Positions 1-64,000 of a stretch of 64,000 bases of DNA are shown here, in pieces (position 1 is the stretch's first letter; each line of letters starts with the position of its first letter). The stretch comes from a virus. The position numbers and the translations under genes were made by a program. The notes under the pieces were generated by a model, which saw nothing but the letters and a program-made list of their open reading frames with translations, was not told the origin of the DNA and did not search any database. The stretch is taken from positions 10,996 through 74,995 of the IMG/VR virus record IMGVR_UViG_3300023184_000090, one strand, 5' to 3'.

Positions 1-1224
1 AATGCACTCAGCGGTTATGTGGCGCTTGAGCAAGTGCGTGTGAATGGTGTCGATGGTGCTACGAAACAGCGCAAAGATAAGTACCTTGCGGTCGGTCTCT
101 TCCAAGATTTCTTCAAGCACACCCAAGCGCGGCGCGGAATCAAACTCAACCACTTCCTTCTCGTCTGTGTAGGCCGCACCACAACTGATTTGAAGCAGCT
201 TGCTTAACGCTGCTGCCGCGTTGACTGCGGTGATCGTCTCGCCTGCGGCTTGCACAAGCATGCGGTCTTTGAGGAGGTTGTAGTACTTGGCTTGCTGCGG
301 AGTCAGCGGCACTTCGCGTGTGGTGGTCAGCACAGGCGGTAGGTCTAAGCACTGCGCTTTGGTATAGCGTATGGCGGGTTGCAATGCTTCGTGTACCAGA
401 TCGGGGGCGTTGGCTTTCGGTGCCCACTTGTACATGGTGACTTTGTTCATCACCATATCGCGCCATCCTGTGTACAGGCGGGGGATTCCATCGGGGTTGA
501 CAATTTTGGCCAGCCCGTATGCGTCAGCAGGAGACTGAGACGCTGGTGTGCCTGTCATCATCCACACATGTGTGTCGGCCCTGAGTATGGACTTGAGCGC
601 CTTCCAGCGCTTAGTGGTCACGGTCTTGTACGCGTTGGCCTCGTCCACGATCACCAGATCAAAGCGCCCGTCATTGACGATCTCAGACGCAATCAGATTT
701 AACCCATCGTAGTTGGCAATTACGAATTCGTAATCTTGCTGAATCATCTCAATGCGGCGGCTAGCCTGCGCGTGGTGCGCGATGATGGCAGAGCGATGGA
801 TGACGCTGCTGTTCAGGTCTGCCAACCATGCGGACTGCATGATGGATAGTGGGCACAGCACCAACACCCGTCGAATGTCTCCGCGCTGCATCAAGTAGTC
901 TGCTGCCCATAGTGCGGATAGCGTCTTGCCTGTGCCGGGTTCGGAGAACACAAACGCTTTGCGGTGCATGGTCAAAAACGCAGAGGTCTCTTTCTGGTGC
1001 GCCATGGGTTTGTACCTACCGGGCCAAGCGTAGCGCCGCATGATGGGCGAAGGCACGTCTTTGACGCCAAGGTTCTTCAACACACGCGCTTCATCCAACC
1101 CCCAGAAGACTGCAACATCAAAGCCGCCATCAGCGCGAGGCATGATTTTGGACTTGGGGATGATGCTGTACTTCTGAGGGTTTCGTGTGCTAAACAGTAG
1201 TGCTTTGTCTTCTATGATTTGCAT
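1..1224 (-). CDS. SNF2-family helicase, N-terminal part, runs off the left edge (second phage)
   Basis: Not in the ORF track. Manual translation from ATG 1224 gives MQIIEDKALL...FSEPGTGKT (Walker A)...LVIVDEAN (Walker B)...MMTGTP (motif III), open to position 1. Confidence 0.9.
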   Translation of the reverse strand, partial: MQIIEDKALLFSTRNPQKYSIIPKSKIMPRADGGFDVAVFWGLDEARVLKNLGVKDVPSPIMRRYAWPGRYKPMAHQKETSAFLTMHRKAFVFSEPGTGKTLSALWAADYLMQRGDIRRVLVLCPLSIMQSAWLADLNSSVIHRSAIIAHHAQASRRIEMIQQDYEFVIANYDGLNLIASEIVNDGRFDLVIVDEANAYKTVTTKRWKALKSILRADTHVWMMTGTPASQSPADAYGLAKIVNPDGIPRLYTGWRDMVMNKVTMYKWAPKANAPDLVHEALQPAIRYTKAQCLDLPPVLTTTREVPLTPQQAKYYNLLKDRMLVQAAGETITAVNAAAALSKLLQISCGAAYTDEKEVVEFDSAPRLGVLEEILEETDRKVLIFALFRSTIDTIHTHLLKRHITAECI

Positions 1225-1237
1225 TTGCTTCTCGGGT

Positions 1238-1348
1238 TTATTTTTTTCCTAACGCCAACGCTTGTTCCCAAACGAATTTGGCTACGTTGTAGCCGATGAG
1301 CTGTTGCTCTGCGACCGTTATGGTTCGCCACCATTCCTCGAATGTCAT
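1238..1348 (-). CDS. small hypothetical protein
   Basis: MTFEEWW...; same GAGAAGCAAATG RBS/start context as the helicase at 1224. Confidence 0.55.
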   Translation of the reverse strand: MTFEEWWRTITVAEQQLIGYNVAKFVWEQALALGKK

Positions 1349-1361
1349 TTGCTTCTCCCGG

Positions 1362-1622
1362 TTATTTAACTGAGTGGTTTTTTGTCCTGTCAAAAGTGCG
1401 GTTTGCTGATGCGGGTTTAACTCGGAGGTTGCTACGCACCGTCTTGCCGCCTTTGTCCACAGGCTTCTTGTGATCGACATCCATGCCATCGCCCTTGTGC
1501 ACTAAGCCTTCTTTCATCAGCATAGCGCGGGCTTTGTTTCGCTCGGCCCGCTTCTTGATGACATCTGGTTTCTGCGCATATGCGGGATAGGTGTCGCGGT
1601 CTTTGGGGTTTTTGTAAGGCAT
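1362..1622 (-). CDS. HNH endonuclease-like protein
   Basis: KGDGMDVDHKKP..KGG....NLRV....NR HNH-like motif. Confidence 0.7.
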   Translation of the reverse strand: MPYKNPKDRDTYPAYAQKPDVIKKRAERNKARAMLMKEGLVHKGDGMDVDHKKPVDKGGKTVRSNLRVKPASANRTFDRTKNHSVK

Positions 1623-1633
1623 GAATGTTCCTT

Positions 1634-2299
1634 TCAATGTTTCGGGTTGTATTCACAGGTTTTCACAGGACACCACGGGCACAAGCCAGAGGACTTGGGG
1701 TTCCAGGTATTTGAAGCGAAGCACGCTTCAAGTCTGGCTACGCGCTCACGGTAATTCCACCACTCAGCATCCGCCTCTTCCACGGCCATGCTGTGCTTGA
1801 CCATATCATTTTTCACCACAAATAACAACGCCGAACTGACCTTGCGTATGTGGGGGAAGTGCTTGAACACCATGAGGGACATGAGCTTTAGCTGGTCACG
1901 ATCTGGGTATTTGTTGTTGCCTGTTTTGTAGTCAACTACCCGCGCTGTAAGGTTGTCGTCATCAATGATGAGCAAGTCCGCAATGCCCCTGACCCACCTG
2001 CCCTTGTTGTTGAAGTCACACGGTTGCAAGTCCGGGGTGATGCCCATCTCGTACTCGCACAGCTTCCTGCCCGGCATGGCCATCAACACATCAAGCGCTC
2101 CCTTGGCGTAGTCAAACTCAGGGGGCAGGGGTACGCCATCTCGAATGTAGACCTCCGCCGCTGTGTGAAAGCTTGTGCCGTAGCGTGTTGCCTCAGTCTC
2201 CTGAAATGGGAAGTTGTTGAGCACATTTACCTCATGGTATCTGCGGGGGCATCCCTCAAAGTTTTTAAGAGCGCTGTGGCTCCACGTTACAGGTTTCAT
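1634..2299 (-). CDS. Cas4-like PD-(D/E)XK exonuclease (second phage)
   Basis: WSHS...CPRRY, GIADL, VDYKTG, C-terminal CPWCP..C. Confidence 0.85.
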   Translation of the reverse strand: MKPVTWSHSALKNFEGCPRRYHEVNVLNNFPFQETEATRYGTSFHTAAEVYIRDGVPLPPEFDYAKGALDVLMAMPGRKLCEYEMGITPDLQPCDFNNKGRWVRGIADLLIIDDDNLTARVVDYKTGNNKYPDRDQLKLMSLMVFKHFPHIRKVSSALLFVVKNDMVKHSMAVEEADAEWWNYRERVARLEACFASNTWNPKSSGLCPWCPVKTCEYNPKH

Positions 2300-2607
2300 T
2301 AGAACTTCGCGCTTTCTATGGCTATGGCAAGTCGGGCAGCAAAACCTTCTACAAAGTCTTCTCGGCTGTTGAGTTTGTGTTCACGCATGTCCTCAAGGAT
2401 GGCGTGCACCAGCTCATGCCAGAAAGTTTCTTTGACCGAATCAGATGAGAACTTACGTCCTGTTCGGTTGTTTCGCAAACCAATCTTTATTTTCTGTTCG
2501 GGGTAGTGAACGCGCCCCATGTCGTCTTTGTCCTTCATGGCCTCGACAACCTCGACGCTGTACCACTTGTCCCCCACCTTTACTTTCTTTGGTAGTGTTA
2601 TTTCCAT
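2299..2607 (-). CDS. small HExxH metallopeptidase-like protein
   Basis: FWHELVHAIL motif followed by EDFVE. Confidence 0.6.
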   Translation of the reverse strand: MEITLPKKVKVGDKWYSVEVVEAMKDKDDMGRVHYPEQKIKIGLRNNRTGRKFSSDSVKETFWHELVHAILEDMREHKLNSREDFVEGFAARLAIAIESAKF

Positions 2608-4575
2608 TTAGTTCTTTGCTTCTCCATATCTACGGTGAGCACCACCGTCAGCGGACAAGGGAATACCGGGCATGTAGCGCGGCTCCATAGTCATTTGCTC
2701 CAAGACCCAAGTCTTGGCTTCTTCCACCTCACTGTCGGGCACGAGCGCAATCAACTCATCGTGCACCGTTCCAACCACGGGGTATCTTTTACCAACCCGC
2801 AGCATTCCGTCTGTCATTACCACCCGCGCCAAAGCTTGGGTCACATTGTTCGTTATCTTTCCAGCATACAACTTGGTAGCGTCTGGCCCGTATACCCACT
2901 GGCTCCTACCTTTTTCGTCTTTGACTTCACGCAGATCGGGATAGCGCAAGCACATCCCGTTTGGCAATTCTATTTCACCCTGCCTGAATGTCAAGCACTT
3001 GTAGGTGTGTTCTTTGCCGTTGACCAAAGCCGACACCAACAGGCTGGAACACATATCCCAGAATGAGACAACAGGATACGCCGTGGCACGGTATATATCA
3101 ATGATGCGTTTGGCTGCAATGGCATGGTGCACCAACTCCGAGTAGGTGCATGTGTGCGGGATATCCCTTAGTTTGATCTCTGTTTCAGACCACTCCAAGA
3201 ACCGCTCGGCCATGTCCTTGTTGACGTTCAACGCTTTAGAGAACGCCCTCTCGTAGCGAACTGGGGGAGCCCCAAGGAACCCCGTAAGAAGCTGTGACGC
3301 GAACGATGACCAGCCCAGCCCATAGCCGCAGCCCAGTAACGCGCTCTTCGCAGATTGCCGCAGGTCAGGATGAGACTCTTTAGTAAGGCCGGGTATGTTG
3401 AACATCTGACTTCCGAATGCCGCGTAAGGGTCACCTCCAGCCCGGAAGATGTTGAGCATATCGTCGTAGTCAGCCAGCCACGCGAGTACTCGCGGCTCAA
3501 TCTGCGAGAGGTCGCCAACGACGAGTTGGTAGCCATCGGGAGCCATAATCGCTTTACGTAAGAACGACTTTCGCTTGAGGTTTTGCATGTTGATGGCGGA
3601 CCCCTTAGCTGCCGTCCATCGCCCAGTCTGAGCACCGTAGTACGAAAGCGGAACCGGGAGCGCACCTCGTTGACTGATGTCAAGGAAGCGCTGCGCTCTT
3701 GTCCGTTCGGTTGTTGACTTGACCTTGAGACGTGCTTCACAAAGGAGCGCAACATCTTCGTTTGCACCATTGAGGAGGGCTTGGAAGAGCGCATCGTCTT
3801 TTGCCAGGGCAAGCGTTTGCTTACCCGTGGTCTTACTGATTTTTGTCGGGGGTGTAACGCCAAGGTTTGTAAGAATCTGCGCAAACTTAGGGTTTGACGC
3901 CAGCTCAGACTCATTGATGTTAAGACGTTGTAGTAGCGCTTCACGTATGTTTCCTTCCTCTGTTAATGCTTGTATCAACATCTTCTGGTCAAGCTGCAAC
4001 ACTGGGCGTGTGTACATCTTGAGCGTCATGTCAATAAGGTGTAGTTCCGATCTAGGGTAGCCCGCCGAGAGTCTTTCGAATATTTGTTCGCAGAGATATA
4101 CGTCGTGCTGACAATACTCAGCAAGTTCTCTTTCTGTCTCAGGCTCAAGGACGGCCAGTCCATCGGTACTATGTACGGCTCTCCCTTTGGGGGGAAGACC
4201 AAAATCTCCTGCCAGTTTGGCGAGGGAATTGCCAACCTCCACGCCGCGTAAAGCTCGTGCCATTGATAGGGTATCAAAGATGAAGACGGGGTGGCAGTTG
4301 TATCGCCACTCAAGAATGGAAATATCGAATTGGGCGTTATGTGCAAGCACGGCGGTTCGTCCCCAGTCGATGCCAGAAAAGTACTCAGATAAATCTGATC
4401 CTCTAACCCATTCAATCGGCTCGTCGCTTCCGAACTCATGTGTACAGGCTCCGAAAGCCACGAACTTATTGTCACGTATGTACTCCTCGGTTGTCATCTT
4501 GGACAGCGTGTAGTCCTTGCTACTCCATCTTGTTTCAAAGTCGATGCTCAGTATTCTGTCGAATGGTTTACTCAA
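2608..4575 (-). CDS. polA: family A DNA polymerase with 3'-5' exonuclease (second phage; Leu at the position equivalent to E. coli Pol I F762)
   Basis: ExoI DFET, ExoII HNAQFD, TGRW, motif A DLSQIEPR, motif B RQSAKSALLGCGYG, motif C VHDE. Confidence 0.95.
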   Translation of the reverse strand: MSKPFDRILSIDFETRWSSKDYTLSKMTTEEYIRDNKFVAFGACTHEFGSDEPIEWVRGSDLSEYFSGIDWGRTAVLAHNAQFDISILEWRYNCHPVFIFDTLSMARALRGVEVGNSLAKLAGDFGLPPKGRAVHSTDGLAVLEPETERELAEYCQHDVYLCEQIFERLSAGYPRSELHLIDMTLKMYTRPVLQLDQKMLIQALTEEGNIREALLQRLNINESELASNPKFAQILTNLGVTPPTKISKTTGKQTLALAKDDALFQALLNGANEDVALLCEARLKVKSTTERTRAQRFLDISQRGALPVPLSYYGAQTGRWTAAKGSAINMQNLKRKSFLRKAIMAPDGYQLVVGDLSQIEPRVLAWLADYDDMLNIFRAGGDPYAAFGSQMFNIPGLTKESHPDLRQSAKSALLGCGYGLGWSSFASQLLTGFLGAPPVRYERAFSKALNVNKDMAERFLEWSETEIKLRDIPHTCTYSELVHHAIAAKRIIDIYRATAYPVVSFWDMCSSLLVSALVNGKEHTYKCLTFRQGEIELPNGMCLRYPDLREVKDEKGRSQWVYGPDATKLYAGKITNNVTQALARVVMTDGMLRVGKRYPVVGTVHDELIALVPDSEVEEAKTWVLEQMTMEPRYMPGIPLSADGGAHRRYGEAKN

Positions 4576-4847
4576 TTCATGGCCTCTTTGGGTGGTGCTT
4601 CACGCATGTTGATGTAGTTAAAGAAGTTGTCCGCTGCCAGCAGCAGCGTGGCGGCATCCATCTCGTTGCAGTTGACCGTGACCACGCTGGCGCTCTCATC
4701 GGTCAGGTCGCCCAGCACAATGACAGCAGCGTGCTTGTCCTCGGCGTAGCACTGGAGCAGTGAGTACACCAGCATTTTGAAATGGTCCTTCTGGGCATCG
4801 GTCATAGATGCCACGCGGCGTTCTATGTCCTCTTGTGTTATTCGCAT
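4572..4847 (-). CDS. hypothetical protein
   Basis: 91-aa ORF tightly overlapping both neighbours. Confidence 0.65.
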   Translation of the reverse strand: MRITQEDIERRVASMTDAQKDHFKMLVYSLLQCYAEDKHAAVIVLGDLTDESASVVTVNCNEMDAATLLLAADNFFNYINMREAPPKEAMN

Positions 4848-5137
4848 AGCAGTTCCTTTAAAGTTTGTTTTACCAATTCAATGTTCTCCTCGTTGATAAC
4901 CAGCGCCGTCCCCCCGGCCTGCTGTATCTTGGCCAACTCCATGTCTTGCAGCGCGGTGGTCTTGCCTTTGCCCGCCTTGCACTCGATGGCGATGAACGTG
5001 CCGAAGTAACAGCAGATGATGTCTGGTATGCCCGCCCTGCCCATGCCGTTTTGCACAGGCGAGAAGTGGTACACCGCGTTGTCGTCAAGCAGCCGCTTGA
5101 CTGCCTTCTTCACTTTGGCTTCGGGGGTCATGGCCAT
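4838..5137 (-). CDS. VRR-NUC nuclease / resolvase (second phage)
   Basis: TPEAKVK...GIPDII...AIECK..KGKTTALQ. Confidence 0.85.
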   Translation of the reverse strand: MAMTPEAKVKKAVKRLLDDNAVYHFSPVQNGMGRAGIPDIICCYFGTFIAIECKAGKGKTTALQDMELAKIQQAGGTALVINEENIELVKQTLKELLCE

Positions 5138-5303
5138 TTTGTTTCCTTCGCTTCTTAAAAAAGTATTTGACTACTTCATAGTCTACGCCGAATCGTTCGG
5201 CAATGGCCCTCATTGACATGCCCTGCTCACGCAACACCAATGCTCGGCGTGCATCAATCAGTGTGGGTTTGCGCCCACTCCCCGGTCTTGCGCCCCCTTT
5301 CAT
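5085..5303 (-). CDS. small HTH DNA-binding protein
   Basis: GGARPGSGRKP AT-hook-like start plus GMSMRAIAERFGV helix-turn-helix. Confidence 0.65.
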   Translation of the reverse strand: MKGGARPGSGRKPTLIDARRALVLREQGMSMRAIAERFGVDYEVVKYFFKKRRKQNGHDPRSQSEEGSQAAA

Positions 5304-5423
5304 GTGTTCTCCTTGAATTGATAATCTTTAAAGACGGTTCCCCTGCTTGCATCGCCTTTCCAGCATTCGTTTACCCATCCCCGCTTGCCTGACTTGTAAG
5401 TACGCCAATGTCCACGAACCTGA
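5297..5423. repeat. exact direct repeat, copy 1 (copy 2 at 63874-64000)
   Basis: 127 identical bases from ctttcatgtgttctcc to cacgaacctga; offset 58,577. Confidence 0.97.
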
Positions 5424-5965
5424 TGACGGCGTGGTGTTGCGTGGGTTCCGCCTTGATAATCATTTTTTGGTTTAGGCGATTCAATTTCCACTGTATTCCA
5501 GTCAAAACTTAAAGCGGGTTTGCCTTTTGATTGACGCTTTTGATTGATAAATGTGCGCTTTGGTGTGGGGCGATAACCCTGCGATTGATGAGCAAGTTTT
5601 ATCAACACTGCAAGCACCATTCGGTGGACAGGTTTAATATCTTCAAGGGTTATTTCTTTGTCCTTCTGATAAATTCTGAAGCCTTCTCCGGTAGAAACAT
5701 AAGCATATGGAGAAAAGTATTTGCCGCCATGCCACATGGAGCAACCGCCCACAGTTATTGAATCATCGCCCCTTAAAAGCCAAAGAGCAAAGTCTTTTCC
5801 TTGCGTATCCAAGCCAACAATTCCCGTTCTTTTTGAAGGTAAATTCATCAAAAAATCTGCGGGAACTTTTGTGTCAAGTACAGGCTCCATTTGCCCAACA
5901 TCAAACCACAAAGCAGTTTCTGGCTCAGGCGCAAACTTTACGGCCTTGCAAACCAATGGAGTCAT
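5300..5965 (-). CDS. conserved phage hypothetical protein
   Basis: 221-aa ORF with basic C-terminal GGTHATPRRHQVRGHWR motif; its 3' end recurs at the window end. Confidence 0.8.
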   Translation of the reverse strand: MTPLVCKAVKFAPEPETALWFDVGQMEPVLDTKVPADFLMNLPSKRTGIVGLDTQGKDFALWLLRGDDSITVGGCSMWHGGKYFSPYAYVSTGEGFRIYQKDKEITLEDIKPVHRMVLAVLIKLAHQSQGYRPTPKRTFINQKRQSKGKPALSFDWNTVEIESPKPKNDYQGGTHATPRRHQVRGHWRTYKSGKRGWVNECWKGDASRGTVFKDYQFKENT

Positions 5966-6090
5966 TGCGGATTCTCCTCGTCATCAAAAGACATTTCAGG
6001 TGGATGTGAAATGTCATCATGGACAATAACGCCAAACTCATTTGCCAGCAAAAATCTGCCGCACACTATGCAGTAATAACCTTCTGTCAT
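5962..6090 (-). CDS. small CxxC protein
   Basis: MTEGYYCIVCGRFL..., ATGA overlaps at both ends, RBS GGAG. Confidence 0.55.
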   Translation of the reverse strand: MTEGYYCIVCGRFLLANEFGVIVHDDISHPPEMSFDDEENPQ

Positions 6091-6551
6091 GTGTTCTTCT
6101 CCTCGGCGTAGCCGTTCTTTTGCTTGAGTTTGGCTTCAATGGCTCTAACGCATTTCAATCCAGTTGGTGTCCAAGGGTATTCACCTGCACATTCGTGCAT
6201 CTCCTCATCCGTCAGCCCTACCCATGTGCGCTGTGGTGGGTGGGTGTAGAGAGGTTCAACCCAACCTTTATGGTTTGGGTTTCTTTTATTCCAAACATCT
6301 GCGTAAGTTTCGTTGTCCTCATAAGAACAATAAAAATACAAACCCTCACCATCAAATGTGCGCCACGCCACAGGCTCTTGCTCTGCATAAGCCTCCTTGT
6401 ACAAGCCCAGCCGTTCATTTTCATTGTGCAAGGCTTGAAGTGCTTTCTCTTGTGCCAATCGTGCGTTGAGTCTCGCAACCTCACCTTCCAAACCCCTTAT
6501 GACAATCTTGAATGCATTGGCTTCGCAGTGTTTTTCACAAGTGTCAGTCAT
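6087..6551 (-). CDS. mosaic early hypothetical protein
   Basis: QEPVAW...PLYTHPPQRTWVGLTDEE...AIEAKLK..KNT, a typical phage early-gene mosaic. Confidence 0.7.
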   Translation of the reverse strand: MTDTCEKHCEANAFKIVIRGLEGEVARLNARLAQEKALQALHNENERLGLYKEAYAEQEPVAWRTFDGEGLYFYCSYEDNETYADVWNKRNPNHKGWVEPLYTHPPQRTWVGLTDEEMHECAGEYPWTPTGLKCVRAIEAKLKQKNGYAEEKNT

Positions 6552-6700
6552 GCTTGTTCTCCTCTGGTTGTTGTGGAAAAGTTGATGTAACAAATCGCAC
6601 AGCACTGTCTCCGTCTTGAATCAGCACCGTTACTGTTGCCGCTTGCAAATTTTTGCCATAAACCAACCTCAAGCTTTCCCAAAGTTTTTGCATTTCATCT

Positions 6701-6913
6701 TTAGTCATGCTTCACCACCCATACAGCAGTGCCGCCAGTAAATTCAAATTCATCAAATTTCAGCCTGATGTACTGTTGTCCCGGCACACCAGCAGATTGG
6801 ACATAGCCTTGAATTCCAAAGCTCTTTAGCTCTGTCACCACTACCATGCAAGCACCGAACGTTTCCTTGGTTGGTGTAACCTGCACAATGTCTCCAACTT
6901 TTAAGTCTTTCAT
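6701..6913 (-). CDS. small SH3/KOW-like hypothetical protein
   Basis: LKVGDIVQV start; coupled to neighbours. Confidence 0.6.
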   Translation of the reverse strand: MKDLKVGDIVQVTPTKETFGACMVVVTELKSFGIQGYVQSAGVPGQQYIRLKFDEFEFTGGTAVWVVKHD

Positions 6914-7122
6914 GCTTGTTCCATTTCTCTAATAGCGGCGGCGCATTGGTCACGCACATCAATTTCCTGTTGCATTGGTAAGCTCTCGCACAGCTTTGCA
7001 CACGCCTCACGCTCCTCGGCGGCTATAGTTCCCAACTGACCACGCAAATTGGCAACCGTAAGCAACAGGGAATCCCTTGCCATTTTCATTCGGTCAAACT
7101 CAATTTCTTCATCTTGTGTCAT
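6910..7122 (-). CDS. hypothetical protein
   Basis: EREACAKLCE...CAAAIR motif common in phage early genes. Confidence 0.65.
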   Translation of the reverse strand: MTQDEEIEFDRMKMARDSLLLTVANLRGQLGTIAAEEREACAKLCESLPMQQEIDVRDQCAAAIREMEQA

Positions 7123-7382
7123 CGCTTCATTCCTCTCACAAATGACGCAAAGCTTTGCACTGTGTCCCGACCGAACGGCATGGTGAACTTGGTCTCCAAC
7201 TCCACAGCCACTTCTTCCAAAGCAAAATTGCGCTTGCGGTTGTTCGCATTATCAATGTCGGCAAAGTCCTGCTCAATTCGTTGTATTTGCCTCTTACGGT
7301 TTAGTGAACGCACGATTTCTTGTCGTACTGATGACATGCGCTCGATGTCATTAAACGCTTCATCTTCTGGGTTATCTATCAT
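7119..7382 (-). CDS. hypothetical protein
   Basis: MIDNPEDEAF...FGRDTVQSFASFVRGMK; ATGA overlap with next gene. Confidence 0.6.
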   Translation of the reverse strand: MIDNPEDEAFNDIERMSSVRQEIVRSLNRKRQIQRIEQDFADIDNANNRKRNFALEEVAVELETKFTMPFGRDTVQSFASFVRGMKR

Positions 7383-7643
7383 TGCGATCTCTTTCATCCA
7401 TCCAAAACCACAGTTCAGCCAATGCATACAGTATCAATCCAGCTATTGCTATGCATAGACTACCAAGCAAGAAGATTGTGACCACAGTTTCAGTCATCCT
7501 TCTTCTCCTTCTTATCCTCCAACAAGTCAATCAACGTGCTCAAAGGTACATTGTTGCCGAACTTTTTTTGAATAACTGCAATCTCATGCATAATGAAATT
7601 ACAGCCTGATTCAAAGCCTTTGATGTACTCATTCATCTCAGTC

Positions 7644-7931
7644 TCAGGATACATGCTTCACCCCTAGGTACCGCTTGGCTTTTTCTGTTGGCACACACAT
7701 CCGGCTACGCTCGTCTTCACGGTTCACTTGTGTCTTAACATAGCCATGCTCTTTAAGCCAGGCCAGGTTGTTGTGAACAGTCGAGTGCGATGCAATGCCT
7801 TCGCCTACTGCAATGTGTGCAAGGTCCATGACAGTCATGATCTTCTTATCAATGATCATGTCAAGCATTACCTCGGACACCGGCGTCATGCCAGCCTGTT
7901 TTCGCTTTTTGAACCAGTAAAGTGGTCGCAT
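7644..7931 (-). CDS. MarR-like winged-helix protein
   Basis: STVHNNLAWLKEHGYV....EDERSR...TEKA wHTH pattern. Confidence 0.6.
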   Translation of the reverse strand: MRPLYWFKKRKQAGMTPVSEVMLDMIIDKKIMTVMDLAHIAVGEGIASHSTVHNNLAWLKEHGYVKTQVNREDERSRMCVPTEKAKRYLGVKHVS

Positions 7932-8158
7932 TATTTTCTTCCTTGTGCCAAAATTGTGCAGATTGCCGTTGCTGCATGACCTTCTACACCATCTAGCGCA
8001 CAAGCCACAACCATGGGATCAGCGCCATTGGACACGGCTTTCTCCCATTTATCGCGCTTGCCATGGGCATTGATGGTGAGAGACACTATCAGCGCTATGA
8101 AGAACGCCAACACCATGCCCCAAATGCAAACCCAAAATTTTTGGACACTATCCATCAT
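7931..8158 (-). CDS. small membrane protein
   Basis: N-terminal hydrophobic helix FWVCIWGMVLAFFIALIVSLTI. Confidence 0.6.
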   Translation of the reverse strand: MMDSVQKFWVCIWGMVLAFFIALIVSLTINAHGKRDKWEKAVSNGADPMVVACALDGVEGHAATAICTILAQGRK

Positions 8159-8445
8159 GCTACTCCTTCTTCATACGTAATTGCTTGCAATTTGCTGATA
8201 CGGTCCGCGATAGAGATCATTGTCTTTTGGTACTCGGCCATGAGTTTCTTCTTTTCTTTTTCCAAGGCGGCAATTTGCTTGAGGCGAGGATCGAAGCTGT
8301 CAGGGATCTCTATTTCTATCTCTTGACTGCAAACGTGAACGCGATAATCGGTATCATCCATCTTGTGTGTGTACACAACGAATTCGGGCTTTTCTTCCCA
8401 TTGATACTGTGACTGATGAATGTGAATGGTGTGTTTAGTTTTCAT
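8155..8445 (-). CDS. hypothetical protein
   Basis: RBS GGAGA; MKTKHTIH... with C-terminal coiled coil. Confidence 0.65.
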   Translation of the reverse strand: MKTKHTIHIHQSQYQWEEKPEFVVYTHKMDDTDYRVHVCSQEIEIEIPDSFDPRLKQIAALEKEKKKLMAEYQKTMISIADRISKLQAITYEEGVA

Positions 8446-8577
8446 TAGGTTCTCCAAATTAAAATGTCGAGGGCTACAACAATGATACCAACAAGGCAAA
8501 CTATGCGAGCAACCTTGTCGGCAACGGTTAAATTGGCAACATGTATTTCTACACTGATGCCGTCGTCTACTACTACC

Positions 8578-8835
8578 TTACGCACTGAAGTCTTCCAACA
8601 TGGCGCGGTGGTGCTTTTTCAACTGGACCAGGATGTCGTGCTGGTCTTTTACTGACAACTCATAAGTTACATCGGTACCTGCAGGCTCGTCTTCAAAGGC
8701 CTCGGTTGTGTAAGCAAACCAGTCATACGTTTCACCAAGGCCAACGGATGCATCTTCATCGAAGTAGTCGTACTCCACCAGCAAATAGCCATAGTCAAGT
8801 GAGCTAACTTCTGTTTTGTAGGTCATGTTCTTCAT
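8578..8835 (-). CDS. acidic hypothetical protein
   Basis: MKNMTYKTE..., D/E-rich. Confidence 0.55.
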   Translation of the reverse strand: MKNMTYKTEVSSLDYGYLLVEYDYFDEDASVGLGETYDWFAYTTEAFEDEPAGTDVTYELSVKDQHDILVQLKKHHRAMLEDFSA

Positions 8836-8846
8836 GGTGGTTCCGA

Positions 8847-9206
8847 TCAGAGTGAAGTTACGCGGCATGCAAGGGAAGCGGATGTCTTGGTGTGCTTGTC
8901 AATAATGTCTTTTTGGAGATCAATGCCAGCAGCTGCAAGTGCCTCTTTAAACTTAACCAATGCATCGAGTTCTTGGAGCACCGCCTCGTAGTTAACAAAG
9001 GGGCGTTGTGAAAGGCTGACAGAAGCTTTGTAGAACTGGCCGTTGTGCTTGCCTTCGCCTTGGTTCTTGATTTCATCCTTCAGGACTTCGACTTGGTTGT
9101 CCAAGGCTGTCTTATCTGCCAACATGAAACCGAGGCGGTCTACATTGGACAGAGTGCTAATGTTTACTTGTGTTTTCAAACCGGTTTGTGTGTTTAGTAC
9201 TTCCAT
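8847..9206 (-). CDS. hypothetical protein, first gene of the leftward early operon
   Basis: RBS AAGGA upstream of ATG 9206, immediately downstream of the promoter motif. Confidence 0.7.
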   Translation of the reverse strand: MEVLNTQTGLKTQVNISTLSNVDRLGFMLADKTALDNQVEVLKDEIKNQGEGKHNGQFYKASVSLSQRPFVNYEAVLQELDALVKFKEALAAAGIDLQKDIIDKHTKTSASLACRVTSL

Positions 9207-9233
9207 TTTCAGATCCTTTGAGTTTAGTAGTTA

Positions 9234-9283
9234 GTGTGCCTAAGCACAGTTGCACTATACCATGTTTTAGCATTAGTACAATA
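9234..9283 (-). promoter_or_regulatory. leftward promoter with extended -10 TGGTATAGT
   Basis: Minus strand reads TTGTACT-AATGCTAAAACATGG-TATAGT-GCAACTG; the core AAAACATGGTATAGTGCAACTG is identical to the promoter at 56245-56266. Confidence 0.75.
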
Positions 9284-9305
9284 AATTAAAAATATTTTAT
9301 TTTTT

Positions 9306-9340
9306 GTGTTTACTTTGTAGAAACCTAGTATAGTACACAC
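9306..9340 (+). promoter_or_regulatory. rightward promoter of the same family (divergent pair)
   Basis: GTGTTTACTTT-GTAGAAACCTAG-TATAGT preceded by an AT-rich UP-like tract. Confidence 0.65.
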
Positions 9341-9398
9341 TGTGGTAACACACAAACATCTTAAATTCTTAACTTCACCATTCACAAAGGAGCCTCAC

Positions 9399-10379
9399 AT
9401 GGCACACGATATCGACACAACCACCGGCGTCTCAGCAATTGCATACATGGGCGACACCCCTTGGCACAAACTCGGCCAGCAAATGGAAGCCAACCAATCC
9501 ATCGAACAATGGCAAAAGGCAGCAGGCATGGACTTCGTCATCAAGTCCGGCCAAGTTACTTTCAACTCCTTGGACGGCATCTCAGGCGTAGTTCCTGGCA
9601 AAAAGGCCTTGTATCGGTCCGACACGCACAAAGCCTTGGCAGTGGTTTCGAACACCTTCAAGGTGGTACAACCTAAAGAAGTCCTGGAGTTTTACCGTGA
9701 CCTCACTGAGAAGGCTGGGTTCACCTTGGAGACAGCAGGCGTGCTTCGTGAAGGCCGTAAATACTGGGCCTTGGCCAACATTGGCAAGGAGATCAAGATT
9801 GCCAATGACGAGCTCAAAGGCTACCTGCTCTTAGGCACGGCCTGTGATGGCTCTATGGCAACAACTGCCATGTTCACCTCAGTTCGTGTGGTGTGTGCCA
9901 ACACCTTGGGGTTTGCAATGCACGAGGCCGAGACAGGCAAGGCAAAGAACGTGGTCCGTGTCAACCACCGGTCAGAGTTCAATGAGGATGCTGTTAAAGC
10001 ACAGCTTGGCTTGGCTAATCTTAGCTGGGCCAAGTTCATTACTCAAGTTGATCAGTGGTGCACCACTACGGTCAGTGACTCATTGGCCAAGGATTACTTT
10101 GACTCAATGGCTTCATATAGCACCGCCGAAGGCGACGTGATTGTAAGCAAGAAGACATCAGACATGCTGATGCAACTGTTCCAAGGCGGTGGCAAAGGTA
10201 GCAACCTGGTTACGGCCAAAGGCACTGTCTGGGGATTGGTGAATGCAGTCACCGAGTATGTGGATCATCACAAAGGCCGTACGGCTGATGGCCGGATGGA
10301 TCGGGCTTGGTTTGGTGATGGCCAAAACATCAAGGCACTTGCTACTGCCAAGGCCGACGAAATCGCTTTGTTGGTATGA
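9399..10379 (+). CDS. DUF932 / TIGR03299-like phage-plasmid protein
   Basis: TPWHKLG, Y/FKVVQP, ETAGVLREG, DGSMAT, RVVCANTL, GTVWGLVNAVTEYVDH; RBS AAGGAG before ATG 9399. Confidence 0.88.
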   Translation: MAHDIDTTTGVSAIAYMGDTPWHKLGQQMEANQSIEQWQKAAGMDFVIKSGQVTFNSLDGISGVVPGKKALYRSDTHKALAVVSNTFKVVQPKEVLEFYRDLTEKAGFTLETAGVLREGRKYWALANIGKEIKIANDELKGYLLLGTACDGSMATTAMFTSVRVVCANTLGFAMHEAETGKAKNVVRVNHRSEFNEDAVKAQLGLANLSWAKFITQVDQWCTTTVSDSLAKDYFDSMASYSTAEGDVIVSKKTSDMLMQLFQGGGKGSNLVTAKGTVWGLVNAVTEYVDHHKGRTADGRMDRAWFGDGQNIKALATAKADEIALLV

Positions 10380-10387
10380 TCTAAAAG

Positions 10388-10416
10388 AAGCCCCTAGGCG
10401 GTGAACCTAGGGGCTT
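10388..10416. terminator. perfect 11-bp hairpin (terminator-like)
   Basis: AAGCCCCTAGG-cggtgaa-CCTAGGGGCTT immediately after the DUF932 gene; no strong U-tract on +. Confidence 0.55.
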
Positions 10417-10458
10417 AAACGTCATAATGACAACTGCGAAAACAAAAAGGACCAGATC

Positions 10459-12558
10459 ATGCCAATGGGATTTTCGTCTCATATAACACAACCAGATGAA
10501 TTATACAAAACTTTTTTAGCCAATCGCAAATACGATGATAACGACGAGTTTACCTTAGGTTTACAGCTCTTAGACAAGGAGCAAACCAAGCAGCTTTTAG
10601 GGCACACGTATGAATGGTCGGTTAAGATTCCGTACTTTGACGTAGACGGCAAAGATACCGGGTTTGTAAGGGTTAGGTTGTTGACCCCTAAGACTAAGAT
10701 GAAATACTCACAGGCCAGAGCCAGTGGGTCACACATTTATTTTCCGCCTGTAGCGTCATGGCGAACTATCATCAACAATGTAGATGTGCCGATCACCATC
10801 ACTGAAGGCGAGTTTAAAAGCTGGTCGATCACTAAAGCTATAGAAGCCGAGGGCCTGCTTAATTCTTGCATTGGCTTGGCAGGTGTGACAAGTTGGACAA
10901 GCAAGAACGGTGTGCACTTACATCCGGATCTTATGCAAATCATGTGGCAAAAGAAGACAAGCTTCGAGACCAAGCATCGCAAGGTGTACATAGTGTTTGA
11001 CTATGATGGTGCCAAGGAAGACGGCGAGCCAAATGAGCAGGTTGCATTTGCCGAGACAAAGCTGGCAGTGACGTTAAGAGGACTAGGTGCAGAAGTGCAC
11101 CTTTGTCGCGTTGGGCGGTTCGGCCCTGGCAAAGGTAGCAAGTTTGCCATTGATGATCACCTAGATGCAGGCGGTACACTAGGTCAAGTGTTGGCTAGCA
11201 CCTCGGTCATTATGAATGGGATTGACACACTTGATGTAAGGCTGCATGAATTCAGCACTAAGTATGCGTTATACAACGGTGATGTGATTCGTATCGATGA
11301 CGGTCACATCATGCCGTTCCAAAAAGCCAGGATTGACAGTGCCCAGCACATCTATTTGCAACAGGTAACAGTACCAGGCAGAGGCAACCAACCGCCCAAG
11401 ATCACAACACGCGAGATCATCCTGATCGATGAGTACAAGAAGTGGAAGCGTAGATGTGACATCAGGCGCGTTGGTGTGTTTCCGCACTACCAAGGGCTAA
11501 AGATCACACCGGATGGCAACTACAACTACTTGAACAGTTGGCTAAATGAGCCTGTAGACGGTGATGCGCATGCGTATCTGGAGTTTTGTGACTACTTTTT
11601 TAGAGATGAACCAGCATTTGCTGATTATTGGCATGACTGGGTCGCTAACGTGGTGCAATTTCCGCACAGGCGAAACAACACAACACCCCAGTTTGTATCG
11701 AACATTGAAGGCATTGGTAAGTCAGCCGTTGCCGAGTTCATAGCCGAAATGCTAGGCCTTGGTGAACAAGGGCCAGCCATCATCATCGGACCTGACGAGC
11801 TCTTTGGCAACTTTAACGGTATATTTAAGAACAAAATTCTCATAGTGATTAATGAACCAAGCAGTGACCGTGAAGACCACTCAGCCCAGCTAAAGAGCAT
11901 GATCACAGGCAAGGAAATAGCTATCAACAATAAGTATGGTGCTCAATACAACATTGAGAACTACATGAACTTTATATTTACATCTAATAAGCCATACATC
12001 ACTAAGATGGGCAACAATGCCAGACGCGAAGCCATCTATAAGCCAGGCAGTCTATCCAACACAGAAACGCACCCCAAAGTAGTCAACCTTATGGCATGGG
12101 CACGGCATGAACGCGGCTTTGGCAAGGTGCTCAACTGGTACTACAACCGAGACATCAGCAACTTTGATCCATCCAAGCCAGCACCTGACACCAAGTACAA
12201 GCAGGTTGCTATATCAGCAGGCCGTAGCCCGATCGAAGCATTTGCCAAAGAACTAAGTGACTGGGTGGTTGATAAGCTTGACGGCTATGCAGCCTTTACG
12301 CCGGCACAGCTGGAGATACTGTGTGAGAAGTGGGGCCATGACAGCCGCGCCAAGTCGCAATACATCAAGAAAGCCTTGCTTAACTATGCCGATCTAGAGT
12401 CAAAACCGGTCAATTTCCAAGGCAAAACGATCAGGCTCACGATTTGCAAAATTACAAATCCGCCAACCAAAAACAGAGATCTGATGAAGCATGGTGCCTT
12501 GAGCAAGATGGCAATTGACACAGACGTTGCTGTACGACAAGAAATAGAGCAAATGTGA
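10459..12558 (+). CDS. primase-helicase (DUF3854/TOPRIM primase plus SF3/D5-like helicase)
   Basis: ITEGEFK and YIVFDYD TOPRIM motifs; EGIGKS Walker A, IVINE Walker B, FTSN motif C. Confidence 0.88.
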   Translation: MPMGFSSHITQPDELYKTFLANRKYDDNDEFTLGLQLLDKEQTKQLLGHTYEWSVKIPYFDVDGKDTGFVRVRLLTPKTKMKYSQARASGSHIYFPPVASWRTIINNVDVPITITEGEFKSWSITKAIEAEGLLNSCIGLAGVTSWTSKNGVHLHPDLMQIMWQKKTSFETKHRKVYIVFDYDGAKEDGEPNEQVAFAETKLAVTLRGLGAEVHLCRVGRFGPGKGSKFAIDDHLDAGGTLGQVLASTSVIMNGIDTLDVRLHEFSTKYALYNGDVIRIDDGHIMPFQKARIDSAQHIYLQQVTVPGRGNQPPKITTREIILIDEYKKWKRRCDIRRVGVFPHYQGLKITPDGNYNYLNSWLNEPVDGDAHAYLEFCDYFFRDEPAFADYWHDWVANVVQFPHRRNNTTPQFVSNIEGIGKSAVAEFIAEMLGLGEQGPAIIIGPDELFGNFNGIFKNKILIVINEPSSDREDHSAQLKSMITGKEIAINNKYGAQYNIENYMNFIFTSNKPYITKMGNNARREAIYKPGSLSNTETHPKVVNLMAWARHERGFGKVLNWYYNRDISNFDPSKPAPDTKYKQVAISAGRSPIEAFAKELSDWVVDKLDGYAAFTPAQLEILCEKWGHDSRAKSQYIKKALLNYADLESKPVNFQGKTIRLTICKITNPPTKNRDLMKHGALSKMAIDTDVAVRQEIEQM

Positions 12559-12560
12559 TC

Positions 12561-12748
12561 AAAATTACACTCAAAATTACAAGAAAATTACGAGCCAAGC
12601 GCTTAGAATGTTGTTGTCGCTGTTAGTGTTTTTGTTCAATATTACAATATTACATAATTACATTAAGAAAGTATATATAAGAGAATGAAGTATATGCACT
12701 CATCGTATATAGTCTTTCTGGGGGTTTGTAATTTTGTAATGTGTAATA
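12561..12748. repeat. iteron-like ATTAC(A) repeats, putative replication origin
   Basis: AAAATTAC at 12561, 12573, 12584; ATTACA at 12641, 12649, 12657; inverted TGTAAT at 12727, 12735, 12742 around an AT-rich core. Confidence 0.6.
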
Positions 12749-12763
12749 TTGGTGTAGAATAAG

Positions 12764-12878
12764 TGCATTCCAACACGGCTGGGGATTGCTCGGTTCGATT
12801 CCGAGGGGACGGGGGAAACACAAACGGCTCAATACCGCCCTATCCTGTTCTGGTCAAGTCCCCATCCGTGTTGGTGTA
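12764..12878 (+). ncRNA. putative structured RNA / late-operon leader with a tRNA-like T-arm
   Basis: CCAACACGG-C-TGGGGA-TTG pairs with CAA-G-TCCCCA-T-CCGTGTTGG; internal CTCGG-TTCGATT-CCGAG hairpin; TAGAAT at 12755. Confidence 0.5.
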
Positions 12879-13031
12879 GTGCGATAGACAAAGGCCGCTT
12901 ACCGTTGGGTTCGCAACGGCGCACGGGAGAATGGACAGCCCATGAAATCCAAACCCCACCAACAACCATCACGCATGCGTACTGGGCTAACAAAGTCAAG
13001 TGGTGGTGTACAATCCGTCAAAGAGGTGCAT

Positions 13032-13481
13032 ATGGTAGCGAAACGCGGCCCGGGGCAACCCACAAAGTACAGACCAGAATATTGCGAGCTCGTTATCGAG
13101 CTTGGTGACAAAGGCTATAGTCGTGAGATGATAGCCGTTGAGCTGAATGTGTCTTGGAACACGTTGCTGAACTGGATGGATGCGAATCCAGATTTCCTTG
13201 AGGCCTTGGAATTTGCAAAGATGCGTGAGATGGTGTATTTCGAGAAGCTAGGGCTCGCGTACATGGTCGAGCAGCCGCAGCAATCGAAGCTAAACACATC
13301 GCTCTGGTCACGGTCGATGGCCGCTCGATTCCCAACTAAATATCGCGAAAATTCTAAATTCGAAGTCACTGGTAAAGACGACAAGCCCATTCAGATCGAT
13401 GTTGTTCATGACTTTGCACAAGAGCTTATGAACGACTTGCTGACTATCAGGCAAGACGGTGCCAAGTCCGACAATAGCTGA
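13032..13481 (+). CDS. terS: terminase small subunit
   Basis: GQPTKYRPEYCE...HTH...NWMDANPDFLEA; directly upstream of terL; RBS GAGG. Confidence 0.8.
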   Translation: MVAKRGPGQPTKYRPEYCELVIELGDKGYSREMIAVELNVSWNTLLNWMDANPDFLEALEFAKMREMVYFEKLGLAYMVEQPQQSKLNTSLWSRSMAARFPTKYRENSKFEVTGKDDKPIQIDVVHDFAQELMNDLLTIRQDGAKSDNS

Positions 13482-14886
13482 ACAGTTTGCGCAACGAATA
13501 CAAGTTGCGACTAACTTAAAGCATGCCACTCCGGAATGGCAAGCCGCGATCAAAGCGCGTCTTAAGTGGCTCTCAATAGCAAGCAATCATCAAATCACGC
13601 CTAAGGGCGATTGGTGGAGCATCTGGCTCTTGCTTGCTGGTCGTGGCGCTGGCAAGACGAGGTGCGCGGCTGAATGGACGTGGTGGGAAGCGTGGACGAA
13701 GCCTAAGACTCGTTGGCTTGTATCAGCCCCTACATCCGGTGACGTTCGTGATGTGTGCTATGAAGGCGACTCAGGCTTGATGAGCGTGTTACCTTCGGTA
13801 TTAATCGACAACTACAACAAGTCACAGCATGAGATCACATTGGTCAATGGGTCGATCATCAAAGGCATTGCCGCGTCTGAGCCAGAGCGCTTTCGAGGCC
13901 CACAGTTTCACGGTGGCTGGCTTGACGAACTGGCGGCTTGGCACTACCTTGATGACGCATGGAACATGCTGCAATTCGGCATGCGACTTGGCAAGAAGCC
14001 TCGTATACTCTGTACCACGACACCGAAGCCAAAGCCATTGATCGTCGACTTGGCGAACCGTGACGGCGATGACGTGATCTACACATCAGCATCGACGTAT
14101 GACAACATGCACAACTTGGCGCCAAGCTTCAAGGCACAGATCCTTCAGTACGAAGGCACCAAACTCGGACGCCAAGAGATCTATGCCGAGATCATCGACC
14201 CTGAGGAATCAGGCATCATCAAGCGCGACTGGTTCAAGCTGTGGTCAAATGAGAAGCCACTGCCACAGTTTGACTACGTCGTTCAGTCATATGACTGTGC
14301 CACAAGCGACAAAACAGCCAACGACCCAACCGCATGCACCGTGTGGGGCGTGTTCAAGCCTAGTGCTGACAAGTCGGCGTCTGTGATGCTGATCGATTGC
14401 TGGGAGGAGTACATACAGTACCCTGACCTACGGAAACGAGTCATCGAAGAGTCAACATCGATATACGGCGACGAGAATGAGTTTGGGCACGGTAAGAAAG
14501 TCGACCTTATACTGATCGAGGACAAGTCGGCAGGCATCAGCTTACTGCAGGATTTGCAACGAGCCGGGCTTCCTGTTCGTGGCTACAACCCAGGGAATGC
14601 TGACAAGATGACCAGGCTCAACCTAGTCGCACCGATCATCCAGCGAGGCAAGGTCTATGTGCCTGAATCCTCGAAGAACGAGGGGTGCGCTAGAACGTGG
14701 GCCGAGGCGCTGATCAGTCAGGTTTGTGCGTTTCCTGAAGTTCGGCATGACGACCTAACCGACTCGATGTCACAAGCCTTGCGTATTTTGCGTGACATGG
14801 GGCTCATCAACATCGATCCAGTGTATGATCCCAACGACTCGTATGACGAGGATCGTCCAGTAAGGGTGAACCCATATGCCGTTTAA
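13459..14886 (+). CDS. terL: terminase large subunit
   Basis: LAGRGAGKT Walker A, WLDE Walker B, QSYD and HDDLTD nuclease motifs. Confidence 0.95.
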   Translation: MPSPTIAEQFAQRIQVATNLKHATPEWQAAIKARLKWLSIASNHQITPKGDWWSIWLLLAGRGAGKTRCAAEWTWWEAWTKPKTRWLVSAPTSGDVRDVCYEGDSGLMSVLPSVLIDNYNKSQHEITLVNGSIIKGIAASEPERFRGPQFHGGWLDELAAWHYLDDAWNMLQFGMRLGKKPRILCTTTPKPKPLIVDLANRDGDDVIYTSASTYDNMHNLAPSFKAQILQYEGTKLGRQEIYAEIIDPEESGIIKRDWFKLWSNEKPLPQFDYVVQSYDCATSDKTANDPTACTVWGVFKPSADKSASVMLIDCWEEYIQYPDLRKRVIEESTSIYGDENEFGHGKKVDLILIEDKSAGISLLQDLQRAGLPVRGYNPGNADKMTRLNLVAPIIQRGKVYVPESSKNEGCARTWAEALISQVCAFPEVRHDDLTDSMSQALRILRDMGLINIDPVYDPNDSYDEDRPVRVNPYAV

Positions 14887-14889
14887 ACT

Positions 14890-17800
14890 ATGACAGCCGT
14901 TTACAGCCCTGAAGGCGTCTTCTTGTATGATGACGGTGAATCAGACACCGATCAGTCGCAATTCGAGCTCAACAAACGGGCTGAAACAAAGCAAAGCCCT
15001 CTTGCAAGCGTAACGGAAACGTTTAAGAACATCGCAACACAGTTCAACCCACTGCTGGTTGGAAAGGCAGGGCAAGATGCGGCTAAAACACTTCTTATCT
15101 CACCACTTGCGGCACCTGCATCAATCGTTAGTTCAGGTCTCCAACATCTCAATGCTATGCCTGGCGTTGCACTTAGACGAGCCCAAGGCGACGAAGAAGG
15201 CGCTAAACGCATAGAGCAGTCATTGCCGTCGCCGGATGATGTCAACATAAGCTACCAAAAAGCGTTGGCACCACAAACTCAAGCCGGTGAGTCATTCAAT
15301 GAAGGGCTGTCCAAAGTCATGGAAGCATCTAAGCTTCCGCATGTGTGGCCTATGGGACCAAAAGGCATGATGTCAAACATGGTCGGCCTCGAAGAGCGTC
15401 GTCCTTTGATGTCACCGAACGATGTGCGTGTTCTTGGTGCCCAAGGCGTAAACACAGCACGTGAGATTAGCGCTATACCGACCGACTTTGCTAACTGGCG
15501 CGACGCCCACATAGTACGCGAAAGCCCGGTTCGTGGTGAAGGCTCAACAACGTTTGGCGGGCAACTAGGTCAAGCAGCTGAATCACTTGGCGACACAATG
15601 GCAAGGCGTGAGATGCAAGGGCTTACGCCTATTCCAGGCTTGCCAGCTGCTTTACAACCTGACACTAAGATGTATGCGGTTAGACCTGAAGGCTCGAGAC
15701 TGAATACATTCTTTCCGACTGTTCCGCCTGAAGCAGGCAACTACCAGCCTCGCGTTAATCCGGTAGCCGACATCATAGCAACAGCAGCTTACATACCCAC
15801 AGTCGATCCTGTTTTAGATCCGACGCAAGTTTTTGACACGGCGAGAAGACAGCTTGAAGGGCCTGCTGTTGATAGCTGGCAGGAATTTGAAGCAAAGAAA
15901 GCGGAAGAGCTGTACCCCGATCTCGACCCTAGAGACAGACTAAATGCGGTGAAGGTTGCAAACTACGGTGATGGCACAGGCAACGACTATGCTAAGCTTG
16001 AAGCACAATGGTTTGATGAGTGGCGCAACTCGCCTGAAGGCATTGCTGCTGGTGCACAACGACTTAATAGCACCGAAGACGTGTCTAATATGCACAAGTC
16101 GGCTATAAAGTGGCTTGATACAGTGTTCACCAACTTTATCGATAAGCAGTGGGGCACCGCAAACAACGAAGTTGTTAAGCTTGCAGAGAAAGGGCTTACA
16201 GTAACGCCTGCAGAAGAGCTAATTAACGGAAGTACTACAAGGCCCACTAATGCGACGCAAACCGAGCGAATTGCAATGGGGTTGGATCCTCAAGGGTCAT
16301 ATGCAAAGACACTTCGTGCCGCATCACAAAAAGTAGAAGACTTAAACCGGCAGCTTACAGAGTTAGAGCAGGAAAAGACTCGAGCAGGATTAGCCGCTCA
16401 AGCACGAGGCATTAGACCTGCCGAAGATGAAGCATTTGTAGCTGCTAGTCGTGAAGTAGATAGGGTTTCAGCTGCGCATGACAAAGCCATGACTGCTTGG
16501 CAAAACCAGCAGTTGGCATATAAACTTGAGACAATGGCTGACAACTCGGTTGTTAAGCGGCTAGCATCCGGCGCTAGAGAAGACTTAGTGCAGCATGAGC
16601 GACAGTTCTACCCTACGCTTGAAAAGACACCAGGCGATGAGTCAGTGTATTTGCTTATGTCTACTCAACCTGCATTAAGCACTATTGCTAGTGAGTTTTA
16701 CCAAGACGTAATGTCAGGCAAGATCAAACGAGACAAGATGCCAAATAGCGTTGGCCAATTCGTTAAGAAGAATGCTCAAGCTAGAATCATGCTGGAGAAC
16801 CAAGCTAAAACCGCTGAAAAAGAGCGCAAAGAACAGTTTGTTGCGGCGCTAATGACAAGAATGGAAGCTATACCTGAATCAAACAAGGTAGGCAGCATTG
16901 GGGTAAGCGTGATCACAAAGGATCTAGGCTTACAAAACGTTAAGCACGAGTTCTCAATTGCAACAGCTGTTTGTGACTTCTGTCTTGGCGAAGGCGGCTC
17001 AGCCAAAGATGGCACAAGGAACTTATTCTCAGGCAAGAAGCAGAACTATGAGCCGCAAGTAAACCCCATTACAGGCGAGCCCAACCCGCTTGCTAGGTCG
17101 CCTCGCATGACGTACATAAATGACGTCATGAAGGACGGAGGCGTAATGTGGATCATCAATGAAGCTAATACGGGATTGCCAGAAGGCGCCATACATCTAA
17201 AAAATCTAGGCAATGGCACATACAATATTGCAGGTGTTTATGGTCACAATAACGGGCCGATTGCACCAACACACTCATCCTCAATTGCTGCATTCATGAA
17301 CAAAAATGCTGACCAAATTAACCAAGTCAGCGAAACGCTAAGAAATCATGCGCATGTTAGGGACATGCTTAATAAGTCTGATCGGCAAGCAATGAAAGCC
17401 GACTATAGACTAACGGAGGACGAAGCAAGAATAATGTCTGAAGAAGGCACTCGGTTTGTGTCGATCTCAGATGCGAAAAAAGTCATTGAAGACTTTAGAC
17501 AAGCAAGCGGTGTTTATCAACGCCCTGAAGCAACAGCGCCTGCACTGCAAGCGCCTCCGGCGCCTGCGCCTCGAGAGGTGTTTCAACTGCAACCGTTCTT
17601 CGACTCAGTTCGTAGAGATGTAAGTGCTCAAGTAGGGGATCGTGTAGAGACAATCGCGTATCGAATTTCAGAGTTCTTTAACCCTAACCGAGACCCCGAA
17701 GGCTATGCAAACGCTCTTCGTGAGGCGGCACAACGAGAGCCAGTTGGGCTTGTTGAAATTAGTCTAAATGAGCTTGCTGAAGAAATCGATATGCACTTTC

Positions 17801-20088
17801 AACGACAGCAGATCGGTGAGTGGGAACCTGATGATCAGCCCGGCGATCGTGCCTTGGCCTTGCAACGATCAACTTTGGCTGACGTAATTCAGCAAGGCGA
17901 CGTTAATAATTTACGAGCAATGGCATTTGCAATGAGAGGCGACAACCCTAATGAGTTTTGGTCTTACTTGCCTCGTGTCGAGCGCGATGCTGCAGTAGAA
18001 GCAATTAACGAACGAATACAAGCAGTCGAAGCTCTTGCAGCAGACTTCGGCATAAGAGCGGTTACAGAAGACTTGTACGAGACTGAACGTCAGCCAGGTG
18101 GTGATGTTAATTTGCCTGGCTTAGAAGACACTTTAACTGCTTTGCGTAATGGCACTATAGATCATCCGGCATTTCAAGAGCTTCCGGTGGCATTGCGTCG
18201 AGTGGCAATGAACCAAGTTGCTGAGATGCTGGATGAGAGAATACTTCCTCTTCGAGAGCCTGTAGTCGATGTAGACGAAGAAGCAGCTTTGGCGGCATTC
18301 GACAATGCCGACCAAGTATATGACGATGCCGACTTTAGACCAGCCGACTTAGCGCAAGAGATCTTTGACGATGCCGACGGAGATCGCGGGGAGTTGGAAG
18401 GGCGGATTGAACAGCTAAGAGAAGGGGCTGGAGATTATGCAGCAATTAATCGCCTTCCTGACGAATACCGAGAGCTTGCAATGGACAGAGTCGCTGCTCA
18501 GCTTAGCCGGCTGTTAATAGACGACGAAGCTCGTCTAATGGGTCAAGCAGATGAAATTGCAGATTCAATTGTTAATATTTTCCAAGGGCAAGTTGACGAA
18601 GGCGATCACCTTACAACACGCGACGTCAATAATTTGCTTGATGAATTCATACAAGATGAACAAGGGTTTCTGGATTCGATAGGCATTGACATTGACGAAT
18701 ACAGAGCGCTGTTTAACACGGATTTCGGCACGGATGAAGTAGCTCGACGAGTTCGTCGATGGGCAAATGACAACTTGCCTCAACCAAATAGACGAGGCCC
18801 ATTCCAGCCGGGTGGCGCATCCGCTGTTCGTGGCATGCCGCTAGGCAATTTAAATATCACCCCTTCAATCACTGCTCAATCACTTAAAGGTCCTGACACA
18901 CAGCCCGTAAGCAACTTCTTGCAGCAGGTAAAGAGTCTGACTGGCACCACCAAAGAAGGATTGGCGACAGGTTTAATGGCATTTGAGAACATGGAGCCTA
19001 GTCGACGAATGACCAAAGCCGAGTTTGTTCGTGAGTTGCTACCTTCAAGCTACGACATTGTAAGTTTGCAAGGTTCTGCTGACGACAACGCACACTATCG
19101 AGACATGGCAGAAGAGCATGTAGCAGATGAACCTGAATCTGTGCTGGATCAAATGGATATATCTGATCAATACCACGATGAAATACTAGATGTCGTTGTA
19201 TATGATACTCTAGCATTTGAAGATTTGTCTTCAGGCGCAAAGAAAGCGCTCAAGAAGAAAAACATCACCGACTATGATTCGTTATACGTCGCGCATGCTG
19301 AAGCGTTTAAAGCCGTAGTAGAAGCAGGCATGGAATATCTTGCTGATATGGATGGCACACAAGTTGCAGATGAAAAAGGTTTTACATATGCAAGGACTCA
19401 ACGTTTGGCGCTAGATAGTATGGGAGACGAGTACAGTGAGTTTGGCGTTACTCACCCAGATCAACAAGGCACTTATCATCACTTTACTAAAGCGCCTGAG
19501 GGCCTGATCGGCCATGTCAGGGGCACATACAATCCTGATGGGCTTGAAGTAAAGACTACAGATGCTGATATATTCACAACAAAGCCCAATAGCTATGTTA
19601 TTGAAGAAATTCAGTCAGATGCACAAAAGAATTCTCAGCAAGTTGCTCATTTGCATCAGGTTCACGGGGTGTTATTTAAAGCTGCAATTCAAAAAGCGTT
19701 AGAGTCTGGCGCAGACGTAGTCTATTTGCCGACAGCTAAAATCATTGCAGCTGAAAGACCTGATGTGCAAGGTTGGGAAGCTAGACCAGATGACCGAGGC
19801 TTAACTATGCAAGTGCCAATACGTAAAGACACAACAAGCAAGTTTAAGCCAATTTATGACCAAGCAATCGTTAAAGAAGGCTTAAAGCCTTTGCTTAAAA
19901 TACCAGGCGTCACATCTAAGCTTGTAAGCGACGGTGACTACCACGAGATCAGCTTCACACCAGAAGCGAAAGAGCACATCCTTAATGGACCAGGGCAAAC
20001 GATCCCCGGGTATGCAAAAGGTGGTACAGTCCAAAGACCAGCTACATTGGACGATATGAAGTTTGCACTTATGATGCGGAGAGCATAA
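14890..20088 (+). CDS. 1732-aa multidomain (polyvalent-type) virion-associated protein
   Basis: PcfJ-like segment (VCDFCLGEGG...VYGHNN), acidic helical middle, C-terminal IEEIQSD domain, terminal YAKGG motif. Confidence 0.7.
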   Translation: MTAVYSPEGVFLYDDGESDTDQSQFELNKRAETKQSPLASVTETFKNIATQFNPLLVGKAGQDAAKTLLISPLAAPASIVSSGLQHLNAMPGVALRRAQGDEEGAKRIEQSLPSPDDVNISYQKALAPQTQAGESFNEGLSKVMEASKLPHVWPMGPKGMMSNMVGLEERRPLMSPNDVRVLGAQGVNTAREISAIPTDFANWRDAHIVRESPVRGEGSTTFGGQLGQAAESLGDTMARREMQGLTPIPGLPAALQPDTKMYAVRPEGSRLNTFFPTVPPEAGNYQPRVNPVADIIATAAYIPTVDPVLDPTQVFDTARRQLEGPAVDSWQEFEAKKAEELYPDLDPRDRLNAVKVANYGDGTGNDYAKLEAQWFDEWRNSPEGIAAGAQRLNSTEDVSNMHKSAIKWLDTVFTNFIDKQWGTANNEVVKLAEKGLTVTPAEELINGSTTRPTNATQTERIAMGLDPQGSYAKTLRAASQKVEDLNRQLTELEQEKTRAGLAAQARGIRPAEDEAFVAASREVDRVSAAHDKAMTAWQNQQLAYKLETMADNSVVKRLASGAREDLVQHERQFYPTLEKTPGDESVYLLMSTQPALSTIASEFYQDVMSGKIKRDKMPNSVGQFVKKNAQARIMLENQAKTAEKERKEQFVAALMTRMEAIPESNKVGSIGVSVITKDLGLQNVKHEFSIATAVCDFCLGEGGSAKDGTRNLFSGKKQNYEPQVNPITGEPNPLARSPRMTYINDVMKDGGVMWIINEANTGLPEGAIHLKNLGNGTYNIAGVYGHNNGPIAPTHSSSIAAFMNKNADQINQVSETLRNHAHVRDMLNKSDRQAMKADYRLTEDEARIMSEEGTRFVSISDAKKVIEDFRQASGVYQRPEATAPALQAPPAPAPREVFQLQPFFDSVRRDVSAQVGDRVETIAYRISEFFNPNRDPEGYANALREAAQREPVGLVEISLNELAEEIDMHFQRQQIGEWEPDDQPGDRALALQRSTLADVIQQGDVNNLRAMAFAMRGDNPNEFWSYLPRVERDAAVEAINERIQAVEALAADFGIRAVTEDLYETERQPGGDVNLPGLEDTLTALRNGTIDHPAFQELPVALRRVAMNQVAEMLDERILPLREPVVDVDEEAALAAFDNADQVYDDADFRPADLAQEIFDDADGDRGELEGRIEQLREGAGDYAAINRLPDEYRELAMDRVAAQLSRLLIDDEARLMGQADEIADSIVNIFQGQVDEGDHLTTRDVNNLLDEFIQDEQGFLDSIGIDIDEYRALFNTDFGTDEVARRVRRWANDNLPQPNRRGPFQPGGASAVRGMPLGNLNITPSITAQSLKGPDTQPVSNFLQQVKSLTGTTKEGLATGLMAFENMEPSRRMTKAEFVRELLPSSYDIVSLQGSADDNAHYRDMAEEHVADEPESVLDQMDISDQYHDEILDVVVYDTLAFEDLSSGAKKALKKKNITDYDSLYVAHAEAFKAVVEAGMEYLADMDGTQVADEKGFTYARTQRLALDSMGDEYSEFGVTHPDQQGTYHHFTKAPEGLIGHVRGTYNPDGLEVKTTDADIFTTKPNSYVIEEIQSDAQKNSQQVAHLHQVHGVLFKAAIQKALESGADVVYLPTAKIIAAERPDVQGWEARPDDRGLTMQVPIRKDTTSKFKPIYDQAIVKEGLKPLLKIPGVTSKLVSDGDYHEISFTPEAKEHILNGPGQTIPGYAKGGTVQRPATLDDMKFALMMRRA

Positions 20089-20089
20089 C

Positions 20090-22615
20090 ATGGCTACAGA
20101 AATGCCGATCCCACAAGACTACAACCGCTTTGTAGGTCCAGTTTCAGAGGAAGAGGAAGACGATGACGTTTCCGTCTTTGACATGTTCGACAAAGCCGAA
20201 GATGATGTTGAAGAACTGGAAGATGGGTCGGCAATCTTTAAGCTAGGCGATAAAACCCTAGGCCCAGATGAAGATGCTGATTTCTACGCCAACATGGCAG
20301 AAACATATGACACCGTTGAGCTCGGTCGTCTTGCAATCCGATACTTGGACCTCATCGACAAAGACAAAGAGGCACGCGAGGAGCGTGACAAGCAGTACGA
20401 AGAAGGACTACGAAGGACGGGGCTAGGAAACGATGCACCCGGTGGTGCAACATTTAATGGCGCATCGAAAGTGGTCCATCCGATCATGGCAGAGGCCTGC
20501 GTTGACTTCTCTGCAAGGGCGATCAAGGAACTATTTCCACCTGACGGCCCAGTTCGCACAAAGATCATAGGCGAAGTGACCGAAGAAAAGACTGCACGTG
20601 CAGAGCGTAAGCGCGACTACATGAATTGGCAGTTGACCGAGCAGATTGAGGAATATCGGGACGAGCTTGAACAGCTGCTAACTCAACAGCCTCTTGGTGG
20701 CTCACAGTACCTCAAGATGTGGTACGACGAGAACAAACGACGACCCTGTGCTGAATTTATACCTATAGATAACATTTATCTACCTTACGCATCGGCTAAC
20801 TTCTATACTGCAAGCCGCGTTACCGAAGTCAATGACATTACGCAAGACGAGTTTGAGGTGCGGATCGATAGTGGGTTGTACATTGATGTAGACTTCTATA
20901 CGTCAAGCCAAGAGCCTGAAGAATCAAAGGCTAAGAAGGCAAATGACCGGATCGAGGGTAAGAAAAGCCAGTCGATGAACGTTGACGGTGTGCGTCGTGT
21001 GTTCCACATCTACACGTGGTTGGAGATGGATGACGACAGCAAGTCGCAAGGCGTGCGTGCCCCTTACATCCTCATGATCGATGAGCTGACACGTGAAGTG
21101 GTTGGTTTGTATCGCAACTGGGAAGAAGGCGATGAGGACTACATCAAACTTGACTGGTTAGTTGAGTTTAAGTTCATTCCTTGGCGCGGCGCTTATGCAA
21201 TTGGCTTGCCACACTTGATTGGCGGACTTAGTGCTGCATTGACCGGTTCATTGAGGGCGCTGCTTGATAGTGCGCACATCAACAATGCGCCTACGATGCT
21301 GAAGCTGAAAGGCGCTAAGATCTCCGGCCAATCGCTTACAATTGAGCCTACACAAGTTGCTGAAATTGAAGGTGCACCAGGCGTTGATGACATTCGCAAA
21401 GTTGCAATGCCGATGCCATTTAACCCACCTTCGCAAGTGTTGTTTGAATTGCTCGGCTGGTTGTCAAATGCGGCAAAAGGTGTAGTTACTACATCGGAAG
21501 AGAAGATTGCAGACATCGGGTCCAATGCACCTGTTGGAACTACGCAAGCATTGATTGAGCAAGGCGCTGCGGTGTTCAGTGCAATTCATGCGCGTATTCA
21601 CAACAGTCAAGCACGTGTTTTGAAGATTCTCGGTCGTCTAAACCGCTGGTACTTGGATGAGCAACGAAAAGGCGAGGTCGTTGAAGATCTTAAGATCACC
21701 AAAGAAGACTTTGATCGCAATTCGGACATCATTCCAGTTTCGGACCCGCACATCTTTGCTGAAACGCAGCGATATGCACAAATCCAAACGCTTGCAGCAC
21801 GTGCACAGGCAAACCCTGATTTGTACAACCGCTTAGCTGTTGAGAAGCGTATTCTTAAGCAAATCAAGTTGCCTGACGTCAATGAGGTCTTACCGGACCC
21901 GCAAGATGTGAAGGAGATGAACCCTGCTCTGGAGAACGTTGCAATGACGTTAGGCAAACCAGTTGGTGCATTCCCGCCACAAGATCACTTGGCTCACTTA
22001 CAAATTCACCTGGATTATTTACGTGATCCTGTATATGGCAGTAACCCGATTATTGCGCCTACATTCGTTCCTCATTGTTTAGAACACGTGAAGCAGCATT
22101 TGACGCTATGGTACCTAAACCAAGTTGACGGGTACGCATCTGTTGCGCTAGATAGGCCGTTCAACGTGCTTAAAGAACAGAAGTTGCCACATGAGGCTGA
22201 CAAGTTGCTCGGTGCGGTTGTGCAACATGTGCACCAAGACATTCAGGAAACTTTAAGCGGTGTTACACCTATCATTCAACAAGCGATGGACATGCTTAAG
22301 AAACTGCAAGGTCAGCCACCGATGGATCCTGCAACACAAGCATTTGTCCAAACCAGCATGGCAGAGACGCAACGTAGGGCACAGAAAGACCAGGGCGATT
22401 TGCAACTAAACGTTGCCAAGCTTCAGCAGCAAGACAGCCAGCAGGCAATTAAAGTGCAAGCTGACATGATACAAAACACTGAGAATAATCTCACGCAGGA
22501 AAGAATCAAGTCGGCAGAGCTTACGCGTGATGCAGCCAGCTTGCAACATGAGCAGTTACAAACTGCTATTAACGCGCAAAATGAACTTCAACAAACTTTA
22601 GGAGGTCCACAATGA
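20090..22615 (+). CDS. portal protein
   Basis: 841 aa after terL; SKVVHP..AEACVDF.ARA..ELFP..GPV, PWRGAYAIGL, PVGTTQALIEQG, IIPVSDP are typical of this podo-like portal family. Confidence 0.85.
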   Translation: MATEMPIPQDYNRFVGPVSEEEEDDDVSVFDMFDKAEDDVEELEDGSAIFKLGDKTLGPDEDADFYANMAETYDTVELGRLAIRYLDLIDKDKEAREERDKQYEEGLRRTGLGNDAPGGATFNGASKVVHPIMAEACVDFSARAIKELFPPDGPVRTKIIGEVTEEKTARAERKRDYMNWQLTEQIEEYRDELEQLLTQQPLGGSQYLKMWYDENKRRPCAEFIPIDNIYLPYASANFYTASRVTEVNDITQDEFEVRIDSGLYIDVDFYTSSQEPEESKAKKANDRIEGKKSQSMNVDGVRRVFHIYTWLEMDDDSKSQGVRAPYILMIDELTREVVGLYRNWEEGDEDYIKLDWLVEFKFIPWRGAYAIGLPHLIGGLSAALTGSLRALLDSAHINNAPTMLKLKGAKISGQSLTIEPTQVAEIEGAPGVDDIRKVAMPMPFNPPSQVLFELLGWLSNAAKGVVTTSEEKIADIGSNAPVGTTQALIEQGAAVFSAIHARIHNSQARVLKILGRLNRWYLDEQRKGEVVEDLKITKEDFDRNSDIIPVSDPHIFAETQRYAQIQTLAARAQANPDLYNRLAVEKRILKQIKLPDVNEVLPDPQDVKEMNPALENVAMTLGKPVGAFPPQDHLAHLQIHLDYLRDPVYGSNPIIAPTFVPHCLEHVKQHLTLWYLNQVDGYASVALDRPFNVLKEQKLPHEADKLLGAVVQHVHQDIQETLSGVTPIIQQAMDMLKKLQGQPPMDPATQAFVQTSMAETQRRAQKDQGDLQLNVAKLQQQDSQQAIKVQADMIQNTENNLTQERIKSAELTRDAASLQHEQLQTAINAQNELQQTLGGPQ

Positions 22616-22893
22616 CTGAAGCAATTCCCGCCCACAAAAAGATGGCCATGGGCATCACAGACGGTAATGTGATGAAAAAAGGCGGCAAAGTTCGTAGATA
22701 CGCCAACGGCGGTAGCGTTATGCCTGAAAAGGGTGTTGATAAGCTCATCAACAAGAACGGACCCATTAAGCCTATGAAAGCGACAGGCGAGAAACTTGCA
22801 ACCTTGAAAAAAGGTGGTCCTGCCAAAAAAGGCATGGGTCTCACTATCATGGTTGGCGTCCCCATGAAGCGTTCGGCAGGTCGAGGCAAGTAA
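22612..22893 (+). CDS. small basic protein with KxGG repeats
   Basis: MKKGG, YANGG, LKKGG; RBS AGGAGG. Confidence 0.7.
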   Translation: MTEAIPAHKKMAMGITDGNVMKKGGKVRRYANGGSVMPEKGVDKLINKNGPIKPMKATGEKLATLKKGGPAKKGMGLTIMVGVPMKRSAGRGK

Positions 22894-23082
22894 TTGACTT
22901 CGATCTCCGACTTCATTGGTCGTATTAAGGCGCAGCAAGCCAAGATTGGTGATTCCCTTGTACAAGGGTTCGTCACTAACTTTGAGACTTACCAGCGGTT
23001 AGTCGGCCAGCACCAGGGCTTGGAAGAAGCCTTGAATATCATCAACCAACTCTTAGAAGAGGACAAAAAAGATGTCGAATGA
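22894..23082 (+). CDS. small hypothetical head-module protein
   Basis: FETYQRLVGQHQGLEEA; TTG start abutting the upstream stop. Confidence 0.65.
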   Translation: MTSISDFIGRIKAQQAKIGDSLVQGFVTNFETYQRLVGQHQGLEEALNIINQLLEEDKKDVE

Positions 23083-23494
23083 CATTATTGAACAAACGCT
23101 TGAAGAGGCGTTTCCTATCGTTGAACCTTTGATGGCACCGTATGGTGCTCGAGTCCTCGTGCAATTGAGGGCTGTGAAAGAAAAGGTCACGAACTCCGGT
23201 ATCGTATTGGTCGAAGAGACCAAAGAGACGGAAAAGTGGAATACTATGATCGGAAAGGTCATCGCGATCGGTCCGCTAGCATTCCGCAAGCGAGAAAGCA
23301 TGGAACCATGGCCAGAAGGTGCTTGGGCACAGGTCGGCGACTTCGTTCGTGTCCCGAAATGGGGCGGCGACCGTTGGGAGGTTGATTTTGATCAAGATGG
23401 AAGCAAAGGGAAGGCCCTTTTCACCTTTTTCAATGATCACGAGCTGATTGGCAAGGTAACGGGTGATCCGCTTGCAATTAAGGCATTTATTTAA
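23072..23494 (+). CDS. groES: GroES-like co-chaperonin
   Basis: PYGARVLVQ, SGIVL mobile loop, GKVIAIGP, QVGDFV. Confidence 0.85.
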   Translation: MSNDIIEQTLEEAFPIVEPLMAPYGARVLVQLRAVKEKVTNSGIVLVEETKETEKWNTMIGKVIAIGPLAFRKRESMEPWPEGAWAQVGDFVRVPKWGGDRWEVDFDQDGSKGKALFTFFNDHELIGKVTGDPLAIKAFI

Positions 23495-23515
23495 GGTTTT
23501 CGAAAGGAGAACTGT

Positions 23516-24493
23516 ATGACGCCAACAGATAAGTTAGAAATGCAGGTCGCTGAGGAATCAGATGGCTCTGCAGTGGTAAAACTACCCCCGAGTGAGGTAT
23601 CTGAACCTATAGAACCACAAGAAAAGGTTCAAAACGAGGCCTCAGATGACCTAGATGATGATGACAGAAGTGGTTCTGATGATGACGATCCTGAACGAGA
23701 AGCCATACGGGCGGCTCGCAGAGAGGAAAGAAAGCTTAAAAAGCAATTGCATCGTGAGAAAGCACGCGAGTCGAACCATCTGATCACGGCTCTTCGTAAG
23801 CAGAACTCGGAACTTGCCGGTCGAGTGGCGGCTTTGGAAACAAAGACCACCGGTGCTGAGCTGGCAAGGATCGACAAAGCCATCGACGATGCAGGTACTC
23901 GAGTCGAGTATGCAAAGATGAAGATGCAAGAGGCTGTTAACTCACGTCAAGGCGACGAGTTGACAAAGGCTCAACAGCTCTGGTATGACAACCAGCGGCA
24001 GCTTGAGTCACTACAGGCGCTGAAGGCAAATGCCAATAAGGTCATGTCTCAGCCGAAACAGAACAACATCAAGGTTCCGGATCCTAGCGTTCAGGCAAAT
24101 GCATCTGAATGGATGAAACGGAACAACTGGTATGACCCACATCTTAAAGATGCGGATTCAAAAGTTGCGCAATCTATTGACCAGGTTCTGACCGAAGAAG
24201 GTTATGACCCCACATCCTCTGATTATTGGGAAGAACTGGACGACAGGTTGCAAAAATATTTGCCACACAGATATAAAGCGGGGTATAGTACCGATACACG
24301 TAACTCTAGACCAAGGTCTGTTGTGGGAAGTTCAGGGCGCGAATCGGTGAGTACACCACGTCAAGGTGAGTTTAGACTCACTCCTGACCGCGTTAACGCT
24401 ATTAAAGAAGCTGGCATGTGGGATGACGTAAAGCTTCGCAACAAGATGGCTCAGCGATTTGCTGAATATGATAAACAACAGAAACGAGGCTAA
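23516..24493 (+). CDS. putative capsid scaffolding protein
   Basis: acidic N-terminus and long coiled coil, upstream of the MCP. Confidence 0.6.
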   Translation: MTPTDKLEMQVAEESDGSAVVKLPPSEVSEPIEPQEKVQNEASDDLDDDDRSGSDDDDPEREAIRAARREERKLKKQLHREKARESNHLITALRKQNSELAGRVAALETKTTGAELARIDKAIDDAGTRVEYAKMKMQEAVNSRQGDELTKAQQLWYDNQRQLESLQALKANANKVMSQPKQNNIKVPDPSVQANASEWMKRNNWYDPHLKDADSKVAQSIDQVLTEEGYDPTSSDYWEELDDRLQKYLPHRYKAGYSTDTRNSRPRSVVGSSGRESVSTPRQGEFRLTPDRVNAIKEAGMWDDVKLRNKMAQRFAEYDKQQKRG

Positions 24494-24494
24494 C

Positions 24495-25037
24495 ATGGAC
24501 GACCGAATTAAAAAGAACACACGCGTAGACAGAAGCAATCGTTCGCAAGACGATTCTTCACGCGCAGCGCCTGAAGATGCAAACTTTGTATCTTCCGAGG
24601 AACGTCGTAGGATGTTCCGCTCGGAGTGGCTTCAAGAAGCTCTTCCGACCCCGCCCGAAATTTCCGGGTATCACTTATGCTGGTTATCAACGACAAATCA
24701 GTATGACCCTATTCACAAGCGTATGCGAATGGGCTATGAGCCCGTGAAAGCCGATGAATTACCAGGCTTTGAGCATTTGAAAGTGAAAGCAGGAGAGCAT
24801 GTTGGTTTCGTAGCTTGCAATGAGATGGTGTTGTATAAGTTGCCTAACGCAATTTATCAAGACTTGATGATGGAACTTCACTATCATGCGCCTCAAGAGG
24901 AGCAAGAGAAGATCAAGATTCAGCAAGAACAACTGCTAAGCCAACGTGACAGCAATGGGAAACCGTTGGTTACGATCGAAGGTGACGGCATGTACTTTGA
25001 TGCCCAAAAACAACGTCCTGTCCCTGTCTTCGAATGA
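24495..25037 (+). CDS. conserved head-module protein
   Basis: LPTPP..SGYHLCWLS...RMRMGYEPV; position in head cluster. Confidence 0.7.
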   Translation: MDDRIKKNTRVDRSNRSQDDSSRAAPEDANFVSSEERRRMFRSEWLQEALPTPPEISGYHLCWLSTTNQYDPIHKRMRMGYEPVKADELPGFEHLKVKAGEHVGFVACNEMVLYKLPNAIYQDLMMELHYHAPQEEQEKIKIQQEQLLSQRDSNGKPLVTIEGDGMYFDAQKQRPVPVFE

Positions 25038-25074
25038 TGACAAGCAGGCTTTTATTAATTGAAAGGATACTCTA

Positions 25075-25689
25075 ATGAGTGCAACTTCAGCATCGTTTGG
25101 TTTGCGCCCTGCATTCCATCCTTCGGGATTGGATCGTGCACAGGCGCTCGCCGGCGGTATTGTTAGCGGCTTGGCTGCTGACTTACTGAAAGGCTCCCCT
25201 ATCCGATATAACAGCACTGCAGGTACTTCTGTAGCCGCTGGTACTATCGCACAAGCCGCCGCTTCTGGCGCTTGGACGGGTGCTTTCGCCGGCTGTGAAT
25301 GGACTGACACCACTGGTCGTCGTCGTGTTAGCAACTACTGGCCTTCTGGTACTACCTACCAGACCGGTTCGTGTGTTGCGTATTTCTATAACGATCCCAA
25401 TATCGTTTACGAAATTCAAACCGATGCAACCATGGCTCAGACCGCGCTGGGTGGTGAATACAACTTTAGCGCTAACACCGGCTTTACTGTTACTTCGGGT
25501 TCTAACACCACTGGCTTGTCTGCGACGGCTCTTGGCGTTTCAACCGCCGTTGCTAACGGTTCACAAGGCGCAATGCGCGTGGTTGATCTTGCCGCTTATC
25601 CCGGCAATGCGTGGGGCGATCCTTATGTGATCGTTCGTGTTGTTAACGCTCAGTCTCAGTACTTCGGTTCTGTGACCGCCATTGTTTAA
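25075..25689 (+). CDS. putative capsid decoration protein
   Basis: FGLRP...GAFAGCEW...DPNIVYEIQ; immediately before the MCP; highly expressed-type codon usage. Confidence 0.65.
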   Translation: MSATSASFGLRPAFHPSGLDRAQALAGGIVSGLAADLLKGSPIRYNSTAGTSVAAGTIAQAAASGAWTGAFAGCEWTDTTGRRRVSNYWPSGTTYQTGSCVAYFYNDPNIVYEIQTDATMAQTALGGEYNFSANTGFTVTSGSNTTGLSATALGVSTAVANGSQGAMRVVDLAAYPGNAWGDPYVIVRVVNAQSQYFGSVTAIV

Positions 25690-25702
25690 GGGGGACTAAA
25701 AA

Positions 25703-26617
25703 ATGGCCGCACCAATGCGCAGTACAGACTTTAGAAGTATCGTTGAGCCTATTCTCAATGAATGCTTCGATGGAGTCTATGACCAACGTGCCGATGAGTG
25801 GTCCACGGTTTTCCGTGAACAACAAGGCATTCCACGTAACTACCATGAAGAGCCCGTCCTGTACGGATTCGGCGCTGCACCTCAGTTGCCTGACGGCCAA
25901 CCCGTCACGTATCAACAGGGTGGCGTTCTCTTCCTGAAGCGCTATGTGTACAACGTGTATGGCTTGGCCTTCGCGTTGACCAAAGTGCTTGTGGAAGACG
26001 GTGATCACATCCGTATCGGTCAAGTGTATGCAAAACACCTGGCACAGTCTTTGGTGGAAACCAAAGAAACCCTGTGCGCTAACGTGTTGAACACTGCATT
26101 CACTTCAACCGCTATCGGTGGTGACGGCGTGTCCTTGAGCAACTCGGCTCACCCAATTGTTAGCGGTACCTTCAGCAACTTGCTGAACACCTCTGCTAAC
26201 TTGAGCCAGACCTCACTGGAACAGATGCTGATTCAGGTTCGCCAAGCCGTTGACAACAACGGTAAGAAGATCCGTCTCCAGCCTCTGAAACTGGTGGTTG
26301 CCCCTGGTAACGTGTTCCAAGCTGAAGTGTTGCTGAAGAGCGTATTGCGTACCGGTACCGCTAACAACGACATCAACCCGATCAAGTCGATTGGTTTGAT
26401 GCCCGAAGGCGCATCGGTTCTCTCTCGTTTGACCAGCGCTACTGCTTGGTGGGTCCAAACTGATGCACCTGAAGGCATGAAGCTGATGATGCGTCGTGGT
26501 TTGGAGAAGACCATGGAAGGTGACTTTGAAACCGACTCCATGCGTTACAAAGCCACCGAGCGTTACGATGTCGGTTATACCGATCCTCGTGCAATGTACG
26601 GCACGCCTGGCGTGTAA
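25703..26617 (+). CDS. major capsid protein (Mu gpT-like, HK97 fold)
   Basis: GFGAAP, GGDGVSL...HP, LVVAP, TSATAWW, DFETDSMRYKATERY...DPR..YG. Confidence 0.9.
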   Translation: MAAPMRSTDFRSIVEPILNECFDGVYDQRADEWSTVFREQQGIPRNYHEEPVLYGFGAAPQLPDGQPVTYQQGGVLFLKRYVYNVYGLAFALTKVLVEDGDHIRIGQVYAKHLAQSLVETKETLCANVLNTAFTSTAIGGDGVSLSNSAHPIVSGTFSNLLNTSANLSQTSLEQMLIQVRQAVDNNGKKIRLQPLKLVVAPGNVFQAEVLLKSVLRTGTANNDINPIKSIGLMPEGASVLSRLTSATAWWVQTDAPEGMKLMMRRGLEKTMEGDFETDSMRYKATERYDVGYTDPRAMYGTPGV

Positions 26618-26623
26618 GTAGAT

Positions 26624-26653
26624 GGGGCTGGTTTAAACACCAGCCCCTTTTTT
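26624..26653 (+). terminator. rho-independent terminator after MCP
   Basis: GGGGCTGGT-ttaaac-ACCAGCCCC followed by a T-tract. Confidence 0.9.
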
Positions 26654-26690
26654 AGTTTTTATTTGTCAAGCTTTTCAAGGAGAAGACAAA

Positions 26691-27668
26691 ATGCCTCAAT
26701 TTTCCGATGATCTTTTCTTGGGTGGTTCGCAAACCTTTATGGGTTATGCAAAGACTCAAAACGTTGCTGTTGTTACAGCATCACAAGCAACTACTGTACT
26801 GACAGTTACCGCACTGCTTAACGGTGTGCCACTTCAAGTTGGCATGATGATTGGCGGTTCTGGTGTGACGGCTGGTACGTATATCACTTCTTTCGGTACC
26901 GGCACTGGCGGCACAGGTACTTATAACGTGAACAACTCGGTTACTGTGTCTTCCACTACAATCGTAGCTGGTGTTGAAGACAACTTGCCTGATCCGTCAC
27001 TGATGCCATTGGGTGTTGGCCCCTTGGGTCGTCTTTACATATGGGATACGGTTCCGGTGGTTTTGAACGGTGCGAACATTTGTGCATCGCAAACTCCTGC
27101 AACCGCCGGCGCACTGACCTTGCTGACAACCAGCACGCTAGGAGGTCGCTACGTTCAACGTGCTGATAGCACTAACGTTGTTCAGTTGGACGTGCCTCGT
27201 GCAGTTTCGATCTTCTTGACCGCAGGCGGTACTGCTCGTACCTACACCGTGGCTGGTTTCGACATCTACGGCACTGCAATGTCGGAGAACATCCTTACTG
27301 TTGCTAATGCCACTACGTCAGGCAAGAAGGCATTCTTCCAAATTGCCTCGGTGACCGGATTGGTCGGCGGATCAACCACTGCTGTAACGGTTGGCACAAC
27401 CGATATTCTAGGTATTCCGATTCGTATCACTGACCTTGGCTACATTCAGCACATCGGGTACAACAACACTCTGGCAGACGCTGCAGGTACTCCTCTTGTT
27501 GCTGATCAAGCCACTGCAACCACCACCACTGGCGATGTTCGTGGTACGTACCTTCCGGCTTCTGCCACGGATGGCATTAAGCGTCTGGTTATGAGCATTG
27601 CGGTTCCTGCCATTGCATGCGGCCCTAATGCCACCCGTCTGGGCGCATTGGGTGTCACTCAAGCTTAA
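26691..27668 (+). CDS. virion structural protein
   Basis: Thr/Gly-rich beta protein; RBS AAGGAG. Confidence 0.65.
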
Positions 27669-27679
27669 GGAGACACAAC

Positions 27680-28582
27680 ATGTCTGAGTTTAAACGTCTA
27701 CCGAAGATGTGCACAACTGAGCCATCTGCCATTCTCACCTTCAAAAAAGGTGGGACTGTGAAGATGGCGATGGGCGGCGCACTTCCGATGAGTTCGCCGA
27801 AGGCACCGATGGCACCACGGCGACCTTCTCCTGATGCATCCATGGGGAAACCCATGATGGATGAGAACATTGCTCAGAGGGCCATGAAGCAGCGGATGGC
27901 GAAGAAAGTTCGCCCTGGTCAGCCTGAAATGGGAGGTGCAATGCCTGCCATGAAGGAAGGCGGTAGTGCTGACATGGCGCAAGACAAGGCCATGATCAAG
28001 AAAGCTTTCAAACAGCATGACAAGCAAGAGCACAAAGGCGGCAAAGGCACTGACTTATCCTTGAAAAAGGGTGGCCAAGTCCCAATTGAGAAGCCTGCAA
28101 AGGGCATTAGCAATCAAACCACTAAAATGACGCCTGCAAAGATGCACAGTGGTAATGCTGCTATGTCCGCTTACAAAGATGGTGGAATGGCGGTTAGTCC
28201 GAAAAAGCCTGCTGCAGGCATTAGTGATGAAACCACTAAAATGGTCACCACATCTGGACGTGCCGCTGTAGGCAAGTTTAAGAGCGGTGGCAGCGTGTCC
28301 TCAAAAAAGTCGCCTAGTCCCTTCACAGGGAACATCTCAGTGATGAAGTTTGCAAACACTAGTATGAAGTCTGCAGCTAGTAGTCCTAACAAGCTAGGTC
28401 ATACAGGTGGCATTTCGGTGACAAAACCTGCAGGCTACAAAGAAGGTGGACAAGTGGCAATCGCCAAGCCTGCCAACGGGATCACTGACAAGACCACTGA
28501 CATGGTATCTGCAAAGATGCACAGTGGTAATGCAGCAACATCTGCGTACAAAGCCGGCGGTAAAGCTAAAATTGAGTGTTAA
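27680..28582 (+). CDS. basic low-complexity protein built from xKxGG-delimited units
   Basis: eight [FYML][AK]xGG motifs and an internally repeated ~38-aa unit. Confidence 0.75.
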   Translation: MSEFKRLPKMCTTEPSAILTFKKGGTVKMAMGGALPMSSPKAPMAPRRPSPDASMGKPMMDENIAQRAMKQRMAKKVRPGQPEMGGAMPAMKEGGSADMAQDKAMIKKAFKQHDKQEHKGGKGTDLSLKKGGQVPIEKPAKGISNQTTKMTPAKMHSGNAAMSAYKDGGMAVSPKKPAAGISDETTKMVTTSGRAAVGKFKSGGSVSSKKSPSPFTGNISVMKFANTSMKSAASSPNKLGHTGGISVTKPAGYKEGGQVAIAKPANGITDKTTDMVSAKMHSGNAATSAYKAGGKAKIEC

Positions 28583-28584
28583 AG

Positions 28585-28608
28585 GCGGGGGCTTCGGCCC
28601 CTGCTTTT
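28585..28608 (+). terminator. rho-independent terminator with UUCG loop
   Basis: GCGGGGGC-TTCG-GCCCCTGC-TTTT. Confidence 0.85.
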
Positions 28609-28622
28609 GTAAAGGATAAAAG

Positions 28623-31277
28623 ATGGCACAAATCATTGTCTCGACTGGACCTGGCTCATTCGGGGATACTCAGCTACAGACACAGCTTTCAACTCGTTCG
28701 GCTGCATACGACCCTGTTGATAAGTTGCGAGTATCTCAACCCCAAGCGCTAATTGACACCGACTTTGAGTACGGCACTCAACCGACCAAGTGGGAATCAA
28801 TTTCACTTCAGCAATCTCGTCAGAGTTGCTATTACACTGCTCAATTGCCTTTGAGCATCACAGGTATTACAGGTCTTAACACATTGAACGGCGGTTTCAC
28901 TCTTGCAGGTACTTTCGTACTTGCAACAGGTGCTATCATTTACGTTCAAAATTCATTGAACACTGATTGTAATGGCTGGTTGTATGTGTCTACAGGCGGT
29001 ACGAACAGCGCTGTTGTGCAAACAGCCAATGGGACAACTATTCCTGCGACTAACTACTACAATCCTTCAAATACATATGTGTACGCAGGCGTCTTCTATT
29101 CTGCTTGCGGTATTGCATTAGCTGCAACAAGTGCGTTTACGTTTTCGTCGACTACTGTTACTGTAACTACTTCAACCCCACACGGGTTAAGCAAAGGTAG
29201 CTTTATTTATGTCACAGGGTTAACAGGCGGAACTCCTGCGCCTAACGGTGCATGGGTTGTTGCAACTGTGCCGACTCAACTTACTTTTACGTACATTTGC
29301 AACACTGCGCCCACTGTGGCGATTGTAAATGCGACCGGCCAGACTAACTTGTATGCACGACCTTCAGGTTATGTTGAGACTCGACCTTACGACGGTGGCG
29401 TGGCATTTTCTGCCAACTCAAATGCACCTGATCAGCAGTTGATTCGCCAAACTCGCCGATACTTCCGCTATCAGTCAGGCAAAGGCATTCAGTTCTCTAC
29501 TGGGTCAGCACTAAAGCCTTATTTGTTCAACCCGTCATTGGCATCAAGCGGCACAGCGATTGGTTCAACGATCACCGTAACAACCCCAACGCCTCACAAC
29601 TTAACTACGAACTGTACTATTCGAGTTGCAGGTGTTGATCAAGTTGGCTACAACGGCGATTTTCAGATTGCAAGTGTGCCTTCAGTGACGACATTTACGT
29701 ACACAGCAACTGTTGCACCTGCGGCAACAACTGCAACAGGTATCAACATTCGAATTAGCCCATTGACATGGTATGGTTCTTCAAATCGTATTGGGTTTTT
29801 TGATCAGCAAAACGGTTTCTTCTTTGAGTTTGATGGGCAAACTTTGTACACTGTATTGCGCAGTTCTACTACGCAATTGGCAGGTCGTGCACAAGTTACG
29901 CAAGGTAGTGCAACTGTGACAGGTGTTGCTAGCACCGGTTGTAACTGGTCTTCTACACTAAAGCCCAATGACTACATTGTGATTCGCGGTCAGTCATACA
30001 AAGTGATCACTATTGCAAGTGACACCTCAATGACGATCTCACCTGAGTATCGCGGTGCAACTCTAGCCACGGGTATACAAGGTTACATCATCTCAAAGAC
30101 GATTGAAACGCGAACTCCGCAATCATCATGGTTTGACGTGTGTGATGGTTCAAATTCTATGAACAACCCGTCAGGCTACAACCTTGATTTGACCCGCATG
30201 CAAATGTGGTACATAGACTATTCATGGTATGGTGCAGGCGCAGTTCGATTCGGGTTTCGAGGTAAAGACGGTGCCGTGACTTATGTGAATCAGATTCAGA
30301 ACAACAACCTTAAGTATGAAGCATACATGCGCTCTGGCAACATGTCTGCACACTATGAGTCAAACGGTCAGAATGCTTCAACATACATTACTTCTACGCT
30401 GGCAGCTGCTGCAGTAGACGCTATAGCTGTTGCAGATACTTCATTGTTCCCCAACGCGGGCACTGTACAAGTTAAGGGCAATGCTGCAACAACCCCAACT
30501 GCAAGCGCTATTGAGTACATTGCTTACACTGGCAAGACTTCAACGACACTAACCGGGTTGACTCGTATTCAAACAGGCGGAAACGGTACTGCACAGACAT
30601 TCACGTATGCAGCAACTGCACCGATTTCTGTAGTGTATGCAACGCCTGATACTGCGCCTTCATTATCGCACTGGGGTTCTTCAGTTATCATGGATGGCAA
30701 CTTCAACGATGACAAATCGTTGCTGTTCAACTACGGTATGACGACTGCCATCACCACGACAACCTTAGGCCAAGTAACTGCAGTGATGGCAATTCGTTTA
30801 GCACCTTCTGCTGATAGCGGCACAATCGGTACTCTTGGAAACAAAGAAATTATCAATCGTGCACAGTTGCAACCAGTTGAACTTGGGTTGTTCACCACTG
30901 GTGCAGGCTACTTCATTCAGTTGTTCTTAAACGGGTTTGCAAGCGCTGCATTTACCGGCTCATTTTCTACAATTGGCGCCGGCACTTCATCATTGGCACA
31001 AGTTGCACTGAACACTACGCTCGGCACAACTATCACTAACGGTGAATCAGTAGCTGCTGCATACACGAACCAAACAGGTTCGACGACTCTTGATCTTAAT
31101 AGTGTTCGTGACTTAGGCAACTCGATCTTAGGCGGTGGCACAAGTAATACTGTTCCAACATCTCAAGCAGGTTACTACCCCGACGGCCCTGATATTTTGT
31201 ATGTTGTCGCAACGGCATTGTCTGCAACCTCATCCACGTTGGTGGCTCGGTTGACATGGAAAGAAGCTCAGGCATAA
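28623..31277 (+). CDS. large virion structural protein (head/tail appendage)
   Basis: Thr-rich; two TVTT.TPH.L repeats; RQTRRYFRYQSGKG and DYSWYGAG lectin-like segments. Confidence 0.65.
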   Translation: MAQIIVSTGPGSFGDTQLQTQLSTRSAAYDPVDKLRVSQPQALIDTDFEYGTQPTKWESISLQQSRQSCYYTAQLPLSITGITGLNTLNGGFTLAGTFVLATGAIIYVQNSLNTDCNGWLYVSTGGTNSAVVQTANGTTIPATNYYNPSNTYVYAGVFYSACGIALAATSAFTFSSTTVTVTTSTPHGLSKGSFIYVTGLTGGTPAPNGAWVVATVPTQLTFTYICNTAPTVAIVNATGQTNLYARPSGYVETRPYDGGVAFSANSNAPDQQLIRQTRRYFRYQSGKGIQFSTGSALKPYLFNPSLASSGTAIGSTITVTTPTPHNLTTNCTIRVAGVDQVGYNGDFQIASVPSVTTFTYTATVAPAATTATGINIRISPLTWYGSSNRIGFFDQQNGFFFEFDGQTLYTVLRSSTTQLAGRAQVTQGSATVTGVASTGCNWSSTLKPNDYIVIRGQSYKVITIASDTSMTISPEYRGATLATGIQGYIISKTIETRTPQSSWFDVCDGSNSMNNPSGYNLDLTRMQMWYIDYSWYGAGAVRFGFRGKDGAVTYVNQIQNNNLKYEAYMRSGNMSAHYESNGQNASTYITSTLAAAAVDAIAVADTSLFPNAGTVQVKGNAATTPTASAIEYIAYTGKTSTTLTGLTRIQTGGNGTAQTFTYAATAPISVVYATPDTAPSLSHWGSSVIMDGNFNDDKSLLFNYGMTTAITTTTLGQVTAVMAIRLAPSADSGTIGTLGNKEIINRAQLQPVELGLFTTGAGYFIQLFLNGFASAAFTGSFSTIGAGTSSLAQVALNTTLGTTITNGESVAAAYTNQTGSTTLDLNSVRDLGNSILGGGTSNTVPTSQAGYYPDGPDILYVVATALSATSSTLVARLTWKEAQA

Positions 31278-31286
31278 GGAGGTTGT

Positions 31287-32027
31287 ATGCCACTTGTGAA
31301 AAGCAAATCGGCTGAAGCATTCAAGAAGAATGTTTCAGCCGAAGTAAAAGCAGGTAAGCCTGTGAAGCAAGCTGTTGCAATTGCTTATTCGACAAAAAAC
31401 TCTGTCGGTAAGAAAGAAGGCGGCTTGTGGGACAACATCCATGCCAAGCAAGAACGCATTAAAAACGGATCTGGAGAGCGTATGAGAAAACCAGGCAGTA
31501 AAGGCGCACCTACAGCTGAAGACTTTAAAGTTTCAGCAAAGAAAGACGGCGGCACGATCATTGAGCCGTTTCAGATGAAAAAAGTAGGGACGGGTGGCAA
31601 AGTTAAGAAGCACAAAGGCTATGCTTCTGGCGGCGCAATCACAGGCCAACAGTTTCAAGCAATGCAAGGCACTGTGAACCGCTACTCTGCTCCGGCATCT
31701 CGTTCGACTTCAAGTAACACAGTATCTCGTCCTTCACCTGCGCAAGAGCCAAGTCTGTACGGCAGGTCTTTTCAAGCCGCTTATGATGCTGCAAAGCCTA
31801 TAGCTAAGCCGATGGAAAGACAAGCTGCGCCTGTCTATAGGCCTGCACCTAGGCCTGTAGAGCCAACTCCAACGATGGGAAGAGAGCCACCGCCAAAAGT
31901 AGCGCCTGTGAACAGACCTGATTTTACGAACCCGCCAACAGAAAGCGTCTTGCCAGGCAGAGGCCAGATGAGCTATAAAAAAGGCGGAAAAGCAAACAAA
32001 GCTTCTAAGAAGAAACCAAACTACTAA
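31287..32027 (+). CDS. basic modular protein with xGG-delimited segments
   Basis: MPL.K..S...N...E..AGKP.KQAVAIAYS module, LWDNIHAK...GSGERMRKPGSKGAPT module, YASGG and YKKGG. Confidence 0.7.
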   Translation: MPLVKSKSAEAFKKNVSAEVKAGKPVKQAVAIAYSTKNSVGKKEGGLWDNIHAKQERIKNGSGERMRKPGSKGAPTAEDFKVSAKKDGGTIIEPFQMKKVGTGGKVKKHKGYASGGAITGQQFQAMQGTVNRYSAPASRSTSSNTVSRPSPAQEPSLYGRSFQAAYDAAKPIAKPMERQAAPVYRPAPRPVEPTPTMGREPPPKVAPVNRPDFTNPPTESVLPGRGQMSYKKGGKANKASKKKPNY

Positions 32028-32036
32028 AGGGGTGGC

Positions 32037-33089
32037 ATGTCTACTTCAGGTACAGTCGGTCAAACTGTAATTTCTGTTCAAAAGTTAATTGACCACGGTG
32101 CTCGTAGGTCGGGAAAACTAGCTGAAGAGCTTACAGTTGAACAAGTAGACGCATCTAAAGATAGTCTGTTCTATCTTTTGTCAAATCTTGCTAACTACGG
32201 CGTTCACTATTGGTGCATTGACAAAACTATTCTTGGTCTGACCCCTGAGAAGTACATCTACACGCTTCCAGTAGGCACTATTGATGTGCTGAACACCAAC
32301 TACCGCACAGTAAATGCAAATACGACTGGCGGATATAGCACTTCAGGCACTTCTGCATATGCTTTTGATGGTGTATACACTAACATTTGCCAGCTAACGA
32401 CCAACACTGGGAAGATCGGCGTGGTTTTAAGTGCCGACACTTACATCGGCACAGTCGGCATTTTGCCTGCAGTCTCAGGGTCGGTCACTCTTACCATCCA
32501 GAGTTCAACAGATGGGATCACGTGGACCACTGTCTACAGTCCAGGTGCTATTACATGGGTTGCAGGAACGTGGCTGTACTATGATCTAGACCCTTCGGCT
32601 AGCACTACTTACTGGCGTATCAGCCAGTCGGCTGGTGTGAACATGGGGGTTTACCAAGTTGTGTTTGGTTCGAACGCCAATGAGATACCTTTGGCAAGGT
32701 TGAACCGTGACGACTACACCAACCTGCCAAACAAGAACTTTGTCAGCAATAGGCCTTTGCAATTCTGGTTTGATAGAACAATCCCACAGCCTACAATGTA
32801 TGTGTGGCCATCGTCAAACACGTATTCTCCGCAGATCATAGTTTGGCGGTATCGTCAAATTCAAGATGTGGGCGATCTGTCAGGTGAATTGGAGATCCCA
32901 CAGCGGTGGTATCTTGCAATTCAGAACATGCTTGCCCATCAGATGTCGATGGAATTGCCTGCCGTTGATCCCGGTCGAGTTACGTATTTAGAGCAGCAAG
33001 CAGACAAGTACTGGCAGCAAGCCGAACAAGAAGAAAGAGATAAATCTCCGATTTATTTTGCACCCAACATAAGTTACTATACAAGGTAA
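32037..33089 (+). CDS. putative head-tail adaptor with inserted beta-sandwich domain
   Basis: helical N- and C-termini (EIPQRWYLAI...LA) flanking AFDG...QSSTDGITWT...YWRI discoidin-like insert. Confidence 0.6.
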   Translation: MSTSGTVGQTVISVQKLIDHGARRSGKLAEELTVEQVDASKDSLFYLLSNLANYGVHYWCIDKTILGLTPEKYIYTLPVGTIDVLNTNYRTVNANTTGGYSTSGTSAYAFDGVYTNICQLTTNTGKIGVVLSADTYIGTVGILPAVSGSVTLTIQSSTDGITWTTVYSPGAITWVAGTWLYYDLDPSASTTYWRISQSAGVNMGVYQVVFGSNANEIPLARLNRDDYTNLPNKNFVSNRPLQFWFDRTIPQPTMYVWPSSNTYSPQIIVWRYRQIQDVGDLSGELEIPQRWYLAIQNMLAHQMSMELPAVDPGRVTYLEQQADKYWQQAEQEERDKSPIYFAPNISYYTR

Positions 33090-33090
33090 C

Positions 33091-33366
33091 ATGCCACGAG
33101 TTCTTGACACACACGGTAATGCGATACTTAGTATTGCGATTTGCGACCGTTGCAAGATGAAACGTGCATATGTCAACTTGGGTTCTGATCCGAACTTCCC
33201 CGGTTTACGTGTTTGTGACCAAGGTTGTAGAGATCAGTTTGACCCATACAGACTTCCGGCTAGGCAACCTGAAAAGATTGCCATTCGTTTCCCTCGTCCT
33301 GATGATGATCTCACAGGTCAAGACAATCAGTCGCCTGCGTACCAAGGTAAGTACGGGCCGCCTTAA
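33091..33366 (+). CDS. small Zn-finger virion-module protein
   Basis: AICDRC...GLRVC..C.D..DPY...RP. Confidence 0.7.
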   Translation: MPRVLDTHGNAILSIAICDRCKMKRAYVNLGSDPNFPGLRVCDQGCRDQFDPYRLPARQPEKIAIRFPRPDDDLTGQDNQSPAYQGKYGPP

Positions 33367-33375
33367 AGGATCGAA

Positions 33376-35688
33376 ATGGCACAAGCAGGCTACACGCCCA
33401 TACAACTCTACTACTCGAACACCACAACCAATGCGCCGGCTGCGCTGGCTAACGGTGAGTTGGCAATTAATCAAGCAGACGGTAAACTTTTCTATAGAAA
33501 CAGCTCAGGTGCCGTAACACAATTTAGTCTTACTTCAGTTACGACAATTAGTTTTGGTTCTACCGGCCTTACACCATCTACCGCAACATCAGGCGTTGTT
33601 AGCGTTGCAGGCACGTTAGCTGCTGGCTATGGCGGTACGAGCTTTAGCACGTATGCAGCTGGCGATCTTATTTACGCATCTGCAATAAATACGCTTGCTA
33701 AGTTAGCTGCAGGCACGAACGGGCACGTGCTTACACTCGCAGCAGGCGTGCCTACATGGGCGGCAGGTAGTGCCAGTGGCGTTACGACAATTAGTTTTGG
33801 TTCTACCGGTCTTACTCCGTCTACTGCAACATCAGGCGCTGTTAGCGTTGCAGGCACGTTAGCGTTGGGCTATGGCGGAACAGGCTTTAGCACGTATGCA
33901 GCTGGCGATCTTATTTACGCATCTGCCGCAAACACTCTTGCTAAGCTGGCCGCAGGCACAAACGGATACGTGCTTACACTTGCAGCAGGTCTGCCTACAT
34001 GGGCAGCAAGTACAGGCGGCGTAACTTCATTTAGCGCAGGCTCAACTGGTCTTACGCCAAATACTGCAACGACAGGAGCTATTTCTCTTGGGGGTACTCT
34101 AGGCTCTGCCTACGGAGGTACTGGGTTTACGGCATATGCAACTGGCGATCTTATTTATGCATCTGCAACAAACACACTTGCTAAGCTGGCTGCAGGCACA
34201 AATGGATACGTGCTTACGCTTGCAGCAGGCGTGCCTACATGGGCCGCAGGCGGTAGTGGTGGCGTTACGACAATTAGTTTCGGCTCAACAGGACTTACGC
34301 CGAACGTTGCAACAAGCGGCGCAGTCTCTGTTGCAGGCACATTGGCTGCCGGTTTTGGCGGCACAGGGCTAAGTGCATTTGCAATTGGCGACACCATGTA
34401 TGCTTCGGCTACAACGCCTACGATTTCAAAGCTTGCAATTGGCACAGCCGGTCAAGTGATGACAGTAAACACGGGCGGTACTGCGCCTCAGTGGTCTGCG
34501 CAATCTACGCTTACAGCAGGCAAAGCTACTAATATTGCAGGCGGTGTTGCAGGCACGATGTTCTATAACACTGCTGCTGACACTACTACTAATCTTGCAA
34601 TTGGGTCTGCATACAATATTTTAGGCGTTAACACAGGCGCCACTGCGCCTTCGTGGCAGACTTTGTCATCGCTTATTGACAATGCATTGTCAGCCAGCGC
34701 GCAAGGCTCGATACTTTATAGGGATACGTCGACATGGGTTGCATTAGCGCCTGGAACCAGCGGCTTATTTCTTAAGACAAACGGTGCATCAGCAAACCCT
34801 GCATGGGCAACGGCGTCTATCGCAGGCTGGACGTACGCTCAAAATACAGCAGTGCCGAATGCAACGAACAATGTTAGCTCACTAACTGTAAGCGCAACTT
34901 CAACGAATGCATTTGCAGCAATTGTGCCTAAAGGCACAGGTGGTCTTATTGGCGCGATTCCTGACTCAACAGCAGCAGGTGGCGATGTTAGAGGAACATA
35001 TTCTGTTGACTTGCAATTCACAAGATCTGCATCAACAATGGTTGCAAGTGGCACTGATGCATCGCTTATCGGAGGTGCATCAAATACAGCATCAGCAACT
35101 GATTCAGCTGTCGTAGGCGGTAACAACAATAATGCAGGCGCGGCACAATCAGGTATCTTTGCAGGTGCTAGTAATAAAACAACAGGTGCTTATTCTGTTG
35201 TACTCGGTGGTAAGTTTGGTGATGATCGTGGGTTATCAGGTGCGATGGTTCAAAGTGCGGTTGCATCCGCTACTGTAGGGCAGTATCAAGCCCGAAGAAC
35301 TCAGTTAGCTGCTGCAACTACTGATGCAACAGCCACTAGAATGACCACAGACATTACAGCTGCTTCAAGTACAAATCAGCTTAACTTGGCTGCAAATACT
35401 GCGTTTGCTTTTGCAGGAATAGTCGTTGCAGGTGTTACCACAGCTGGTAATGCTAAGGCATGGAATTTCAGAGGTCTTATTAAGCGAGGCGCAGGTGTTG
35501 GAACAACGGCAATTGTGGGCACAGTGGCTGTTAATATTGACGCCGCTGACACAGGCGCATCAACATGGACAATTGCAGTAACTGCGGATACGACAAACGG
35601 AACTCTTGCAGTAACTGCAACAGGTCAAGCCGCTACTAGTATTAAGTGGACTTGCGTTATTACATCATCTGAAGTAGTGACGACATAA
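33376..35688 (+). CDS. tail fibre protein 1
   Basis: N-terminal LANGELAINQADGKLFY anchor, ~80-aa repeats, C-terminal domain shared with the next three genes. Confidence 0.8.
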   Translation: MAQAGYTPIQLYYSNTTTNAPAALANGELAINQADGKLFYRNSSGAVTQFSLTSVTTISFGSTGLTPSTATSGVVSVAGTLAAGYGGTSFSTYAAGDLIYASAINTLAKLAAGTNGHVLTLAAGVPTWAAGSASGVTTISFGSTGLTPSTATSGAVSVAGTLALGYGGTGFSTYAAGDLIYASAANTLAKLAAGTNGYVLTLAAGLPTWAASTGGVTSFSAGSTGLTPNTATTGAISLGGTLGSAYGGTGFTAYATGDLIYASATNTLAKLAAGTNGYVLTLAAGVPTWAAGGSGGVTTISFGSTGLTPNVATSGAVSVAGTLAAGFGGTGLSAFAIGDTMYASATTPTISKLAIGTAGQVMTVNTGGTAPQWSAQSTLTAGKATNIAGGVAGTMFYNTAADTTTNLAIGSAYNILGVNTGATAPSWQTLSSLIDNALSASAQGSILYRDTSTWVALAPGTSGLFLKTNGASANPAWATASIAGWTYAQNTAVPNATNNVSSLTVSATSTNAFAAIVPKGTGGLIGAIPDSTAAGGDVRGTYSVDLQFTRSASTMVASGTDASLIGGASNTASATDSAVVGGNNNNAGAAQSGIFAGASNKTTGAYSVVLGGKFGDDRGLSGAMVQSAVASATVGQYQARRTQLAAATTDATATRMTTDITAASSTNQLNLAANTAFAFAGIVVAGVTTAGNAKAWNFRGLIKRGAGVGTTAIVGTVAVNIDAADTGASTWTIAVTADTTNGTLAVTATGQAATSIKWTCVITSSEVVTT
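33538..34370 (+). repeat. ~240-bp tandem coding repeats in tail fibre 1
   Basis: VTTISFGSTGLTP...GDLIYASA.NTLAKLAAGTNG.VLTLAAG.PTWAA units starting near 33538, 33781, 34021 and (partial) 34264. Confidence 0.85.
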
Positions 35689-35689
35689 C

Positions 35690-36823
35690 ATGCCAATCAC
35701 ACTACAAAACCCAGGGGCTGCAGCATCTGTTGGTAAGTTTACGATGTCGCCTGCAACAACAGGCTCATACACGCTTACGTTTCCTGCGTCTGACGGAACT
35801 GCAAATCAAGCACTTACGTTTAACACAAGCGGCGTAGGCGCATGGACGACGATAACGCCGCCTACGACAACAGGGTGGACATTTTCATTGTCTTCAACAG
35901 GCACTAATGCTACTGTTAACGTCATGTCTATGACGCCATCTGGCGGAACTGCAAGCCAAGCCTGGTGCGTTGTGCAAAAGGGCGGTAGTAGCTCTATGCT
36001 TGCTTTATCAGTCCCGGATGGGACTGCAGCAGGCGGCAATGCCAGAGGGTATGGTTCATTAGATCTTCAGATGGGTAGAGCATCGGCAACCCAAGTTGCG
36101 TCGGGTGGTTTTTCTTATATCTTAGGCGGCTACGGTAATACTGCAGGAAATAATGCCTACATTCTAGGCGGGTATCTTAACTCATGTGGCATAACCCAAG
36201 GCAATAACGGTGTTGTCGCAGGTGGGTCAAACAACAATGTTAATAATACCAATACTGCAATTTTGTGTGGTGACAATAATCTTACAGGTGGAACAGCAGG
36301 AACCACAGCCGCCCAAGCCTTCTCTGTTATTGTGAACGGTAGATATGCGACCACTAGATCGCAGGCTTGTACAACTGTATGGGGCTCTTGCAACTTTAAT
36401 GGCACCACTCAGGGTGCTGCACAAATAGTTTCGCACAGGCTGTATCAGAACTTCGTGGGCGCAACCTCTGGTATTATGCGAGGTGGCGTACAAGCAACGT
36501 CTGTATACACTAACAACAATTGCATAGTTGTTGCGCCTAGCATGACATATGCCTTCTATGGTGACGTAACTTGTACCACAACAGCAGGTGCTGATTGCAA
36601 AACGTGGAAAGTCACTGGCTTAATTAGACGACCGACAGCAGGCGTGCCAACATTCGTAGGTACGCCTACAGTAACTGACATGTATTCTTCGGCAGGACTT
36701 ACGGGGACAACAGTCATAACTGTTGTGACAAATAGCACAGATCAGTTCACGATTAATGCAACATCAGGGACTGCAACTGAAACTCGCTGGTTTGCCCATA
36801 TCTGGACAGTAGAGGTGTACTAA
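35690..36823 (+). CDS. tail fibre/spike paralog 2
   Basis: VPDGTAAGGNARG motif and shared C-terminal domain. Confidence 0.75.
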   Translation: MPITLQNPGAAASVGKFTMSPATTGSYTLTFPASDGTANQALTFNTSGVGAWTTITPPTTTGWTFSLSSTGTNATVNVMSMTPSGGTASQAWCVVQKGGSSSMLALSVPDGTAAGGNARGYGSLDLQMGRASATQVASGGFSYILGGYGNTAGNNAYILGGYLNSCGITQGNNGVVAGGSNNNVNNTNTAILCGDNNLTGGTAGTTAAQAFSVIVNGRYATTRSQACTTVWGSCNFNGTTQGAAQIVSHRLYQNFVGATSGIMRGGVQATSVYTNNNCIVVAPSMTYAFYGDVTCTTTAGADCKTWKVTGLIRRPTAGVPTFVGTPTVTDMYSSAGLTGTTVITVVTNSTDQFTINATSGTATETRWFAHIWTVEVY

Positions 36824-38001
36824 TGGCAATACAGTTTGACCAAACAGGAACAGGCACATTAGTGCTTAAACCGCCTGCATCAAGCACTTATACTGTTACG
36901 TGGACATTTCCTAGCGCTGTGTCTGCAGTTGCAGCAGGCGCCATGGTGAGCAGTGGGTCGACGTCAAACACTTTCACTTTTGCAACAGCGACGCCGGACG
37001 CAGGCTGGACGTACGCTTTAAACGCCAATGCCACTAACACAACCGTTAATGTTAGCGCAATCACTGCATCAGGCGGGACCACAAGTCAGTCTCCTATTAT
37101 AGCGCCTAGAGGCGCAAACGGCTATCTTGTATTTGGGTATGTGCCTGATGGGACAACCACAGGTGGCAATGCGCGTGGTGCAGGGTCTGTTGAAATGTGC
37201 CCAGGGGGTACTCTGAATAGTGCAGATTCAGTTGCGTCTGGTGCGTACTCTGTAATGATTGCATCAAAAGCCGCTGGCGGAACAGGTGCATACAGTGTTA
37301 GCATATCAAACACTAACCTGACCGGAACTAGTGGTCAGTACAGTGTTTCAATATGCAATGACGGAACTACAAGCTTTGAAGGCGGAAACGGCTATAACTA
37401 TGGTCTTTCTATCGGTGTGACAGCAGGCGGTCCGGCAGGTAATTACTCAACTCAGTTTATGGGTGGGTTTATGTCATGGGGCGCTGCTAAAGATCACACA
37501 TATGGGCAAAGCTGTAACACAAGCACTGCTGCAGGTCAGTATGACGGGTATGGGTTCTTTAGAATGCATCCGTTGGTAAGTCAGACGACAGGCGCTGTGT
37601 CTTCCATTATGAGCTCTACTAACGACAACTTAACAACAGCTGGCGACACTAACGTAATTAATATTGCATCAACGAACGCTTTTTCTACAAGGTCGTCTGC
37701 ACAAATAGATGCTATTGTAGTCGCCACTGAACAAGGCACAGGCGCTATTGCAAAGTCATGGTCTGTGACTGCATATGCGTACCTTAACGCCAGTAGAAAT
37801 ACAGTGCTTGTAGGCAGCACGTGGACTACATTGTACAATGATACTTCTGCATCAACATGGCCGACGCCAACAATAACTGCCGTTGCTCAGTCAGGTAGCG
37901 TAACTTGGTCAGGCGTTACTATTACTGTCACAGGAGTTGCAAGCGTTTCAATTGACTGGTTATGTAAGTTTGACATAGTTGTCGGAAGGTCTCAAGCATA
38001 A
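36823..38001 (+). CDS. tail fibre/spike paralog 3
   Basis: VPDGTTTGGNARG motif and shared C-terminal domain. Confidence 0.75.
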   Translation: MAIQFDQTGTGTLVLKPPASSTYTVTWTFPSAVSAVAAGAMVSSGSTSNTFTFATATPDAGWTYALNANATNTTVNVSAITASGGTTSQSPIIAPRGANGYLVFGYVPDGTTTGGNARGAGSVEMCPGGTLNSADSVASGAYSVMIASKAAGGTGAYSVSISNTNLTGTSGQYSVSICNDGTTSFEGGNGYNYGLSIGVTAGGPAGNYSTQFMGGFMSWGAAKDHTYGQSCNTSTAAGQYDGYGFFRMHPLVSQTTGAVSSIMSSTNDNLTTAGDTNVINIASTNAFSTRSSAQIDAIVVATEQGTGAIAKSWSVTAYAYLNASRNTVLVGSTWTTLYNDTSASTWPTPTITAVAQSGSVTWSGVTITVTGVASVSIDWLCKFDIVVGRSQA

Positions 38002-39143
38002 TGGCAATTCAGATCGACAACACAAATTCAGGCGTACTAACGTTAACAACAGACTCAAGCGCAGGCGCTACGCTTACTCTGCCTACTGTATTTGGTGAAG
38101 TAAACCAATGGGTAAAGACAGACGGGTCTGGCACTTTGTATTTTGGTGGGTCTTTGTCTGGTGCAGGTACATACTTAGCCACTGCAGCGCCTAATGCTAC
38201 GATTAATGCGTCTGTCATACAAGCAGGCGGGATTAGCCCTAGCGTTGCAATTAACTGGGCTACAAAAGGAACTGACGGCTATTACACATGGGTTATCCCA
38301 GATAGCACTTCGTCTACTGCAGGAAATGCCAGAGGCCCGTATTGCGTAGACTTTTCTACAGCGTCAGGAAATGCTAGAACAGGCACTGCATATGTTGCAA
38401 GTGGCTATCAAAACGTACTTCTTGGTTATCTAACAGGCATTCTTAACACTGGTACAACATGTAAGCTAAATTTCGTTTCAGGTAATGCCGCAGTTATAAG
38501 TTCATCGACCGGGGCAATGACAAATTCTGCCATACTGGGCGGAAATACTATAACAGCGGTTATCGGTGCATTAAGCACTCCGCCTTCGTTTACGGCAGTT
38601 ATTGCTTGCGACACCGTGGCAAATGTCAGTAACTCTTATAGTGTTTTACTGGGCGTTACTGCAGGAGGATCTCAAGGCACGTACAGTGAGTCATACACGC
38701 TTTTTCTAGGCGCTTACTCTTTTAGCAGTGGTTTTCATTGCGCAAGAAGAAAGACGATGGTTACATTTACAACAAACGCAACAGCTAAACCACTAACGTC
38801 TGACGGATCAAGTGCTACAACTGCAACTAATTGTGTAAGAATAGGGCTTAACAGTGGCGCCGGTTACACAGTTACAGTAGTTGCATCTTGCAACACAGGC
38901 ACAAACTTTAAATCATGGTCAATTACAGGAAATGTAAGATGCGGTGCAACGGCTGGAACTGCTGTGTCTGTAGGCTCTACTGTCACAGTAAACAATCAAA
39001 CGGGCACTAATGCTGCATCATGGGTTGTAGCAGCTGCAATAGACACGACACTGCCTGCTCTTCTTATTAACGTGACTGGAACGGCTTCAACAAACGTTTG
39101 CTGGAGCGCCATGGTTGAGATGGACGAAGCTAGGTTTAACTAA
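38001..39143 (+). CDS. tail fibre/spike paralog 4
   Basis: IPDSTSSTAGNARG motif and shared C-terminal domain. Confidence 0.75.
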   Translation: MAIQIDNTNSGVLTLTTDSSAGATLTLPTVFGEVNQWVKTDGSGTLYFGGSLSGAGTYLATAAPNATINASVIQAGGISPSVAINWATKGTDGYYTWVIPDSTSSTAGNARGPYCVDFSTASGNARTGTAYVASGYQNVLLGYLTGILNTGTTCKLNFVSGNAAVISSSTGAMTNSAILGGNTITAVIGALSTPPSFTAVIACDTVANVSNSYSVLLGVTAGGSQGTYSESYTLFLGAYSFSSGFHCARRKTMVTFTTNATAKPLTSDGSSATTATNCVRIGLNSGAGYTVTVVASCNTGTNFKSWSITGNVRCGATAGTAVSVGSTVTVNNQTGTNAASWVVAAAIDTTLPALLINVTGTASTNVCWSAMVEMDEARFN

Positions 39144-39163
39144 TTTTTAACAAGGAGTGAAAG

Positions 39164-39343
39164 ATGGACAAAGTAACAATTTCAATGAGCTTGGCAAATG
39201 AATTGCTTGGGTACTTAGGCAAAAAGCCTTACGAGGAAGTGTTTCAGATCATTGACAAGTTTCAGAAAGAACATCAATCAGCAGTGCAAGAAGCAAATTC
39301 GCCTGTGTCTGATGCTGTCATTGTAGATCAGCCGCAAGAGTAA
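39164..39343 (+). CDS. small protein, possible fibre chaperone
   Basis: 59 aa MDKVTISMSLANELLGYLGKKPYEEVFQII..., RBS AAGGAG; below the ORF-track cutoff. Confidence 0.65.
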   Translation: MDKVTISMSLANELLGYLGKKPYEEVFQIIDKFQKEHQSAVQEANSPVSDAVIVDQPQE

Positions 39344-39347
39344 CCGT

Positions 39348-39917
39348 ATTGATCCAGTAACGGCATTTGCCCTGTGTAAAGGGGCATATGAAGGCATAAA
39401 AGGTTGCGTTGCCATCTACCAAGACCTGAAGAAAACCGGGTCTGATCTATCAAAGATCACGGGTGAAGTTGGCGGAGCATTATCGGGGTTTTTCAAGGGT
39501 CAGGCAGAACTTGAGGCAGGCCATGAAAAAACAGAAGTTCAGCGGGAAGAAAACAAGCGCAAAGGAATCAAAGACGATCTAGCCAGTCAAGCCATAGACA
39601 ATGTAATGTATCTGCGGCAGACCAAACAGTTTTACGCCGACTTAGAGAGAATGGTGCGCTGGGAGATGGGACAACCCGATCTTTGGCGTGAATTCGTGAA
39701 TGAGTATCAGCGGCTGTTGGATCAAAAATCCGAAGATGCGGCAAGAGAATTGCACAAGAAAAGAGTGGCTGAATGGCGGCGACGAAGATTAAAAAGCAAA
39801 ATCCTGGGCAGGACGCTGGAAACGATAGGGGTGGTATTCGTGGTCGTGTATTTGATATGCCTAATGTGGATGATCAGTCTTCATCGTCAGGATCGTTTGG
39901 ATACCTTCTTGTCCTAG
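39348..39917 (+). CDS. membrane-anchored coiled-coil protein (lysis region), probable ATT start
   Basis: Frame of ORF 39606-39917 stays open 86 codons upstream to ATT-GAT-CCA (IDPVTAFALCK...); C-terminal TM helix. Confidence 0.6.
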   Translation: MDPVTAFALCKGAYEGIKGCVAIYQDLKKTGSDLSKITGEVGGALSGFFKGQAELEAGHEKTEVQREENKRKGIKDDLASQAIDNVMYLRQTKQFYADLERMVRWEMGQPDLWREFVNEYQRLLDQKSEDAARELHKKRVAEWRRRRLKSKILGRTLETIGVVFVVVYLICLMWMISLHRQDRLDTFLS

Positions 39918-40087
39918 TGCTATTTGCGCTAGTGTTTGTGCTAATGTTGCCGTTGATTGGGTTGATGTATGTAGACACCATGGTGGTGAAACGTGAGGCA
40001 AAAGCACAAATGGAGAAAACAGAAAAACTCCAAAAGCAAATTGAAGCTGAAAGGAAAAAAGATGGAAACCTTACTCAATCTCCTTAA
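39857..40087 (+). CDS. single-TM membrane protein (spanin/holin-like)
   Basis: YLLVLVLFALVFVLMLPLIGLMY followed by a coiled coil. Confidence 0.55.
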   Translation: MPNVDDQSSSSGSFGYLLVLVLFALVFVLMLPLIGLMYVDTMVVKREAKAQMEKTEKLQKQIEAERKKDGNLTQSP

Positions 40088-40556
40088 AGGCGCAGCGCCA
40101 GGACTGGCAACCATTGTGGCTGGCCCGTTGGGTGGCATGGCTGTCAAAGCCATTGCTGACAAGCTGGGCGTTTCTGACAGCGTAGAGGCCATTACCCAAG
40201 CCATGCAAGCAGACCCAGAGGCGGCACAAAAGCTGGCAGAGATTGACCTAAAACAATTTCAGTTAGAAAACGATGATCGCGCCAGCGCCCGGCATATGCA
40301 AGAAACGGCACTCCAACAAGAATCTTGGTTTGCCAAAAATTTTCTTTATTTGTTTACCGCCACTTGGTCAATCTTTGCAATGGTTTTTTTTGCTATGGCA
40401 TCGTTCTACTCTATACCAGAGGCCAACACCCGCATTGTCGATACCATCATTGGTGTGCTAATTGGCACAGTTTTGACTGGATTCTTTAACTTCTTTTTTG
40501 GTTCATCCAAGGGAAGCAAAGATAAAACCGATGCGCTTGTAAAGGGTTTGAAATGA
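40062..40556 (+). CDS. putative holin
   Basis: APGLAT..AGPLGG N-terminus, DRASAR, two C-terminal TM helices ending FFFGSS. Confidence 0.7.
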   Translation: METLLNLLKGAAPGLATIVAGPLGGMAVKAIADKLGVSDSVEAITQAMQADPEAAQKLAEIDLKQFQLENDDRASARHMQETALQQESWFAKNFLYLFTATWSIFAMVFFAMASFYSIPEANTRIVDTIIGVLIGTVLTGFFNFFFGSSKGSKDKTDALVKGLK

Positions 40557-40981
40557 ACCTATCAACCCATTTCACTTTGGAAGAACTGACAATCACAGAT
40601 CATCGGGAACTGGAGAACACACCAAATGAAACTGAACTTGCAAACCTTAAAAGATTGGCTGAATTCCTTGAAACAGTCAAAACTGTACTTGGCGGCAAGC
40701 CGATCATGGTTAACAGTGCGTTCCGCTCTAAAGCGGTCAACGACGCGGTAGGTTCCAAGGATACCAGTCAACACAGAACAGGGTGTGCTGCCGACATTCG
40801 TGTCCCAGGCATGACCCCGGATGAAGTGGTTAAAGCCATCATTTCAGCCGAGCTGTACTACGACCAGGTGATTCGAGAGTTTGATCGCTGGACTCATGTG
40901 TCAATACCTAACACAAGCGGCTTGCAGTCTAGAAAACAAGCCTTAATTATTGACAGATCCGGTACACGAATGTATGCTTAG
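40553..40981 (+). CDS. endolysin, peptidase M15A family
   Basis: HFTLEE, SAFRS..VN.AVG, SQH..G.AADI, WTHVS. Confidence 0.9.
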   Translation: MNLSTHFTLEELTITDHRELENTPNETELANLKRLAEFLETVKTVLGGKPIMVNSAFRSKAVNDAVGSKDTSQHRTGCAADIRVPGMTPDEVVKAIISAELYYDQVIREFDRWTHVSIPNTSGLQSRKQALIIDRSGTRMYA

Positions 40982-41026
40982 TCATATAATGGCGGACAGG
41001 ACTAGACCCTAAAGGAGACACTGTCG

Positions 41027-41662
41027 ATGGCCACAGCATCAGTGATGACTTATGATAGTCTAGTCGAGAACATTCAGTCATACCTAGAGCGCACTGATAC
41101 AGCAACTATTGAAAAGATACCGCTGTTCATTATGCTAGCCGAGCAAGTGATTGCTTCGCAAATCAAGTTTCTAGGCAATCTTACAGTCAATACAAGTACC
41201 ATGGTCATAGGTACGTCGATTGTTCAAAAGCCTGCCAGGTGGCATAAAACCGTATCGATGAACATCACTGTTGCAGGTGTTCGTCAGCCTGTGCTTCTTC
41301 GTAAGTATGAATACATCAGGAACTACTGGCCTAACCCTGCATTAACCGGGACGCCTTTGTATTATTGCGACTACGATTACACGAACTGGCTGATCTGCCC
41401 CACACCTGACGCGGCTTACAATTTTGAAGTGCTTTACTATGATAGATCACAACCGTTAGATTCTAGTAATCAGACAAACTGGTTTACGATTTATGCACCA
41501 CAAGCATTGTTGTACGGTTCACTTTTGCAAGCAATGCCATTCTTAAAGAATGATCAACGACTTGCATTCTTTCAGCAACAATACGATCTTGTCATGTCAA
41601 CGCTTACTACTGAAGATAAGCTGCGCATTGCTGATCGTCAAGCCATAGCGGTGGATTCATGA
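41027..41662 (+). CDS. tail adaptor / tubular protein A-like
   Basis: TYDSL...IPLFIMLAE, PTPD..Y, TNW....P.ALLYGSL.QAMPFLKND. Confidence 0.7.
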   Translation: MATASVMTYDSLVENIQSYLERTDTATIEKIPLFIMLAEQVIASQIKFLGNLTVNTSTMVIGTSIVQKPARWHKTVSMNITVAGVRQPVLLRKYEYIRNYWPNPALTGTPLYYCDYDYTNWLICPTPDAAYNFEVLYYDRSQPLDSSNQTNWFTIYAPQALLYGSLLQAMPFLKNDQRLAFFQQQYDLVMSTLTTEDKLRIADRQAIAVDS

Positions 41663-42888
41663 GTTACGTTTCTCCATTCACAGGCGATGTTATTCAGCCG
41701 ACTGACGTCTCTTTTAGAGCCGTTACTCTATCTGCTAACACACAATTGCAATGGCCTATCAACGGCAATGCAACAGATGACTATGTAGCAAGAATTATGC
41801 AGGTTACTGCAACGACAACAAGTTTGTCGTTGTATATGCCGCCGGCTAATCAAGCTTCTGTGGGCAATGACGTACTTGTTCGTAACGTAGGTGCCAACTC
41901 ATTCACTGTTAAAGACTACGCCGGAACGAACACAATCATCACGATTGCTGCAGGTGAAGCAAAATACATTTACATTACAGCAAACCCTAATGAGCAAGGC
42001 ACATGGGGCATCATTGCATTTGGTGTAGGCTCATCTACTGCTGACGCTGCAACATTGGCGGGCTATGGGTTGTTGGCAATCACAACCACGCTAAACCAAA
42101 GCCACCCTGTTACACAGTTTTCATCGCCATACACTGCTATTGACACTGATCGTGCACAAATGTATGCATGGACAGGTGGTGCAGGGACGCTTACTCTTAC
42201 GCTGGCTACGACTCTTGGCAACAACTGGTTTATGTTTTTGCGAAATGCAGGAACAGGCACGCTAACTGTTGCAGGGCAAAGTGGAAACACGATCGACGGC
42301 TCAACTACGATTGCAATGCAGCCGAACGATTCTTGTATTCTTGTTTGTACAGGCACAACGTTTTACACTGTAGGCTTAGGCAAATCTACACAGTTTGCGT
42401 TTACACAGCTTACGAAAGCAGTTACATCAGGCTCATACACACTAACTGCAGCTGAAGCATCTAACGTTGTCCAAAAATACACAGGTGCACTGACAGGCAA
42501 TGTGACGATTGTTGTACCACCAACCGTTCAAGTGTACTATGTGGTGAATGCAACCACTGGTGCATACACAGTAACACTTACAACAGGTAGTGGAGCAACG
42601 GCAGTTCTAACGACGGCAACACAAGCAACTCTAGTTTGTGATTCTGTTAACTTGTATAACGCCAACACAATTCTTGCCGGGTCAAGTACGATTAGTTTGC
42701 AAAATGGCTCAGTAGGCGCGCCTTCACTTGCATTTGCATCAGAAGCGACAACAGGCGTGTATCGAGCAGGCACCGGTCAGCTTAATATTGCCGTGCTTGG
42801 CGTACTTGTGGCAACAGTAAATGCAACCGGGCTAACTATTGTCGGAACAGGCACATTTACGAGCGGCATATCAGGAGGCTCGTTTTAA
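41659..42888 (+). CDS. tail-associated structural protein
   Basis: Thr/Gly-rich beta repeats, GSVGAPSLAF...TGVY fibre motif. Confidence 0.65.
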   Translation: MSYVSPFTGDVIQPTDVSFRAVTLSANTQLQWPINGNATDDYVARIMQVTATTTSLSLYMPPANQASVGNDVLVRNVGANSFTVKDYAGTNTIITIAAGEAKYIYITANPNEQGTWGIIAFGVGSSTADAATLAGYGLLAITTTLNQSHPVTQFSSPYTAIDTDRAQMYAWTGGAGTLTLTLATTLGNNWFMFLRNAGTGTLTVAGQSGNTIDGSTTIAMQPNDSCILVCTGTTFYTVGLGKSTQFAFTQLTKAVTSGSYTLTAAEASNVVQKYTGALTGNVTIVVPPTVQVYYVVNATTGAYTVTLTTGSGATAVLTTATQATLVCDSVNLYNANTILAGSSTISLQNGSVGAPSLAFASEATTGVYRAGTGQLNIAVLGVLVATVNATGLTIVGTGTFTSGISGGSF

Positions 42889-44879
42889 TGACGCTTAAAG
42901 TCTTTTCACTGGATACTTTGCCTGGTGTTCAGCGTGACGGCACTGTGCTTGATGCAAATGCTTACAATGCAGGTCGATGGATAAGATTTCAGCGCAGTCG
43001 CCCTAGAAAAATAGGTGGCTATCGGTCAGTAACTAATCTAGCTACTGGGTATTCTCGTGGCATCTATGTAAATTCATCTAACGGCACCAACCAGATTTTT
43101 AATGGCACATCTGGCGCGCTTGAAGTGCTTGCTATTGACAACAGTGGCATTGGGTCAGGTGTGAACCAGTTTACGCTGTCTGACTTCACGTCATCAGTGC
43201 TTAATCTTTGGCAGTTTGATTCTTTATTTGATGCAGGCGGTTCTGGTGATCAGCTGCTTCTTGCACACCCAGGTCAAAACCTTGCGCAAGTTGATGCAAT
43301 TGCAAACACGCCTGTTCTACAAGGTGACATCAACAGCACTACAATGTCTAAAATTGGTGTGTTTAGCATTGCAGGTTGCACTAAAGCCAGCGGTTCAAGT
43401 TTCTTCACGTTGCCTGCGGCAGACACGCGCGTTGGCGCAGGTCAGTCAGTGAGCGGGACAGGTATTGCAGCAAACACTGTAGTAACGTCCGTTGCAGGAA
43501 CTCAAGTTAATATTTCAATTAACACAACTAACGCCACTACTGCAACAATCACGTTTGACAACAATGTTTCGGTGTCAGGCGGTGTTGTTGTATTGCACCC
43601 CTATGTGTTTGTTTACGGGAACAGCGGGTTGCTTAAGAACTGTGCGGCAGGTGACCCAACTGACTGGATAAGTGCAGACTCTAACGAAACCAACGTGGCA
43701 TCAACAAAGATCGTCAAAGGCTTGCCTGTTCGCGGCGGTTCTAACTCGCCTTCTGGGTTGTTTTGGGCTACTGATTCGCTAATTCGTGTGTCGTATGCGC
43801 CAACAACTGTAGGTTCAGGCACGATCTATTGGCGCTATGATGTAATTTCAAGTCAGTCATCTATCTTGTCATCTTCATCCGTGATTGAGTATGACGGTGT
43901 GTATTACTGGTGTGGCGTCGACAGATTTTTGATGTACAACGGTGTGGTCAAGGAAATTAAGAACGACTTTAACCAAAACTACTTCTTTGACAATTTGAAC
44001 TATGCCCAAAGACAAAAAGTCTGGGCTACTAAAGTGCCTCGGTTTGGCGAAATCTGGTGGTTCTTTCCGTCTGGTGACAGTACTGAATGCAATGATGCAG
44101 TAATCTACAACATTCGTGAAGGCGTATGGTATGACGCCGGCGAATCACCCGGCGCATATAGATCTGCAGGGTACTTTTCTCAAGTGTTCAGCTATCCAAT
44201 TAATGCAGGAACTACGCTTTCCACGTCTCAGACACTGTTTAGTGCATCTATCATTACGCAGTCGACAGCAGTAATTAAAGTTCCATTGCCTTCTTCATCT
44301 AACCCGTACACTAACCTAATTGCAGTAGGCCAGCTTGTCACTGCCGTAGGCATCCCATCGAATTCTTACATATCTGCAATTGCGCCAAGTGCAACTCTTA
44401 ACTATTGGGATGTGACAATTACTGTTGCGGCAACTACATCATCAACAGTGGATGCAACATTTAGTAGCGTTGCAGGCTTTGTGACGCTTTGGCAGCATGA
44501 GATTGGTACGGATGAAGTGAATGGTGTTCAGCAGAATGCGATTGAAAGCTACTTTGAAACTTGTGATCTAGGCTGGATGCGTGGCGGTCCTGCACAAGCA
44601 GCGCCAATGGGCGACAATGTCTGGCTGCACCTAGAACGGGTTGAGCCAGATTTCATTCAATCAGGCGCGATGTCACTTGAAGTCACAGGTCGACCATATG
44701 CTCAAGCAGAAGACTCAACTACAGGCCCTTATACGTTCGACCCTGATACACATAAGATCGACTTACGTGAACAGCGTAGAGAACTACGTCTAAAGTTTAC
44801 AAGCAATGTGCAAGGCGGTACATACCAACTAGGCAAGCTAATTGTGTCGGTTGATGCCGGTGATGTGAGAGGCTACTAA
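42888..44879 (+). CDS. tail nozzle / tubular protein B-like (P22 gp10-like)
   Basis: WIRF...PRKIGG, YWCGVDRFLMYNG.V, FGEIWWFFP...C...VIYN beta-propeller pattern. Confidence 0.7.
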   Translation: MTLKVFSLDTLPGVQRDGTVLDANAYNAGRWIRFQRSRPRKIGGYRSVTNLATGYSRGIYVNSSNGTNQIFNGTSGALEVLAIDNSGIGSGVNQFTLSDFTSSVLNLWQFDSLFDAGGSGDQLLLAHPGQNLAQVDAIANTPVLQGDINSTTMSKIGVFSIAGCTKASGSSFFTLPAADTRVGAGQSVSGTGIAANTVVTSVAGTQVNISINTTNATTATITFDNNVSVSGGVVVLHPYVFVYGNSGLLKNCAAGDPTDWISADSNETNVASTKIVKGLPVRGGSNSPSGLFWATDSLIRVSYAPTTVGSGTIYWRYDVISSQSSILSSSSVIEYDGVYYWCGVDRFLMYNGVVKEIKNDFNQNYFFDNLNYAQRQKVWATKVPRFGEIWWFFPSGDSTECNDAVIYNIREGVWYDAGESPGAYRSAGYFSQVFSYPINAGTTLSTSQTLFSASIITQSTAVIKVPLPSSSNPYTNLIAVGQLVTAVGIPSNSYISAIAPSATLNYWDVTITVAATTSSTVDATFSSVAGFVTLWQHEIGTDEVNGVQQNAIESYFETCDLGWMRGGPAQAAPMGDNVWLHLERVEPDFIQSGAMSLEVTGRPYAQAEDSTTGPYTFDPDTHKIDLREQRRELRLKFTSNVQGGTYQLGKLIVSVDAGDVRGY

Positions 44880-45127
44880 TGGCACTTGCGCTTGTTTACG
44901 ATCCTAGATACCACACATGGGACTCATGGACAAGCCTAATGTGTGAGGCGTATGCCGGTCAACAATTGCAGATGAACCCGAGTGAGGAGAACTGGAAGTC
45001 GTGGGCAGAAGGTCTTAATGCTATCGATATCTTCACGAATGAAGCAATCCCTAGCCCTTCAAGATTTGAAACTTGGCAAGAATGGGCACAAAGTCTTGTG
45101 AATGCTGTGAACCAGAAAGTCAGCTAA
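44879..45127 (+). CDS. small Trp-rich tail-module protein
   Basis: DPR...W..W...W..WA...WQEWA. Confidence 0.65.
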   Translation: MALALVYDPRYHTWDSWTSLMCEAYAGQQLQMNPSEENWKSWAEGLNAIDIFTNEAIPSPSRFETWQEWAQSLVNAVNQKVS

Positions 45128-48100
45128 ATGAATAGACAAGCATGGGCTCTCTTAGGCGTTCCAGATCTACCTGTCGATGCGTTTAAGCACGTAGGCGATA
45201 GGAAGATTAAGCCGCATATCTTAGGTATTGACAACCCATTCCATGGGGACAGCAATAGCAATGGCAGTAGTGGCGGCGGTGGCGGCTGGGACCCATTTAA
45301 CGGGTCAATCATTCCAGGGGTTAACAACCCATTCCAAGGCGGAAGTTCAACATGGCTTCCTGGCGCAGGCGATCTTAATCCGTTTAACCCCAATTCAGCT
45401 GTAGGTCAAGCCACTCGTGGGGTTGGCGAGTTAAATGTATGGAACCCTGACTCTGAAGCAGGGAAAATTGCAAACAAGCTTGCTAAAGACATAGGCTCTA
45501 CAGTAGAAGCCATTGCTAAAGACCCTAAGAAATTAGCTGCTGTTGCAGTCATGATTGCATTTCCGGCGGCTGCATCTTCAGTTGCTAGCTACTTATTGCC
45601 TGCCGAATTTGTTGCAGCATATCCAACCATTGCAACAATCATTGGTCAGACTGCAGTCAACACAGCCACTAACGGCGGTGATGTTAAAGCAGCAGTTACG
45701 TCAGCAGCTCTGCAGTATGGCGCCCCTAAAGCGGCAGACTGGCTTGCAAAATCATACGCAAGCGATGCAGTTAGTCGCGCTTTAACAGACTGGGCTGCAA
45801 AAGCGACTGTTGATGTAGGACTTTCAGCTGCTATGGGTAAAGACCCCATGACTGCACTGATATTTAGTGGTCAACAAGCAGCTGTTGACGCTGTTCTTAA
45901 ATACACCGGCATTGGCGATCAAGTATCTAAATTGCCTGATACAGCCGCCAAAGCGCTTAAAGCCGCTGTTACTGCAAAATTTAATGGTGTTGACCCATCT
46001 AAAGCAGCGGCAAATGCAATGGTGCAAGATGCCATCGCGTCCGCTCAGAACATGGTCAAGGCGCAAGCTAAGCTTGCAGCTGCAGGTGTTAAGACACTGA
46101 CTGAGAAGCAACTTGCCGGCATACCACACATCCTTACGCCTGCAGCTGCTGAGTCGCTTGTCAAAGTGCAACAAGCCGCAGATAAAGCAGGGCATGCGCT
46201 AACTGCTAAAGACATCAATGAAGCATCTTGGTCTTTTAAAGACAATGGCGGTGATGCAGATACTTGGCAAGAACTTACAACAGTAGACCAAGATGCAATC
46301 AATAAGATCATTGGTAGTTGGGATAATGCCGATGACAAGACCGACTCATCTAGCACTTCCAATCCGACTAACATTAATGCTAATCAAAAATTCTATGAGT
46401 CATTGGCTGACGACTTCATTGTGGCAGTTGATCAAAATGGAAACCAGTACACAAAAGCTCAGTATGAAGACTGGTTAGATAGCCAAGACGACACAGCGAC
46501 TGAGCCAACTTCACAGCCGCTTAAGCCGACACCACCTCCTCCGACAGCAGTTACGCTTGTGACGCCGGACATGCCGGATGTTGATAGCTACTCTGACAGA
46601 GAAGTCAGTAATGCAACTCGACTGTGGGTTGAGAATCATGGTCGTCAACCGACAGAAGATGAACTGCAAAATGTCTTATCGGGTGGGTGGGGCAAATATG
46701 ATGCACCGGCAGTACAACAGCCTGGTCAACCGACAGGTTCATTGCCTGTTGCCAGTGAAGACACAAGCGAGCCTGGAAATATCTTTGCATTTGGGCGAAG
46801 CTGGACAAAGTCAGAGTACGATAATTATGTAGAAGAACAACGTGCAGCTGCAGAAGCTAAATATGCTGCAGATCTACAAGCTGCACAAGCTGCACAACGC
46901 GCAAAGACTGAGGCAGAAAGTAATGCAGCACACTTAAAATGGGAGCAAGAACAATTAGCTTTAGGCAGGCATGTTTATAAGCCAAGTGAACCTGCACAAC
47001 CGCCTGCTGCATTGCCTGTTGCGCCACCTCCGCCGATAGAGCCTGCTGCGTTGCCTGTTACTCAGCCGACAGAGCCTGTCCAAACTGCATTGCCTGTTAC
47101 ACTACCTCCGCCAACCGGTACACAGTTGGCATCAGCTGATCGCAATTTTAGTGCTGAAGCCGGCCCAATTACAGTAACAGGCACTCCTATCTTTGCAGGT
47201 GATTCACGGTCGAATGATGTTGATCCGCCTCCTGGGTTTAGACTGCTTGACAAATCAGAAGGCACGCCTAAGTTTAATGAAGAACTGGATGGCTATGTAG
47301 ACACGCAAAAAGGCACGTTTTACGACCCTGTTCAAAATGCGTGGTTCACAAAAGATGTCAATAGCACTGCTGAAATAGCAGAATTGCGTGATTGGCTGTT
47401 GAATTCCGGCTTGCCTGCAGGATTTGGTAATGTAGTTGCAGACTTAGCAGAAGACGGTGGCGTAGGGCCGAACACTGAGTTGGAATTGTCTGATGAAGAC
47501 ATAGCGCTTTATCAGTCAATTGCGCAAAATGACGGGTTCTTATCGCTTACTCCCAATGGCTCATACAAGTGGGTCAAAACAAACGACCCTAGCGCTTTTG
47601 ATGATGAAGAAGGCTACTATGTTGTCGGAGACAGTGGTGAGTCACAGTGGGTCGACAAAGAAACGTTGCAAACCATAGATGACATTCTTGAAGAGCATAA
47701 AACGCCTGATAAGCCAGACGGTGCTCTTCCTGTCATAGACGGCCGTGAGACGACAGGCCCGCTAACTAATCCTACGACAGGCCCTAGCACAGATGGGCCA
47801 ACAGGCCCTAGCACAGATGGGCCAACAGGCCCTAGCACAGACGGGCCAACAGGCCCGTTGACTGACCCTGTAACTGACCCTGTAACTGACCCTGTAACTG
47901 ATCCTGTAACTGACCCTGTAACTGACCCTGTTGAAGAAGAGCCTGTTGAAGAAGAGCCTGTAACTGACCCTGTAACTGACCCTGTTGAAGAAGAGCCTGA
48001 TGGCGGATGTGGCGAAGGATGGCACTGGGATGGAAGCAAGTGCGTCTTAGATGACGACCCTGTGCCTGTCACTAAAGAAGATGACATTCCAACTGATGAC

Positions 48101-48868
48101 CCGAACATCAACTATAAGCCGCCTAAGCTACCTGTAACGACAACGCCGCCGGTTACAACCACGCCTCCGACAACACCGACCCCTGGCATCCCAACAGCAG
48201 CGTCAAGTAGCGGTTCAACCGGAGGTGCTTTGCCTGTTGCGCCATCTCCGACAATGCTAGGTGCGGCACCTGTTGCCGGTGAACAATCTGGACTTCAAGA
48301 GCTTATGCAAATGTACCCACAACTTACAAATGTTCGACCTGACATTATGAAGCTTTTGTCAGCAAAGTCGCCCACTAAGCAGTCATCTTCAAGCTCAGGC
48401 ATGGGCACACCACTGATGAATGCAAGCATTTCAGGCGCACCATCGCCGCTATCGCCATTGCGGTCAATAGGCGGCACAAGCAGTGGTGGTCTTGGTGATG
48501 CATCAACGTCAAATTCGCCTACCGGATTGATGAACCAAGGTATAAAATTGCTTGGGTATGCAAAAGGCGGGTCTGTAGAAGACCACGTGCCTGAATTCAT
48601 CACTGGAAAAACAGGTAACTATGTTCGAGGTGAAGGTGACGGCCAAAGCGATGACATCCCTGCAATGCTTGCAGACGGTGAATACGTGTTTGATGCGGAT
48701 GTTGTTGCGGCACTAGGCAATGGCTCTAACGAGGCAGGTGCCGAAGTTCTTGATAAGTTGCGTGAGGCAATTAGGAAGCATAAGCGATCTGCGCCTGATG
48801 ACAAGATCCCACCAAAAGCAAAATCGCCTCTTGAATATCTAAAGGACGCATATCATGCCATTGACTGA
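45128..48868 (+). CDS. large internal virion/ejection protein
   Basis: Ala-rich helical N-half, Pro/acidic repeats, C-terminal YAKGG...GDGQSDDIPAMLADGEYVFDADVV domain. Confidence 0.7.
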   Translation: MNRQAWALLGVPDLPVDAFKHVGDRKIKPHILGIDNPFHGDSNSNGSSGGGGGWDPFNGSIIPGVNNPFQGGSSTWLPGAGDLNPFNPNSAVGQATRGVGELNVWNPDSEAGKIANKLAKDIGSTVEAIAKDPKKLAAVAVMIAFPAAASSVASYLLPAEFVAAYPTIATIIGQTAVNTATNGGDVKAAVTSAALQYGAPKAADWLAKSYASDAVSRALTDWAAKATVDVGLSAAMGKDPMTALIFSGQQAAVDAVLKYTGIGDQVSKLPDTAAKALKAAVTAKFNGVDPSKAAANAMVQDAIASAQNMVKAQAKLAAAGVKTLTEKQLAGIPHILTPAAAESLVKVQQAADKAGHALTAKDINEASWSFKDNGGDADTWQELTTVDQDAINKIIGSWDNADDKTDSSSTSNPTNINANQKFYESLADDFIVAVDQNGNQYTKAQYEDWLDSQDDTATEPTSQPLKPTPPPPTAVTLVTPDMPDVDSYSDREVSNATRLWVENHGRQPTEDELQNVLSGGWGKYDAPAVQQPGQPTGSLPVASEDTSEPGNIFAFGRSWTKSEYDNYVEEQRAAAEAKYAADLQAAQAAQRAKTEAESNAAHLKWEQEQLALGRHVYKPSEPAQPPAALPVAPPPPIEPAALPVTQPTEPVQTALPVTLPPPTGTQLASADRNFSAEAGPITVTGTPIFAGDSRSNDVDPPPGFRLLDKSEGTPKFNEELDGYVDTQKGTFYDPVQNAWFTKDVNSTAEIAELRDWLLNSGLPAGFGNVVADLAEDGGVGPNTELELSDEDIALYQSIAQNDGFLSLTPNGSYKWVKTNDPSAFDDEEGYYVVGDSGESQWVDKETLQTIDDILEEHKTPDKPDGALPVIDGRETTGPLTNPTTGPSTDGPTGPSTDGPTGPSTDGPTGPLTDPVTDPVTDPVTDPVTDPVTDPVEEEPVEEEPVTDPVTDPVEEEPDGGCGEGWHWDGSKCVLDDDPVPVTKEDDIPTDDPNINYKPPKLPVTTTPPVTTTPPTTPTPGIPTAASSSGSTGGALPVAPSPTMLGAAPVAGEQSGLQELMQMYPQLTNVRPDIMKLLSAKSPTKQSSSSSGMGTPLMNASISGAPSPLSPLRSIGGTSSGGLGDASTSNSPTGLMNQGIKLLGYAKGGSVEDHVPEFITGKTGNYVRGEGDGQSDDIPAMLADGEYVFDADVVAALGNGSNEAGAEVLDKLREAIRKHKRSAPDDKIPPKAKSPLEYLKDAYHAID
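47777..47999 (+). repeat. nested coding tandem repeats (24-, 12- and 15-bp units)
   Basis: TGPSTDGP x3, TDPV x6 then x2, EEEP(V) x3. Confidence 0.9.
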
Positions 48869-49943
48869 AGGCGCACCACTCGCAAACATTACAACCACGC
48901 AAGGGCAGACAACCACTGCCCCAACGTGGTACACCGACTATCTTAGCGATGCAGCTAAGAACGTTACAGCACAAACCACAGGCCCTAATGCTGCACAGTA
49001 CGTAGGTGCTCAGCCGCTACAAGAACAGGCGTATACTGCAGCAGGTGCACTACCTGGCACATATCAGCCATCACTTCAGTCTGGCTTGGCTTTAACCAAC
49101 ACGGTCGGCTCTACTGATGTAGCAAAACGTGCCGGCGAGTTCATGAACCCCTACACACAGAACGTAGTGGATGCAATGGGCACTCTAGGCCAACGGAATA
49201 TTCAACAGTTCTTGGCGCCACAAGCCACTTCAGCTGCTGTAGGATCAGGTCAGTTTGGTTCTAAACGAGGAGCTGAGGTACTAGGCCAGGCGATTAACAC
49301 AGGCCTCCAGAACATCAACTACAATCAAGGACAGGCCTTGCAGACTGGGTATACCCAGGCACTTCAAGCCGCCCAAGCAGATCAGCAAAACAAGCTGGCT
49401 GCAGGTGCTCAAATGGGTAGTCTTGCCACGGCAGGCCAGAACTTGGATCTTGCAGACATCAATGCACTGTCTACGATGGGTGCTCAGCAACAGACCATCA
49501 AGCAAAACAAAGAGATGTTCCCGCTGGAGACAATTAACAAGGGTGCACAAGCACTTCGTGGTTACAGCATTCCGACGTCTGTTAGTTCTACGTACACAGG
49601 GCCTATCCCAGGTGCATACTCTGCATCGCCATTACAGCAAATTGCAGGTCTCGGTGCAGTGGTTGCAGGTGCAAGTGGGACAGACTTTGGCAAAGCAGTC
49701 GGCAATACGCTAAAGACGTCATGGGATCAAGCATTTAACCCAACTAAGATTGACAGCACTAAAGTCCCGCCTGGTTATACGCTTGACAAGAGCGGTAACT
49801 TTATGACTGATGCAAATGGGAATCGATACACCGTTGATGAAAAAGGCAATATCAGCGGCTTTAACCCAGTCACATCTTGGGAAAGTGAGCCTACTGTAGG
49901 CGACAACACAGGTGACGACGGCACAGACACCACAGGCGACTAA
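48855..49943 (+). CDS. putative DNA ejection protein
   Basis: Gln/Ala-rich; FMNPYTQNVV, GQFGSKRG, SPLQQIAGLG. Confidence 0.65.
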   Translation: MPLTEGAPLANITTTQGQTTTAPTWYTDYLSDAAKNVTAQTTGPNAAQYVGAQPLQEQAYTAAGALPGTYQPSLQSGLALTNTVGSTDVAKRAGEFMNPYTQNVVDAMGTLGQRNIQQFLAPQATSAAVGSGQFGSKRGAEVLGQAINTGLQNINYNQGQALQTGYTQALQAAQADQQNKLAAGAQMGSLATAGQNLDLADINALSTMGAQQQTIKQNKEMFPLETINKGAQALRGYSIPTSVSSTYTGPIPGAYSASPLQQIAGLGAVVAGASGTDFGKAVGNTLKTSWDQAFNPTKIDSTKVPPGYTLDKSGNFMTDANGNRYTVDEKGNISGFNPVTSWESEPTVGDNTGDDGTDTTGD

Positions 49944-49956
49944 TCGGAGCAACTAA

Positions 49957-51618
49957 ATGGCACTACCTGTAAGCAATCCTGTTCCGTCATCCATTCCTAC
50001 GATGCTTGGGTCGGATGATCAAGCAAAGACTGAGTACTTTGATGCACTTCAAAAGACGCTAACTGCACTTGAAGCTCGTGCAAACCAAGGCACCAACTGG
50101 TGGCAAATTGCAGCGGCTGCACTAAACCCAGGCAGAACCGGCACGTTTGGTGAAGCCGTTGGCAACATTGCAGGCGCCATGGGTGCACAGCAAGACAAAC
50201 AGCTTGAGATGCAAATACCTATTGCACAAGCAAGGGCACAGATTTCAGGGCAGAAATACGAAGTTGAGAATCAGTCCAAGGCAATTAAGATGTTGTCTGC
50301 GGCAATAGGCATGCCGCCAGAACAAGTTTCGCAACAGCTTGCTAACGGCTCTCTACCTCCTGCTGCAGTGGCTAACATCTCGCCTCAAGCATACGCTGCA
50401 ATTGCAACCTTGTCGCCTAAAGTCGGTGACATTGTAAAGAACATTGCCGAAATGAGCAATAAAAATGCAACCTTAAACCTGGAAACTGATAAGTTTAAAG
50501 AAGTAAAGACACAGAACCAAGTTACTAATGCAAGAGAAGATCTAAAGTCTGGCATGGGCATTGCTGAGTTGGTTGCAAAGTATGGCCAAGCCATTGTTAG
50601 CATGATCAACACTAATAAACCTTCGGCACCTGCGCCTGCACCGATACCTGGCAGCCCTGGAACTGGCGGCCCTGGGATGCCTGCACCTCCTCCTATGCAA
50701 GTAGGCGTACCTGGGCCACAGCCTACAGCACCTCCAATGGTTGGTCCCCCACAAATGAGCATGCCTGCAGTCCAAGGGCCGCCAGCTGCACCTCCGATGG
50801 CACCTCGTCCTGCGCCGGCTCCTGCAGGTGGTATGCCACCGCTTTCATCAGGTCCGACAATTGCACCAAGACCAAGCCCAATGTCAGGCATTCGGCCTGA
50901 CTTGCAAGTACCTCCTGATGTTACACAAACAGCAAACGACTTGGCAGGATTGCCATTGGCAGGTCAAATTGAAGTTCAGAAGAAGCGAATAGAAGATGCT
51001 GACAAGATATGGCAGACCAAGCGTGATGAGATCATTAACTACACGCCACAGCTTGTACAAGGATCCAATACGAATCTTCGTAAGCTAGATTTCTACGCAA
51101 CTAAGTACCCTGAGGTCTTTGGGCTAATGCAAAAGCAAGGCACAATTGCAGCATTGCAACAAGCAGCACAAGATGGCGTTAATCTGTCAGCAGGTCAGTT
51201 CAATGCTCGGATCGGGTTAAACGTTAAAGGGTTCTTAGAGAAAGTCAGGCTAGACACTGATCAGCAACAAGCAGTGCGTGATGTCACTCGTGTCTTAGGC
51301 GAAGAGTTTTTGTCTAACGTTAAAGCCAATAAAGGCTTGTTGGGTGTGAACCCCACGGATAACGATGCTCGTTTGTTGCAGGCACCTATGGTGAACACGG
51401 ATGATTCATCCAAGGCGGTTCAAATGTGGGCACGGAATCAACTGTTATTGAACAAGCAGCGTGAAGCTTTGTACAACGGTTACCAACAGCATGCTGAAAA
51501 AGCAGGGCCTAGTGCATCGCCTGGTAGCTTCTTCCGTCCTGGCAGCATCTACGAGAAAATCAACGATGACTATGCCAAGTATCGCATGCAGCTGTTCAAT
51601 CAATTCAATCCCAAGTGA
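49957..51618 (+). CDS. putative DNA ejection protein
   Basis: helical with central Pro-rich linker. Confidence 0.6.
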   Translation: MALPVSNPVPSSIPTMLGSDDQAKTEYFDALQKTLTALEARANQGTNWWQIAAAALNPGRTGTFGEAVGNIAGAMGAQQDKQLEMQIPIAQARAQISGQKYEVENQSKAIKMLSAAIGMPPEQVSQQLANGSLPPAAVANISPQAYAAIATLSPKVGDIVKNIAEMSNKNATLNLETDKFKEVKTQNQVTNAREDLKSGMGIAELVAKYGQAIVSMINTNKPSAPAPAPIPGSPGTGGPGMPAPPPMQVGVPGPQPTAPPMVGPPQMSMPAVQGPPAAPPMAPRPAPAPAGGMPPLSSGPTIAPRPSPMSGIRPDLQVPPDVTQTANDLAGLPLAGQIEVQKKRIEDADKIWQTKRDEIINYTPQLVQGSNTNLRKLDFYATKYPEVFGLMQKQGTIAALQQAAQDGVNLSAGQFNARIGLNVKGFLEKVRLDTDQQQAVRDVTRVLGEEFLSNVKANKGLLGVNPTDNDARLLQAPMVNTDDSSKAVQMWARNQLLLNKQREALYNGYQQHAEKAGPSASPGSFFRPGSIYEKINDDYAKYRMQLFNQFNPK

Positions 51619-51626
51619 GGTAGTGC

Positions 51627-52808
51627 ATGACTGATGTCGATAAGATCTTAAACACACCTCCTGGTCAAGCCTTGGCCAATGAAGATCAAGACATGGGCAA
51701 CCCACTTGCCGAACTTGACCCTATCTTTGCAGCGCCTATCGGCGCCAGTCCTGGTGCCGGCAAGCCGACAACAACTAAGCAACCGTACGACTACACACCT
51801 GAGCTTGTAGGCGGTGTGACAGGTGCAGTTGTAGGAAATAGAGCACCCAAGTATGAAAACCCAAAGTTGCTTGGGGCAAAAGCAGATCTTGCCAGTGCAC
51901 AAGCCGTCGAAGGTGGTGTTAATAGCGATCTGATTAAAAAGCAAGGCGCTCGTTTAGATGCCATGGACACTGCACGTCTTGCAGCACAAGATGCACAAGC
52001 CGAAGTAAACGCTACACGTCAGGCACTGTCACAAGCTGAAGCAAATGCATCCAAGTTTTCAGTGCCAGAAAAAACAGCTCTTCCTGCTGCACAAGTAGCC
52101 GAAGATGTTGCCAAAGGCACATCAGAAGTCAAAGGTGCATTGACCCAAGGTGCTCTTCGACACTCTGAGAAGATGGGTGAAGTCCGAGAAGCCAACCAAG
52201 TCAGGAAAGGCATTGCCGGGTATCAGCAAGGTCTGCCTGCTTCCGAACGTATGCCCTTAACCGGATATTCACAGTCAAGCCGCTTGATCGTGCCGAATGA
52301 GCTGGCTAATGCGCCCGTTAAAACCGCTGCACAGATCGAAGCTGAAAATGCGCTTAATAAAGCAAAAGAAGCCCATGACGCAGCTATTAAACGTGCTGCT
52401 GACTTGAAAGTCCAACAAGAGCGATTGGCAAAACCGTCAGGCAGTGAAGCAAGAAATCTTGAAAATCTTGACAAAGCCAAGAATGCAAGGTTGGGCGCCC
52501 AAGCCACTGTGGATGAACTTACCAAAGCAAGAAGCTTGCTGTCTAAGATCCCAGGGCTCAATATGATCATGGGCGGATTGTCAGGCGCAGAGCTTGTCTA
52601 TGCATACCGACAGCTAGAAGCTGGCAACACTGTTGATGCCGTGATAGCAGGGTTAAGCGGCGTCGGTGGGTTGGTCAGCCTTGCACCACATCCTGCAGCA
52701 AAGCTGGTTGGGACTGCTATGACGATCCCTGGGTTGGCATACCAAGGCTACAAGGAAGCCAAAGAGCAAGGCTTTGAAATGCCAACCGTCAACTCAATGG
52801 GCAATTAA
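51627..52808 (+). CDS. putative DNA ejection protein, last late gene
   Basis: Ala-rich coiled coil with hydrophobic Gly-rich C-terminal helices. Confidence 0.6.
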   Translation: MTDVDKILNTPPGQALANEDQDMGNPLAELDPIFAAPIGASPGAGKPTTTKQPYDYTPELVGGVTGAVVGNRAPKYENPKLLGAKADLASAQAVEGGVNSDLIKKQGARLDAMDTARLAAQDAQAEVNATRQALSQAEANASKFSVPEKTALPAAQVAEDVAKGTSEVKGALTQGALRHSEKMGEVREANQVRKGIAGYQQGLPASERMPLTGYSQSSRLIVPNELANAPVKTAAQIEAENALNKAKEAHDAAIKRAADLKVQQERLAKPSGSEARNLENLDKAKNARLGAQATVDELTKARSLLSKIPGLNMIMGGLSGAELVYAYRQLEAGNTVDAVIAGLSGVGGLVSLAPHPAAKLVGTAMTIPGLAYQGYKEAKEQGFEMPTVNSMGN

Positions 52809-53095
52809 GCCGAGTCAATCGCCGACTTTGCTTTTTCGATCATTTGGTTCTGGATGTTCTTGACATCCGTAACAGACAAATGAACCACATTGTCATGCTC
52901 TTCATTAGATGCCACAACCAATGCTGACTCAATGGCGTGCTTACAGCGTTGCCGCATCAGTATGCCGCCTACTGTAAAAGCTTCAAGCCAAACACTGTAA
53001 GGGTCTTTGACCAGTTGCTTATTGCCGGTGTGGTTGCATAGTGCAACCCATTCATCAAATGCTTTTTTGATTTCGTGGTCTGTAAGAAGTATCAC
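52805..53095 (-). CDS. hypothetical protein
   Basis: probable GTG start overlapping the upstream TGA. Confidence 0.6.
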   Translation of the reverse strand: MILLTDHEIKKAFDEWVALCNHTGNKQLVKDPYSVWLEAFTVGGILMRQRCKHAIESALVVASNEEHDNVVHLSVTDVKNIQNQMIEKAKSAIDSA

Positions 53096-53781
53096 AGCTC
53101 TTTTCCTTTCGTGTTGAGCCACATGCGCAATGTTGACATACCGCCATCTATGAGCACATGGTTGTGAAATTTCTGGTACTTATGGTACAAGGGGTGGTTG
53201 ATGAAATTCTTCATAAGCAAGTATGCATCAGCATCAGGCGCCTCCATGCCCATAGCTCTATCGGTGTCAATGCATTTAACATTGAAGTCTTGCCCAAACT
53301 CTTTGGTGATGAGATGACCTTGGTCATTTAGCAAACCAATGATGACAACCCGTGGCTTATGAACGCCAGTGCTTTCATACGTAGGGTTGTGTTTTTCGAC
53401 TCTAAACTCATGTTCTAGCTCTTTGACAGCAGCCCTAACTTGTGTCTTCACCATACCTGCGATTCTTGCAACTATGGCTTCTACTAGGCCGTCCAAACTA
53501 ACTTCTGTAGGCGCCGATGGAGGCTCTATCATAGGAGTTTGCACAGTTGGTGCCACAGTTGGTGCCACAGGCTCTATGTAGTACTTAATTGTCTTCTTTA
53601 GCTTGTCGGTTAAGTTCGCGCATGATGAGTGCGAATTAAATTGCCGACGACGATTTTCAGGGATGACCGTTTGTGCCTGCTTTAACGCATCATATGCGCC
53701 AAGCCCATGTCTATGCATTATCTCAATTGCACGACCGAGCACGCAATCTTCTTCAGCTTTTGTCCAAAATATCTTTTTCAT
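53092..53781 (-). CDS. hypothetical protein with DUF2325-like C-terminal alpha/beta domain
   Basis: RVVIIG...ADAYLLMKNFINH...GGMSTL. Confidence 0.55.
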   Translation of the reverse strand: MKKIFWTKAEEDCVLGRAIEIMHRHGLGAYDALKQAQTVIPENRRRQFNSHSSCANLTDKLKKTIKYYIEPVAPTVAPTVQTPMIEPPSAPTEVSLDGLVEAIVARIAGMVKTQVRAAVKELEHEFRVEKHNPTYESTGVHKPRVVIIGLLNDQGHLITKEFGQDFNVKCIDTDRAMGMEAPDADAYLLMKNFINHPLYHKYQKFHNHVLIDGGMSTLRMWLNTKGKEL

Positions 53782-54040
53782 GTTTAGCCTTTTTGCAGTA
53801 GTTGTGTTTAGTGACATAGTAACGATAGTGCCGTACGCTTCTATTGAGCGCTTGCTTTCTAAGATCGAATTCTCCACATACGTCAACTTGTCGTTCAAGG
53901 TGAACAACAACTCGACCTAATGCCTTGATTGTGCGACTTTTCCAGTTAGGGTTGTCCTTCACAAATCGGCTAAAGATTAGTTTCCGCCTCTTTAGCGTCA
54001 TTTTCGACAGAGAACTTTGAATGTCGAACCAAGTGTTCAT
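53753..54040 (-). CDS. basic hypothetical protein
   Basis: ATGA-coupled to the ThyX-like gene. Confidence 0.55.
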   Translation of the reverse strand: MNTWFDIQSSLSKMTLKRRKLIFSRFVKDNPNWKSRTIKALGRVVVHLERQVDVCGEFDLRKQALNRSVRHYRYYVTKHNYCKKAKHEKDILDKS

Positions 54041-54960
54041 CGATGTGATTTCTCGATAGCATCAATCTGGTTCAACAAATTTTCACGAATCTTTAGATAG
54101 ACATCGCTACCTGCGTATTCATCCCTACCTTGCGTGTGGTAGAACTGTTCTTCACACCAGTCGAAGTTGTCGTTCTTTGCATTAGGCGGAAAGATGTTTG
54201 TTTTGCCTTTGGCTGATTGACGTTGGTAGAACACATCCGGTTTACGGAAGTCCACCAACCCCTTAAGAAACGGATACTTCTTAAGAACCTCCAGCCATAG
54301 CTTCATGGCAATGATGTTGTCTACAGTCGTTTGAATCTGTTCATCACCGCGCATAATGCAGTAGCCAATAAGATCTTTGATAGTGCAGCGAACCATATAA
54401 AAATGCTCAAAATTTCTAGGCATAATTGTACGAGTATCCAAGCCATGTACAAGCCCACTATCAAGCATATCCACATAAAGATCCCTAGCCATAGTAGTGA
54501 TTTGCTTATAGCGGTCATAGAAGTCCTTGTTAGCCATGATGCTTGGTTTGACCATCACACGGTCATCTCGCATATCCCGGTCACCATGCACCTGGGCTGC
54601 AAAACTAAACAACCGATGCCTAATTAGGTGAGTTGTATCAACCATGTCCATGCCATTCACGGACCAAGTGATGTTGATGGTTTCCATGGCGGTTGGCAAT
54701 AGTTCGTACTTAAACAGCTCATCAACAGTTTGATCAATGTCAGCCTCTGGGAATTCCCACTGAATCTTGTCATTCCAGGTGTTCATTAAGAACACGGAGA
54801 TCGTCTTCCTGAATTCCGGAATAGTAGGTGCATGGATGATCTGCACGTCGATGTTTTCCAGCTGGTTGACAAACTCTATTGGCCCAGGCTGTTTGCCGAA
54901 CTTAAGAGTTGTATGCATCTTTTGGAGATGCGGCATTTGTGATTTAGTGACTTTAGGCAT
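54037..54960 (-). CDS. thyX: divergent ThyX-fold (flavin-dependent thymidylate synthase-like) enzyme
   Basis: HLIRHRLFSF, Y..ML.SG....DTRTIMP, L..Y...RGD..IQ align with ThyX; the RHRx7S serine is absent. Confidence 0.8.
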   Translation of the reverse strand: MPKVTKSQMPHLQKMHTTLKFGKQPGPIEFVNQLENIDVQIIHAPTIPEFRKTISVFLMNTWNDKIQWEFPEADIDQTVDELFKYELLPTAMETINITWSVNGMDMVDTTHLIRHRLFSFAAQVHGDRDMRDDRVMVKPSIMANKDFYDRYKQITTMARDLYVDMLDSGLVHGLDTRTIMPRNFEHFYMVRCTIKDLIGYCIMRGDEQIQTTVDNIIAMKLWLEVLKKYPFLKGLVDFRKPDVFYQRQSAKGKTNIFPPNAKNDNFDWCEEQFYHTQGRDEYAGSDVYLKIRENLLNQIDAIEKSHR

Positions 54961-55234
54961 TTTTTGTTTCCTTGTTGAGTTGAATTTCTACTAGACGTGC
55001 GTAACCTGCAATGTCGGTCCAGCTATCCACATGTGTGGGTGATACAGCCAACCGAGAAAGTTTCATGGCGATTTTGGAGAGATAAATAACATGGACAGGA
55101 TCCATCTCAGCATTGTGCTGTTTGCGATACCTGTTAGTTATATTTTCAAGGATAACCGCTTCTAATGAAACACCCTCAAAAAAATCCCCGTAAACCTCAC
55201 CTCTCTGCTCTAAGACTTGATCTGTCGTTTTCAT
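54953..55234 (-). CDS. DUF6378-like small helical protein (possible NTP pyrophosphatase)
   Basis: LEQRGEVYGDF...KLSRL....HVDSWTDIAGYARL. Confidence 0.7.
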   Translation of the reverse strand: MKTTDQVLEQRGEVYGDFFEGVSLEAVILENITNRYRKQHNAEMDPVHVIYLSKIAMKLSRLAVSPTHVDSWTDIAGYARLVEIQLNKETKNA

Positions 55235-55743
55235 GGCACCACCTTATAAGGCTCAAGTTTTTCCTCAAGTTTAGATAGCCGTTTCAAGCTATTCTCGTGG
55301 ACATCCACCATGTAACCGCCGTTACCTAGGCCGATCTCATTGGCAGAATACTGAAGGCATTGCAAAGCATCGGCATAGTGAACAGCCAGTGCTTCCGGTG
55401 TGTCCTCGTGGTACAGGTCACAAAATTCTCTAAGTGCATCTGGAAACCCTTGTACGATTTCTTGTTCAGCCAGTTTAAGGGCTTTTGCAACTATAGGAAA
55501 GTTCTTCTTGACCAGGTGGTTTACATCAGAGATTTCCATTTCAGCCAGATCATGACAAATGGCAATCTTGACTGCCTTGTCAACATCAAACTTGTAGTCT
55601 GCTGATAGCATCATGACGCCTAGTGCCACGAAGAAACTGTGTGTTGCCACACTTTCCTGATGTATAACAGGCTTCATGCTATACCGTTTGGTGTGCTCAA
55701 GCGTGTAGCTTTGCATGAAGAAAGCAAAATCACCTTTATTCAT
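55231..55743 (-). CDS. HD-domain phosphohydrolase (YfbR/DatZ-like deoxynucleotidase)
   Basis: KRY...ESVATHS, CHDLAE...SD, YADALQ. Confidence 0.88.
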   Translation of the reverse strand: MNKGDFAFFMQSYTLEHTKRYSMKPVIHQESVATHSFFVALGVMMLSADYKFDVDKAVKIAICHDLAEMEISDVNHLVKKNFPIVAKALKLAEQEIVQGFPDALREFCDLYHEDTPEALAVHYADALQCLQYSANEIGLGNGGYMVDVHENSLKRLSKLEEKLEPYKVVP

Positions 55744-56197
55744 AGCTAATGCTTTCCTCTGACCAGTTTTTACGAACAAACGTGCCAGTGCTTACAATGT
55801 GTTCTATGGCAGTATCCAGTTGTTTAAAGTCTCTGACCACTGAGCCTGATGCGGCCAGTACGAGGTTAAACTTTTGACCAGGTTCACCACCTAGCCATAC
55901 ATAGATAATAGGTATGCCTTTTGCATAGCACCAGCCGGCTTCAAACATTGTGCCAGGGTCTTTGCCGTCAGTAACGCAAATGGTTAAGTCGGTTTTGCGC
56001 AGTGCCACCAGGTTGATGTCTAAGACTTCTTCTGGCGTGGTTTTGCCAGGTGTGTACATACATTCATCTTTTGGACTGAAGTACTTTAGTACGCTAAGGC
56101 CCAAGTTGGTTTTGATTTGTTCAATGATGCGCACCTGTTCAGGATTGAAGAAGGGGCCTGCTATGTAGATGTATGGGTATCGTGAGATTGGTTGCAT
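55736..56197 (-). CDS. nucleoside 2-deoxyribosyltransferase / dNMP N-glycosidase family protein
   Basis: YIAGPFF, FSPK, DGKDPGTMFEAG (catalytic Glu), FNLVL. Confidence 0.88.
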   Translation of the reverse strand: MQPISRYPYIYIAGPFFNPEQVRIIEQIKTNLGLSVLKYFSPKDECMYTPGKTTPEEVLDINLVALRKTDLTICVTDGKDPGTMFEAGWCYAKGIPIIYVWLGGEPGQKFNLVLAASGSVVRDFKQLDTAIEHIVSTGTFVRKNWSEESISYE

Positions 56198-56229
56198 TTT
56201 GATCCTTACAGTTGTTAAGAAGTTTTGTT

Positions 56230-56283
56230 TGTTTACTTAGTAAACAGTTGCACTATACCATGTTTTCAGTAAAGTAAACACTT
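56230..56283 (-). promoter_or_regulatory. promoter of the nucleotide-metabolism operon with downstream palindrome
   Basis: Minus strand reads GTGTTTACTTT-ACTGAAAACATGG-TATAGT-GCAAC-TGTTTACT-A-AGTAAACA. Confidence 0.8.
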
Positions 56284-56289
56284 TATTTT

Positions 56290-57672
56290 TTATGCGACCT
56301 CCGATTCCTGAATCTTTTTTGCGTAGTCCCTCACTGCATTCATAAGGGCCTGCTGGGTCTTATCTTTACTGCCTATAGCAGCCACAATGGCTTCATCGAT
56401 CGTGTCTCTGGCAATGATCTGATGAACCACAATGTTATTCCTTTGGCCTTGGCGCCATAGCCGGCGGATGAATTGATCATAGATTTCCAACGACCAGGTG
56501 TTGCTATACCAGATGACAGCATAGCCTGTGCCTTGCAGGTTCAACCCATGACCTGCCGATTGTGGATGTGCCAGCAAAACAGGGTATTCACCATTGTTCC
56601 AGTTGTTGATGATGGTTGTTAGAGCTGTTTCTTTAACACCTGAGCCGATGAATGGCGCATTAGGGAACAGCTTTTGCAGTCGTTGCAAGTCATGCCTAAA
56701 GTGGTACCCAATCAGACATGGTTTTCCGTTTAAGCCTTCAACCAACTCTTCAACAGCATCTAGCTTCTTATCGTGAATAGGCTTAACGTCTCGTTCCTCA
56801 CCGTCAATGTACACTGCACCATTTGCAATTTGCTGGCACTTACCAATGGCCACAGCTGCTGTAGATGCAGTCACTTGACCTGACTCAAAGTCCACAAGCA
56901 GCTTATCTTCTAGCTCCTTGTAAATCTTTCTAGCCGCTGGAGGTAGATCTACATACACACGATTAAGCATCAACTCTGGCATGTCAAGATAGTCTTCCGC
57001 TTTCATACGAAGGACTTTGTCAGCCAACAAACCATGGATCTTTGCTTCTGACTCGGGCTTTAATGTCCAGGTGTATCCACCATAGCCGGTTTGATAGAAG
57101 TAGTTTGTTCTAAAGTGTGTGATGAACCTGCCAAAAGTGGCACCACGATCAATCACAAGTTGTGGGCCAAAGATGTCTAGCAAACTGTTGGATGCAGGTG
57201 AACCGGTCAACCCAAAGCGGCGCTTAAACTTGTCTAGGAATGGCGCAAGTGATTTAAACCGTTCGGTTCGTGTGTTCTTTAAGTAGCTAATTTCATCCAC
57301 TACAAGCAAGTCATAAGGAAATGGCTTACCGTTAAGCGACTTTGATAGCCATTGCAAGCCTTCGAAGTTGATTACATGAATGTCAGACTTGTCATGAAGA
57401 GCTTTGTCTTTTAATGGTCCGTGAAGAACAGTGATGCTTATGTTCTCAAAGTTTTCCCATTTCTTGATTTCTTCTGGCCACACTGCATAGGCAGGCCTAA
57501 GAGGTGCAAGCACAAGAACTTTTGTAATGGCTTTTGCCGCTTTAAGAATCTTAATTGCTTGTAGTGTGATGCTGGTCTTACCTAGACCAGGGTCCAACCA
57601 CAACTGCCCTGATCCATTTTCAACGAAGAACTTTACAGCCTTCTTTTGGTATTCATGCGGTTCCCAAAACAC
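56290..57672 (-). CDS. SNF2-family helicase
   Basis: LDPGLGKT, VVDEIS, LTGSP, GHGLNLQ, RLWRQGQ. Confidence 0.93.
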   Translation of the reverse strand: MFWEPHEYQKKAVKFFVENGSGQLWLDPGLGKTSITLQAIKILKAAKAITKVLVLAPLRPAYAVWPEEIKKWENFENISITVLHGPLKDKALHDKSDIHVINFEGLQWLSKSLNGKPFPYDLLVVDEISYLKNTRTERFKSLAPFLDKFKRRFGLTGSPASNSLLDIFGPQLVIDRGATFGRFITHFRTNYFYQTGYGGYTWTLKPESEAKIHGLLADKVLRMKAEDYLDMPELMLNRVYVDLPPAARKIYKELEDKLLVDFESGQVTASTAAVAIGKCQQIANGAVYIDGEERDVKPIHDKKLDAVEELVEGLNGKPCLIGYHFRHDLQRLQKLFPNAPFIGSGVKETALTTIINNWNNGEYPVLLAHPQSAGHGLNLQGTGYAVIWYSNTWSLEIYDQFIRRLWRQGQRNNIVVHQIIARDTIDEAIVAAIGSKDKTQQALMNAVRDYAKKIQESEVA

Positions 57673-57940
57673 TATCAATTCCTTCCTTTGAGTCGATCAC
57701 ATAGACTTTGTGCCCAATCTTCTTCAGATCGTTATGTATCTTGTCTTGCAATGCCGACGTTTTTCCACCTGGTCGCTTTAGTTCTACCCACAGGACTTCA
57801 CCGTTTTCAAGTGGCACTATCCTGTCAGGCCAACCACGTGCAAACCGAACATGAAGCTTTAGAGTCATCAACCCATGCTTTTTGCACTGTGCTGAAAAGT
57901 ACCGTTCAAGGTCACGTTCTAGTATTACCCGTATCACCAT
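57653..57940 (-). CDS. VRR-NUC nuclease
   Basis: ERDLE...GWPDRI...WVELKRPGGK.SALQ. Confidence 0.88.
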   Translation of the reverse strand: MVIRVILERDLERYFSAQCKKHGLMTLKLHVRFARGWPDRIVPLENGEVLWVELKRPGGKTSALQDKIHNDLKKIGHKVYVIDSKEGIDSVLGTA

Positions 57941-58572
57941 TTGCAAGGACCCCCATTGTCTTTTCGATAGTGGCAAAACCTACACAACCCTGACGGATTG
58001 GCAGAAAAGATGCTTTCAGTTTTAAGTTTGTCAATTCGACTTGTTAGCTTTTCTTGCAAAGCAGGCAGATCTTTTCGTTCGATTGTCTTGTATTCACGTG
58101 TCTTTTTCAGGTCAATAAAGTCAATGGCAAGGCTAACTTCATCAATGTGTGGCTTGGTCGACAACACAACGCCTGCATAGGTTTCCACTTGGTCGGTGTA
58201 ATCCCTATCCTTGCCTGTCTTAAAGTCACGCACAGTGGCTTTGTTGTCTTGCTCTATGTACAAATCAATGACACCTCTAAACCACGCACTAGGGTCTTTG
58301 TATTCAACAGCAGCCCATTTAGCATCAATAGAGAATTGCATCTCTGATTGTGCATTCATACCTTTCCACTTTTCAAGCATAGGCAACAGATGCTGAATAT
58401 GATCCGACACCAAAGGCAGTCCGCCTTTAAAGACGGCTTCGATCTCGGTGTGTATCATCGTGCCTCTGGCTGCTGCATCACCTGACGGTTGTGGAAGACG
58501 ATCAATGCGACTGAACTTATATTGTGCAGGACATTGTTCGTATTGCTTGATTGCCGAATAAGAGTACGCCAT
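57934..58572 (-). CDS. Cas4-like PD-(D/E)XK exonuclease
   Basis: SYS...CP, GVIDL, DFKTG, CRFC...C. Confidence 0.85.
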   Translation of the reverse strand: MAYSYSAIKQYEQCPAQYKFSRIDRLPQPSGDAAARGTMIHTEIEAVFKGGLPLVSDHIQHLLPMLEKWKGMNAQSEMQFSIDAKWAAVEYKDPSAWFRGVIDLYIEQDNKATVRDFKTGKDRDYTDQVETYAGVVLSTKPHIDEVSLAIDFIDLKKTREYKTIERKDLPALQEKLTSRIDKLKTESIFSANPSGLCRFCHYRKDNGGPCKW

Positions 58573-60392
58573 TACTTGACCTCTGCAAAGTTATTGCCAA
58601 CCTTGGCTTCTGCAATGAGTGGGACATCCAACGTAAATGCATGGATCATGCAATGTGCCAGCTTTTCAGCCTCACGTTGGACAACATCAGCCTCGGCTGA
58701 GATGATCAATTCATCATGCAAGGATAGCAACAAACGACTACCAAGTGCAACCTTATGATAATCAATCATTGCCTGCTTTGCCATATCAGCACCGCTACCT
58801 TGAATGAGAGTGTTTAATGACTTAAATGCAAAGTTCATAAGCCTGCCATTGATGATCTTGGGCGGTTCACCCTTAACCAGCCTACCGCCAATGGTGGAGA
58901 ACGGTGCCCTAAGCTTATACCTGTCCATCAAATCACGATTGACTTTGTCAAGGCCAGGTGCTACCTCAGACTTGTACAGGTCAATCAACAACTTGGCTTC
59001 ATCATAGGGAATACCTAGCATCTCACTGATCTTTTTGGGCCCTGCACCGTACAAGATGCCAAAAGACATTGTCTTGGCATAGTCACGAATAACAACACGA
59101 CCAGCCTTTTCACTCATCAAGTTGGCAGCAAACGTGTGTAGATCGGCATTGGGGTCTTTACGATACTGTTCGGCAAGCTTACCATCCTCAAAGTGTGCAA
59201 ACAATCTAAGCTCTTGGGCTTGGAAGTCAGCAGCTGCCATTAAATGGCCTTCATCAGGCAGTATGAATTGGCGGATCTTAGGTATCACCAGGCCTTGAAG
59301 GACTAGAGGTAGCGGTGTCTTTGGCCCACGAGTTGGCATTGTCTGCAATGTGGGTTTTGCCGACAACCGACCGGTACGGGTACCGCCAACCTCACCGCGG
59401 ACCGTATTCCATTCCGTGTAGATCCTTCCCGTTGATGACGATTGCATTAGCCATGGTTCTATATAGGTACCGGTCAGTTTGACCAACACGTCCCTATGCC
59501 GTAGGACTGAGGACAATTCGTCGTCGGTTAGCATGTCCTTCAGTGTGTCTTTGTCGGACAGTGGTGTGTTCTTGTCACTGGTAGGCCACTTCTTGTCTTT
59601 GTTGTAGACACCTTTAGCCATGATAACATTCACCAGCTGTATGCCTGAGTTAAAGTTGATGTCATCCGTACCAAAGTACTTGAACAGCCATTCTTCACAC
59701 ATGGCGATGTCAGCTTTAGCCTTGTCAAGGCAGCCTTGTAAACCTGCAGTGTCAACACGAACACCTAGCTTACTGTTCTCCAACAACACAGGCATCAATG
59801 ACATTTCCCTAAAGTAGGCTTCAGGCATATCAGCCCTAACCATTTCAGTGAAGTCAAACAAAGCCGCTGTAAGTCGTACGTCAGCATTGGCATACTTACC
59901 TACTAGATCGGCAGGACCACGAGCAATGTAGGCGCCTGCAGTCTTAGGCTTCTTCTTAACAGCCTCAATGTGTTCTACCAGCCACATGAACAGTTCATCA
60001 CGTTCCTCAGGCTGAATGTTTAACCATTCCTTACAAAGCTCTTTTAGACTCAAGCTACGAACATACGGGTCGTGCAGGAAAGCAAGAACCATGGTGTCAT
60101 GCATCCTTGACGGATGTATAAAAGGCAGGTCAAACTTTTCGTAGATGATAGCCATGTCGAACATTGCATTGTGAAAGCAGATGTGCCGATTAGATGCCCA
60201 AATGTCTTTAAGCAATTCACGGACCGTATTGAAATCCGTGTTGTTGTTAGAGTCATGCGAGAATGAGTAGTAACCGGACTTGAACTGCCCAGTCCTGTCG
60301 AGCACCGCCAAGCCAACCGGCTTAGGTGGGTACTGTTCAGGACGTGGGCCGATCGCTTCCGACTCAAAGTCTAGGAAGATAGGGTCTTGCAT
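58572..60392 (-). CDS. polA: family A DNA polymerase (Phe at the 762-equivalent position)
   Basis: ExoI DFES, HNAMFD, YANAD, TGRLS, motif A DFQAQELR, motif B AKTMSFGILYG, IQGS, motif C HDE. Confidence 0.95.
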   Translation of the reverse strand: MQDPIFLDFESEAIGPRPEQYPPKPVGLAVLDRTGQFKSGYYSFSHDSNNNTDFNTVRELLKDIWASNRHICFHNAMFDMAIIYEKFDLPFIHPSRMHDTMVLAFLHDPYVRSLSLKELCKEWLNIQPEERDELFMWLVEHIEAVKKKPKTAGAYIARGPADLVGKYANADVRLTAALFDFTEMVRADMPEAYFREMSLMPVLLENSKLGVRVDTAGLQGCLDKAKADIAMCEEWLFKYFGTDDINFNSGIQLVNVIMAKGVYNKDKKWPTSDKNTPLSDKDTLKDMLTDDELSSVLRHRDVLVKLTGTYIEPWLMQSSSTGRIYTEWNTVRGEVGGTRTGRLSAKPTLQTMPTRGPKTPLPLVLQGLVIPKIRQFILPDEGHLMAAADFQAQELRLFAHFEDGKLAEQYRKDPNADLHTFAANLMSEKAGRVVIRDYAKTMSFGILYGAGPKKISEMLGIPYDEAKLLIDLYKSEVAPGLDKVNRDLMDRYKLRAPFSTIGGRLVKGEPPKIINGRLMNFAFKSLNTLIQGSGADMAKQAMIDYHKVALGSRLLLSLHDELIISAEADVVQREAEKLAHCMIHAFTLDVPLIAEAKVGNNFAEVK

Positions 60393-61141
60393 TAATACTT
60401 GCTCGACTTAGCTGCAGGTGCTTCAGGTGCCGCATCTTCTTCAACGCCGGCAGTTTCGATAGCAAGAGCAAGCTCTTTTTCGCTACGTGCAACTAAAGCC
60501 TTGATCACTTCCATGTTGTCAATGGTACGTACAAAGTCAAAGTTCACCTTGAACTGAGTCTTGGCATCAGGCACCAGGCTAATCCGTGTGATCACGGCAG
60601 ACAAAGGGCGGCGGGTAGTACTTGCAATCTTTTGCAGGTAGGTAGCAAACCCACGAACACTGGTCACAGGGGTGCGTAAAGCGGCCACTTCAGCTGCATT
60701 GACGGACTCAACCGACTCAACCGAATCAGCAGTCATGATCAAAAGCCGACGCTTTTCAGCACATGCTTTGCCTTTGCCGCCATTGGTGGAACTACCCCAT
60801 TGATCTTTAGGGCAACCTTGGCAAGTGTCGCACTGTTTTTCAGGTGCACTGCCGTTAGGCTTAAGATCCGACATGGTAGGGCCAAGAGCATAGCACACAG
60901 GACCGGCAGGGTTTGTGGGATCATACCGGCTTGTGTAATACAGGCGTTCCACAGGCGAACTGAGAATCACCACTTCCAACTGATTGTTGGCAATGGGGTT
61001 ATCCCGGTAGCTTAAGATGGCGCCTTTGGTGCTAAGGAACTGAGTACCGACGGTACTACGTTCAGCAACCATGCCGGCATTTGCCAGTTTTTCCAGTTCG
61101 GATTCGAACAGTGCCAGTTGTTGACCAGGTTTAGTAGACAT
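60392..61141 (-). CDS. putative ssDNA-binding protein
   Basis: YY...YDP....PVC, C..CP...WGS...GKGKAC...RRL Zn motif, acidic tail; upstream of polA. Confidence 0.65.
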   Translation of the reverse strand: MSTKPGQQLALFESELEKLANAGMVAERSTVGTQFLSTKGAILSYRDNPIANNQLEVVILSSPVERLYYTSRYDPTNPAGPVCYALGPTMSDLKPNGSAPEKQCDTCQGCPKDQWGSSTNGGKGKACAEKRRLLIMTADSVESVESVNAAEVAALRTPVTSVRGFATYLQKIASTTRRPLSAVITRISLVPDAKTQFKVNFDFVRTIDNMEVIKALVARSEKELALAIETAGVEEDAAPEAPAAKSSKY

Positions 61142-61151
61142 TTAAAAACTC

Positions 61152-61526
61152 CTATTTGCGTGATTTAGTTAACGAGATTTCCCACACATCAGCAGTTGTA
61201 GACCCGGGAATAATCTCACCGGCTTCCCAACGATCCTTGAAAGCGGTGCTGCTGAGTCTTTTATGCAGCAAGTCAAAGCTTTTTGTAGCCGTGACATACG
61301 CATAAAATTGATCCCAATCCGTGATGGTTGGGTGTGTCTTTTTGGCCATAGTAACTGAATGGCCACGTTCAGATGCGGCCTTCATGGTGCCTGCTTCATT
61401 CATAGCATGCATGATGTCAGCTTCCAATGTTGCTGCCTTCTTAGACAGCTCTGAATCCTGTTCAGACAGTTCCTTACGCTGAGTCTTGATCATTGCAAGC
61501 TCATCAATTAGATCATTTAGCTTCAT
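61152..61526 (-). CDS. conserved replication-module coiled-coil protein
   Basis: DWDQFYAYV.....DLL.KR.S......IPG. Confidence 0.7.
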   Translation of the reverse strand: MKLNDLIDELAMIKTQRKELSEQDSELSKKAATLEADIMHAMNEAGTMKAASERGHSVTMAKKTHPTITDWDQFYAYVTATKSFDLLHKRLSSTAFKDRWEAGEIIPGSTTADVWEISLTKSRK

Positions 61527-61986
61527 AAGGCACCTCTAACAGTTCAGGGTCGTACACATGCACATTTAGAATTGCTTCGCTAAACATGGCCTTGGCTACC
61601 TTGAATGACTGATCCCACCTAGGGTTGCTATTCATGATAGTCACATGAGCCGTGATGCCTGATTGGATGATCATAGATGCGCATTGGCTACATGCATGCA
61701 TAGGCCAAGTGTAGATTGTGCAATCTTTCAAAGACTGCTTTGCAAACAAAATGGCATTGGCTTCGGCATGCAAGGTCATCATCAACTTAGTGTTGCGATC
61801 AAATAGCCGCTCCTGGTGATCTTGTATGCCACGAGGAAAACCATTGAAGCCAGTACTTACGATTTGATTGTCTGGGCTAACAATCACAGCACCGCACTTT
61901 GTGGATGGATCCTTAGACCAGGTTGACACAAGCTTAGCCAGTTGCAAATAGCGTATGTGCCACTTGTTAGGCGTAAGCATGATCAT
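61513..61986 (-). CDS. dCMP deaminase
   Basis: WSKDPSTKCGAVI, GFNGFP, HAEANA, CSQC..IIQSGI. Confidence 0.92.
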   Translation of the reverse strand: MIMLTPNKWHIRYLQLAKLVSTWSKDPSTKCGAVIVSPDNQIVSTGFNGFPRGIQDHQERLFDRNTKLMMTLHAEANAILFAKQSLKDCTIYTWPMHACSQCASMIIQSGITAHVTIMNSNPRWDQSFKVAKAMFSEAILNVHVYDPELLEVPYEAK

Positions 61987-62473
61987 CTTTCATAAAATCA
62001 GGCATGTAGTTGTCGGCATTCCGATACCATGCCATGGTCATAACGTTTTGCTTCCAACGGTAGTAGTTGCGGTATGCCTTAACGGTGTCAGCATCTTTGC
62101 ATTCATCCGGCATGCACTGGGGCGGATTTCTCCATGTGCTTGGCAGTTTGCTAAGTGCAGGAGGCGGATCCATAAGCTCGCCAAAGAATAAATCACGTGT
62201 TTTGTGATCATGGCCATAGCGTAAACGAAATTGCTTACAAAGGCTTTTGCCTAAGTCAACAAGGTACATGTAGTGAAGACGTGACTCACGTGCCCATATT
62301 GCCGATGGGTGGTTTTTGTGTGTAGGTTTGTAGGTAACATTGGCGCCATTGCCATGCTCATGATGTGCCGTTGCCAACAGTTGTGCTGTTTCGACGATCA
62401 TTTTGACCACGTGCTTATCGCAATGAAACAAAGCGGCAATTTGGGGTGTGTGGTGTAAGAAGAAGATGTTCAT
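61967..62473 (-). CDS. pyrimidine-dimer DNA glycosylase-like (DenV/Pyr_excise-related) protein
   Basis: MNIFFL...A..HCDKHVVKM..ETAQLL, YKPTHKNHP..IW, PQCMPD, AYRNYY. Confidence 0.75.
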   Translation of the reverse strand: MNIFFLHHTPQIAALFHCDKHVVKMIVETAQLLATAHHEHGNGANVTYKPTHKNHPSAIWARESRLHYMYLVDLGKSLCKQFRLRYGHDHKTRDLFFGELMDPPPALSKLPSTWRNPPQCMPDECKDADTVKAYRNYYRWKQNVMTMAWYRNADNYMPDFMKDDHAYA

Positions 62474-62477
62474 GTGT

Positions 62478-62672
62478 TTAGCCTTTGATGGAAACTTCTT
62501 CGCCGGTTGCGTATTCGAGGTGGTCAACCATTTGATCGACCGACCACAAGTGCACTGGTGTAGTTTCACCGGTCATAACATCATGAACTAATTCTTCCAA
62601 GTCACCTGCTTCAAGTAAGCTTTCGATAATTTGTGCTATTGCTTGCTTTTTAGTGATTGTGCTATTTGACAT
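62478..62672 (-). CDS. small hypothetical protein
   Basis: first gene after the promoter; RBS AAAGG. Confidence 0.6.
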   Translation of the reverse strand: MSNSTITKKQAIAQIIESLLEAGDLEELVHDVMTGETTPVHLWSVDQMVDHLEYATGEEVSIKG

Positions 62673-62710
62673 TTTGATACCTTTGTTTTCAGAAGTTTAG
62701 GGTTTATGAG

Positions 62711-62764
62711 TGTTTACTGAGTAAACAATTGCATTATACAATGCTTTCTAAAAAGTAAACACTT
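62711..62764 (-). promoter_or_regulatory. promoter of the replication operon with downstream palindrome
   Basis: Minus strand reads GTGTTTACTTT-TTAGAAAGCATTG-TATAAT-GCAAT-TGTTTACT-C-AGTAAACA. Confidence 0.8.
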
Positions 62765-63161
62765 ATTTGCGATTATTTTCAAATAATTTTAGCGCAATTA
62801 GCTCTTCAGGGCCTGTCCATCCTTCAGGCTTTTTGGCGTCTTGTTGTGTGCCGCGGCTTGTAGCGCCTGGGACTTTTTGCATGTTGCAATTGTGGACTAT
62901 GTCCAGGATCTCAGGTAATGGCAGACCCATGTGATGAGCACATCCCATTGTGACATAAGCAAGATCTGCAATTGCATCGGCAGCATCTACAAGATCGCCT
63001 TTTTCATGAGCCTTAAGAAGCTCGGACAGTTCTTCCATGAGGAACCGTGCATAGAAGCTGATGTCAGCAGGTTGCAATAGCTGAGGTGTTGTTGAGACTG
63101 GCAAGTTAAGCTTTTGCCGAAACTGTAGGACTTTGTTAAAGATGTCTTGGTTCATGGTCAT
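62763..63161 (-). CDS. MazG-like (PRA-PH family) nucleotide pyrophosphohydrolase
   Basis: MEELSEL...DAADAIADLAYV..G...VH.CNM.K...KPEGW..P. Confidence 0.85.
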   Translation of the reverse strand: MTMNQDIFNKVLQFRQKLNLPVSTTPQLLQPADISFYARFLMEELSELLKAHEKGDLVDAADAIADLAYVTMGCAHHMGLPLPEILDIVHNCNMQKVPGATSRGTQQDAKKPEGWTGPEELIALKLFENNRK

Positions 63162-63394
63162 TTCCATAAGTGTTGCAGTGATTTAGAGTCGTAGGCTTTT
63201 TGAAATTCTTTTGGTTCAGGTTTGTTGGTTCTCTCCTTGTATGGTTTTTGCGGAATGGTGCCTGTGAACTGTACTTCAAGGGACTTAAAATTGTAGTAAC
63301 ACAGGTTGCATGTCCTGCGTCGATACACTTTGTCTTCCCATTTAGTTGTTTCTATCACCGACGTTTTTGTGCCTTCACACTTGGGGCACTTCAT
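63158..63394 (-). CDS. NrdR-like Zn-ribbon protein
   Basis: MKCPKC....SVIET.....RRRTC..C...F.SLE resembles the NrdR N-terminal DNA-binding ribbon; no ATP cone. Confidence 0.7.
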   Translation of the reverse strand: MKCPKCEGTKTSVIETTKWEDKVYRRRTCNLCYYNFKSLEVQFTGTIPQKPYKERTNKPEPKEFQKAYDSKSLQHLWK

Positions 63395-63552
63395 TTGGCC
63401 TCCATGCATTTGTGCTCATCAGCAAGATGCTTAGACAGGAAGATAAGTTTGCACTTTGTGCATGTCCACAACTGGCCTTCCTTCACCACAACGTAGCGAT
63501 TACTGTCATCACCACGTAACTTTCCAAAGAATGTTCTAATCTTTTCGATCAT
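63391..63552 (-). CDS. small Zn-finger protein
   Basis: WTCTKCKLIFLSKHLADEHKC; ATGA-coupled on both sides. Confidence 0.55.
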   Translation of the reverse strand: MIEKIRTFFGKLRGDDSNRYVVVKEGQLWTCTKCKLIFLSKHLADEHKCMEAK

Positions 63553-63731
63553 GTGTTCTTCCTCTTAATCAATTTTGTGACTTCATCCACAGTAAGTCCG
63601 AGCGCTTCTAGATCTGCTGGTCGGACAATGAAATACTTTGGTATTGCGGTAACCCTGTCGCCAGTCTCATCCATGTGTTTGCGGATTTTTATGAGCATGT
63701 CCTCTAAGCTGGCCTCCGTCAGTTCACTCAT
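63549..63731 (-). CDS. 60-aa protein homologous to a segment of the major capsid protein
   Basis: LTEASLEDMLIKIRKHMDETGDRVTAIPKYFIVRP aligns without gaps to MCP LSQTSLEQMLIQVRQAVDNNGKKIRLQPLKLVVAP. Confidence 0.7.
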   Translation of the reverse strand: MSELTEASLEDMLIKIRKHMDETGDRVTAIPKYFIVRPADLEALGLTVDEVTKLIKRKNT

Positions 63732-63880
63732 GCCACACCCCTCATCTCCCAGCCTGCAATGAAGTAATTCCAACGCCCTTGCATAGCAGGGTTGGTGTAC
63801 TTGTCGCCAGTCATGTGCAAATCATCCTCTGTGTAGCCCTTGGAGGCCATCAGTGCATGGAATACTTGTCGTGCTTTCAT
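63728..63880 (-). CDS. small hypothetical protein
   Basis: MKARQVFHALM...RWNYFIAGWEMRGVA; ATGA-coupled. Confidence 0.6.
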   Translation of the reverse strand: MKARQVFHALMASKGYTEDDLHMTGDKYTNPAMQGRWNYFIAGWEMRGVA

Positions 63881-64000
63881 GTGTTCTCCTTGAATTGATA
63901 ATCTTTAAAGACGGTTCCCCTGCTTGCATCGCCTTTCCAGCATTCGTTTACCCATCCCCGCTTGCCTGACTTGTAAGTACGCCAATGTCCACGAACCTGA
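63874..64000. repeat. exact direct repeat, copy 2 (3' end of the gene at 5300-5965)
   Basis: identical to 5297-5423 up to the window edge. Confidence 0.97.

Follow-up and report, generated by a model that had tools for sequence, protein, structure and literature searches.

Introduction

The pyrimidine replacement of phage T4 is carried out by the dCTPase gp56, the dCMP hydroxymethylase gp42, the kinase gp1 and glucosyltransferases, and phages of the SPO1/PBS2 type use a dUMP hydroxymethylase together with a dTMP nucleotidase and a dTTPase. To our knowledge, every characterised pre-replicative pyrimidine modification in phages begins with an enzyme of the ThyA fold. The MilA/MilB and BcmA/BcmB pairs each combine a thymidylate-synthase-like CMP hydroxymethylase with an N-glycosidase of the nucleoside 2-deoxyribosyltransferase (NDT) family. 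In the datZ-mazZ-purZ(-dpoZ) clusters of the 2-aminoadenine phages S-2L and PhiVC8, the PolA gene has as neighbours an HD enzyme that clears nucleotides and a biosynthetic paralogue turned to a new use. The thymidylate synthase homologues of T-hypermodified phages include SP-15 gp130, YerA41 gp081 and that of Carin-5, and gp130, a member of the Thy1 family, was hypothesised by its authors to be a 5-hmdUMP synthase (PMC5977210, PMC12686479, PMC13697223). The 5-hydroxy-dCMP synthases of RB69 and DLP3 are flavin-binding ThyA homologues and set a precedent for viral thymidylate synthase homologues that gain new C5 chemistry as the start of a glycosylated base (PMC13326640).

The locus described here lies in a 64,000-nucleotide stretch of DNA from an uncultured freshwater phage, which is referred to as the window. 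It resembles the T4 and SPO1/PBS2 systems in that a thymidylate-synthase-family enzyme, dNTP/dNMP hydrolases and a dCMP deaminase are encoded near replication genes, and a kinase and sugar enzymes are added in other lineages, as in T4-type systems. However, those phages use ThyA-fold enzymes without a deoxyribosyltransferase, whereas the enzyme here has the ThyX fold and an NDT-family protein is its constant partner. A pyrimidine-C5-modifying, thymidylate-synthase-type enzyme paired with an NDT-superfamily enzyme is also the pattern of MilA/MilB and BcmA/BcmB, although those systems have the ThyA fold, use ribonucleotides, belong to antibiotic pathways and include glycosidases that act on NMPs. 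The feature shared with SP-15, YerA41 and Carin-5 is that phages carry a second thymidylate-synthase-like gene that is divergent. No sequence or fold relationship is expected between the ThyX-like enzyme and the ThyA-fold synthases of RB69 and DLP3.

Results and Discussion

Organization of the Operon

Four overlapping ORFs were found on the minus strand, which encode an NDT, a YfbR-type HD enzyme, a DUF6378 protein and a ThyX-fold protein (Table 1). The overlaps between neighbouring genes were 4-44 nt; the HD protein may start at an internal ATG (55743), and the overlaps then shrink to 4-8 nt. A lineage-specific 95-aa ORF adjoins the ThyX-like gene and is probably co-transcribed with the operon. 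An earlier note on this DNA had placed the four genes behind their own copy of a phage promoter motif, and all of the ORFs and three copies of the motif were recovered. The full repeated motif is TTTACTTT-N3-GAAA-N4-5-GTATA(G/A)T. The copy at the operon lies in the gap that separates the SNF2 stop (56290) from the NDT start (56197), and the inverted repeat GTTTAC-TAA-GTAAAC follows it. The promoter assignment was based on the repetition of the motif in the window and not on the sigma-70 consensus scan, which gave fewer sites than shuffled sequences.

The block upstream of the operon consists of SNF2, VRR-NUC, PD-(D/E)XK and PolA genes. The SSB of the previously proposed SSB-polA-Cas4-like-VRR-NUC-SNF2 block was not confirmed, since the 249-aa ORF at 60392-61141 had no Pfam match. 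Farther upstream, a dCMP deaminase and the sole detectable MazG-type gene of the genome were identified; both are compatible with dTMP supply and with base replacement alike. Tmk, glycosyltransferase and further thymidylate synthase genes were not found in this phage genome.

The cassette was intact in all 91 close relatives with enough flank to test. The ThyX-like protein had the highest median identity in the cassette (89%), and the values for SNF2, HD, DUF6378 and NDT were 75, 72, 66 and 61%, respectively. Parts of the stretch were present as contigs in 23 freshwater/lake DNA runs; no RNA runs holding it were listed, and the region had no blastn match among 50,697 phage records.

Table 1. 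Coordinates of the operon, its promoter-like motifs and related genes in the window.
Feature	Size	Coordinates	Strand	Evidence or remark
95-aa ORF	95 aa	53753..54040	-	4-nt overlap with the ThyX-like stop; no family match
ThyX-fold flavoenzyme paralogue	307 aa	54037..54960	-	PF02511 1.2e-10, Foldseek, AF2, alignments
DUF6378 protein	93 aa	54953..55234	-	PF19905 2.5e-8; Atlas
HD-domain phosphohydrolase, YfbR/HDDC2 type	182 aa	55231..55779	-	PF13023 3e-17; PF12917 2.7e-14
Nucleoside 2-deoxyribosyltransferase-family protein (NDT)	153 aa	55736..56197	-	PF05014 2.6e-12; phrog_7995
Promoter-like motif TTTACTTTACTGAAAACATGGTATAGTG (extended -10)		56251..56278	-	3 copies in window vs 0.07 expected
dCMP deaminase	157 aa	61513..61986	-	PF00383 5.6e-19; same early region; would supply dUMP
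Promoter motif, copy 2		62732..62759	-	Motif scan of window
MazG/PRA-PH-family nucleoside triphosphate pyrophosphohydrolase	134 aa	62763..63167	-	PF01503 2.5e-15
Promoter motif, copy 3		9309..9335	+	Precedes plus-strand structural genes

Fold and Active Site of the ThyX-Like Protein

The ThyX-like protein matched PF02511 (Thy1) with 41.9 bits against a gathering cut-off of 24.8 (E 1.2e-10), and the match was confined to residues 73-215. Its AF2 model had a pLDDT of 95.5, and the top Foldseek matches of the model were all ThyX with a probability of 1.00 (E 6e-11, TM 0.65-0.74 on the target). The best PDB fold matches were M. tuberculosis (Mtb) ThyX, T. maritima ThyX and PolB, with 14-16% identity over approximately 220 of the 307 residues. 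On the predicted model, the protein can be confidently assigned the ThyX fold and membership of the Thy1 superfamily. Against the thyX equivalog TIGR02170, it scored 26.8 bits (E 3.2e-6) and did not reach the cut-off of 87.9. The family comprised just 163 clusters at E<=1e-3 among 1.84 billion representatives, and the canonical S-x-R-Y motif was absent from all matches better than approximately E 1e-5 (150 of the 163 clusters listed). The protein thus appears, from its sequence, to belong to a small, separate viral clade.

The fold, the RHR motif, the AR..LP-type Arg177 and the FI..R Arg204 are shared with ThyX/FDTS enzymes such as T. maritima TM0449 and M. tuberculosis ThyX, and the retention of these residues was seen in three independent alignments. 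Unlike these enzymes, the protein carries approximately 70 extra N-terminal and 80 extra C-terminal residues, about 150 in all; it also has an NDT partner and often occurs alongside a canonical ThyX. In place of the canonical E-S-x-R-Y substrate loop, this phage has AAQVHGDRD and the family consensus has SFSAQCTGDRD. All three alignments placed Q/A-C/V-x-G-D at this site, and the positions of Mtb S105, R107 and Y108 are V/C, G and D in the family. In terms of the signature RHRxxSxxxxSxRY, the RHR and the first Ser are present and the Ser/Arg/Tyr loop is lost. Moreover, Leu aligns with the His position of the GH.(T/S)PFE motif of canonical enzymes, and some members have another residue there. 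Three of the arginines that bind dUMP and FAD are conserved, and R128, which lies two positions beyond the lost canonical Arg, might restore canonical binding; both points count against a modification function. The claim that this is a ThyX-fold enzyme with non-canonical active-site residues is borne out by the fold search and the three alignments together.

PolB, a polyoxin enzyme that methylates UMP/dUMP at C5, is a ThyX paralogue (PDB 4p5a/4p5b) and was found both by the sequence profile (7.5e-9) and by the fold search. It offers a parallel in which the ThyX fold was repurposed by loop changes. However, PolB is a bacterial secondary-metabolism enzyme without an NDT partner, and it is no nearer to this clade than ordinary ThyX. 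Among the proven T-hypermodified phages, the family profile found nothing in YerA41 or RP13 and matched SP-15 gp9 weakly (1.7e-4). The hhalign probability for YerA41 gp081 was 5%, and the neighbours of gp081 included no annotated NDT or HD. A family link to the thymidylate synthase homologues of these phages was rejected on the profile and hhalign results, which also weigh against a modification function.

These features bear on an ordinary, though highly divergent, operon for dTMP supply and deoxynucleoside salvage, by which the DNA would hold no non-canonical base. The ThyX-like enzyme would convert dUMP, provided by the phage dCMP deaminase, to dTMP, and the HD and NDT enzymes would turn host-DNA dNMPs into deoxynucleosides and swap their bases, so that the pool shifts towards the phage composition. 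This is a possible but rather unlikely explanation. The Thy1 match above its cut-off and the conservation of the RHR and two substrate arginines agree with it, as do the presence of dCMP deaminase and MazG and the lack of another thymidylate synthase in this genome; the clade-wide replacement of the loop and the score far under the equivalog cut-off speak against it.

The lost loop also raises an alternative pathway whose reactions take place on nucleosides or free bases instead of dNMPs. In published ThyX structures, this loop holds the dUMP phosphate; because it is lost, the ThyX-like enzyme would modify a nucleoside or base, and the product would be re-phosphorylated. The HD enzyme would yield deoxynucleosides, and the NDT would load a base onto deoxyribose or remove one. 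In a variant of this pathway, a modified free base would be released and serve a different purpose, after the example of MilA/MilB and BcmA/BcmB. The acidic G-D-R-D stretch in place of the canonical S-G-R-Y loop is in line with this alternative. Nevertheless, two other phosphate ligands, the arginines of the RHR and AR..LP motifs, are conserved, and we know of no ThyX-fold enzyme that acts on nucleosides. Overall, the nucleoside-level pathway was considered improbable.

HD, NDT and DUF6378 Proteins

The HD protein scored 53.7 bits against PF12917 (YfbR-like; cut-off 25.9) and 34.6 bits against the YfbR equivalog NF003009, whose cut-off of 122 was not reached. H47, H76-D77, E80 and D137 were invariant in the family alignment (13 sequences) and are assigned as the metal ligands and the catalytic residue after the YfbR literature. 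The protein and its family profile matched the PDB chains 2cqz, 1xx7, HDDC2, YfbR, OxsA and PH0347, and a chain named DatZ was absent from the 15 PDB sequences that the profile retrieved at E<=0.01. Hence, within the previous description of the enzyme as YfbR/DatZ-like, the YfbR/HDDC2 type was favoured over DatZ. YfbR-type nucleotidases belong to a normal dUMP/dTMP route in E. coli, which is a point against a modification function.

The NDT scored 47.4 bits against PF05014 (cut-off 28.8) and contains the motifs YxAGPxF, FSPKD, D80-x-G-x-x-x-E86 and FN. Y11, D80, E86 and N111 were invariant in the family alignment (33 sequences), in accord with the claim of an intact catalytic Glu (E86). Its PDB matches were the NDTs 6evs and 7m5h and, at E 0.0026, BlsM (5vto), which adds to the likeness to MilA/MilB and BcmA/BcmB. 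The dNMP N-glycosidases of the Rcl/DNPH1 type have a Ser for phosphate binding six residues before the catalytic Glu. The NDT has the invariant Asp80 at this position, and this nucleoside-type Asp also distinguishes it from MilB and BcmB. An Asp typical of nucleoside-acting transferases would suit dTMP supply with salvage; together with the BlsM match and the co-located HD, in some loci with TK too, it would also suit the nucleoside-level pathway.

The DUF6378 protein was predicted to be a four-helix protein (AF2 pLDDT 85). Foldseek gave no match at E<=0.001, VIA-align gave generic helical matches alone (Z<=8), the sequence search of the PDB gave no match, and the hhalign probability against a MazG-like cluster was 0.4%. 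The EExxE motif was not present, and no paper on the function of DUF6378 emerged from literature searches. With these searches uninformative, DUF6378 was dropped as a MazZ/MazG analogue.

The earlier note had compared the layout of the operon to datZ-mazZ-purZ. This comparison was not sustained: the HD is YfbR/HDDC2-like, DUF6378 has no detectable MazG relationship, the NDT has no counterpart in the Z cluster, and PurZ is lacking, as the 75-kb record contains no match to PF00709 (adenylosuccinate-synthetase family) at E<=0.1. The central enzyme here is of the pyrimidine type and not the purine type, and the analogy, which extends to an HD enzyme and a repurposed paralogue near a PolA gene, is only loose. 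A true parallel of datZ-mazZ-purZ, in which a purine (Z-type) or another non-pyrimidine is substituted, is extremely improbable. Its sole point is the HD match to phrog_7076, named dATP triphosphohydrolase (3e-13); the YfbR/HDDC2/OxsA-type PDB chains found by the HD profile, the lack of an adenylosuccinate-synthetase-family gene and the pyrimidine-C5 methylase fold of the central enzyme all count against it.

Occurrence of the Module in Other Viruses

The gene neighbourhoods of 80 diverse viral loci from IMG/VR were surveyed. An NDT homologue lay within 10 kb of the ThyX-like gene in 74 of the 80 loci, a count that overstates the number of independent events because many loci come from a few related lineages. 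The NDT mostly abuts or overlaps the ThyX-like stop, and HD was found in 15 loci in the order NDT-HD-ThyX-like, as in this phage. The three proteins of the window scored best against the HD-bearing loci, which is consistent with inheritance of NDT, HD and ThyX-like genes as a block. This block occurred in at least three replication backgrounds, namely the PolA podovirus-like background seen here, PolIII-alpha phages of approximately 80 kb and PolIII-alpha phages of more than 200 kb. The ThyX-like gene is thus linked to NDT, and partly to HD, on unrelated phage backbones. Of the co-occurrence proposed earlier, the NDT part and, in fewer loci, the HD part stood; PolA was not a constant background, and DUF6378 was found in this lineage alone. 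Because DUF6378 is missing from every other lineage with the ThyX-like gene, it was placed outside the portable module.

Additional genes were observed near the module elsewhere, including dNMP-kinase-like, thymidine kinase, dCMP deaminase and NDP-sugar epimerase genes. In a marine lineage, the module is immediately preceded by two MazG-like pyrophosphatase genes in tandem, and one representative is a GT2-like::ThyX-like fusion, for which the GT2 match was weak (1.6e-4). Geobacillus phage GR1 carries an NDT (38% identity), an HD (35%), a glycosyltransferase, a nitroreductase and a ThyX-like gene together, and its ThyX-like gene matched the family profile at E 5e-128. By tblastn with three family members as queries, GR1 was the only full-length cultured carrier; a partial match was found to the annotated thymidylate synthase of Bacillus phage vB_BceS_LY1. 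Neither GR1 nor a ThyX-plus-NDT module was the subject of any paper found in literature searches. For dTMP supply with salvage, the thymidine kinase alongside the module in 12 marine loci and the depositors' annotation of the GR1 gene as an FAD-dependent thymidylate synthase are favourable points, and the glycosyltransferase or epimerase neighbours in other lineages are unfavourable.

A canonical ThyX (KHR...S.N.ES.RY) was present within 10 kb of the ThyX-like gene in 11 of the 80 loci. Two Thy1 genes were found in 19 of 49 whole carrier records, and one further record had ThyA. Hence, at least 20 of the 49 records, including five of the six that were at least 70% complete, encode a canonical ThyX or ThyA, which makes a redundant dTMP synthase unlikely and weighs against dTMP supply with salvage. 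Furthermore, in three of the loci with a nearby canonical ThyX (L136, L143 and L177), the NDT adjoins the ThyX-like gene and not the canonical one, which is likewise contrary to that explanation. Cells with a redundant ThyA/ThyX pair are known, e.g., C. glutamicum (PDB titles), and this counts against a modification function. The loop, the linkage and the coexistence with a canonical enzyme uphold the claim that the ThyX paralogue is not an ordinary thymidylate synthase, and they make it a candidate for neofunctionalisation.

Proposed Function of the Module

The ThyX-like enzyme probably makes an altered DNA pyrimidine, because it is linked to NDT and is often found in a genome with a normal thymidylate synthase. 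The operon was judged to have somewhat better than an even chance of being a pre-replicative pyrimidine-modification module, the form that a portable nucleotide-pool module of viruses takes in one lineage. The invariant core of this module is the remodelled ThyX-fold flavoenzyme and the NDT-family enzyme, often joined by the YfbR-type HD 5'-deoxynucleotidase. The ThyX-like enzyme would most likely bind FAD and a pyrimidine nucleotide and transfer a one-carbon unit to C5; its product would be other than dTMP, or its substrate other than dUMP, for example giving 5-hydroxymethyl or other 5-substituted dUMP or 5-modified dCMP. The HD enzyme would convert dNMPs to deoxynucleosides, and the NDT would exchange or release bases at the nucleoside level. 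In this way, the competing canonical pyrimidine would be drained and its deoxyribose recycled. The monophosphate substrate would be fed by the dCMP deaminase and MazG-type pyrophosphatase encoded 5-8 kb upstream. Since this lineage is without a phage kinase, a host kinase would phosphorylate the altered nucleotide, which the phage PolA would incorporate ahead of packaging. We infer that the phage DNA may carry a non-canonical base. For the clade as a whole, the proposal that these virus-confined ThyX-fold enzymes are synthases for a non-thymine C5-modified pyrimidine deoxynucleotide, with a dedicated deoxyribosyltransferase and HD/NTP-pyrophosphatase helpers, appears evenly balanced.

Conclusion

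If the ThyX-like enzyme is merely a divergent dTMP synthase, it shows the extent to which the ThyX active site can drift. Geobacillus phage GR1, as a cultured carrier, makes the question directly testable. If pyrimidine modification is correct, the ThyX-fold clade would open a second way to modified DNA bases, based on flavin and with an obligatory deoxyribosyltransferase partner. A canonical pyrimidine would then be replaced, partly or wholly, in the DNA of abundant phages of fresh water and the sea, as well as in Geobacillus phage GR1, by an undescribed flavin-dependent route. Such a route would be widespread, in hundreds of lake and ocean viral contigs including phages of more than 200 kb, and would bear on restriction and CRISPR evasion, on sequencing bias in viromes and on enzyme tools for modified nucleotides.

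Organization of the cassette

The cassette described in the earlier note was borne out by ORF calling and family matches. The window spans bases 10996–74995 of an IMG/VR virus record of 74,995 bp. Four consecutive minus-strand ORFs of the window, at 54037–56197, had overlapping stop and start codons between every pair of neighbours, and a 95-aa fifth ORF overlapped the stop of the Thy1-domain gene. SNF2, VRR-NUC, a PD-(D/E)XK nuclease and a 606-aa PolA were encoded upstream; among the features given in that note, only the SSB was not confirmed. The proposed phage promoter motif was upheld as well. TTTACTTTACTGAAAACATGGTATAGTG was located in the 92-bp gap ahead of the NDT (nucleoside 2-deoxyribosyltransferase-family) gene, and its pattern occurred in the window three times, against an expectation of 0.07, with further copies at 9309, ahead of the structural genes, and at 62732, ahead of another early gene. 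A perfect inverted repeat (GTTTAC-TAA-GTAAAC, 56230–56250, minus strand) just 3' of the −10 element in the promoter of the cassette could be an operator. The order SNF2–NDT–HD–DUF6378–ThyX-like was kept in all 91 loci of the window's own lineage with enough flank, and the ThyX-like protein was the best conserved of the set (median identity of 89%).

Coordinates of the cassette and other features
Feature	Position	Strand	Description
NDT-family protein	55736–56197	−	153 aa; PF05014, 2.6e-12
HD phosphohydrolase	55231–55779	−	182 aa; PF13023, 3e-17; PF12917 (YfbR-like), 2.7e-14
DUF6378 protein	54953–55234	−	93 aa; PF19905, 2.5e-8
Thy1-domain (ThyX-like) protein	54037–54960	−	307 aa; PF02511, 1.2e-10, residues 73–215 only
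dCMP deaminase	61513–61986
MazG/PRA-PH pyrophosphatase	62763–63167
PolA, second module	2608–4575		655 aa
PD-(D/E)XK, second module	1634–2299

A second, unrelated replication module was observed in the 75-kb record, covering window positions 1 to ~6000 and genome bases 1–10995 (locus L211); besides the PolA and PD-(D/E)XK of the table, it encoded a 519-aa SNF2, a DUF927 primase and an open 1843-aa ORF. The module was absent from complete relatives of 56–58 kb with terminal repeats, and in the closest relative the equivalent of window position ~64000 continued straight into that of ~6100. Assembly therefore appears to have joined a piece of another phage to the record as its first ~17 kb.

Fold and active site of the ThyX-like enzyme

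The AlphaFold2 model of the ThyX-like protein, built on 41 homologues, had a pLDDT of 95.5. Its top PDB matches were without exception ThyX enzymes or PolB, a ThyX paralogue, and they spanned only ~220 of the 307 residues at 14–16% identity. Relatives were few: an exhaustive search with HMMER through 1.84 billion cluster representatives gave 163 clusters at E ≤ 1e-3, of which 78 reached E ≤ 1e-10. Among the 150 matches listed, the motif THL(I/L)RHRxxSFSA(Q/E)C(T/S)GD(R/K) or variants of it occurred in all stronger matches, and the canonical RHRxxSxxxxSxRY was seen only at ~E 1e-5 and weaker, from representative P0237 onward.

The active site was aligned to Mtb ThyX with phmmer, to the ThyX chains of the PDB with the family profile, and to canonical ThyX genes of similar phages with hhalign. 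The three alignments agreed that the FAD/phosphate RHR, the arginine of AR..LP (R177) and that of FI..R (R204) were retained, and that the E-S-x-R-Y substrate loop (S105, R107 and Y108 in Mtb) was replaced by Q/A-C/V-x-G-D followed by R/K. The histidine of the canonical GH.(T/S)PFE motif aligned to leucine, or to another residue in some members. Moreover, the protein scored 26.8 bits against the NCBI thyX equivalog model, for which the cut-off is 87.9. The replaced loop, the score under the cut-off and the confident ThyX-fold model thus identify the central enzyme as a ThyX-fold protein that fails as a ThyX orthologue.

Two fusions were found among the cluster representatives: P0148 (551 aa) carried a GT2-like domain at its N terminus (PF00535, 1.6e-4, below the cut-off), and P0122 (515 aa) a basic C-terminal extension of ~200 aa with a Cys/His-rich stretch. 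P0201, P0229, P0232, P0246, P0252 and P0259 formed a further non-canonical Thy1 subgroup with the motif RHRxxSFSQESFRxxDxR, which belonged neither to canonical ThyX nor to the ThyX-like clade.

Linkage across viruses

The linkage was evaluated in 80 loci (contigs of 9–284 kb), taken from 279 IMG/VR matches re-ranked by similarity to a distant ThyX-like family member. In 74 loci, phmmer found a homologue of the window's NDT no more than 10 kb from the ThyX-like gene, mostly directly downstream or upstream of it and commonly with overlapping stop and start. HD occurred in 15 of the 80, always in the order NDT–HD–ThyX-like, as in the window; DUF6378 and three small ORFs downstream of the cassette's ThyX-like gene were absent from every other lineage among the loci searched. 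The window's three proteins had their best scores in the HD-bearing loci, a pattern compatible with block transfer.

The module occurred in several replication backgrounds. Besides the window's own PolA/SNF2 podovirus-like lineage, these were a lineage with RecA, DnaB, RNR and PolIII-alpha, GR1-like phages of ~80 kb, and a marine lineage that encodes Fpg/Nei glycosylases and has two MazG-like pyrophosphatase genes in tandem immediately upstream of the ThyX-like one. Geobacillus phage GR1 (host G. stearothermophilus ATCC 10149) was the only cultured phage with a full-length ThyX-like member among 50,697 records (family profile E 5e-128). Its NDT (38% identity), HD (35%), glycosyltransferase, nitroreductase and ThyX-like genes all lay within 5 kb and adjoined a PolIII-alpha gene. 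In GR1-like phages, the nitroreductase-family flavoprotein gene was directly upstream of the ThyX-like gene (L132:99–710; L001:9256–9855 in GR1), and a role as dedicated flavin reductase for the ThyX-like enzyme is possible.

Other neighbours were recorded. In the marine lineage, DNA glycosylases of the Fpg/Nei family were encoded a few genes upstream of the ThyX-like gene, by one gene or by two (L183:7644–8441 and 50 other loci). They are unusual for phages and may have a connection with a modified base. PolIII-alpha lineages encoded a 302-aa protein (L185:16773–17681 and 31 other loci, cluster 9) with a P-loop dNMP-kinase-like N-terminal half (weak Tmk matches) and a C-terminal half that, read by eye, resembled a shortened ThyA core (C..H, RSSD and F/PYD motifs). 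A 150-aa stand-alone relative directly followed the ThyX-like gene in GR1-like contigs (L132:1888–2340).

The HD family had conserved metal ligands, and its nearest PDB relatives were PH0347, HDDC2, YfbR and OxsA; no chain named DatZ was listed among the matches. In the NDT family alignment, Y11, D80-x-G-x-x-x-E86 and N111 were invariant. By structure–function work on NDT and Rcl, this pattern denotes an enzyme acting on nucleosides, not dNMPs. A pathway operating at the nucleoside or base level is judged improbable.

Coexistence with canonical thymidylate synthases

In 11 of the 80 loci, the ThyX-like gene had a canonical, full-motif ThyX no more than 10 kb away. Two Thy1 genes were present in 19 of the 49 whole records searched, one scoring 115–174 bits (210–260 aa) and the other 60–86 bits (320–360 aa), and ThyA was found in one more. 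A canonical thymidylate synthase was also present in five of the six records that were at least 70% complete. This coexistence speaks most strongly for a function of the clade other than making dTMP. The argument is weaker for the window's phage, in which the genome search found no other thymidylate synthase, nor Tmk or PurZ. Furthermore, its dCMP deaminase and MazG/PRA-PH pyrophosphatase would serve dTMP synthesis as well as the synthesis of a 5-substituted dUMP. Plain dTMP supply with salvage is kept as a less likely rival.

Comparison with known systems and proposed role

The likeness to datZ-mazZ-purZ of 2-aminoadenine (Z) phages, drawn in the earlier note, was reduced to a loose analogy of logic. 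PurZ is missing, the HD enzyme is YfbR-like, and DUF6378 had no detectable likeness to MazG in profile–profile, PDB sequence and fold searches; moreover, the Z cluster has no counterpart to the NDT, the constant partner of the ThyX-like module. The pyrimidine-replacement gene sets of T4 and SPO1 are a nearer functional analogy; the enzymes there have the ThyA fold. Another close parallel is the MilA/MilB type of pair, in which a thymidylate-synthase-like enzyme is combined with a member of the NDT family.

In SP-15, the second Thy1 protein, gp130, has been hypothesised to be a hydroxymethyl-dUMP synthase (Kropinski et al., PMC5977210), and in Carin-5 and YerA41 T-hypermodification is proven and thymidylate-synthase homologues are present (PMC12686479, PMC13697223). 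By profile comparison, the ThyX-like clade is distinct from these genes and uncharacterised, since the family profile does not recover SP-15 gp130 or the YerA41 homologues.

We consider it somewhat better than an even chance that the genes form a pre-replicative pyrimidine-modification module in which the ThyX-like enzyme has an altered product or substrate. Fold, loop replacement, linkage and coexistence are results of the analysis, and the mechanism is a proposal. The enzyme would still employ FAD to transfer a one-carbon unit to a pyrimidine nucleotide at C5. HD and NDT would act on dNMPs and deoxynucleosides to clear the competing canonical nucleotide and to recycle deoxyribose, monophosphates would come from the deaminase and pyrophosphatase, and the product would be phosphorylated and then built in by the phage polymerase. 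The sugar-handling neighbours in other lineages (the GR1 glycosyltransferase, NDP-sugar epimerases and the weak GT2::ThyX-like fusion) hint at a hydroxyl-bearing product open to glycosylation; no glycosyltransferase or other such gene was found in the window's phage. Coexistence with canonical ThyX would be compatible with partial replacement of T, as in SP-15, or replacement of C, as in T4.

New chemistry in this enzyme class has a precedent, in that viral ThyA homologues can become flavin-binding 5-hydroxy-dCMP synthases (Lee et al., 2026, PMC13326640). The module is real, conserved and well delimited. It probably represents a new, ThyX-based form of pre-replicative pyrimidine modification, a candidate role for which GR1 offers a direct experimental test.

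Follow-up and report, generated by a model that had tools for sequence, protein, structure and literature searches.

Long ThyX-like proteins of phages: a possible further role for the ThyX fold beside a nucleotide-pool gene module

The question raised by this locus is whether a protein with the fold of the flavin-dependent thymidylate synthase ThyX, and with several of its active-site residues replaced, still makes dTMP or serves another function in a phage. The window, i.e. the whole 64,000-nt stretch that was analysed (positions 10,996 to 74,995 of IMG/VR record IMGVR_UViG_3300023184_000090), contained a gene for such a protein, for which a first-pass annotation had proposed retained flavin binding together with a changed substrate or chemistry. 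The gene and the relevant parts of its product were located as follows.

54037..54960, (-) strand: long ThyX-like flavoprotein gene (ORF of 307 aa, Thy1 match, AF2 model, dN/dS)
54880..54960, (-) strand: N-terminal extension, residues 1-27, ahead of the first ThyX strand (structural alignments)
54697..54699, (-) strand: Leu88, replacing the folate/flavin-stacking His53 (MAFFT and hhalign mapping)
54613..54621, (-) strand: R114-H115-R116, equivalent to R78-H79-R80, RHR flavin/nucleotide motif kept (phmmer, PDB profile, hhalign)
54568..54597, (-) strand: rebuilt active-site loop A122-Q-V124-H-G126-D127-R128-D129-M-R131, in place of E86-L-S88-G-R90-Y91 (alignments)
54430..54432, (-) strand: R177, equivalent to the substrate arginine Arg147 (profile alignment to T. 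maritima 'ARIVLP')
54349..54351, (-) strand: R204, equivalent to the pyrimidine-activating arginine Arg174 (profile alignment to 'LRADSHAQ')
54040..54240, (-) strand: family-specific C-terminal extension, residues 241-307 (structural alignments, pLDDT 96-99)

Predicted fold and active-site residues

An AAGGA ribosome-binding site lay 9 nt ahead of the ORF, whose ATG overlapped the stop of the upstream DUF6378 gene by 8 nt; a promoter and terminator scan at the locus gave signals at or below chance. The ThyX fold claimed by the first-pass annotation was confirmed. The alignment to Pfam Thy1 (PF02511), which it had suggested as a check, scored 41.9 bits (cut-off 24.8; E 1.2e-10) as a partial match spanning residues 73-215 of the protein and positions 36-176 of the 191 in the profile, and hhalign against a canonical ThyX alignment gave a probability of 99.2% (E 1.2e-19). 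The AF2 model (pLDDT 96.3) was a confident ThyX fold that matched ThyX in Foldseek (E 8e-11) and superposed in VIA-align on M. tuberculosis ThyX 3gwc with Z 17.1 and an rmsd of 2.8 Å over 208 residues, and on 1o26 with Z 16.1; for the solved ThyX structures overall, Z was 16-17 and rmsd 2.6-2.8 Å over about 200 residues, at 14-17% identity. The NCBIfam thyX equivalog model TIGR02170 was failed by the protein (26.8 bits versus a cut-off of 87.9). Its Protein Atlas entry carried a generic family label only.

Residues were mapped by ungapped phmmer alignment to M. tuberculosis ThyX, by profile comparison with the PDB, by hhalign and by MAFFT; the T. maritima numbering was carried over via an alignment of T. 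maritima ThyX with a canonical phage ThyX, and family counts were taken from an alignment of 73 long ThyX-like members. The claim that RHR..S and the arginine equivalents are kept held up: R114 was present in 73/73 and R116 in 68/73 members, S119 corresponded to S83, and R177 and R204 were each Arg in 72/73. In ThyX, R174 takes part in pyrimidine activation (PMC8316439). Judged from the alignments, the flavin-contact residues are kept as well, with T61, T90 and E93 at the positions of S30, T55 and E58 in addition to the RHR triplet, and together with the two substrate arginines they are consistent with the flavin binding that had been suggested.

The listed losses of His53, Gln75, the RHRx7S serine and the RY pair were also found. 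The equivalent of His53, a ThyX residue that stacks against folate or the reduced flavin (PMC8316439, PMC11940539), was L87/L88 by alignment, with Leu in 65/73 members, and R74 and Q75 were replaced by T110 and H111. In the rebuilt loop, of which the family consensus was SFSAQC[TSH]GD[RK]DxR, E86 was replaced by A122, S88 by V124, G89 by H125, R90 by G126 and Y91 by D127. Position 124, corresponding to Ser88, was occupied by Cys in 41, Val in 10 and Ser in 8 of the 73 members, and in place of the absent Arg90-Tyr91 pair, Gly126 was found in 52/73 and Asp127 in 60/73. The HAQxEIR motif, described earlier as altered, was so only in part: H178 and E182 were replaced by Q208 and T212, whereas its Gln was kept (Q210). 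The S88A, R90A and Y91A exchanges slow methylene transfer by ThyX by two to three orders of magnitude (PMC8316439, PMC11940539). Such substitutions, which would have spoken against the annotation had they been common among verified ThyX enzymes, were not: each of the four solved ThyX sequences compared (T. maritima, T. thermophilus, M. tuberculosis and C. glutamicum) had S88 and R90, and in a canonical set of 19 sequences S88 was invariant and H53 and R90 were at least 90% conserved.

Extensions at both ends of the 307-aa protein, another feature noticed at first pass, were evident in the structural alignments and the AF2 model. The ThyX core comprised model residues of about 28-240, leaving some 27 extra residues at the N-terminus and 65 at the C-terminus. 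Structural alignments to ThyX began at residue 28-33, and in MAFFT the canonical sequences began at the column of residue 37 or so. Most structural alignments stopped near residue 240; in some, the end of the ThyX chain was additionally matched to a short segment that ended at residue 292-299. The C-terminal extension contained family-wide conserved P259, Y245, F273 and R279, and was 67-118 aa long in all core lineages versus 2-40 aa in canonical ThyX.

Distribution, selection and co-resident synthases

The family search gave 473 clusters at 50% identity, 53 of these at E 1e-30 or better, with a membership that was almost purely viral. In a quick tree with midpoint root, the family formed one side of a branch with an SH-aLRT of 96; the canonical ThyX copies residing with family members were placed in the canonical clade on the other side, and thus are not recent duplicates. 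Strong purifying selection was observed, dN/dS being about 0.04 in the lineage of the window phage and 0.066 in a lineage also carrying canonical ThyX. As indicated by the separate clade, the purifying selection and the failed equivalog cut-off, the substitutions are beyond ordinary ThyX variation, and the best explanation is that the gene encodes a functional protein from a sister clade of ThyX restricted to viruses, designated here as long ThyX-like (about 290-350 aa).

Members were frequently met in lake metagenomes of many different studies, with sequencing-run matches in Logan contigs from metagenomes of lakes and fresh water. Two DNA-pattern scans of cellular genomes, narrow by nature, gave 0 matches for FSAQC[ST][GA]D[RK]DxR and 5 for a second pattern, all 5 being family members on MAG contigs, with no cellular home seen. 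A cultured member, Geobacillus phage GR1, whose host is G. stearothermophilus ATCC 10149, carried the same gene module. No published description of the clade was found in the literature.

At 24 loci the long ThyX-like gene was accompanied by a canonical ThyX gene within 2-7 kb. Of the 43 whole viral records in the sample, 22 had a completeness of at least 90%. Both genes were present in 12 of the 43, including 5 of these 22, and one further record had the ThyX-like gene with a full ThyA; in 27 of the 43, no Thy1 or ThyA match was found besides the ThyX-like gene. Counted by lineage, a canonical ThyX or ThyA was co-resident in 8 of 23. The second copy was canonical, with an E value of 4e-38 to T. 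maritima ThyX and all motifs present. Neither a ThyA nor a second Thy1 gene was found in the window phage and its complete relatives G001 and G002, and PF00303 (ThyA fold) had no match in the genome. In jumbo phages, ThyA and ThyX are anticorrelated (PMC7824862).

Neighbouring genes

Neighbours were compared between 23 family lineages and, as a control, 46 lineages with canonical phage ThyX loci. The following were located in the window.

54953..55234, (-) strand: DUF6378 gene, 93 aa, its stop overlapping the ThyX-like start (Pfam DUF6378, 34.5 bits)
55231..55779, (-) strand: HD-domain YfbR/HDDC2-type 5'-deoxynucleotidase-like gene (Pfam HD_3, 63 bits; YfbR-like, 54 bits)
55736..56197, (-) strand: Ndt-type nucleoside 2-deoxyribosyltransferase-like gene (Pfam Nuc_deoxyrib_tr, 47 bits)
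61513..61986, (-) strand: dCMP deaminase gene, in one leftward gene block with the ThyX-like gene (Pfam dCMP_cyt_deam_1, 68 bits)
62763..63167, (-) strand: MazG/PRA-PH-type NTP pyrophosphohydrolase gene (Pfam PRA-PH, 57 bits; PHROG nucleotide pyrophosphohydrolase, 94 bits)

Genes for Ndt, 5'-deoxynucleotidase and NTP pyrophosphatase were present in 12-17 of the 23 family lineages versus 0-1 of the 46 control lineages, a control that used HMMs built from the family's own neighbours, so that Ndt or HD genes of a very different subtype may have been missed near canonical ThyX. Respective frequencies were 17/23 versus 1/46 for the all-alpha NTP-PPase, 16/23 versus 0/46 for the Ndt-type gene and 12/23 versus 0/46 for the HD gene, while DUF6378 adjoined the ThyX-like gene in 6/23 versus 0/46. 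dUTPase_2-like pyrophosphatases adjoined it in many lineages, and the module occurred on unrelated replication backbones, PolA and PolIII-alpha. The HD protein matched 2cqz (E 3e-9) and YfbR 2paq in the PDB, and the Ndt-like protein retained the DxGTxxExG motif in its alignment to NDT 6evs. The DUF6378 protein had no significant PDB relative, and its possible identity as a cryptic MazG-type pyrophosphatase was rejected, the hhalign probability against neighbouring dUTPase_2/MazG-like proteins being 0.2%. Genes for a dNMP kinase, a glycosyltransferase or another modifying enzyme were absent from the window phage.

In lineage 1, a ThyA-fold gene lay directly downstream of the ThyX-like gene. Its closest match was MilA, a CMP 5-hydroxymethylase (5b6d, E 2e-15). 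Small downstream ORFs of this fold were Pfam-supported only in lineages 1 and 15, four more lineages being linked by jackhmmer with no Pfam backing, and in the lineage of the window phage there was none. Sugar enzymes were considered as evidence of hydroxymethylation and set aside: a glycosyltransferase with a nitroreductase occurred in the GR1 lineage only, a GT2-like fusion (P0148) was under the Pfam cut-off, and an epimerase/dehydratase lay upstream of the ThyX-like gene in one lineage. Being confined to single lineages, they are too few to support a hydroxymethyl product.

Possible functions and known systems

Co-residence with canonical synthases, the neighbour module and the occurrence in GR1 point to a function distinct from that of canonical ThyX. 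Since the clade co-exists with canonical ThyX and is specifically linked to pyrophosphatase, nucleotidase and Ndt genes, we assign a probability of about 0.5 to a neofunctionalised ThyX paralogue acting in a nucleotide-pool remodelling module, in which it would supply a C5-modified pyrimidine dNMP for phage DNA. The enzyme may transfer a one-carbon unit to C5 of a pyrimidine deoxynucleoside monophosphate that is stacked on reduced flavin, with the Gly126-Asp127-Arg128-Asp129 loop running the step of canonical Ser88/Arg90/Tyr91 and His53, in which Asp127/Arg128 might take the place of the acid pair; folate, if used at all, would bind differently, perhaps via the C-terminal extension. The pyrophosphatase and nucleotidase would drain canonical dNTP and dNMP, and candidate products are 5-methyl- or 5-hydroxymethyl-dCMP, or 5-hydroxymethyl-dUMP. 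The more specific proposal of a flavin-dependent route to a non-canonical DNA pyrimidine (5-methyl-/5-hydroxymethyl-dC, 5-hydroxymethyl-dU), with Ndt, nucleotidase and pyrophosphatase purging the canonical nucleotide, is tentative. The idea of a changed substrate or chemistry has thus gained a separate viral clade, co-residence in 8/23 lineages and a neighbour module of its own, whereas 'folate-independent' chemistry and a 'different base', also put forward at first pass, are still guesses.

Plain dTMP synthesis is a somewhat doubtful but live rival, because a dCMP deaminase gene is present in the same block and another thymidylate synthase, whether ThyA or a second Thy1, is absent from the genome. 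The protein would then be a very divergent flavin-dependent enzyme converting dUMP, furnished by the phage deaminase, to dTMP, its loop re-solved with Asp127/Arg128 for Tyr91/Arg90 and possibly with another reductant or one-carbon donor. Ordinary chemistry may survive, as the R174 and R147 equivalents are kept and Asp127-Arg128 could replace Tyr91-Arg90; the ThyX fold and flavin residues, the dUTPase_2-like neighbours, the lack of a kinase or modification enzyme in the window phage, and the lack of another thymidylate synthase in most complete family genomes (27/43 sampled records overall) agree with it. T. maritima ThyX can use formaldehyde directly (PMC8316439), and therefore loss of the folate site need not abolish dTMP formation. 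Plain dTMP synthesis sits less well with the lineages that carry a canonical ThyX or ThyA and in which the ThyX-like gene is under purifying selection, and with the ThyA/ThyX anticorrelation in jumbo phages, nor does it account for the Ndt/nucleotidase/pyrophosphatase module missing from the 46 control lineages or for the loss of near-invariant, kinetically important ThyX residues.

The Ndt-type genes, frequent here and absent from the canonical control, would also suit an enzyme pair like MilA/MilB or the bacimethrin enzymes, in which a pyrimidine (deoxy)nucleotide is modified at C5 and its base then released or transferred by the Ndt-type enzyme with help of the nucleotidase, yielding a free modified base or nucleoside and not a DNA precursor. 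The window Ndt-like protein matched blasticidin M, a CMP hydrolase (5vto, E 0.003), and the MilA-like gene of lineage 1 fits as well, but the best PDB matches of that protein were true deoxyribosyltransferases, all weak (E about 1e-3), and the genes lie within DNA replication blocks. What a phage would use a free modified pyrimidine for is not known to us, and we regard this pairing as improbable. It is very improbable that a catalytically dead protein is kept for binding, as a nucleotide/flavin sensor or structural subunit: the Ser88/Arg90/Tyr91/His53 set is lost, yet with the low dN/dS, the near-invariant flavin contacts and substrate arginines, and a GD[RK]DxR loop conserved across sequences only about 20% identical, what is seen is typical of an active site and not of decay.

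To our knowledge, all phage enzymes for the C5 pre-modification of pyrimidine nucleotides have the ThyA fold, and PolB, which serves antibiotic synthesis, is the only neofunctionalised ThyX paralogue to have been characterised. With a neofunctionalised long ThyX-like enzyme, phage nucleotide remodelling would gain a second chemistry, one based on flavin, and a large set of 'FAD-dependent thymidylate synthase' database entries (473 clusters at 50% identity) would probably be mis-annotated. Under the more specific proposal of a non-canonical DNA pyrimidine, phages abundant in lakes and the sea, as well as GR1, would have genomes modified by a ThyX-fold counterpart of T4 gp42. If plain dTMP is made, ThyX chemistry is possible without the Ser88/Arg90/Tyr91/His53 set. 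The question is directly testable since a cultured member, GR1, exists.

Phage T4 has the dCMP hydroxymethylase gp42 together with the dCTPase gp56 and td, following a ThyA-fold paralogue logic. By analogy, a synthase-fold paralogue is seen here beside an ordinary synthase, dCMP deaminase and all-alpha NTP pyrophosphatase, and the module may be a flavin-fold counterpart of gp56 and gp42, although gp42-type enzymes have the ThyA fold and a cysteine nucleophile and the ThyX-like protein has the ThyX fold and predicted flavin chemistry. The pairing of a C5-modifying enzyme with an Ndt-fold enzyme likewise recalls MilA/MilB-type pairs (ThyA-fold CMP hydroxymethylase and Ndt-fold N-glycosidase), which differ in belonging to actinomycete antibiotic pathways on ribonucleotides, whereas a ThyX fold in a phage DNA replication context is found here.

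With ThyX/FDTS (EC 2.1.1.148; T. maritima TM0449, M. tuberculosis ThyX) the window protein shares the fold, the Pfam Thy1 match and the RHR/S30/T55/E58/R147/R174 equivalents; it differs in the replaced H53, S88, R90 and Y91, the greater length at both ends, its clade and its gene neighbourhood, and true ThyX co-occurs in some records. PolB of Streptomyces (PDB 4p5a/4p5b), with a similar structural score (Z 16.0), was a structural match only, 4p5a being absent from the sequence matches of the window protein. PolB methylates UMP/dUMP for polyoxin beside a housekeeping ThyX and is a precedent for neofunctionalisation (PMC5954106). Unlike the window protein, it is bacterial, about 240 aa long and close to canonical phage ThyX (E 2e-26), whereas the long ThyX-like family is viral and far more diverged, with a rebuilt loop, an extension and a phage replication context. 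The atypical ThyX of C. glutamicum (PDB 3fnn/3ge9), described in its depositors' titles as not required for thymidylate synthesis, has Y91 replaced by F but, unlike the window protein, is cellular and keeps S88, R90 and the canonical length.

Fold and active-site residues of the ThyX-like protein

The ThyX-like gene has a ribosome-binding site (AAGGA) ahead of its start codon, an ATG that overlaps the stop of the DUF6378 gene upstream:
54037-54960, minus strand, ThyX-like gene (ORF call; intact, 307 aa)

The match to the Pfam Thy1 profile, a check called for in the first-pass annotation, was weak but passing (41.9 bits vs a cut-off of 24.8), and the protein failed the NCBI thyX equivalog model (26.8 vs 87.9 bits). 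An AlphaFold2 model drawing on 73 related sequences (pLDDT 96.3, pTM 0.92) matched the ThyX fold in Foldseek (E 8e-11) and was aligned by VIA-align with M. tuberculosis ThyX (Z 17.1, rmsd 2.8 A, 208 residues), FAD- and dUMP-bound T. maritima ThyX (Z 16.1), and the Streptomyces protein PolB (Z 16.0), the only characterised neofunctionalised ThyX paralogue (PMC5954106). The ThyX core spanned residues ~28-240, with ~27 N-terminal and ~65 C-terminal residues outside it, in agreement with the extensions noted earlier for this 307-aa protein.

Residues were mapped from tool alignments. Those kept were R78-H79-R80 (R114-H115-R116 in the window protein), S30 (T61), T55 (T90), E58 (E93), R147 (R177), and R174 (R204), as the first-pass annotation had stated for the RHR flavin motif and the arginine equivalents. 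The protein was shown to have a ThyX fold with the flavin cradle and the pyrimidine-binding and -activating arginines intact. The changed residues were H53 (Leu), Q75 (His111), E86 (Ala122), S88 (Val124), R90 (Gly126), Y91 (Asp127), and H178 (Gln208), and included the His53, Gln75, RHRx7S serine, and RY pair already described as altered; the HAQxEIR motif, also described as altered, had indeed lost its His at Gln208, but the Gln of HAQ was retained (Q210). It had been considered that such substitutions might be common in verified ThyX enzymes, but S88 and R90 were present in all 4 solved ThyX sequences compared (T. maritima, T. thermophilus, M. tuberculosis, and C. glutamicum). Among 19 canonical sequences, picked from those nearest the long ThyX-like family, S88 was invariant and H53 and R90 were at least 90% conserved. 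Judged from these alignments, the changes go beyond ordinary ThyX variation. In ThyX, S88A, R90A, and Y91A slow the methylene-transfer step by two to three orders of magnitude, and His53 forms a stack with either folate or reduced flavin (PMC8316439, PMC11940539).

Distribution of the family and evolution of the loop

A near-length protein search gave 226 matches, the 120 listed sharing 62-94% identity and all being metagenomic, and a profile run against 1.84 billion representative sequences gave 473 clusters at E <= 1e-3 and 53 at <= 1e-30. Of the 50,697 phage records searched, Geobacillus phage GR1 alone had a family member (36-45% identity). When 185,579 species genomes were scanned with sequence patterns, 5 matches (L244-L248) were the only family members found in that set; their labels were Bacteroidales, Bacillales, Ruminococcus, Clostridia, and Methanobacteriota. 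All lay on MAG contigs (8-94 kb), which makes binned phage DNA or prophages the probable source. Family sequences carried the generic label "FAD-dependent thymidylate synthase", and no paper describing the long ThyX-like clade was found in a literature search.

In the tree, a branch with SH-aLRT 96 separated the family from canonical ThyX. The active-site loop shifted stepwise from canonical S-x-R-Y through an intermediate G-G-R-D to C-[TS]-G-D-[RK]-D in the core family, and the change of His53 to Leu and the extension at the C-terminus arose along the same path. Gly126, Asp127, Arg/Lys128, and Asp129 were conserved in 52, 60, 52, and 49 of 73 sequences, respectively. Because the new loop was retained across sequences of only ~20% identity and dN/dS of the gene was ~0.04, the rebuilt loop appears to be a working site free of decay. 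Two metagenome representatives were fused forms, one (P0122) with a C-terminal HNH/His-Me endonuclease domain and the other (P0148) with a weak GT2-like domain (22.1 bits, below cut-off) ahead of the ThyX-like domain.

Gene neighbourhood, co-resident synthases and proposed function

The window gene order was Ndt-like (nucleoside 2-deoxyribosyltransferase), HD/YfbR-like nucleotidase, DUF6378, and ThyX-like, with reading frames overlapping or abutting, and a dCMP deaminase and a MazG-type pyrophosphatase lay further along the same block. Neighbours were clustered over 203 loci (34 lineages) and compared with a control set of canonical phage ThyX loci (74 loci, 46 lineages).

Neighbour genes by lineage, long ThyX-like core family vs canonical ThyX (the neighbour HMMs were trained on genes flanking the long family itself, and the lineages are not wholly independent of one another)
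Ndt-type: 16/23 vs 0/46
HD-type nucleotidase: 12/23 vs 0/46
All-alpha dUTPase_2/MazG-like pyrophosphatase: 17/23 vs 1/46
DUF6378: 6/23 vs 0/46

Near the long form, the all-alpha pyrophosphatase was often fused to an NT5C-type nucleotidase; such a fusion with a 5'-deoxynucleotidase immediately preceded the ThyX-like gene in a marine lineage (L129:8982-9908) that also had canonical ThyX. The module was found on unrelated replication backbones, PolA and PolIII-alpha, and recurred in GR1 (L003, OK896991.1 19782-38603), where the neighbours were Ndt, thioredoxin, HD, glycosyltransferase, P-loop NTPase, RNase HI, and nitroreductase/dihydropteridine-reductase-like genes. Being the only cultured phage with the family, GR1 is a ready experimental system. 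DUF6378 (window 54953-55234), translationally coupled to the ThyX-like gene, had the invariant pattern R-x3-YG ... K-x2-R-x4-P-x-H-x-D-x-W-x-D; neither the PDB nor the MazG-like proteins yielded a detectable relative. One lineage had a gene for an NAD-dependent sugar-nucleotide epimerase/dehydratase (L166:9061-10014; Pfam Epimerase, 144 bits) immediately upstream of the ThyX-like gene.

The long form and canonical ThyX occurred together in 24 loci, 2-7 kb apart, and in 12 of 43 whole records, including 5 of the 22 at least 90% complete; one further nearly complete record had the long form and a full ThyA. A canonical synthase was also present in 8 of the 23 core lineages. The second copy had all motifs intact (E 4e-38 vs T. 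maritima ThyX) and, since it was placed in the canonical clade, is an old paralogue; dN/dS of the long form in a co-resident lineage was 0.066.

Co-residence and neighbourhood are comparative evidence that the function differs from that of ThyX. Because of this co-residence and the specific partner genes, we favour, at a probability of about 0.5, a neofunctionalised paralogue in a pool-remodelling module, supplying a modified pyrimidine nucleotide (substrate dUMP or dCMP, product methyl or hydroxymethyl), an arrangement that may be analogous to T4 gp56 and gp42 beside td and cd. The enzyme would still use flavin for one-carbon chemistry on a pyrimidine dNMP, at its C5 position, with a Gly-Asp-Arg-Asp loop in place of Ser88/Arg90/Tyr91, Asp127/Arg128 as a possible permuted acid pair, and folate binding altered or replaced. 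A divergent but ordinary dTMP synthase, against which the co-resident synthases stand, is a less probable but real contender: the genomes of the window phage and of its complete relatives encode a dCMP deaminase and have neither another thymidylate synthase nor a kinase or glycosyltransferase, and formaldehyde can take the place of folate with T. maritima ThyX (PMC8316439). A MilA/MilB-style pairing with the Ndt protein (MilA being a ThyA-fold CMP hydroxymethylase and MilB an Ndt-fold N-glycosidase), suggested by the MilA-like ThyA-fold gene that immediately follows the ThyX-like gene in one lineage, seems improbable.

In lineages other than that of the window, ThyA-fold genes immediately followed the ThyX-like gene at L112:11039-11947, L100:9597-10340, L167:10983-11525, and L173:11037-11555. 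Some of the proteins were only 170-200 aa, and the 302-aa form was closest to MilA, a CMP 5-hydroxymethylase (5b6d, E 2e-15). Viral record G012 thus combines a MilA-like gene with a ThyX-like gene and canonical ThyX.

Source record and habitat

The source record (74,995 bases, IMG/VR) was an assembly chimera, since the last 127 bases of the window (63874-64000) exactly repeated 5297-5423. The true phage is a circle of ~58.6 kb, the first ~16.3 kb of the record being another phage, the window part of which contained:
1-5296, foreign-phage segment joined in the chimera, with its own PolA and nuclease
1-1224, SNF2 helicase
1634-2299, PD-(D/E)XK nuclease
2608-4575, PolA

The two PolA proteins of the record shared no significant similarity. 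The metagenomes containing the window stretch were from lakes and freshwater (18 studies), and lakes are the habitat of the phage.

Follow-up and report, generated by a model that had tools for sequence, protein, structure and literature searches.

Organization of the Locus

The window analyzed here is the whole 64,000-nucleotide stretch of DNA that corresponds to bases 10996–74995 of a 74,995-bp IMG/VR record, representing a phage from lake water. The gene under study lies close to the end of the window and encodes a protein of 60 residues, referred to below as the mini-protein; its coordinates, together with those of its neighbors and of the major capsid protein (MCP) gene of the same phage, are collected in Table 1. 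With a TTG start, a 74-residue form of the mini-protein is also possible, its relatives being 60–61 residues long. A preliminary description presented the gene as intact and joined to both neighbors by ATGA overlaps, and these overlaps are real. In 15 of 16 related loci, the family member is joined to the next gene by ATGA or GTGA, with the identity of that downstream gene varying by locus, and a conserved Shine–Dalgarno-like sequence is found 5′ of the mini-protein start. The upstream 50-residue gene also precedes a family member in one other locus (L006), its place being taken by other genes in most of the relatives. For the downstream gene with the Cys/His motif, a search of domain families yielded only weak zinc-finger matches, and neither the mini-protein nor its neighbors have a match in NCBIfam or PADLOC.

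Table 1. Features of the mini-protein locus and of the MCP gene (positions in the window).
Feature	Position	Strand	Basis or remark
Mini-protein gene, probably MCP-derived	63549..63731 (stop included)	minus	ORF list, 60 aa from ATG
Upstream gene, 50 aa	63728..63880	minus	stop overlaps the mini-protein start (ATGA)
Downstream gene, 53 aa, Cys/His zinc-finger-like motif	63391..63552	minus	start overlaps the mini-protein stop (ATGA)
Exact repeat of window 5297-5423	63874..64000	.	127/127 identical
N-terminal MCP-like module of the mini-protein, residues 2-44	63600..63728	minus	BLASTP, hhalign, AlphaFold2
C-terminal part of the mini-protein, residues 45-60, GLTVDEVTKLIKRKNT	63552..63599	minus	outside the hhalign match; most conserved part of the family
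MCP gene, 304 aa, HK97-type	25703..26617	plus	Pfam Phage_capsid_4 and Mu-like_gpT; PHROG major head protein families
MCP residues 165-206, counterpart of the mini-protein (helix, strand, start of helix)	26195..26320	plus	BLASTP, Smith–Waterman, hhalign, six-frame search

The real genome is most likely a circle of 58,577 bp, closed by the 127-base repeat. In such a circle the operon located upstream of the mini-protein gene continues at 5300–9250 on the minus strand, and the 5′-open reading frame at 63877–63999 is the end of a 221-residue frame, 5965..5300. Neighbors encoded on the same strand include an NrdR-like zinc ribbon, a MazG-like pyrophosphohydrolase, a phrog_624 “DNA binding protein”, and a DNA polymerase, the first three of which are downstream of the mini-protein gene. 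Because of the NrdR-like, MazG-like, and phrog_624 neighbors, the gene is assigned to a non-structural block. The preliminary description placed it on the opposite strand, among small early genes and far from the head module. This placement was borne out, since the gene is separated from the MCP gene by ~37 kb, is carried by the other strand, and is found outside the head module. The term “early” is presumptive, judged by the neighbors alone, the counts of promoters and terminators around and upstream of the gene being at or below the shuffled expectation.

The Major Capsid Protein

The MCP of the phage matches Phage_capsid_4 (E 3e-12, residues 6–299) and Mu-like_gpT (E 2.5e-6, residues 164–223) in Pfam, and more than 7562 related clusters were found. 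Residues 165–206 are the sole part of this protein that aligns with phage Mu gpT (Mu residues 232–284 of 305), for which the authors of its structure describe a canonical HK97 fold (PMC11915804). A profile of the whole MCP has no match among solved structures, and a profile of the segment alone matches only Mu gpT (9jod, E 0.64).

An AlphaFold2 model of the MCP was calculated from 18 sequences, mostly ~90% identical, and its confidence is low (mean pLDDT 32). In this model, a long helix (103–132) is followed by helix 169–180, by short strands, and by helix 201–213. In the HK97 fold, the two helices of the A-domain are the sole helices that come after the spine helix. The predicted elements come in an order that fits a spine helix and, after it, the pair of A-domain helices, which would most likely make the segment corresponding to the mini-protein the two-helix core of the A-domain. 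The A-domain is composed of two helices around a four-stranded sheet, with the helices providing the main contacts between subunits within a capsomer (PMC8346489). The position of the Mu gpT motif, near the C terminus of that protein, fits the A-domain mapping poorly.

Homology of the Mini-Protein and the Capsid Protein

Residues 4–38 of the mini-protein align without gaps to MCP residues 167–201 (window 26201–26305), with 13 of the 35 positions identical, exactly as counted in the preliminary description. The pair scores 33.9 bits in BLASTP (pairwise E 6e-8, residues 2–41 against 165–204). The Smith–Waterman score of 72 compares with 25.9 ± 4.1 for shuffled sequences (5000 shuffles, maximum 52, none of them reaching 72), giving a Gumbel p of ~3e-7, and this significance holds after correction for all of the ~5000 pairs of proteins in a genome of this kind. 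In hhalign, the small family (alignment of 32 members) matched the MCP (alignment of 10 members) with a probability of 96.4% and E 1.1e-9 over columns 3–44 and 165–206, respectively.

Searches of larger sets led to the same partner in both directions. Among 1.84 billion representative proteins, the small-family HMM retrieved its own family and two partial MCPs (library-wide E 8.4e-6 and 3.7e-4), both of which belong to the MCP family of this phage. In 12 other phage genomes (Caulobacter phage GB2A, the complete metagenomic phage MW202545, and ten relatives from IMG/VR), the MCP gene alone was matched by the small-family profile, with E between 1e-10 and 4e-9. In the reverse direction, a six-frame search of the phage record with the MCP profile returned only the MCP itself and the open reading frame of the mini-protein (E 3.4e-7 for the latter), and the MCP of the window retrieved the small open reading frame in all ten carrier records tested. 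In Pfam, more members of the small family match Mu-like_gpT than any other entry (5 of 32, best E 0.004). Some relatives are closer to the MCP than the copy in the window is. The copy in record G006 has 20–21 of 40 residues identical to the MCP, variant P0298 has eight consecutive residues, SLEQMLIQ, in common with it, and variant P0303 has “DGKKI”.

A likeness of amphipathic helix–turn–strand motifs that arose by chance or convergence, with no common descent, could be suggested by the weak matches of the family profile to a NifU-like stretch, “LTEE.VE.VL.EIRP” (E 0.18), and to leucine-rich repeats. The shuffle and hhalign statistics given above, the reciprocal profile matches in every genome tested, and the presence of intermediates with at least 50% identity argue strongly against it, making this explanation extremely improbable. 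Homology of mini-protein residues 2–44 to MCP residues 165–206 is well supported by these comparisons, and the gene is very probably an exapted piece of the MCP of this phage. The original proposal that it is a free-standing derivative of an MCP segment is thus upheld by BLASTP, the shuffle test, hhalign, and the search of the protein library.

When the consensus sequences of the two families are compared, 17 of 43 positions are the same and another seven are hydrophobic in both. Among the 11 positions of the segment that are invariant in the MCPs, eight are identical in the mini-protein (S171, L172, E173, I177, D184, G187, P194, and P201), and most of these eight are also conserved across the small family. 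They can be read as a code for a local fold, which would consist of a helix N-cap, a hydrophobic stripe, an Asp...Gly helix stop, and two prolines bracketing a strand. The other polar positions mostly differ, with Gln and Asn of the MCP replaced in the mini-protein by Glu, Lys, Asp, or His, as expected for a packed element turned into a soluble protein. As most of the polar positions have changed, no copy of the MCP is obvious in the exposed surface. The strict, surface-mimic version of the initial proposal is therefore less tenable, since the residues in common are mostly determinants of the fold and most Gln/Asn positions of the MCP are now charged.

The relationship to HK97-fold MCPs is that of a derivative rather than of a member, with homology extending over one segment only. 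The mini-protein, with its 60 residues, has no Pfam match of its own, its gene is not part of the head module, and it is not needed in every virion, being absent from 11 of 11 complete relatives.

Architecture of the Mini-Protein

The AlphaFold2 model of the mini-protein, calculated with the family alignment (mean pLDDT 66), consists of a helix (residues 6–23), an extended stretch (24–37), and two further helices (38–44 and 48–58). Resemblance to the MCP runs from the first helix through a turn and the extended stretch to the opening turns of the helix that follows. Nothing in the MCP alignment corresponds to the last 16 residues (GLTVDEVTK(L/M)IK..). Fold searches with this model (pLDDT 66) gave a best Z of 2.3 in VIA-align against 48,161 chains and a best E of 1.3 in Foldseek against BFVD, neither of them a usable relationship, and the ESM Atlas contained no usable match. 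Searched against solved structures, the small-family profile returned a designed repeat protein, a leucine-rich repeat protein, and NifU-like protein 2, none of them meaningful. A search for longer proteins revealed only mis-called long starts or fusions with neighbors, and a larger parent protein was not found.

The arrangement of the C-terminal half might also be that of a small DNA-binding regulator. In such a protein, residues 33–58 would resemble the strand–helix–turn–helix of excisionase or MerR, or a ribbon–helix–helix, and the N-terminal helix would serve for dimerization. The model does place a strand-like stretch, helix 38–44, a turn, and helix 48–58 in the proper order, the pattern “LGLT..E(V/I)..(M/L)I” looks HTH-like when read by eye, and single members of the family match wHTH, AbiEi, and Mga weakly (E 0.02–0.13). 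However, no HTH or RHH family is matched significantly (scattered E of 0.02–0.15 among 32 members, and none for the protein of the window), the charge, with 11 acidic residues against 10 basic ones, is about neutral, and the helix that would serve for recognition is acidic (VDEV). The neighbors also vary, so that there is no conserved adjoining operator or target gene. A DNA-binding role, predicted from the model and from motif reading, is accordingly judged quite improbable.

In a few relatives the N-terminal module is attached to other C termini. A paralogue of 84 residues, encoded directly upstream of a family member in locus L037, carries a zinc ribbon after this module. Arg-rich C termini follow it in four variants (P0298, P0304, P0305, and P0263), which are rare and were seen only on contigs of 1–3 kb; two viral and two metagenome scans yielded no loci for them. 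A reading of these tails as the canonical gene out of frame was rejected, since stops intervene. P0251 and P0252 are deletion fusions in which the N termini of other genes are joined to the C-terminal half of the mini-protein.

With at least three kinds of C terminus on one N-terminal module, the latter might act as a portable capsid-targeting tag, docking on assembling capsomers and bringing a variable C-terminal cargo (helical hairpin, zinc ribbon, or Arg-rich tail) into or onto the procapsid. The location of capsomer interfaces on the A-domain helices (PMC8346489) would be in agreement with such docking. The gene is nevertheless part of the replication and presumably early block and is not found among late genes, and the scarcity of the Arg-tail variants, limited to contigs of 1–3 kb, also speaks against a cargo carrier. 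We consider a role as a tag to have only a slight probability.

Family and Selection

The small family comprises at least 271 clusters (at 90% identity) from freshwater metagenomes, nearly all members having the usual 60–61 residues and being 73–93% identical to the copy in the window. Distant members (32–57% identity) keep the same length and pattern. For 15 coding sequences, compared in 105 pairs, the median dN/dS is 0.21 (median dN 0.17, median dS 0.70). The ratio is 0.23–0.25 for the MCP-like codons 2–40, compared to 0.12–0.13 for codons 41–57. The mini-protein gene is a working gene under purifying selection.

The stretch of the phage genome is present in lake and freshwater metagenomes from many studies. 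Two contigs from metatranscriptomes were found, one of 193 nt that is nearly identical and covers the MazG gene (X22), and another of 54 nt covering the 5′ end of a relative of the small gene (X23), although contigs from RNA libraries are no proof of transcription. Among prokaryotes, the gene was found in one of 185,579 species’ genomes, on a 4.3-kb contig of a betaproteobacterial metagenome-assembled genome.

Distribution and Relation to the Resident Capsid Protein

The gene was not found in nine relatives that are at least 98% complete and have MCPs 88–92% identical to that of the window, nor in MW202545 (MCP 87% identical) or Caulobacter phage GB2A (77%). Caulobacter phages with an MCP of 77% identity, in which the gene is absent, are in culture (GB2A, RW, RLK, and KcrB). 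The four carriers included in a tree of 15 MCPs are scattered, and one of them is the sister of a non-carrier, with a branch length of 0.005–0.01. No column of the alignment of these 15 MCPs separates carriers from non-carriers, and the segment of interest is virtually identical in both. All five carriers with a visible MCP have one of the family of this phage. Records G011 and G014 carry divergent members of the small family; G011 ends within the virion module, before any MCP.

Record G003 combines a small protein 72% identical to the copy in the window with an MCP only 39% identical to its counterpart there. The small protein of this record scores 88 against the MCP of the main clade and 57 against its own MCP, a mismatch indicating that the fragment was taken from a main-clade MCP and later moved between genomes. 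The genes flanking the mini-protein gene also vary by locus. The gene is optional and mobile, retained by a minority of the phages in a freshwater group of very high abundance, and this is the usual profile of genes for host interaction or conflict rather than for assembly. An essential role in assembly is excluded by its absence from most of the relatives.

A dominant-negative peptide directed against co-infecting relatives, another suggestion of the preliminary description, has lost ground with these comparisons, since carriers and non-carriers have virtually the same MCP segment and the small protein fails to follow the MCP of its own phage. With the resident MCP indistinguishable from those of the relatives, a capsid poison would hit its own phage as well.

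Discussion

The mini-protein very probably originated as follows. A helix–turn–strand unit, together with the first turns of the next helix, was copied from an MCP of the clade into the hypervariable block of small non-structural genes. There the copy acquired its own start codon, two to three residues ahead of the module, as well as a new C-terminal helix that is highly conserved. The product retains the code for the local structure found in the MCP element but, lacking the rest of the HK97 fold, could not build a shell.

The reading that we prefer, with a probability of roughly 35%, is that the mini-protein would be a soluble look-alike of the unassembled MCP, competing for a protein site that normally receives the corresponding MCP element. 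Such a site could be the face that an MCP A-domain turns to the neighboring subunit, or a host or defense protein that reads free MCP, and the C-terminal helix would then provide solubility or a second contact. Free MCP is known to trigger the defense system CapRel (PMC9712102), and further reports of MCP sensing concern Avs7 and Dsr1 (bioRxiv 10.64898/2026.01.04.697583) as well as a TIR system (bioRxiv 10.1101/2024.07.29.605636). Several observations are less favorable to a look-alike of the MCP. The common residues may reflect retention of the fold only, no co-variation links the small protein to its own MCP, the MCPs of carriers are not distinctive, and some forty residues are too few for the extended interfaces described for MCP sensors.

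Nearly as likely is an exapted fragment whose role has nothing to do with capsids. The piece of MCP would in this case be a mere foldable helix–strand scaffold, employed, for example, in binding a host protein during takeover or as a small regulator. It would explain why the positions in common are mostly determinants of the fold and most surface positions have changed, why the C terminus, which is not derived from the MCP, is the best conserved part (dN/dS 0.12–0.13), and why no co-variation with the MCP of the phage is seen. The region constantly recombines small open reading frames, as is evident from the fusions P0251 and P0252, and no family library names the mini-protein. On the other hand, six polar residues of the consensus are also common to the MCP (S8, E10, R17, D21, K26, and K33), the N-terminal module is kept as a unit with different C termini, suggesting that the module itself is functional, and the link to a single MCP family is maintained in 5 of 5 carriers with a visible MCP, all of which argue against such an unrelated role.

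We can speculate further, as in the preliminary description, about a look-alike of the MCP that serves as an immune decoy. Synthesized ahead of the late surge in MCP production, and being a truncated copy of the very element that a host sensor, or a complex of sensor, EF-Tu, and MCP, would read, it might occupy the sensor without activating it. This more specific proposal we regard as rather unlikely. If the decoy were true, it would point to a wider, undescribed class of counter-defense built from fragments of a phage’s own virion proteins. If the broader reading as a mimic of unassembled MCP were true, phages would reuse pieces of their shell protein as soluble tools, by a simple route to accessory genes, possibly giving a new class of counter-defense proteins or assembly modulators acting against capsid-sensing systems. 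Even with an unrelated function, the locus offers a clean, well-dated case of gene birth, in which a sub-domain of 40 residues turned into an independent, selected gene with intermediates in metagenomes.

Comparison with Known Systems

No description of a free-standing MCP-fragment gene in phages was found in the literature searched. Within the MCP family itself (PF25209 Phage_capsid_4 and PF10124 Mu-like_gpT, with Mu gpT represented by PDB 9JOD), one motif is common to the mini-protein, the MCP, and Mu gpT. The mini-protein differs from the MCPs in having a new C-terminal helix, in being optional, and in the location of its gene, which is carried by the opposite strand and is not part of the head module.

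The closest described precedent is found in the Family 4 “A-domain encapsulins” (PF08967, DUF1884; PDB 2PK8), stand-alone A-domain derivatives of an HK97-fold shell protein for which the function is speculative (Andreas and Giessen 2021, PMC8346489). These proteins of ~100 residues comprise the whole A-domain and are present in hyperthermophilic archaea and in two genera of Bacteroidetes, the archaeal ones being encoded in operons with enzymes (PMC8346489). Like them, the mini-protein is a free-standing piece of an HK97-fold protein. Unlike them, it is a phage product with only ~42 residues from the domain and no enzyme partner, its neighbors being variable. A whole A-domain is excluded by the length of 60 residues, and the low-confidence model has one extended stretch and no sheet. 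PF08967 was not matched at E up to 1 by the mini-protein or by any of 32 members of its family, and the mini-protein is thus not a member of Family 4.

A short internal segment of a capsid protein that is active alone, as a ligand, is exemplified by the Gol region of T4 gp23, involved in exclusion by Lit and EF-Tu. Gol is located within the MCP gene and triggers defense, and it originates from another MCP family and another region of the fold, whereas the mini-protein is the product of a separate gene and might block such a response. A phage protein that counters a defense sensing a structural component of the virion is DSAD1, an inhibitor of the tail-tube sensor DSR2 (PMC11087589). DSAD1, which is not described there as derived from the trigger, embodies the very principle that a decoy built from a piece of the capsid protein would need.

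Variant C-termini and junctions of the small genes

The MCP-like N-module of the 60-aa mini-protein (residues 2-44) also occurs in homologous proteins that carry other C-termini. In the compared locus L037, a tandem 84-aa paralogue has the same module, SELTEANFEAMLIKLRKHLDETGEKAALTPNSMIFKP, and carries a Cys/His zinc-ribbon-like C-terminus in place of the helical one. In the metagenomic proteins P0298, P0304, P0305, and P0263 (76-83 aa), found on contigs of 1-3 kb, the module precedes a tail very rich in Arg, R.P..R..RG.RGRK.A, and in P0298 the module has an uninterrupted run of eight residues, SLEQMLIQ, in common with the MCP.

Two further proteins, P0251 and P0252, are natural deletion fusions that end in the C-half of the mini-protein; their N-termini come either from the 50-aa gene located upstream (MKAR.VFHALM..) or from a relative of the 70-aa ORF in the window. 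The joints are in frame and located at a short common stretch, GD(K/R)V, and the fusions show that illegitimate recombination is frequent among such small genes.

A gene junction, AAGGAGAAGAACACATGA, recurs among the small genes, with two copies in the window compared to 0.06 expected, and also precedes the small gene at loci L007, L012, L015, L018, and L020. It combines codons for the C-terminal residues ..KEKNT with a Shine-Dalgarno sequence and a stop/start overlap; KEKNT or EKNN is the C-terminal end of many unrelated small ORFs in the group. This junction may serve as a linker for the exchange of small genes.

Coordinates of the compared features
Feature	Location	Strand	Remark
Junction AAGGAGAAGAACACATGA, copy 1	window 63549-63566	minus	
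Junction AAGGAGAAGAACACATGA, copy 2	window 6087-6104	minus	
Upstream 50-aa gene	window 63728-63880	minus	compared with P0251/P0252
70-aa ORF	window 7122..6910	minus	relative compared with P0251/P0252
84-aa tandem paralogue	L037:2748-3002	plus	immediately 5' of family member L037:3001-3186
Mu gene T (gpT)	L147:4139-5053		

Genome ends

An exact 127-bp repeat at the end of the record (window 63874-64000, identical to 5297-5423) implies that the genome would be a circle of 58,577 bp (window 5297-63873); relatives sharing the same MCP have genomes of 52-60 kb. The initial 5.3 kb of the window and the preceding 10,995 bases may in that case come from another phage or represent an assembly join.

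Head module and comparison with phage Mu

The head module (window 24459-27668, plus strand) encodes, in order, a 192-aa protein, a 204-aa protein, the 304-aa MCP, and a 325-aa Gly/Thr/Ala-rich protein. NCBIfam yielded no match for the three neighbors of the MCP. Caulobacter phage GB2A and the metagenomic phage MW202545 have head modules of identical order and similar gene sizes.

The sole stretch common to the MCP (window 25703-26617) and Mu gpT is a helix-strand-helix motif, found at positions 166-218 of 304 in the former and at 232-284 of 305 in the latter. Strand-like segments that lie after the motif in the MCP appear, by eye, to come before it in Mu gpT, and the order of segments may differ between the two MCP families.
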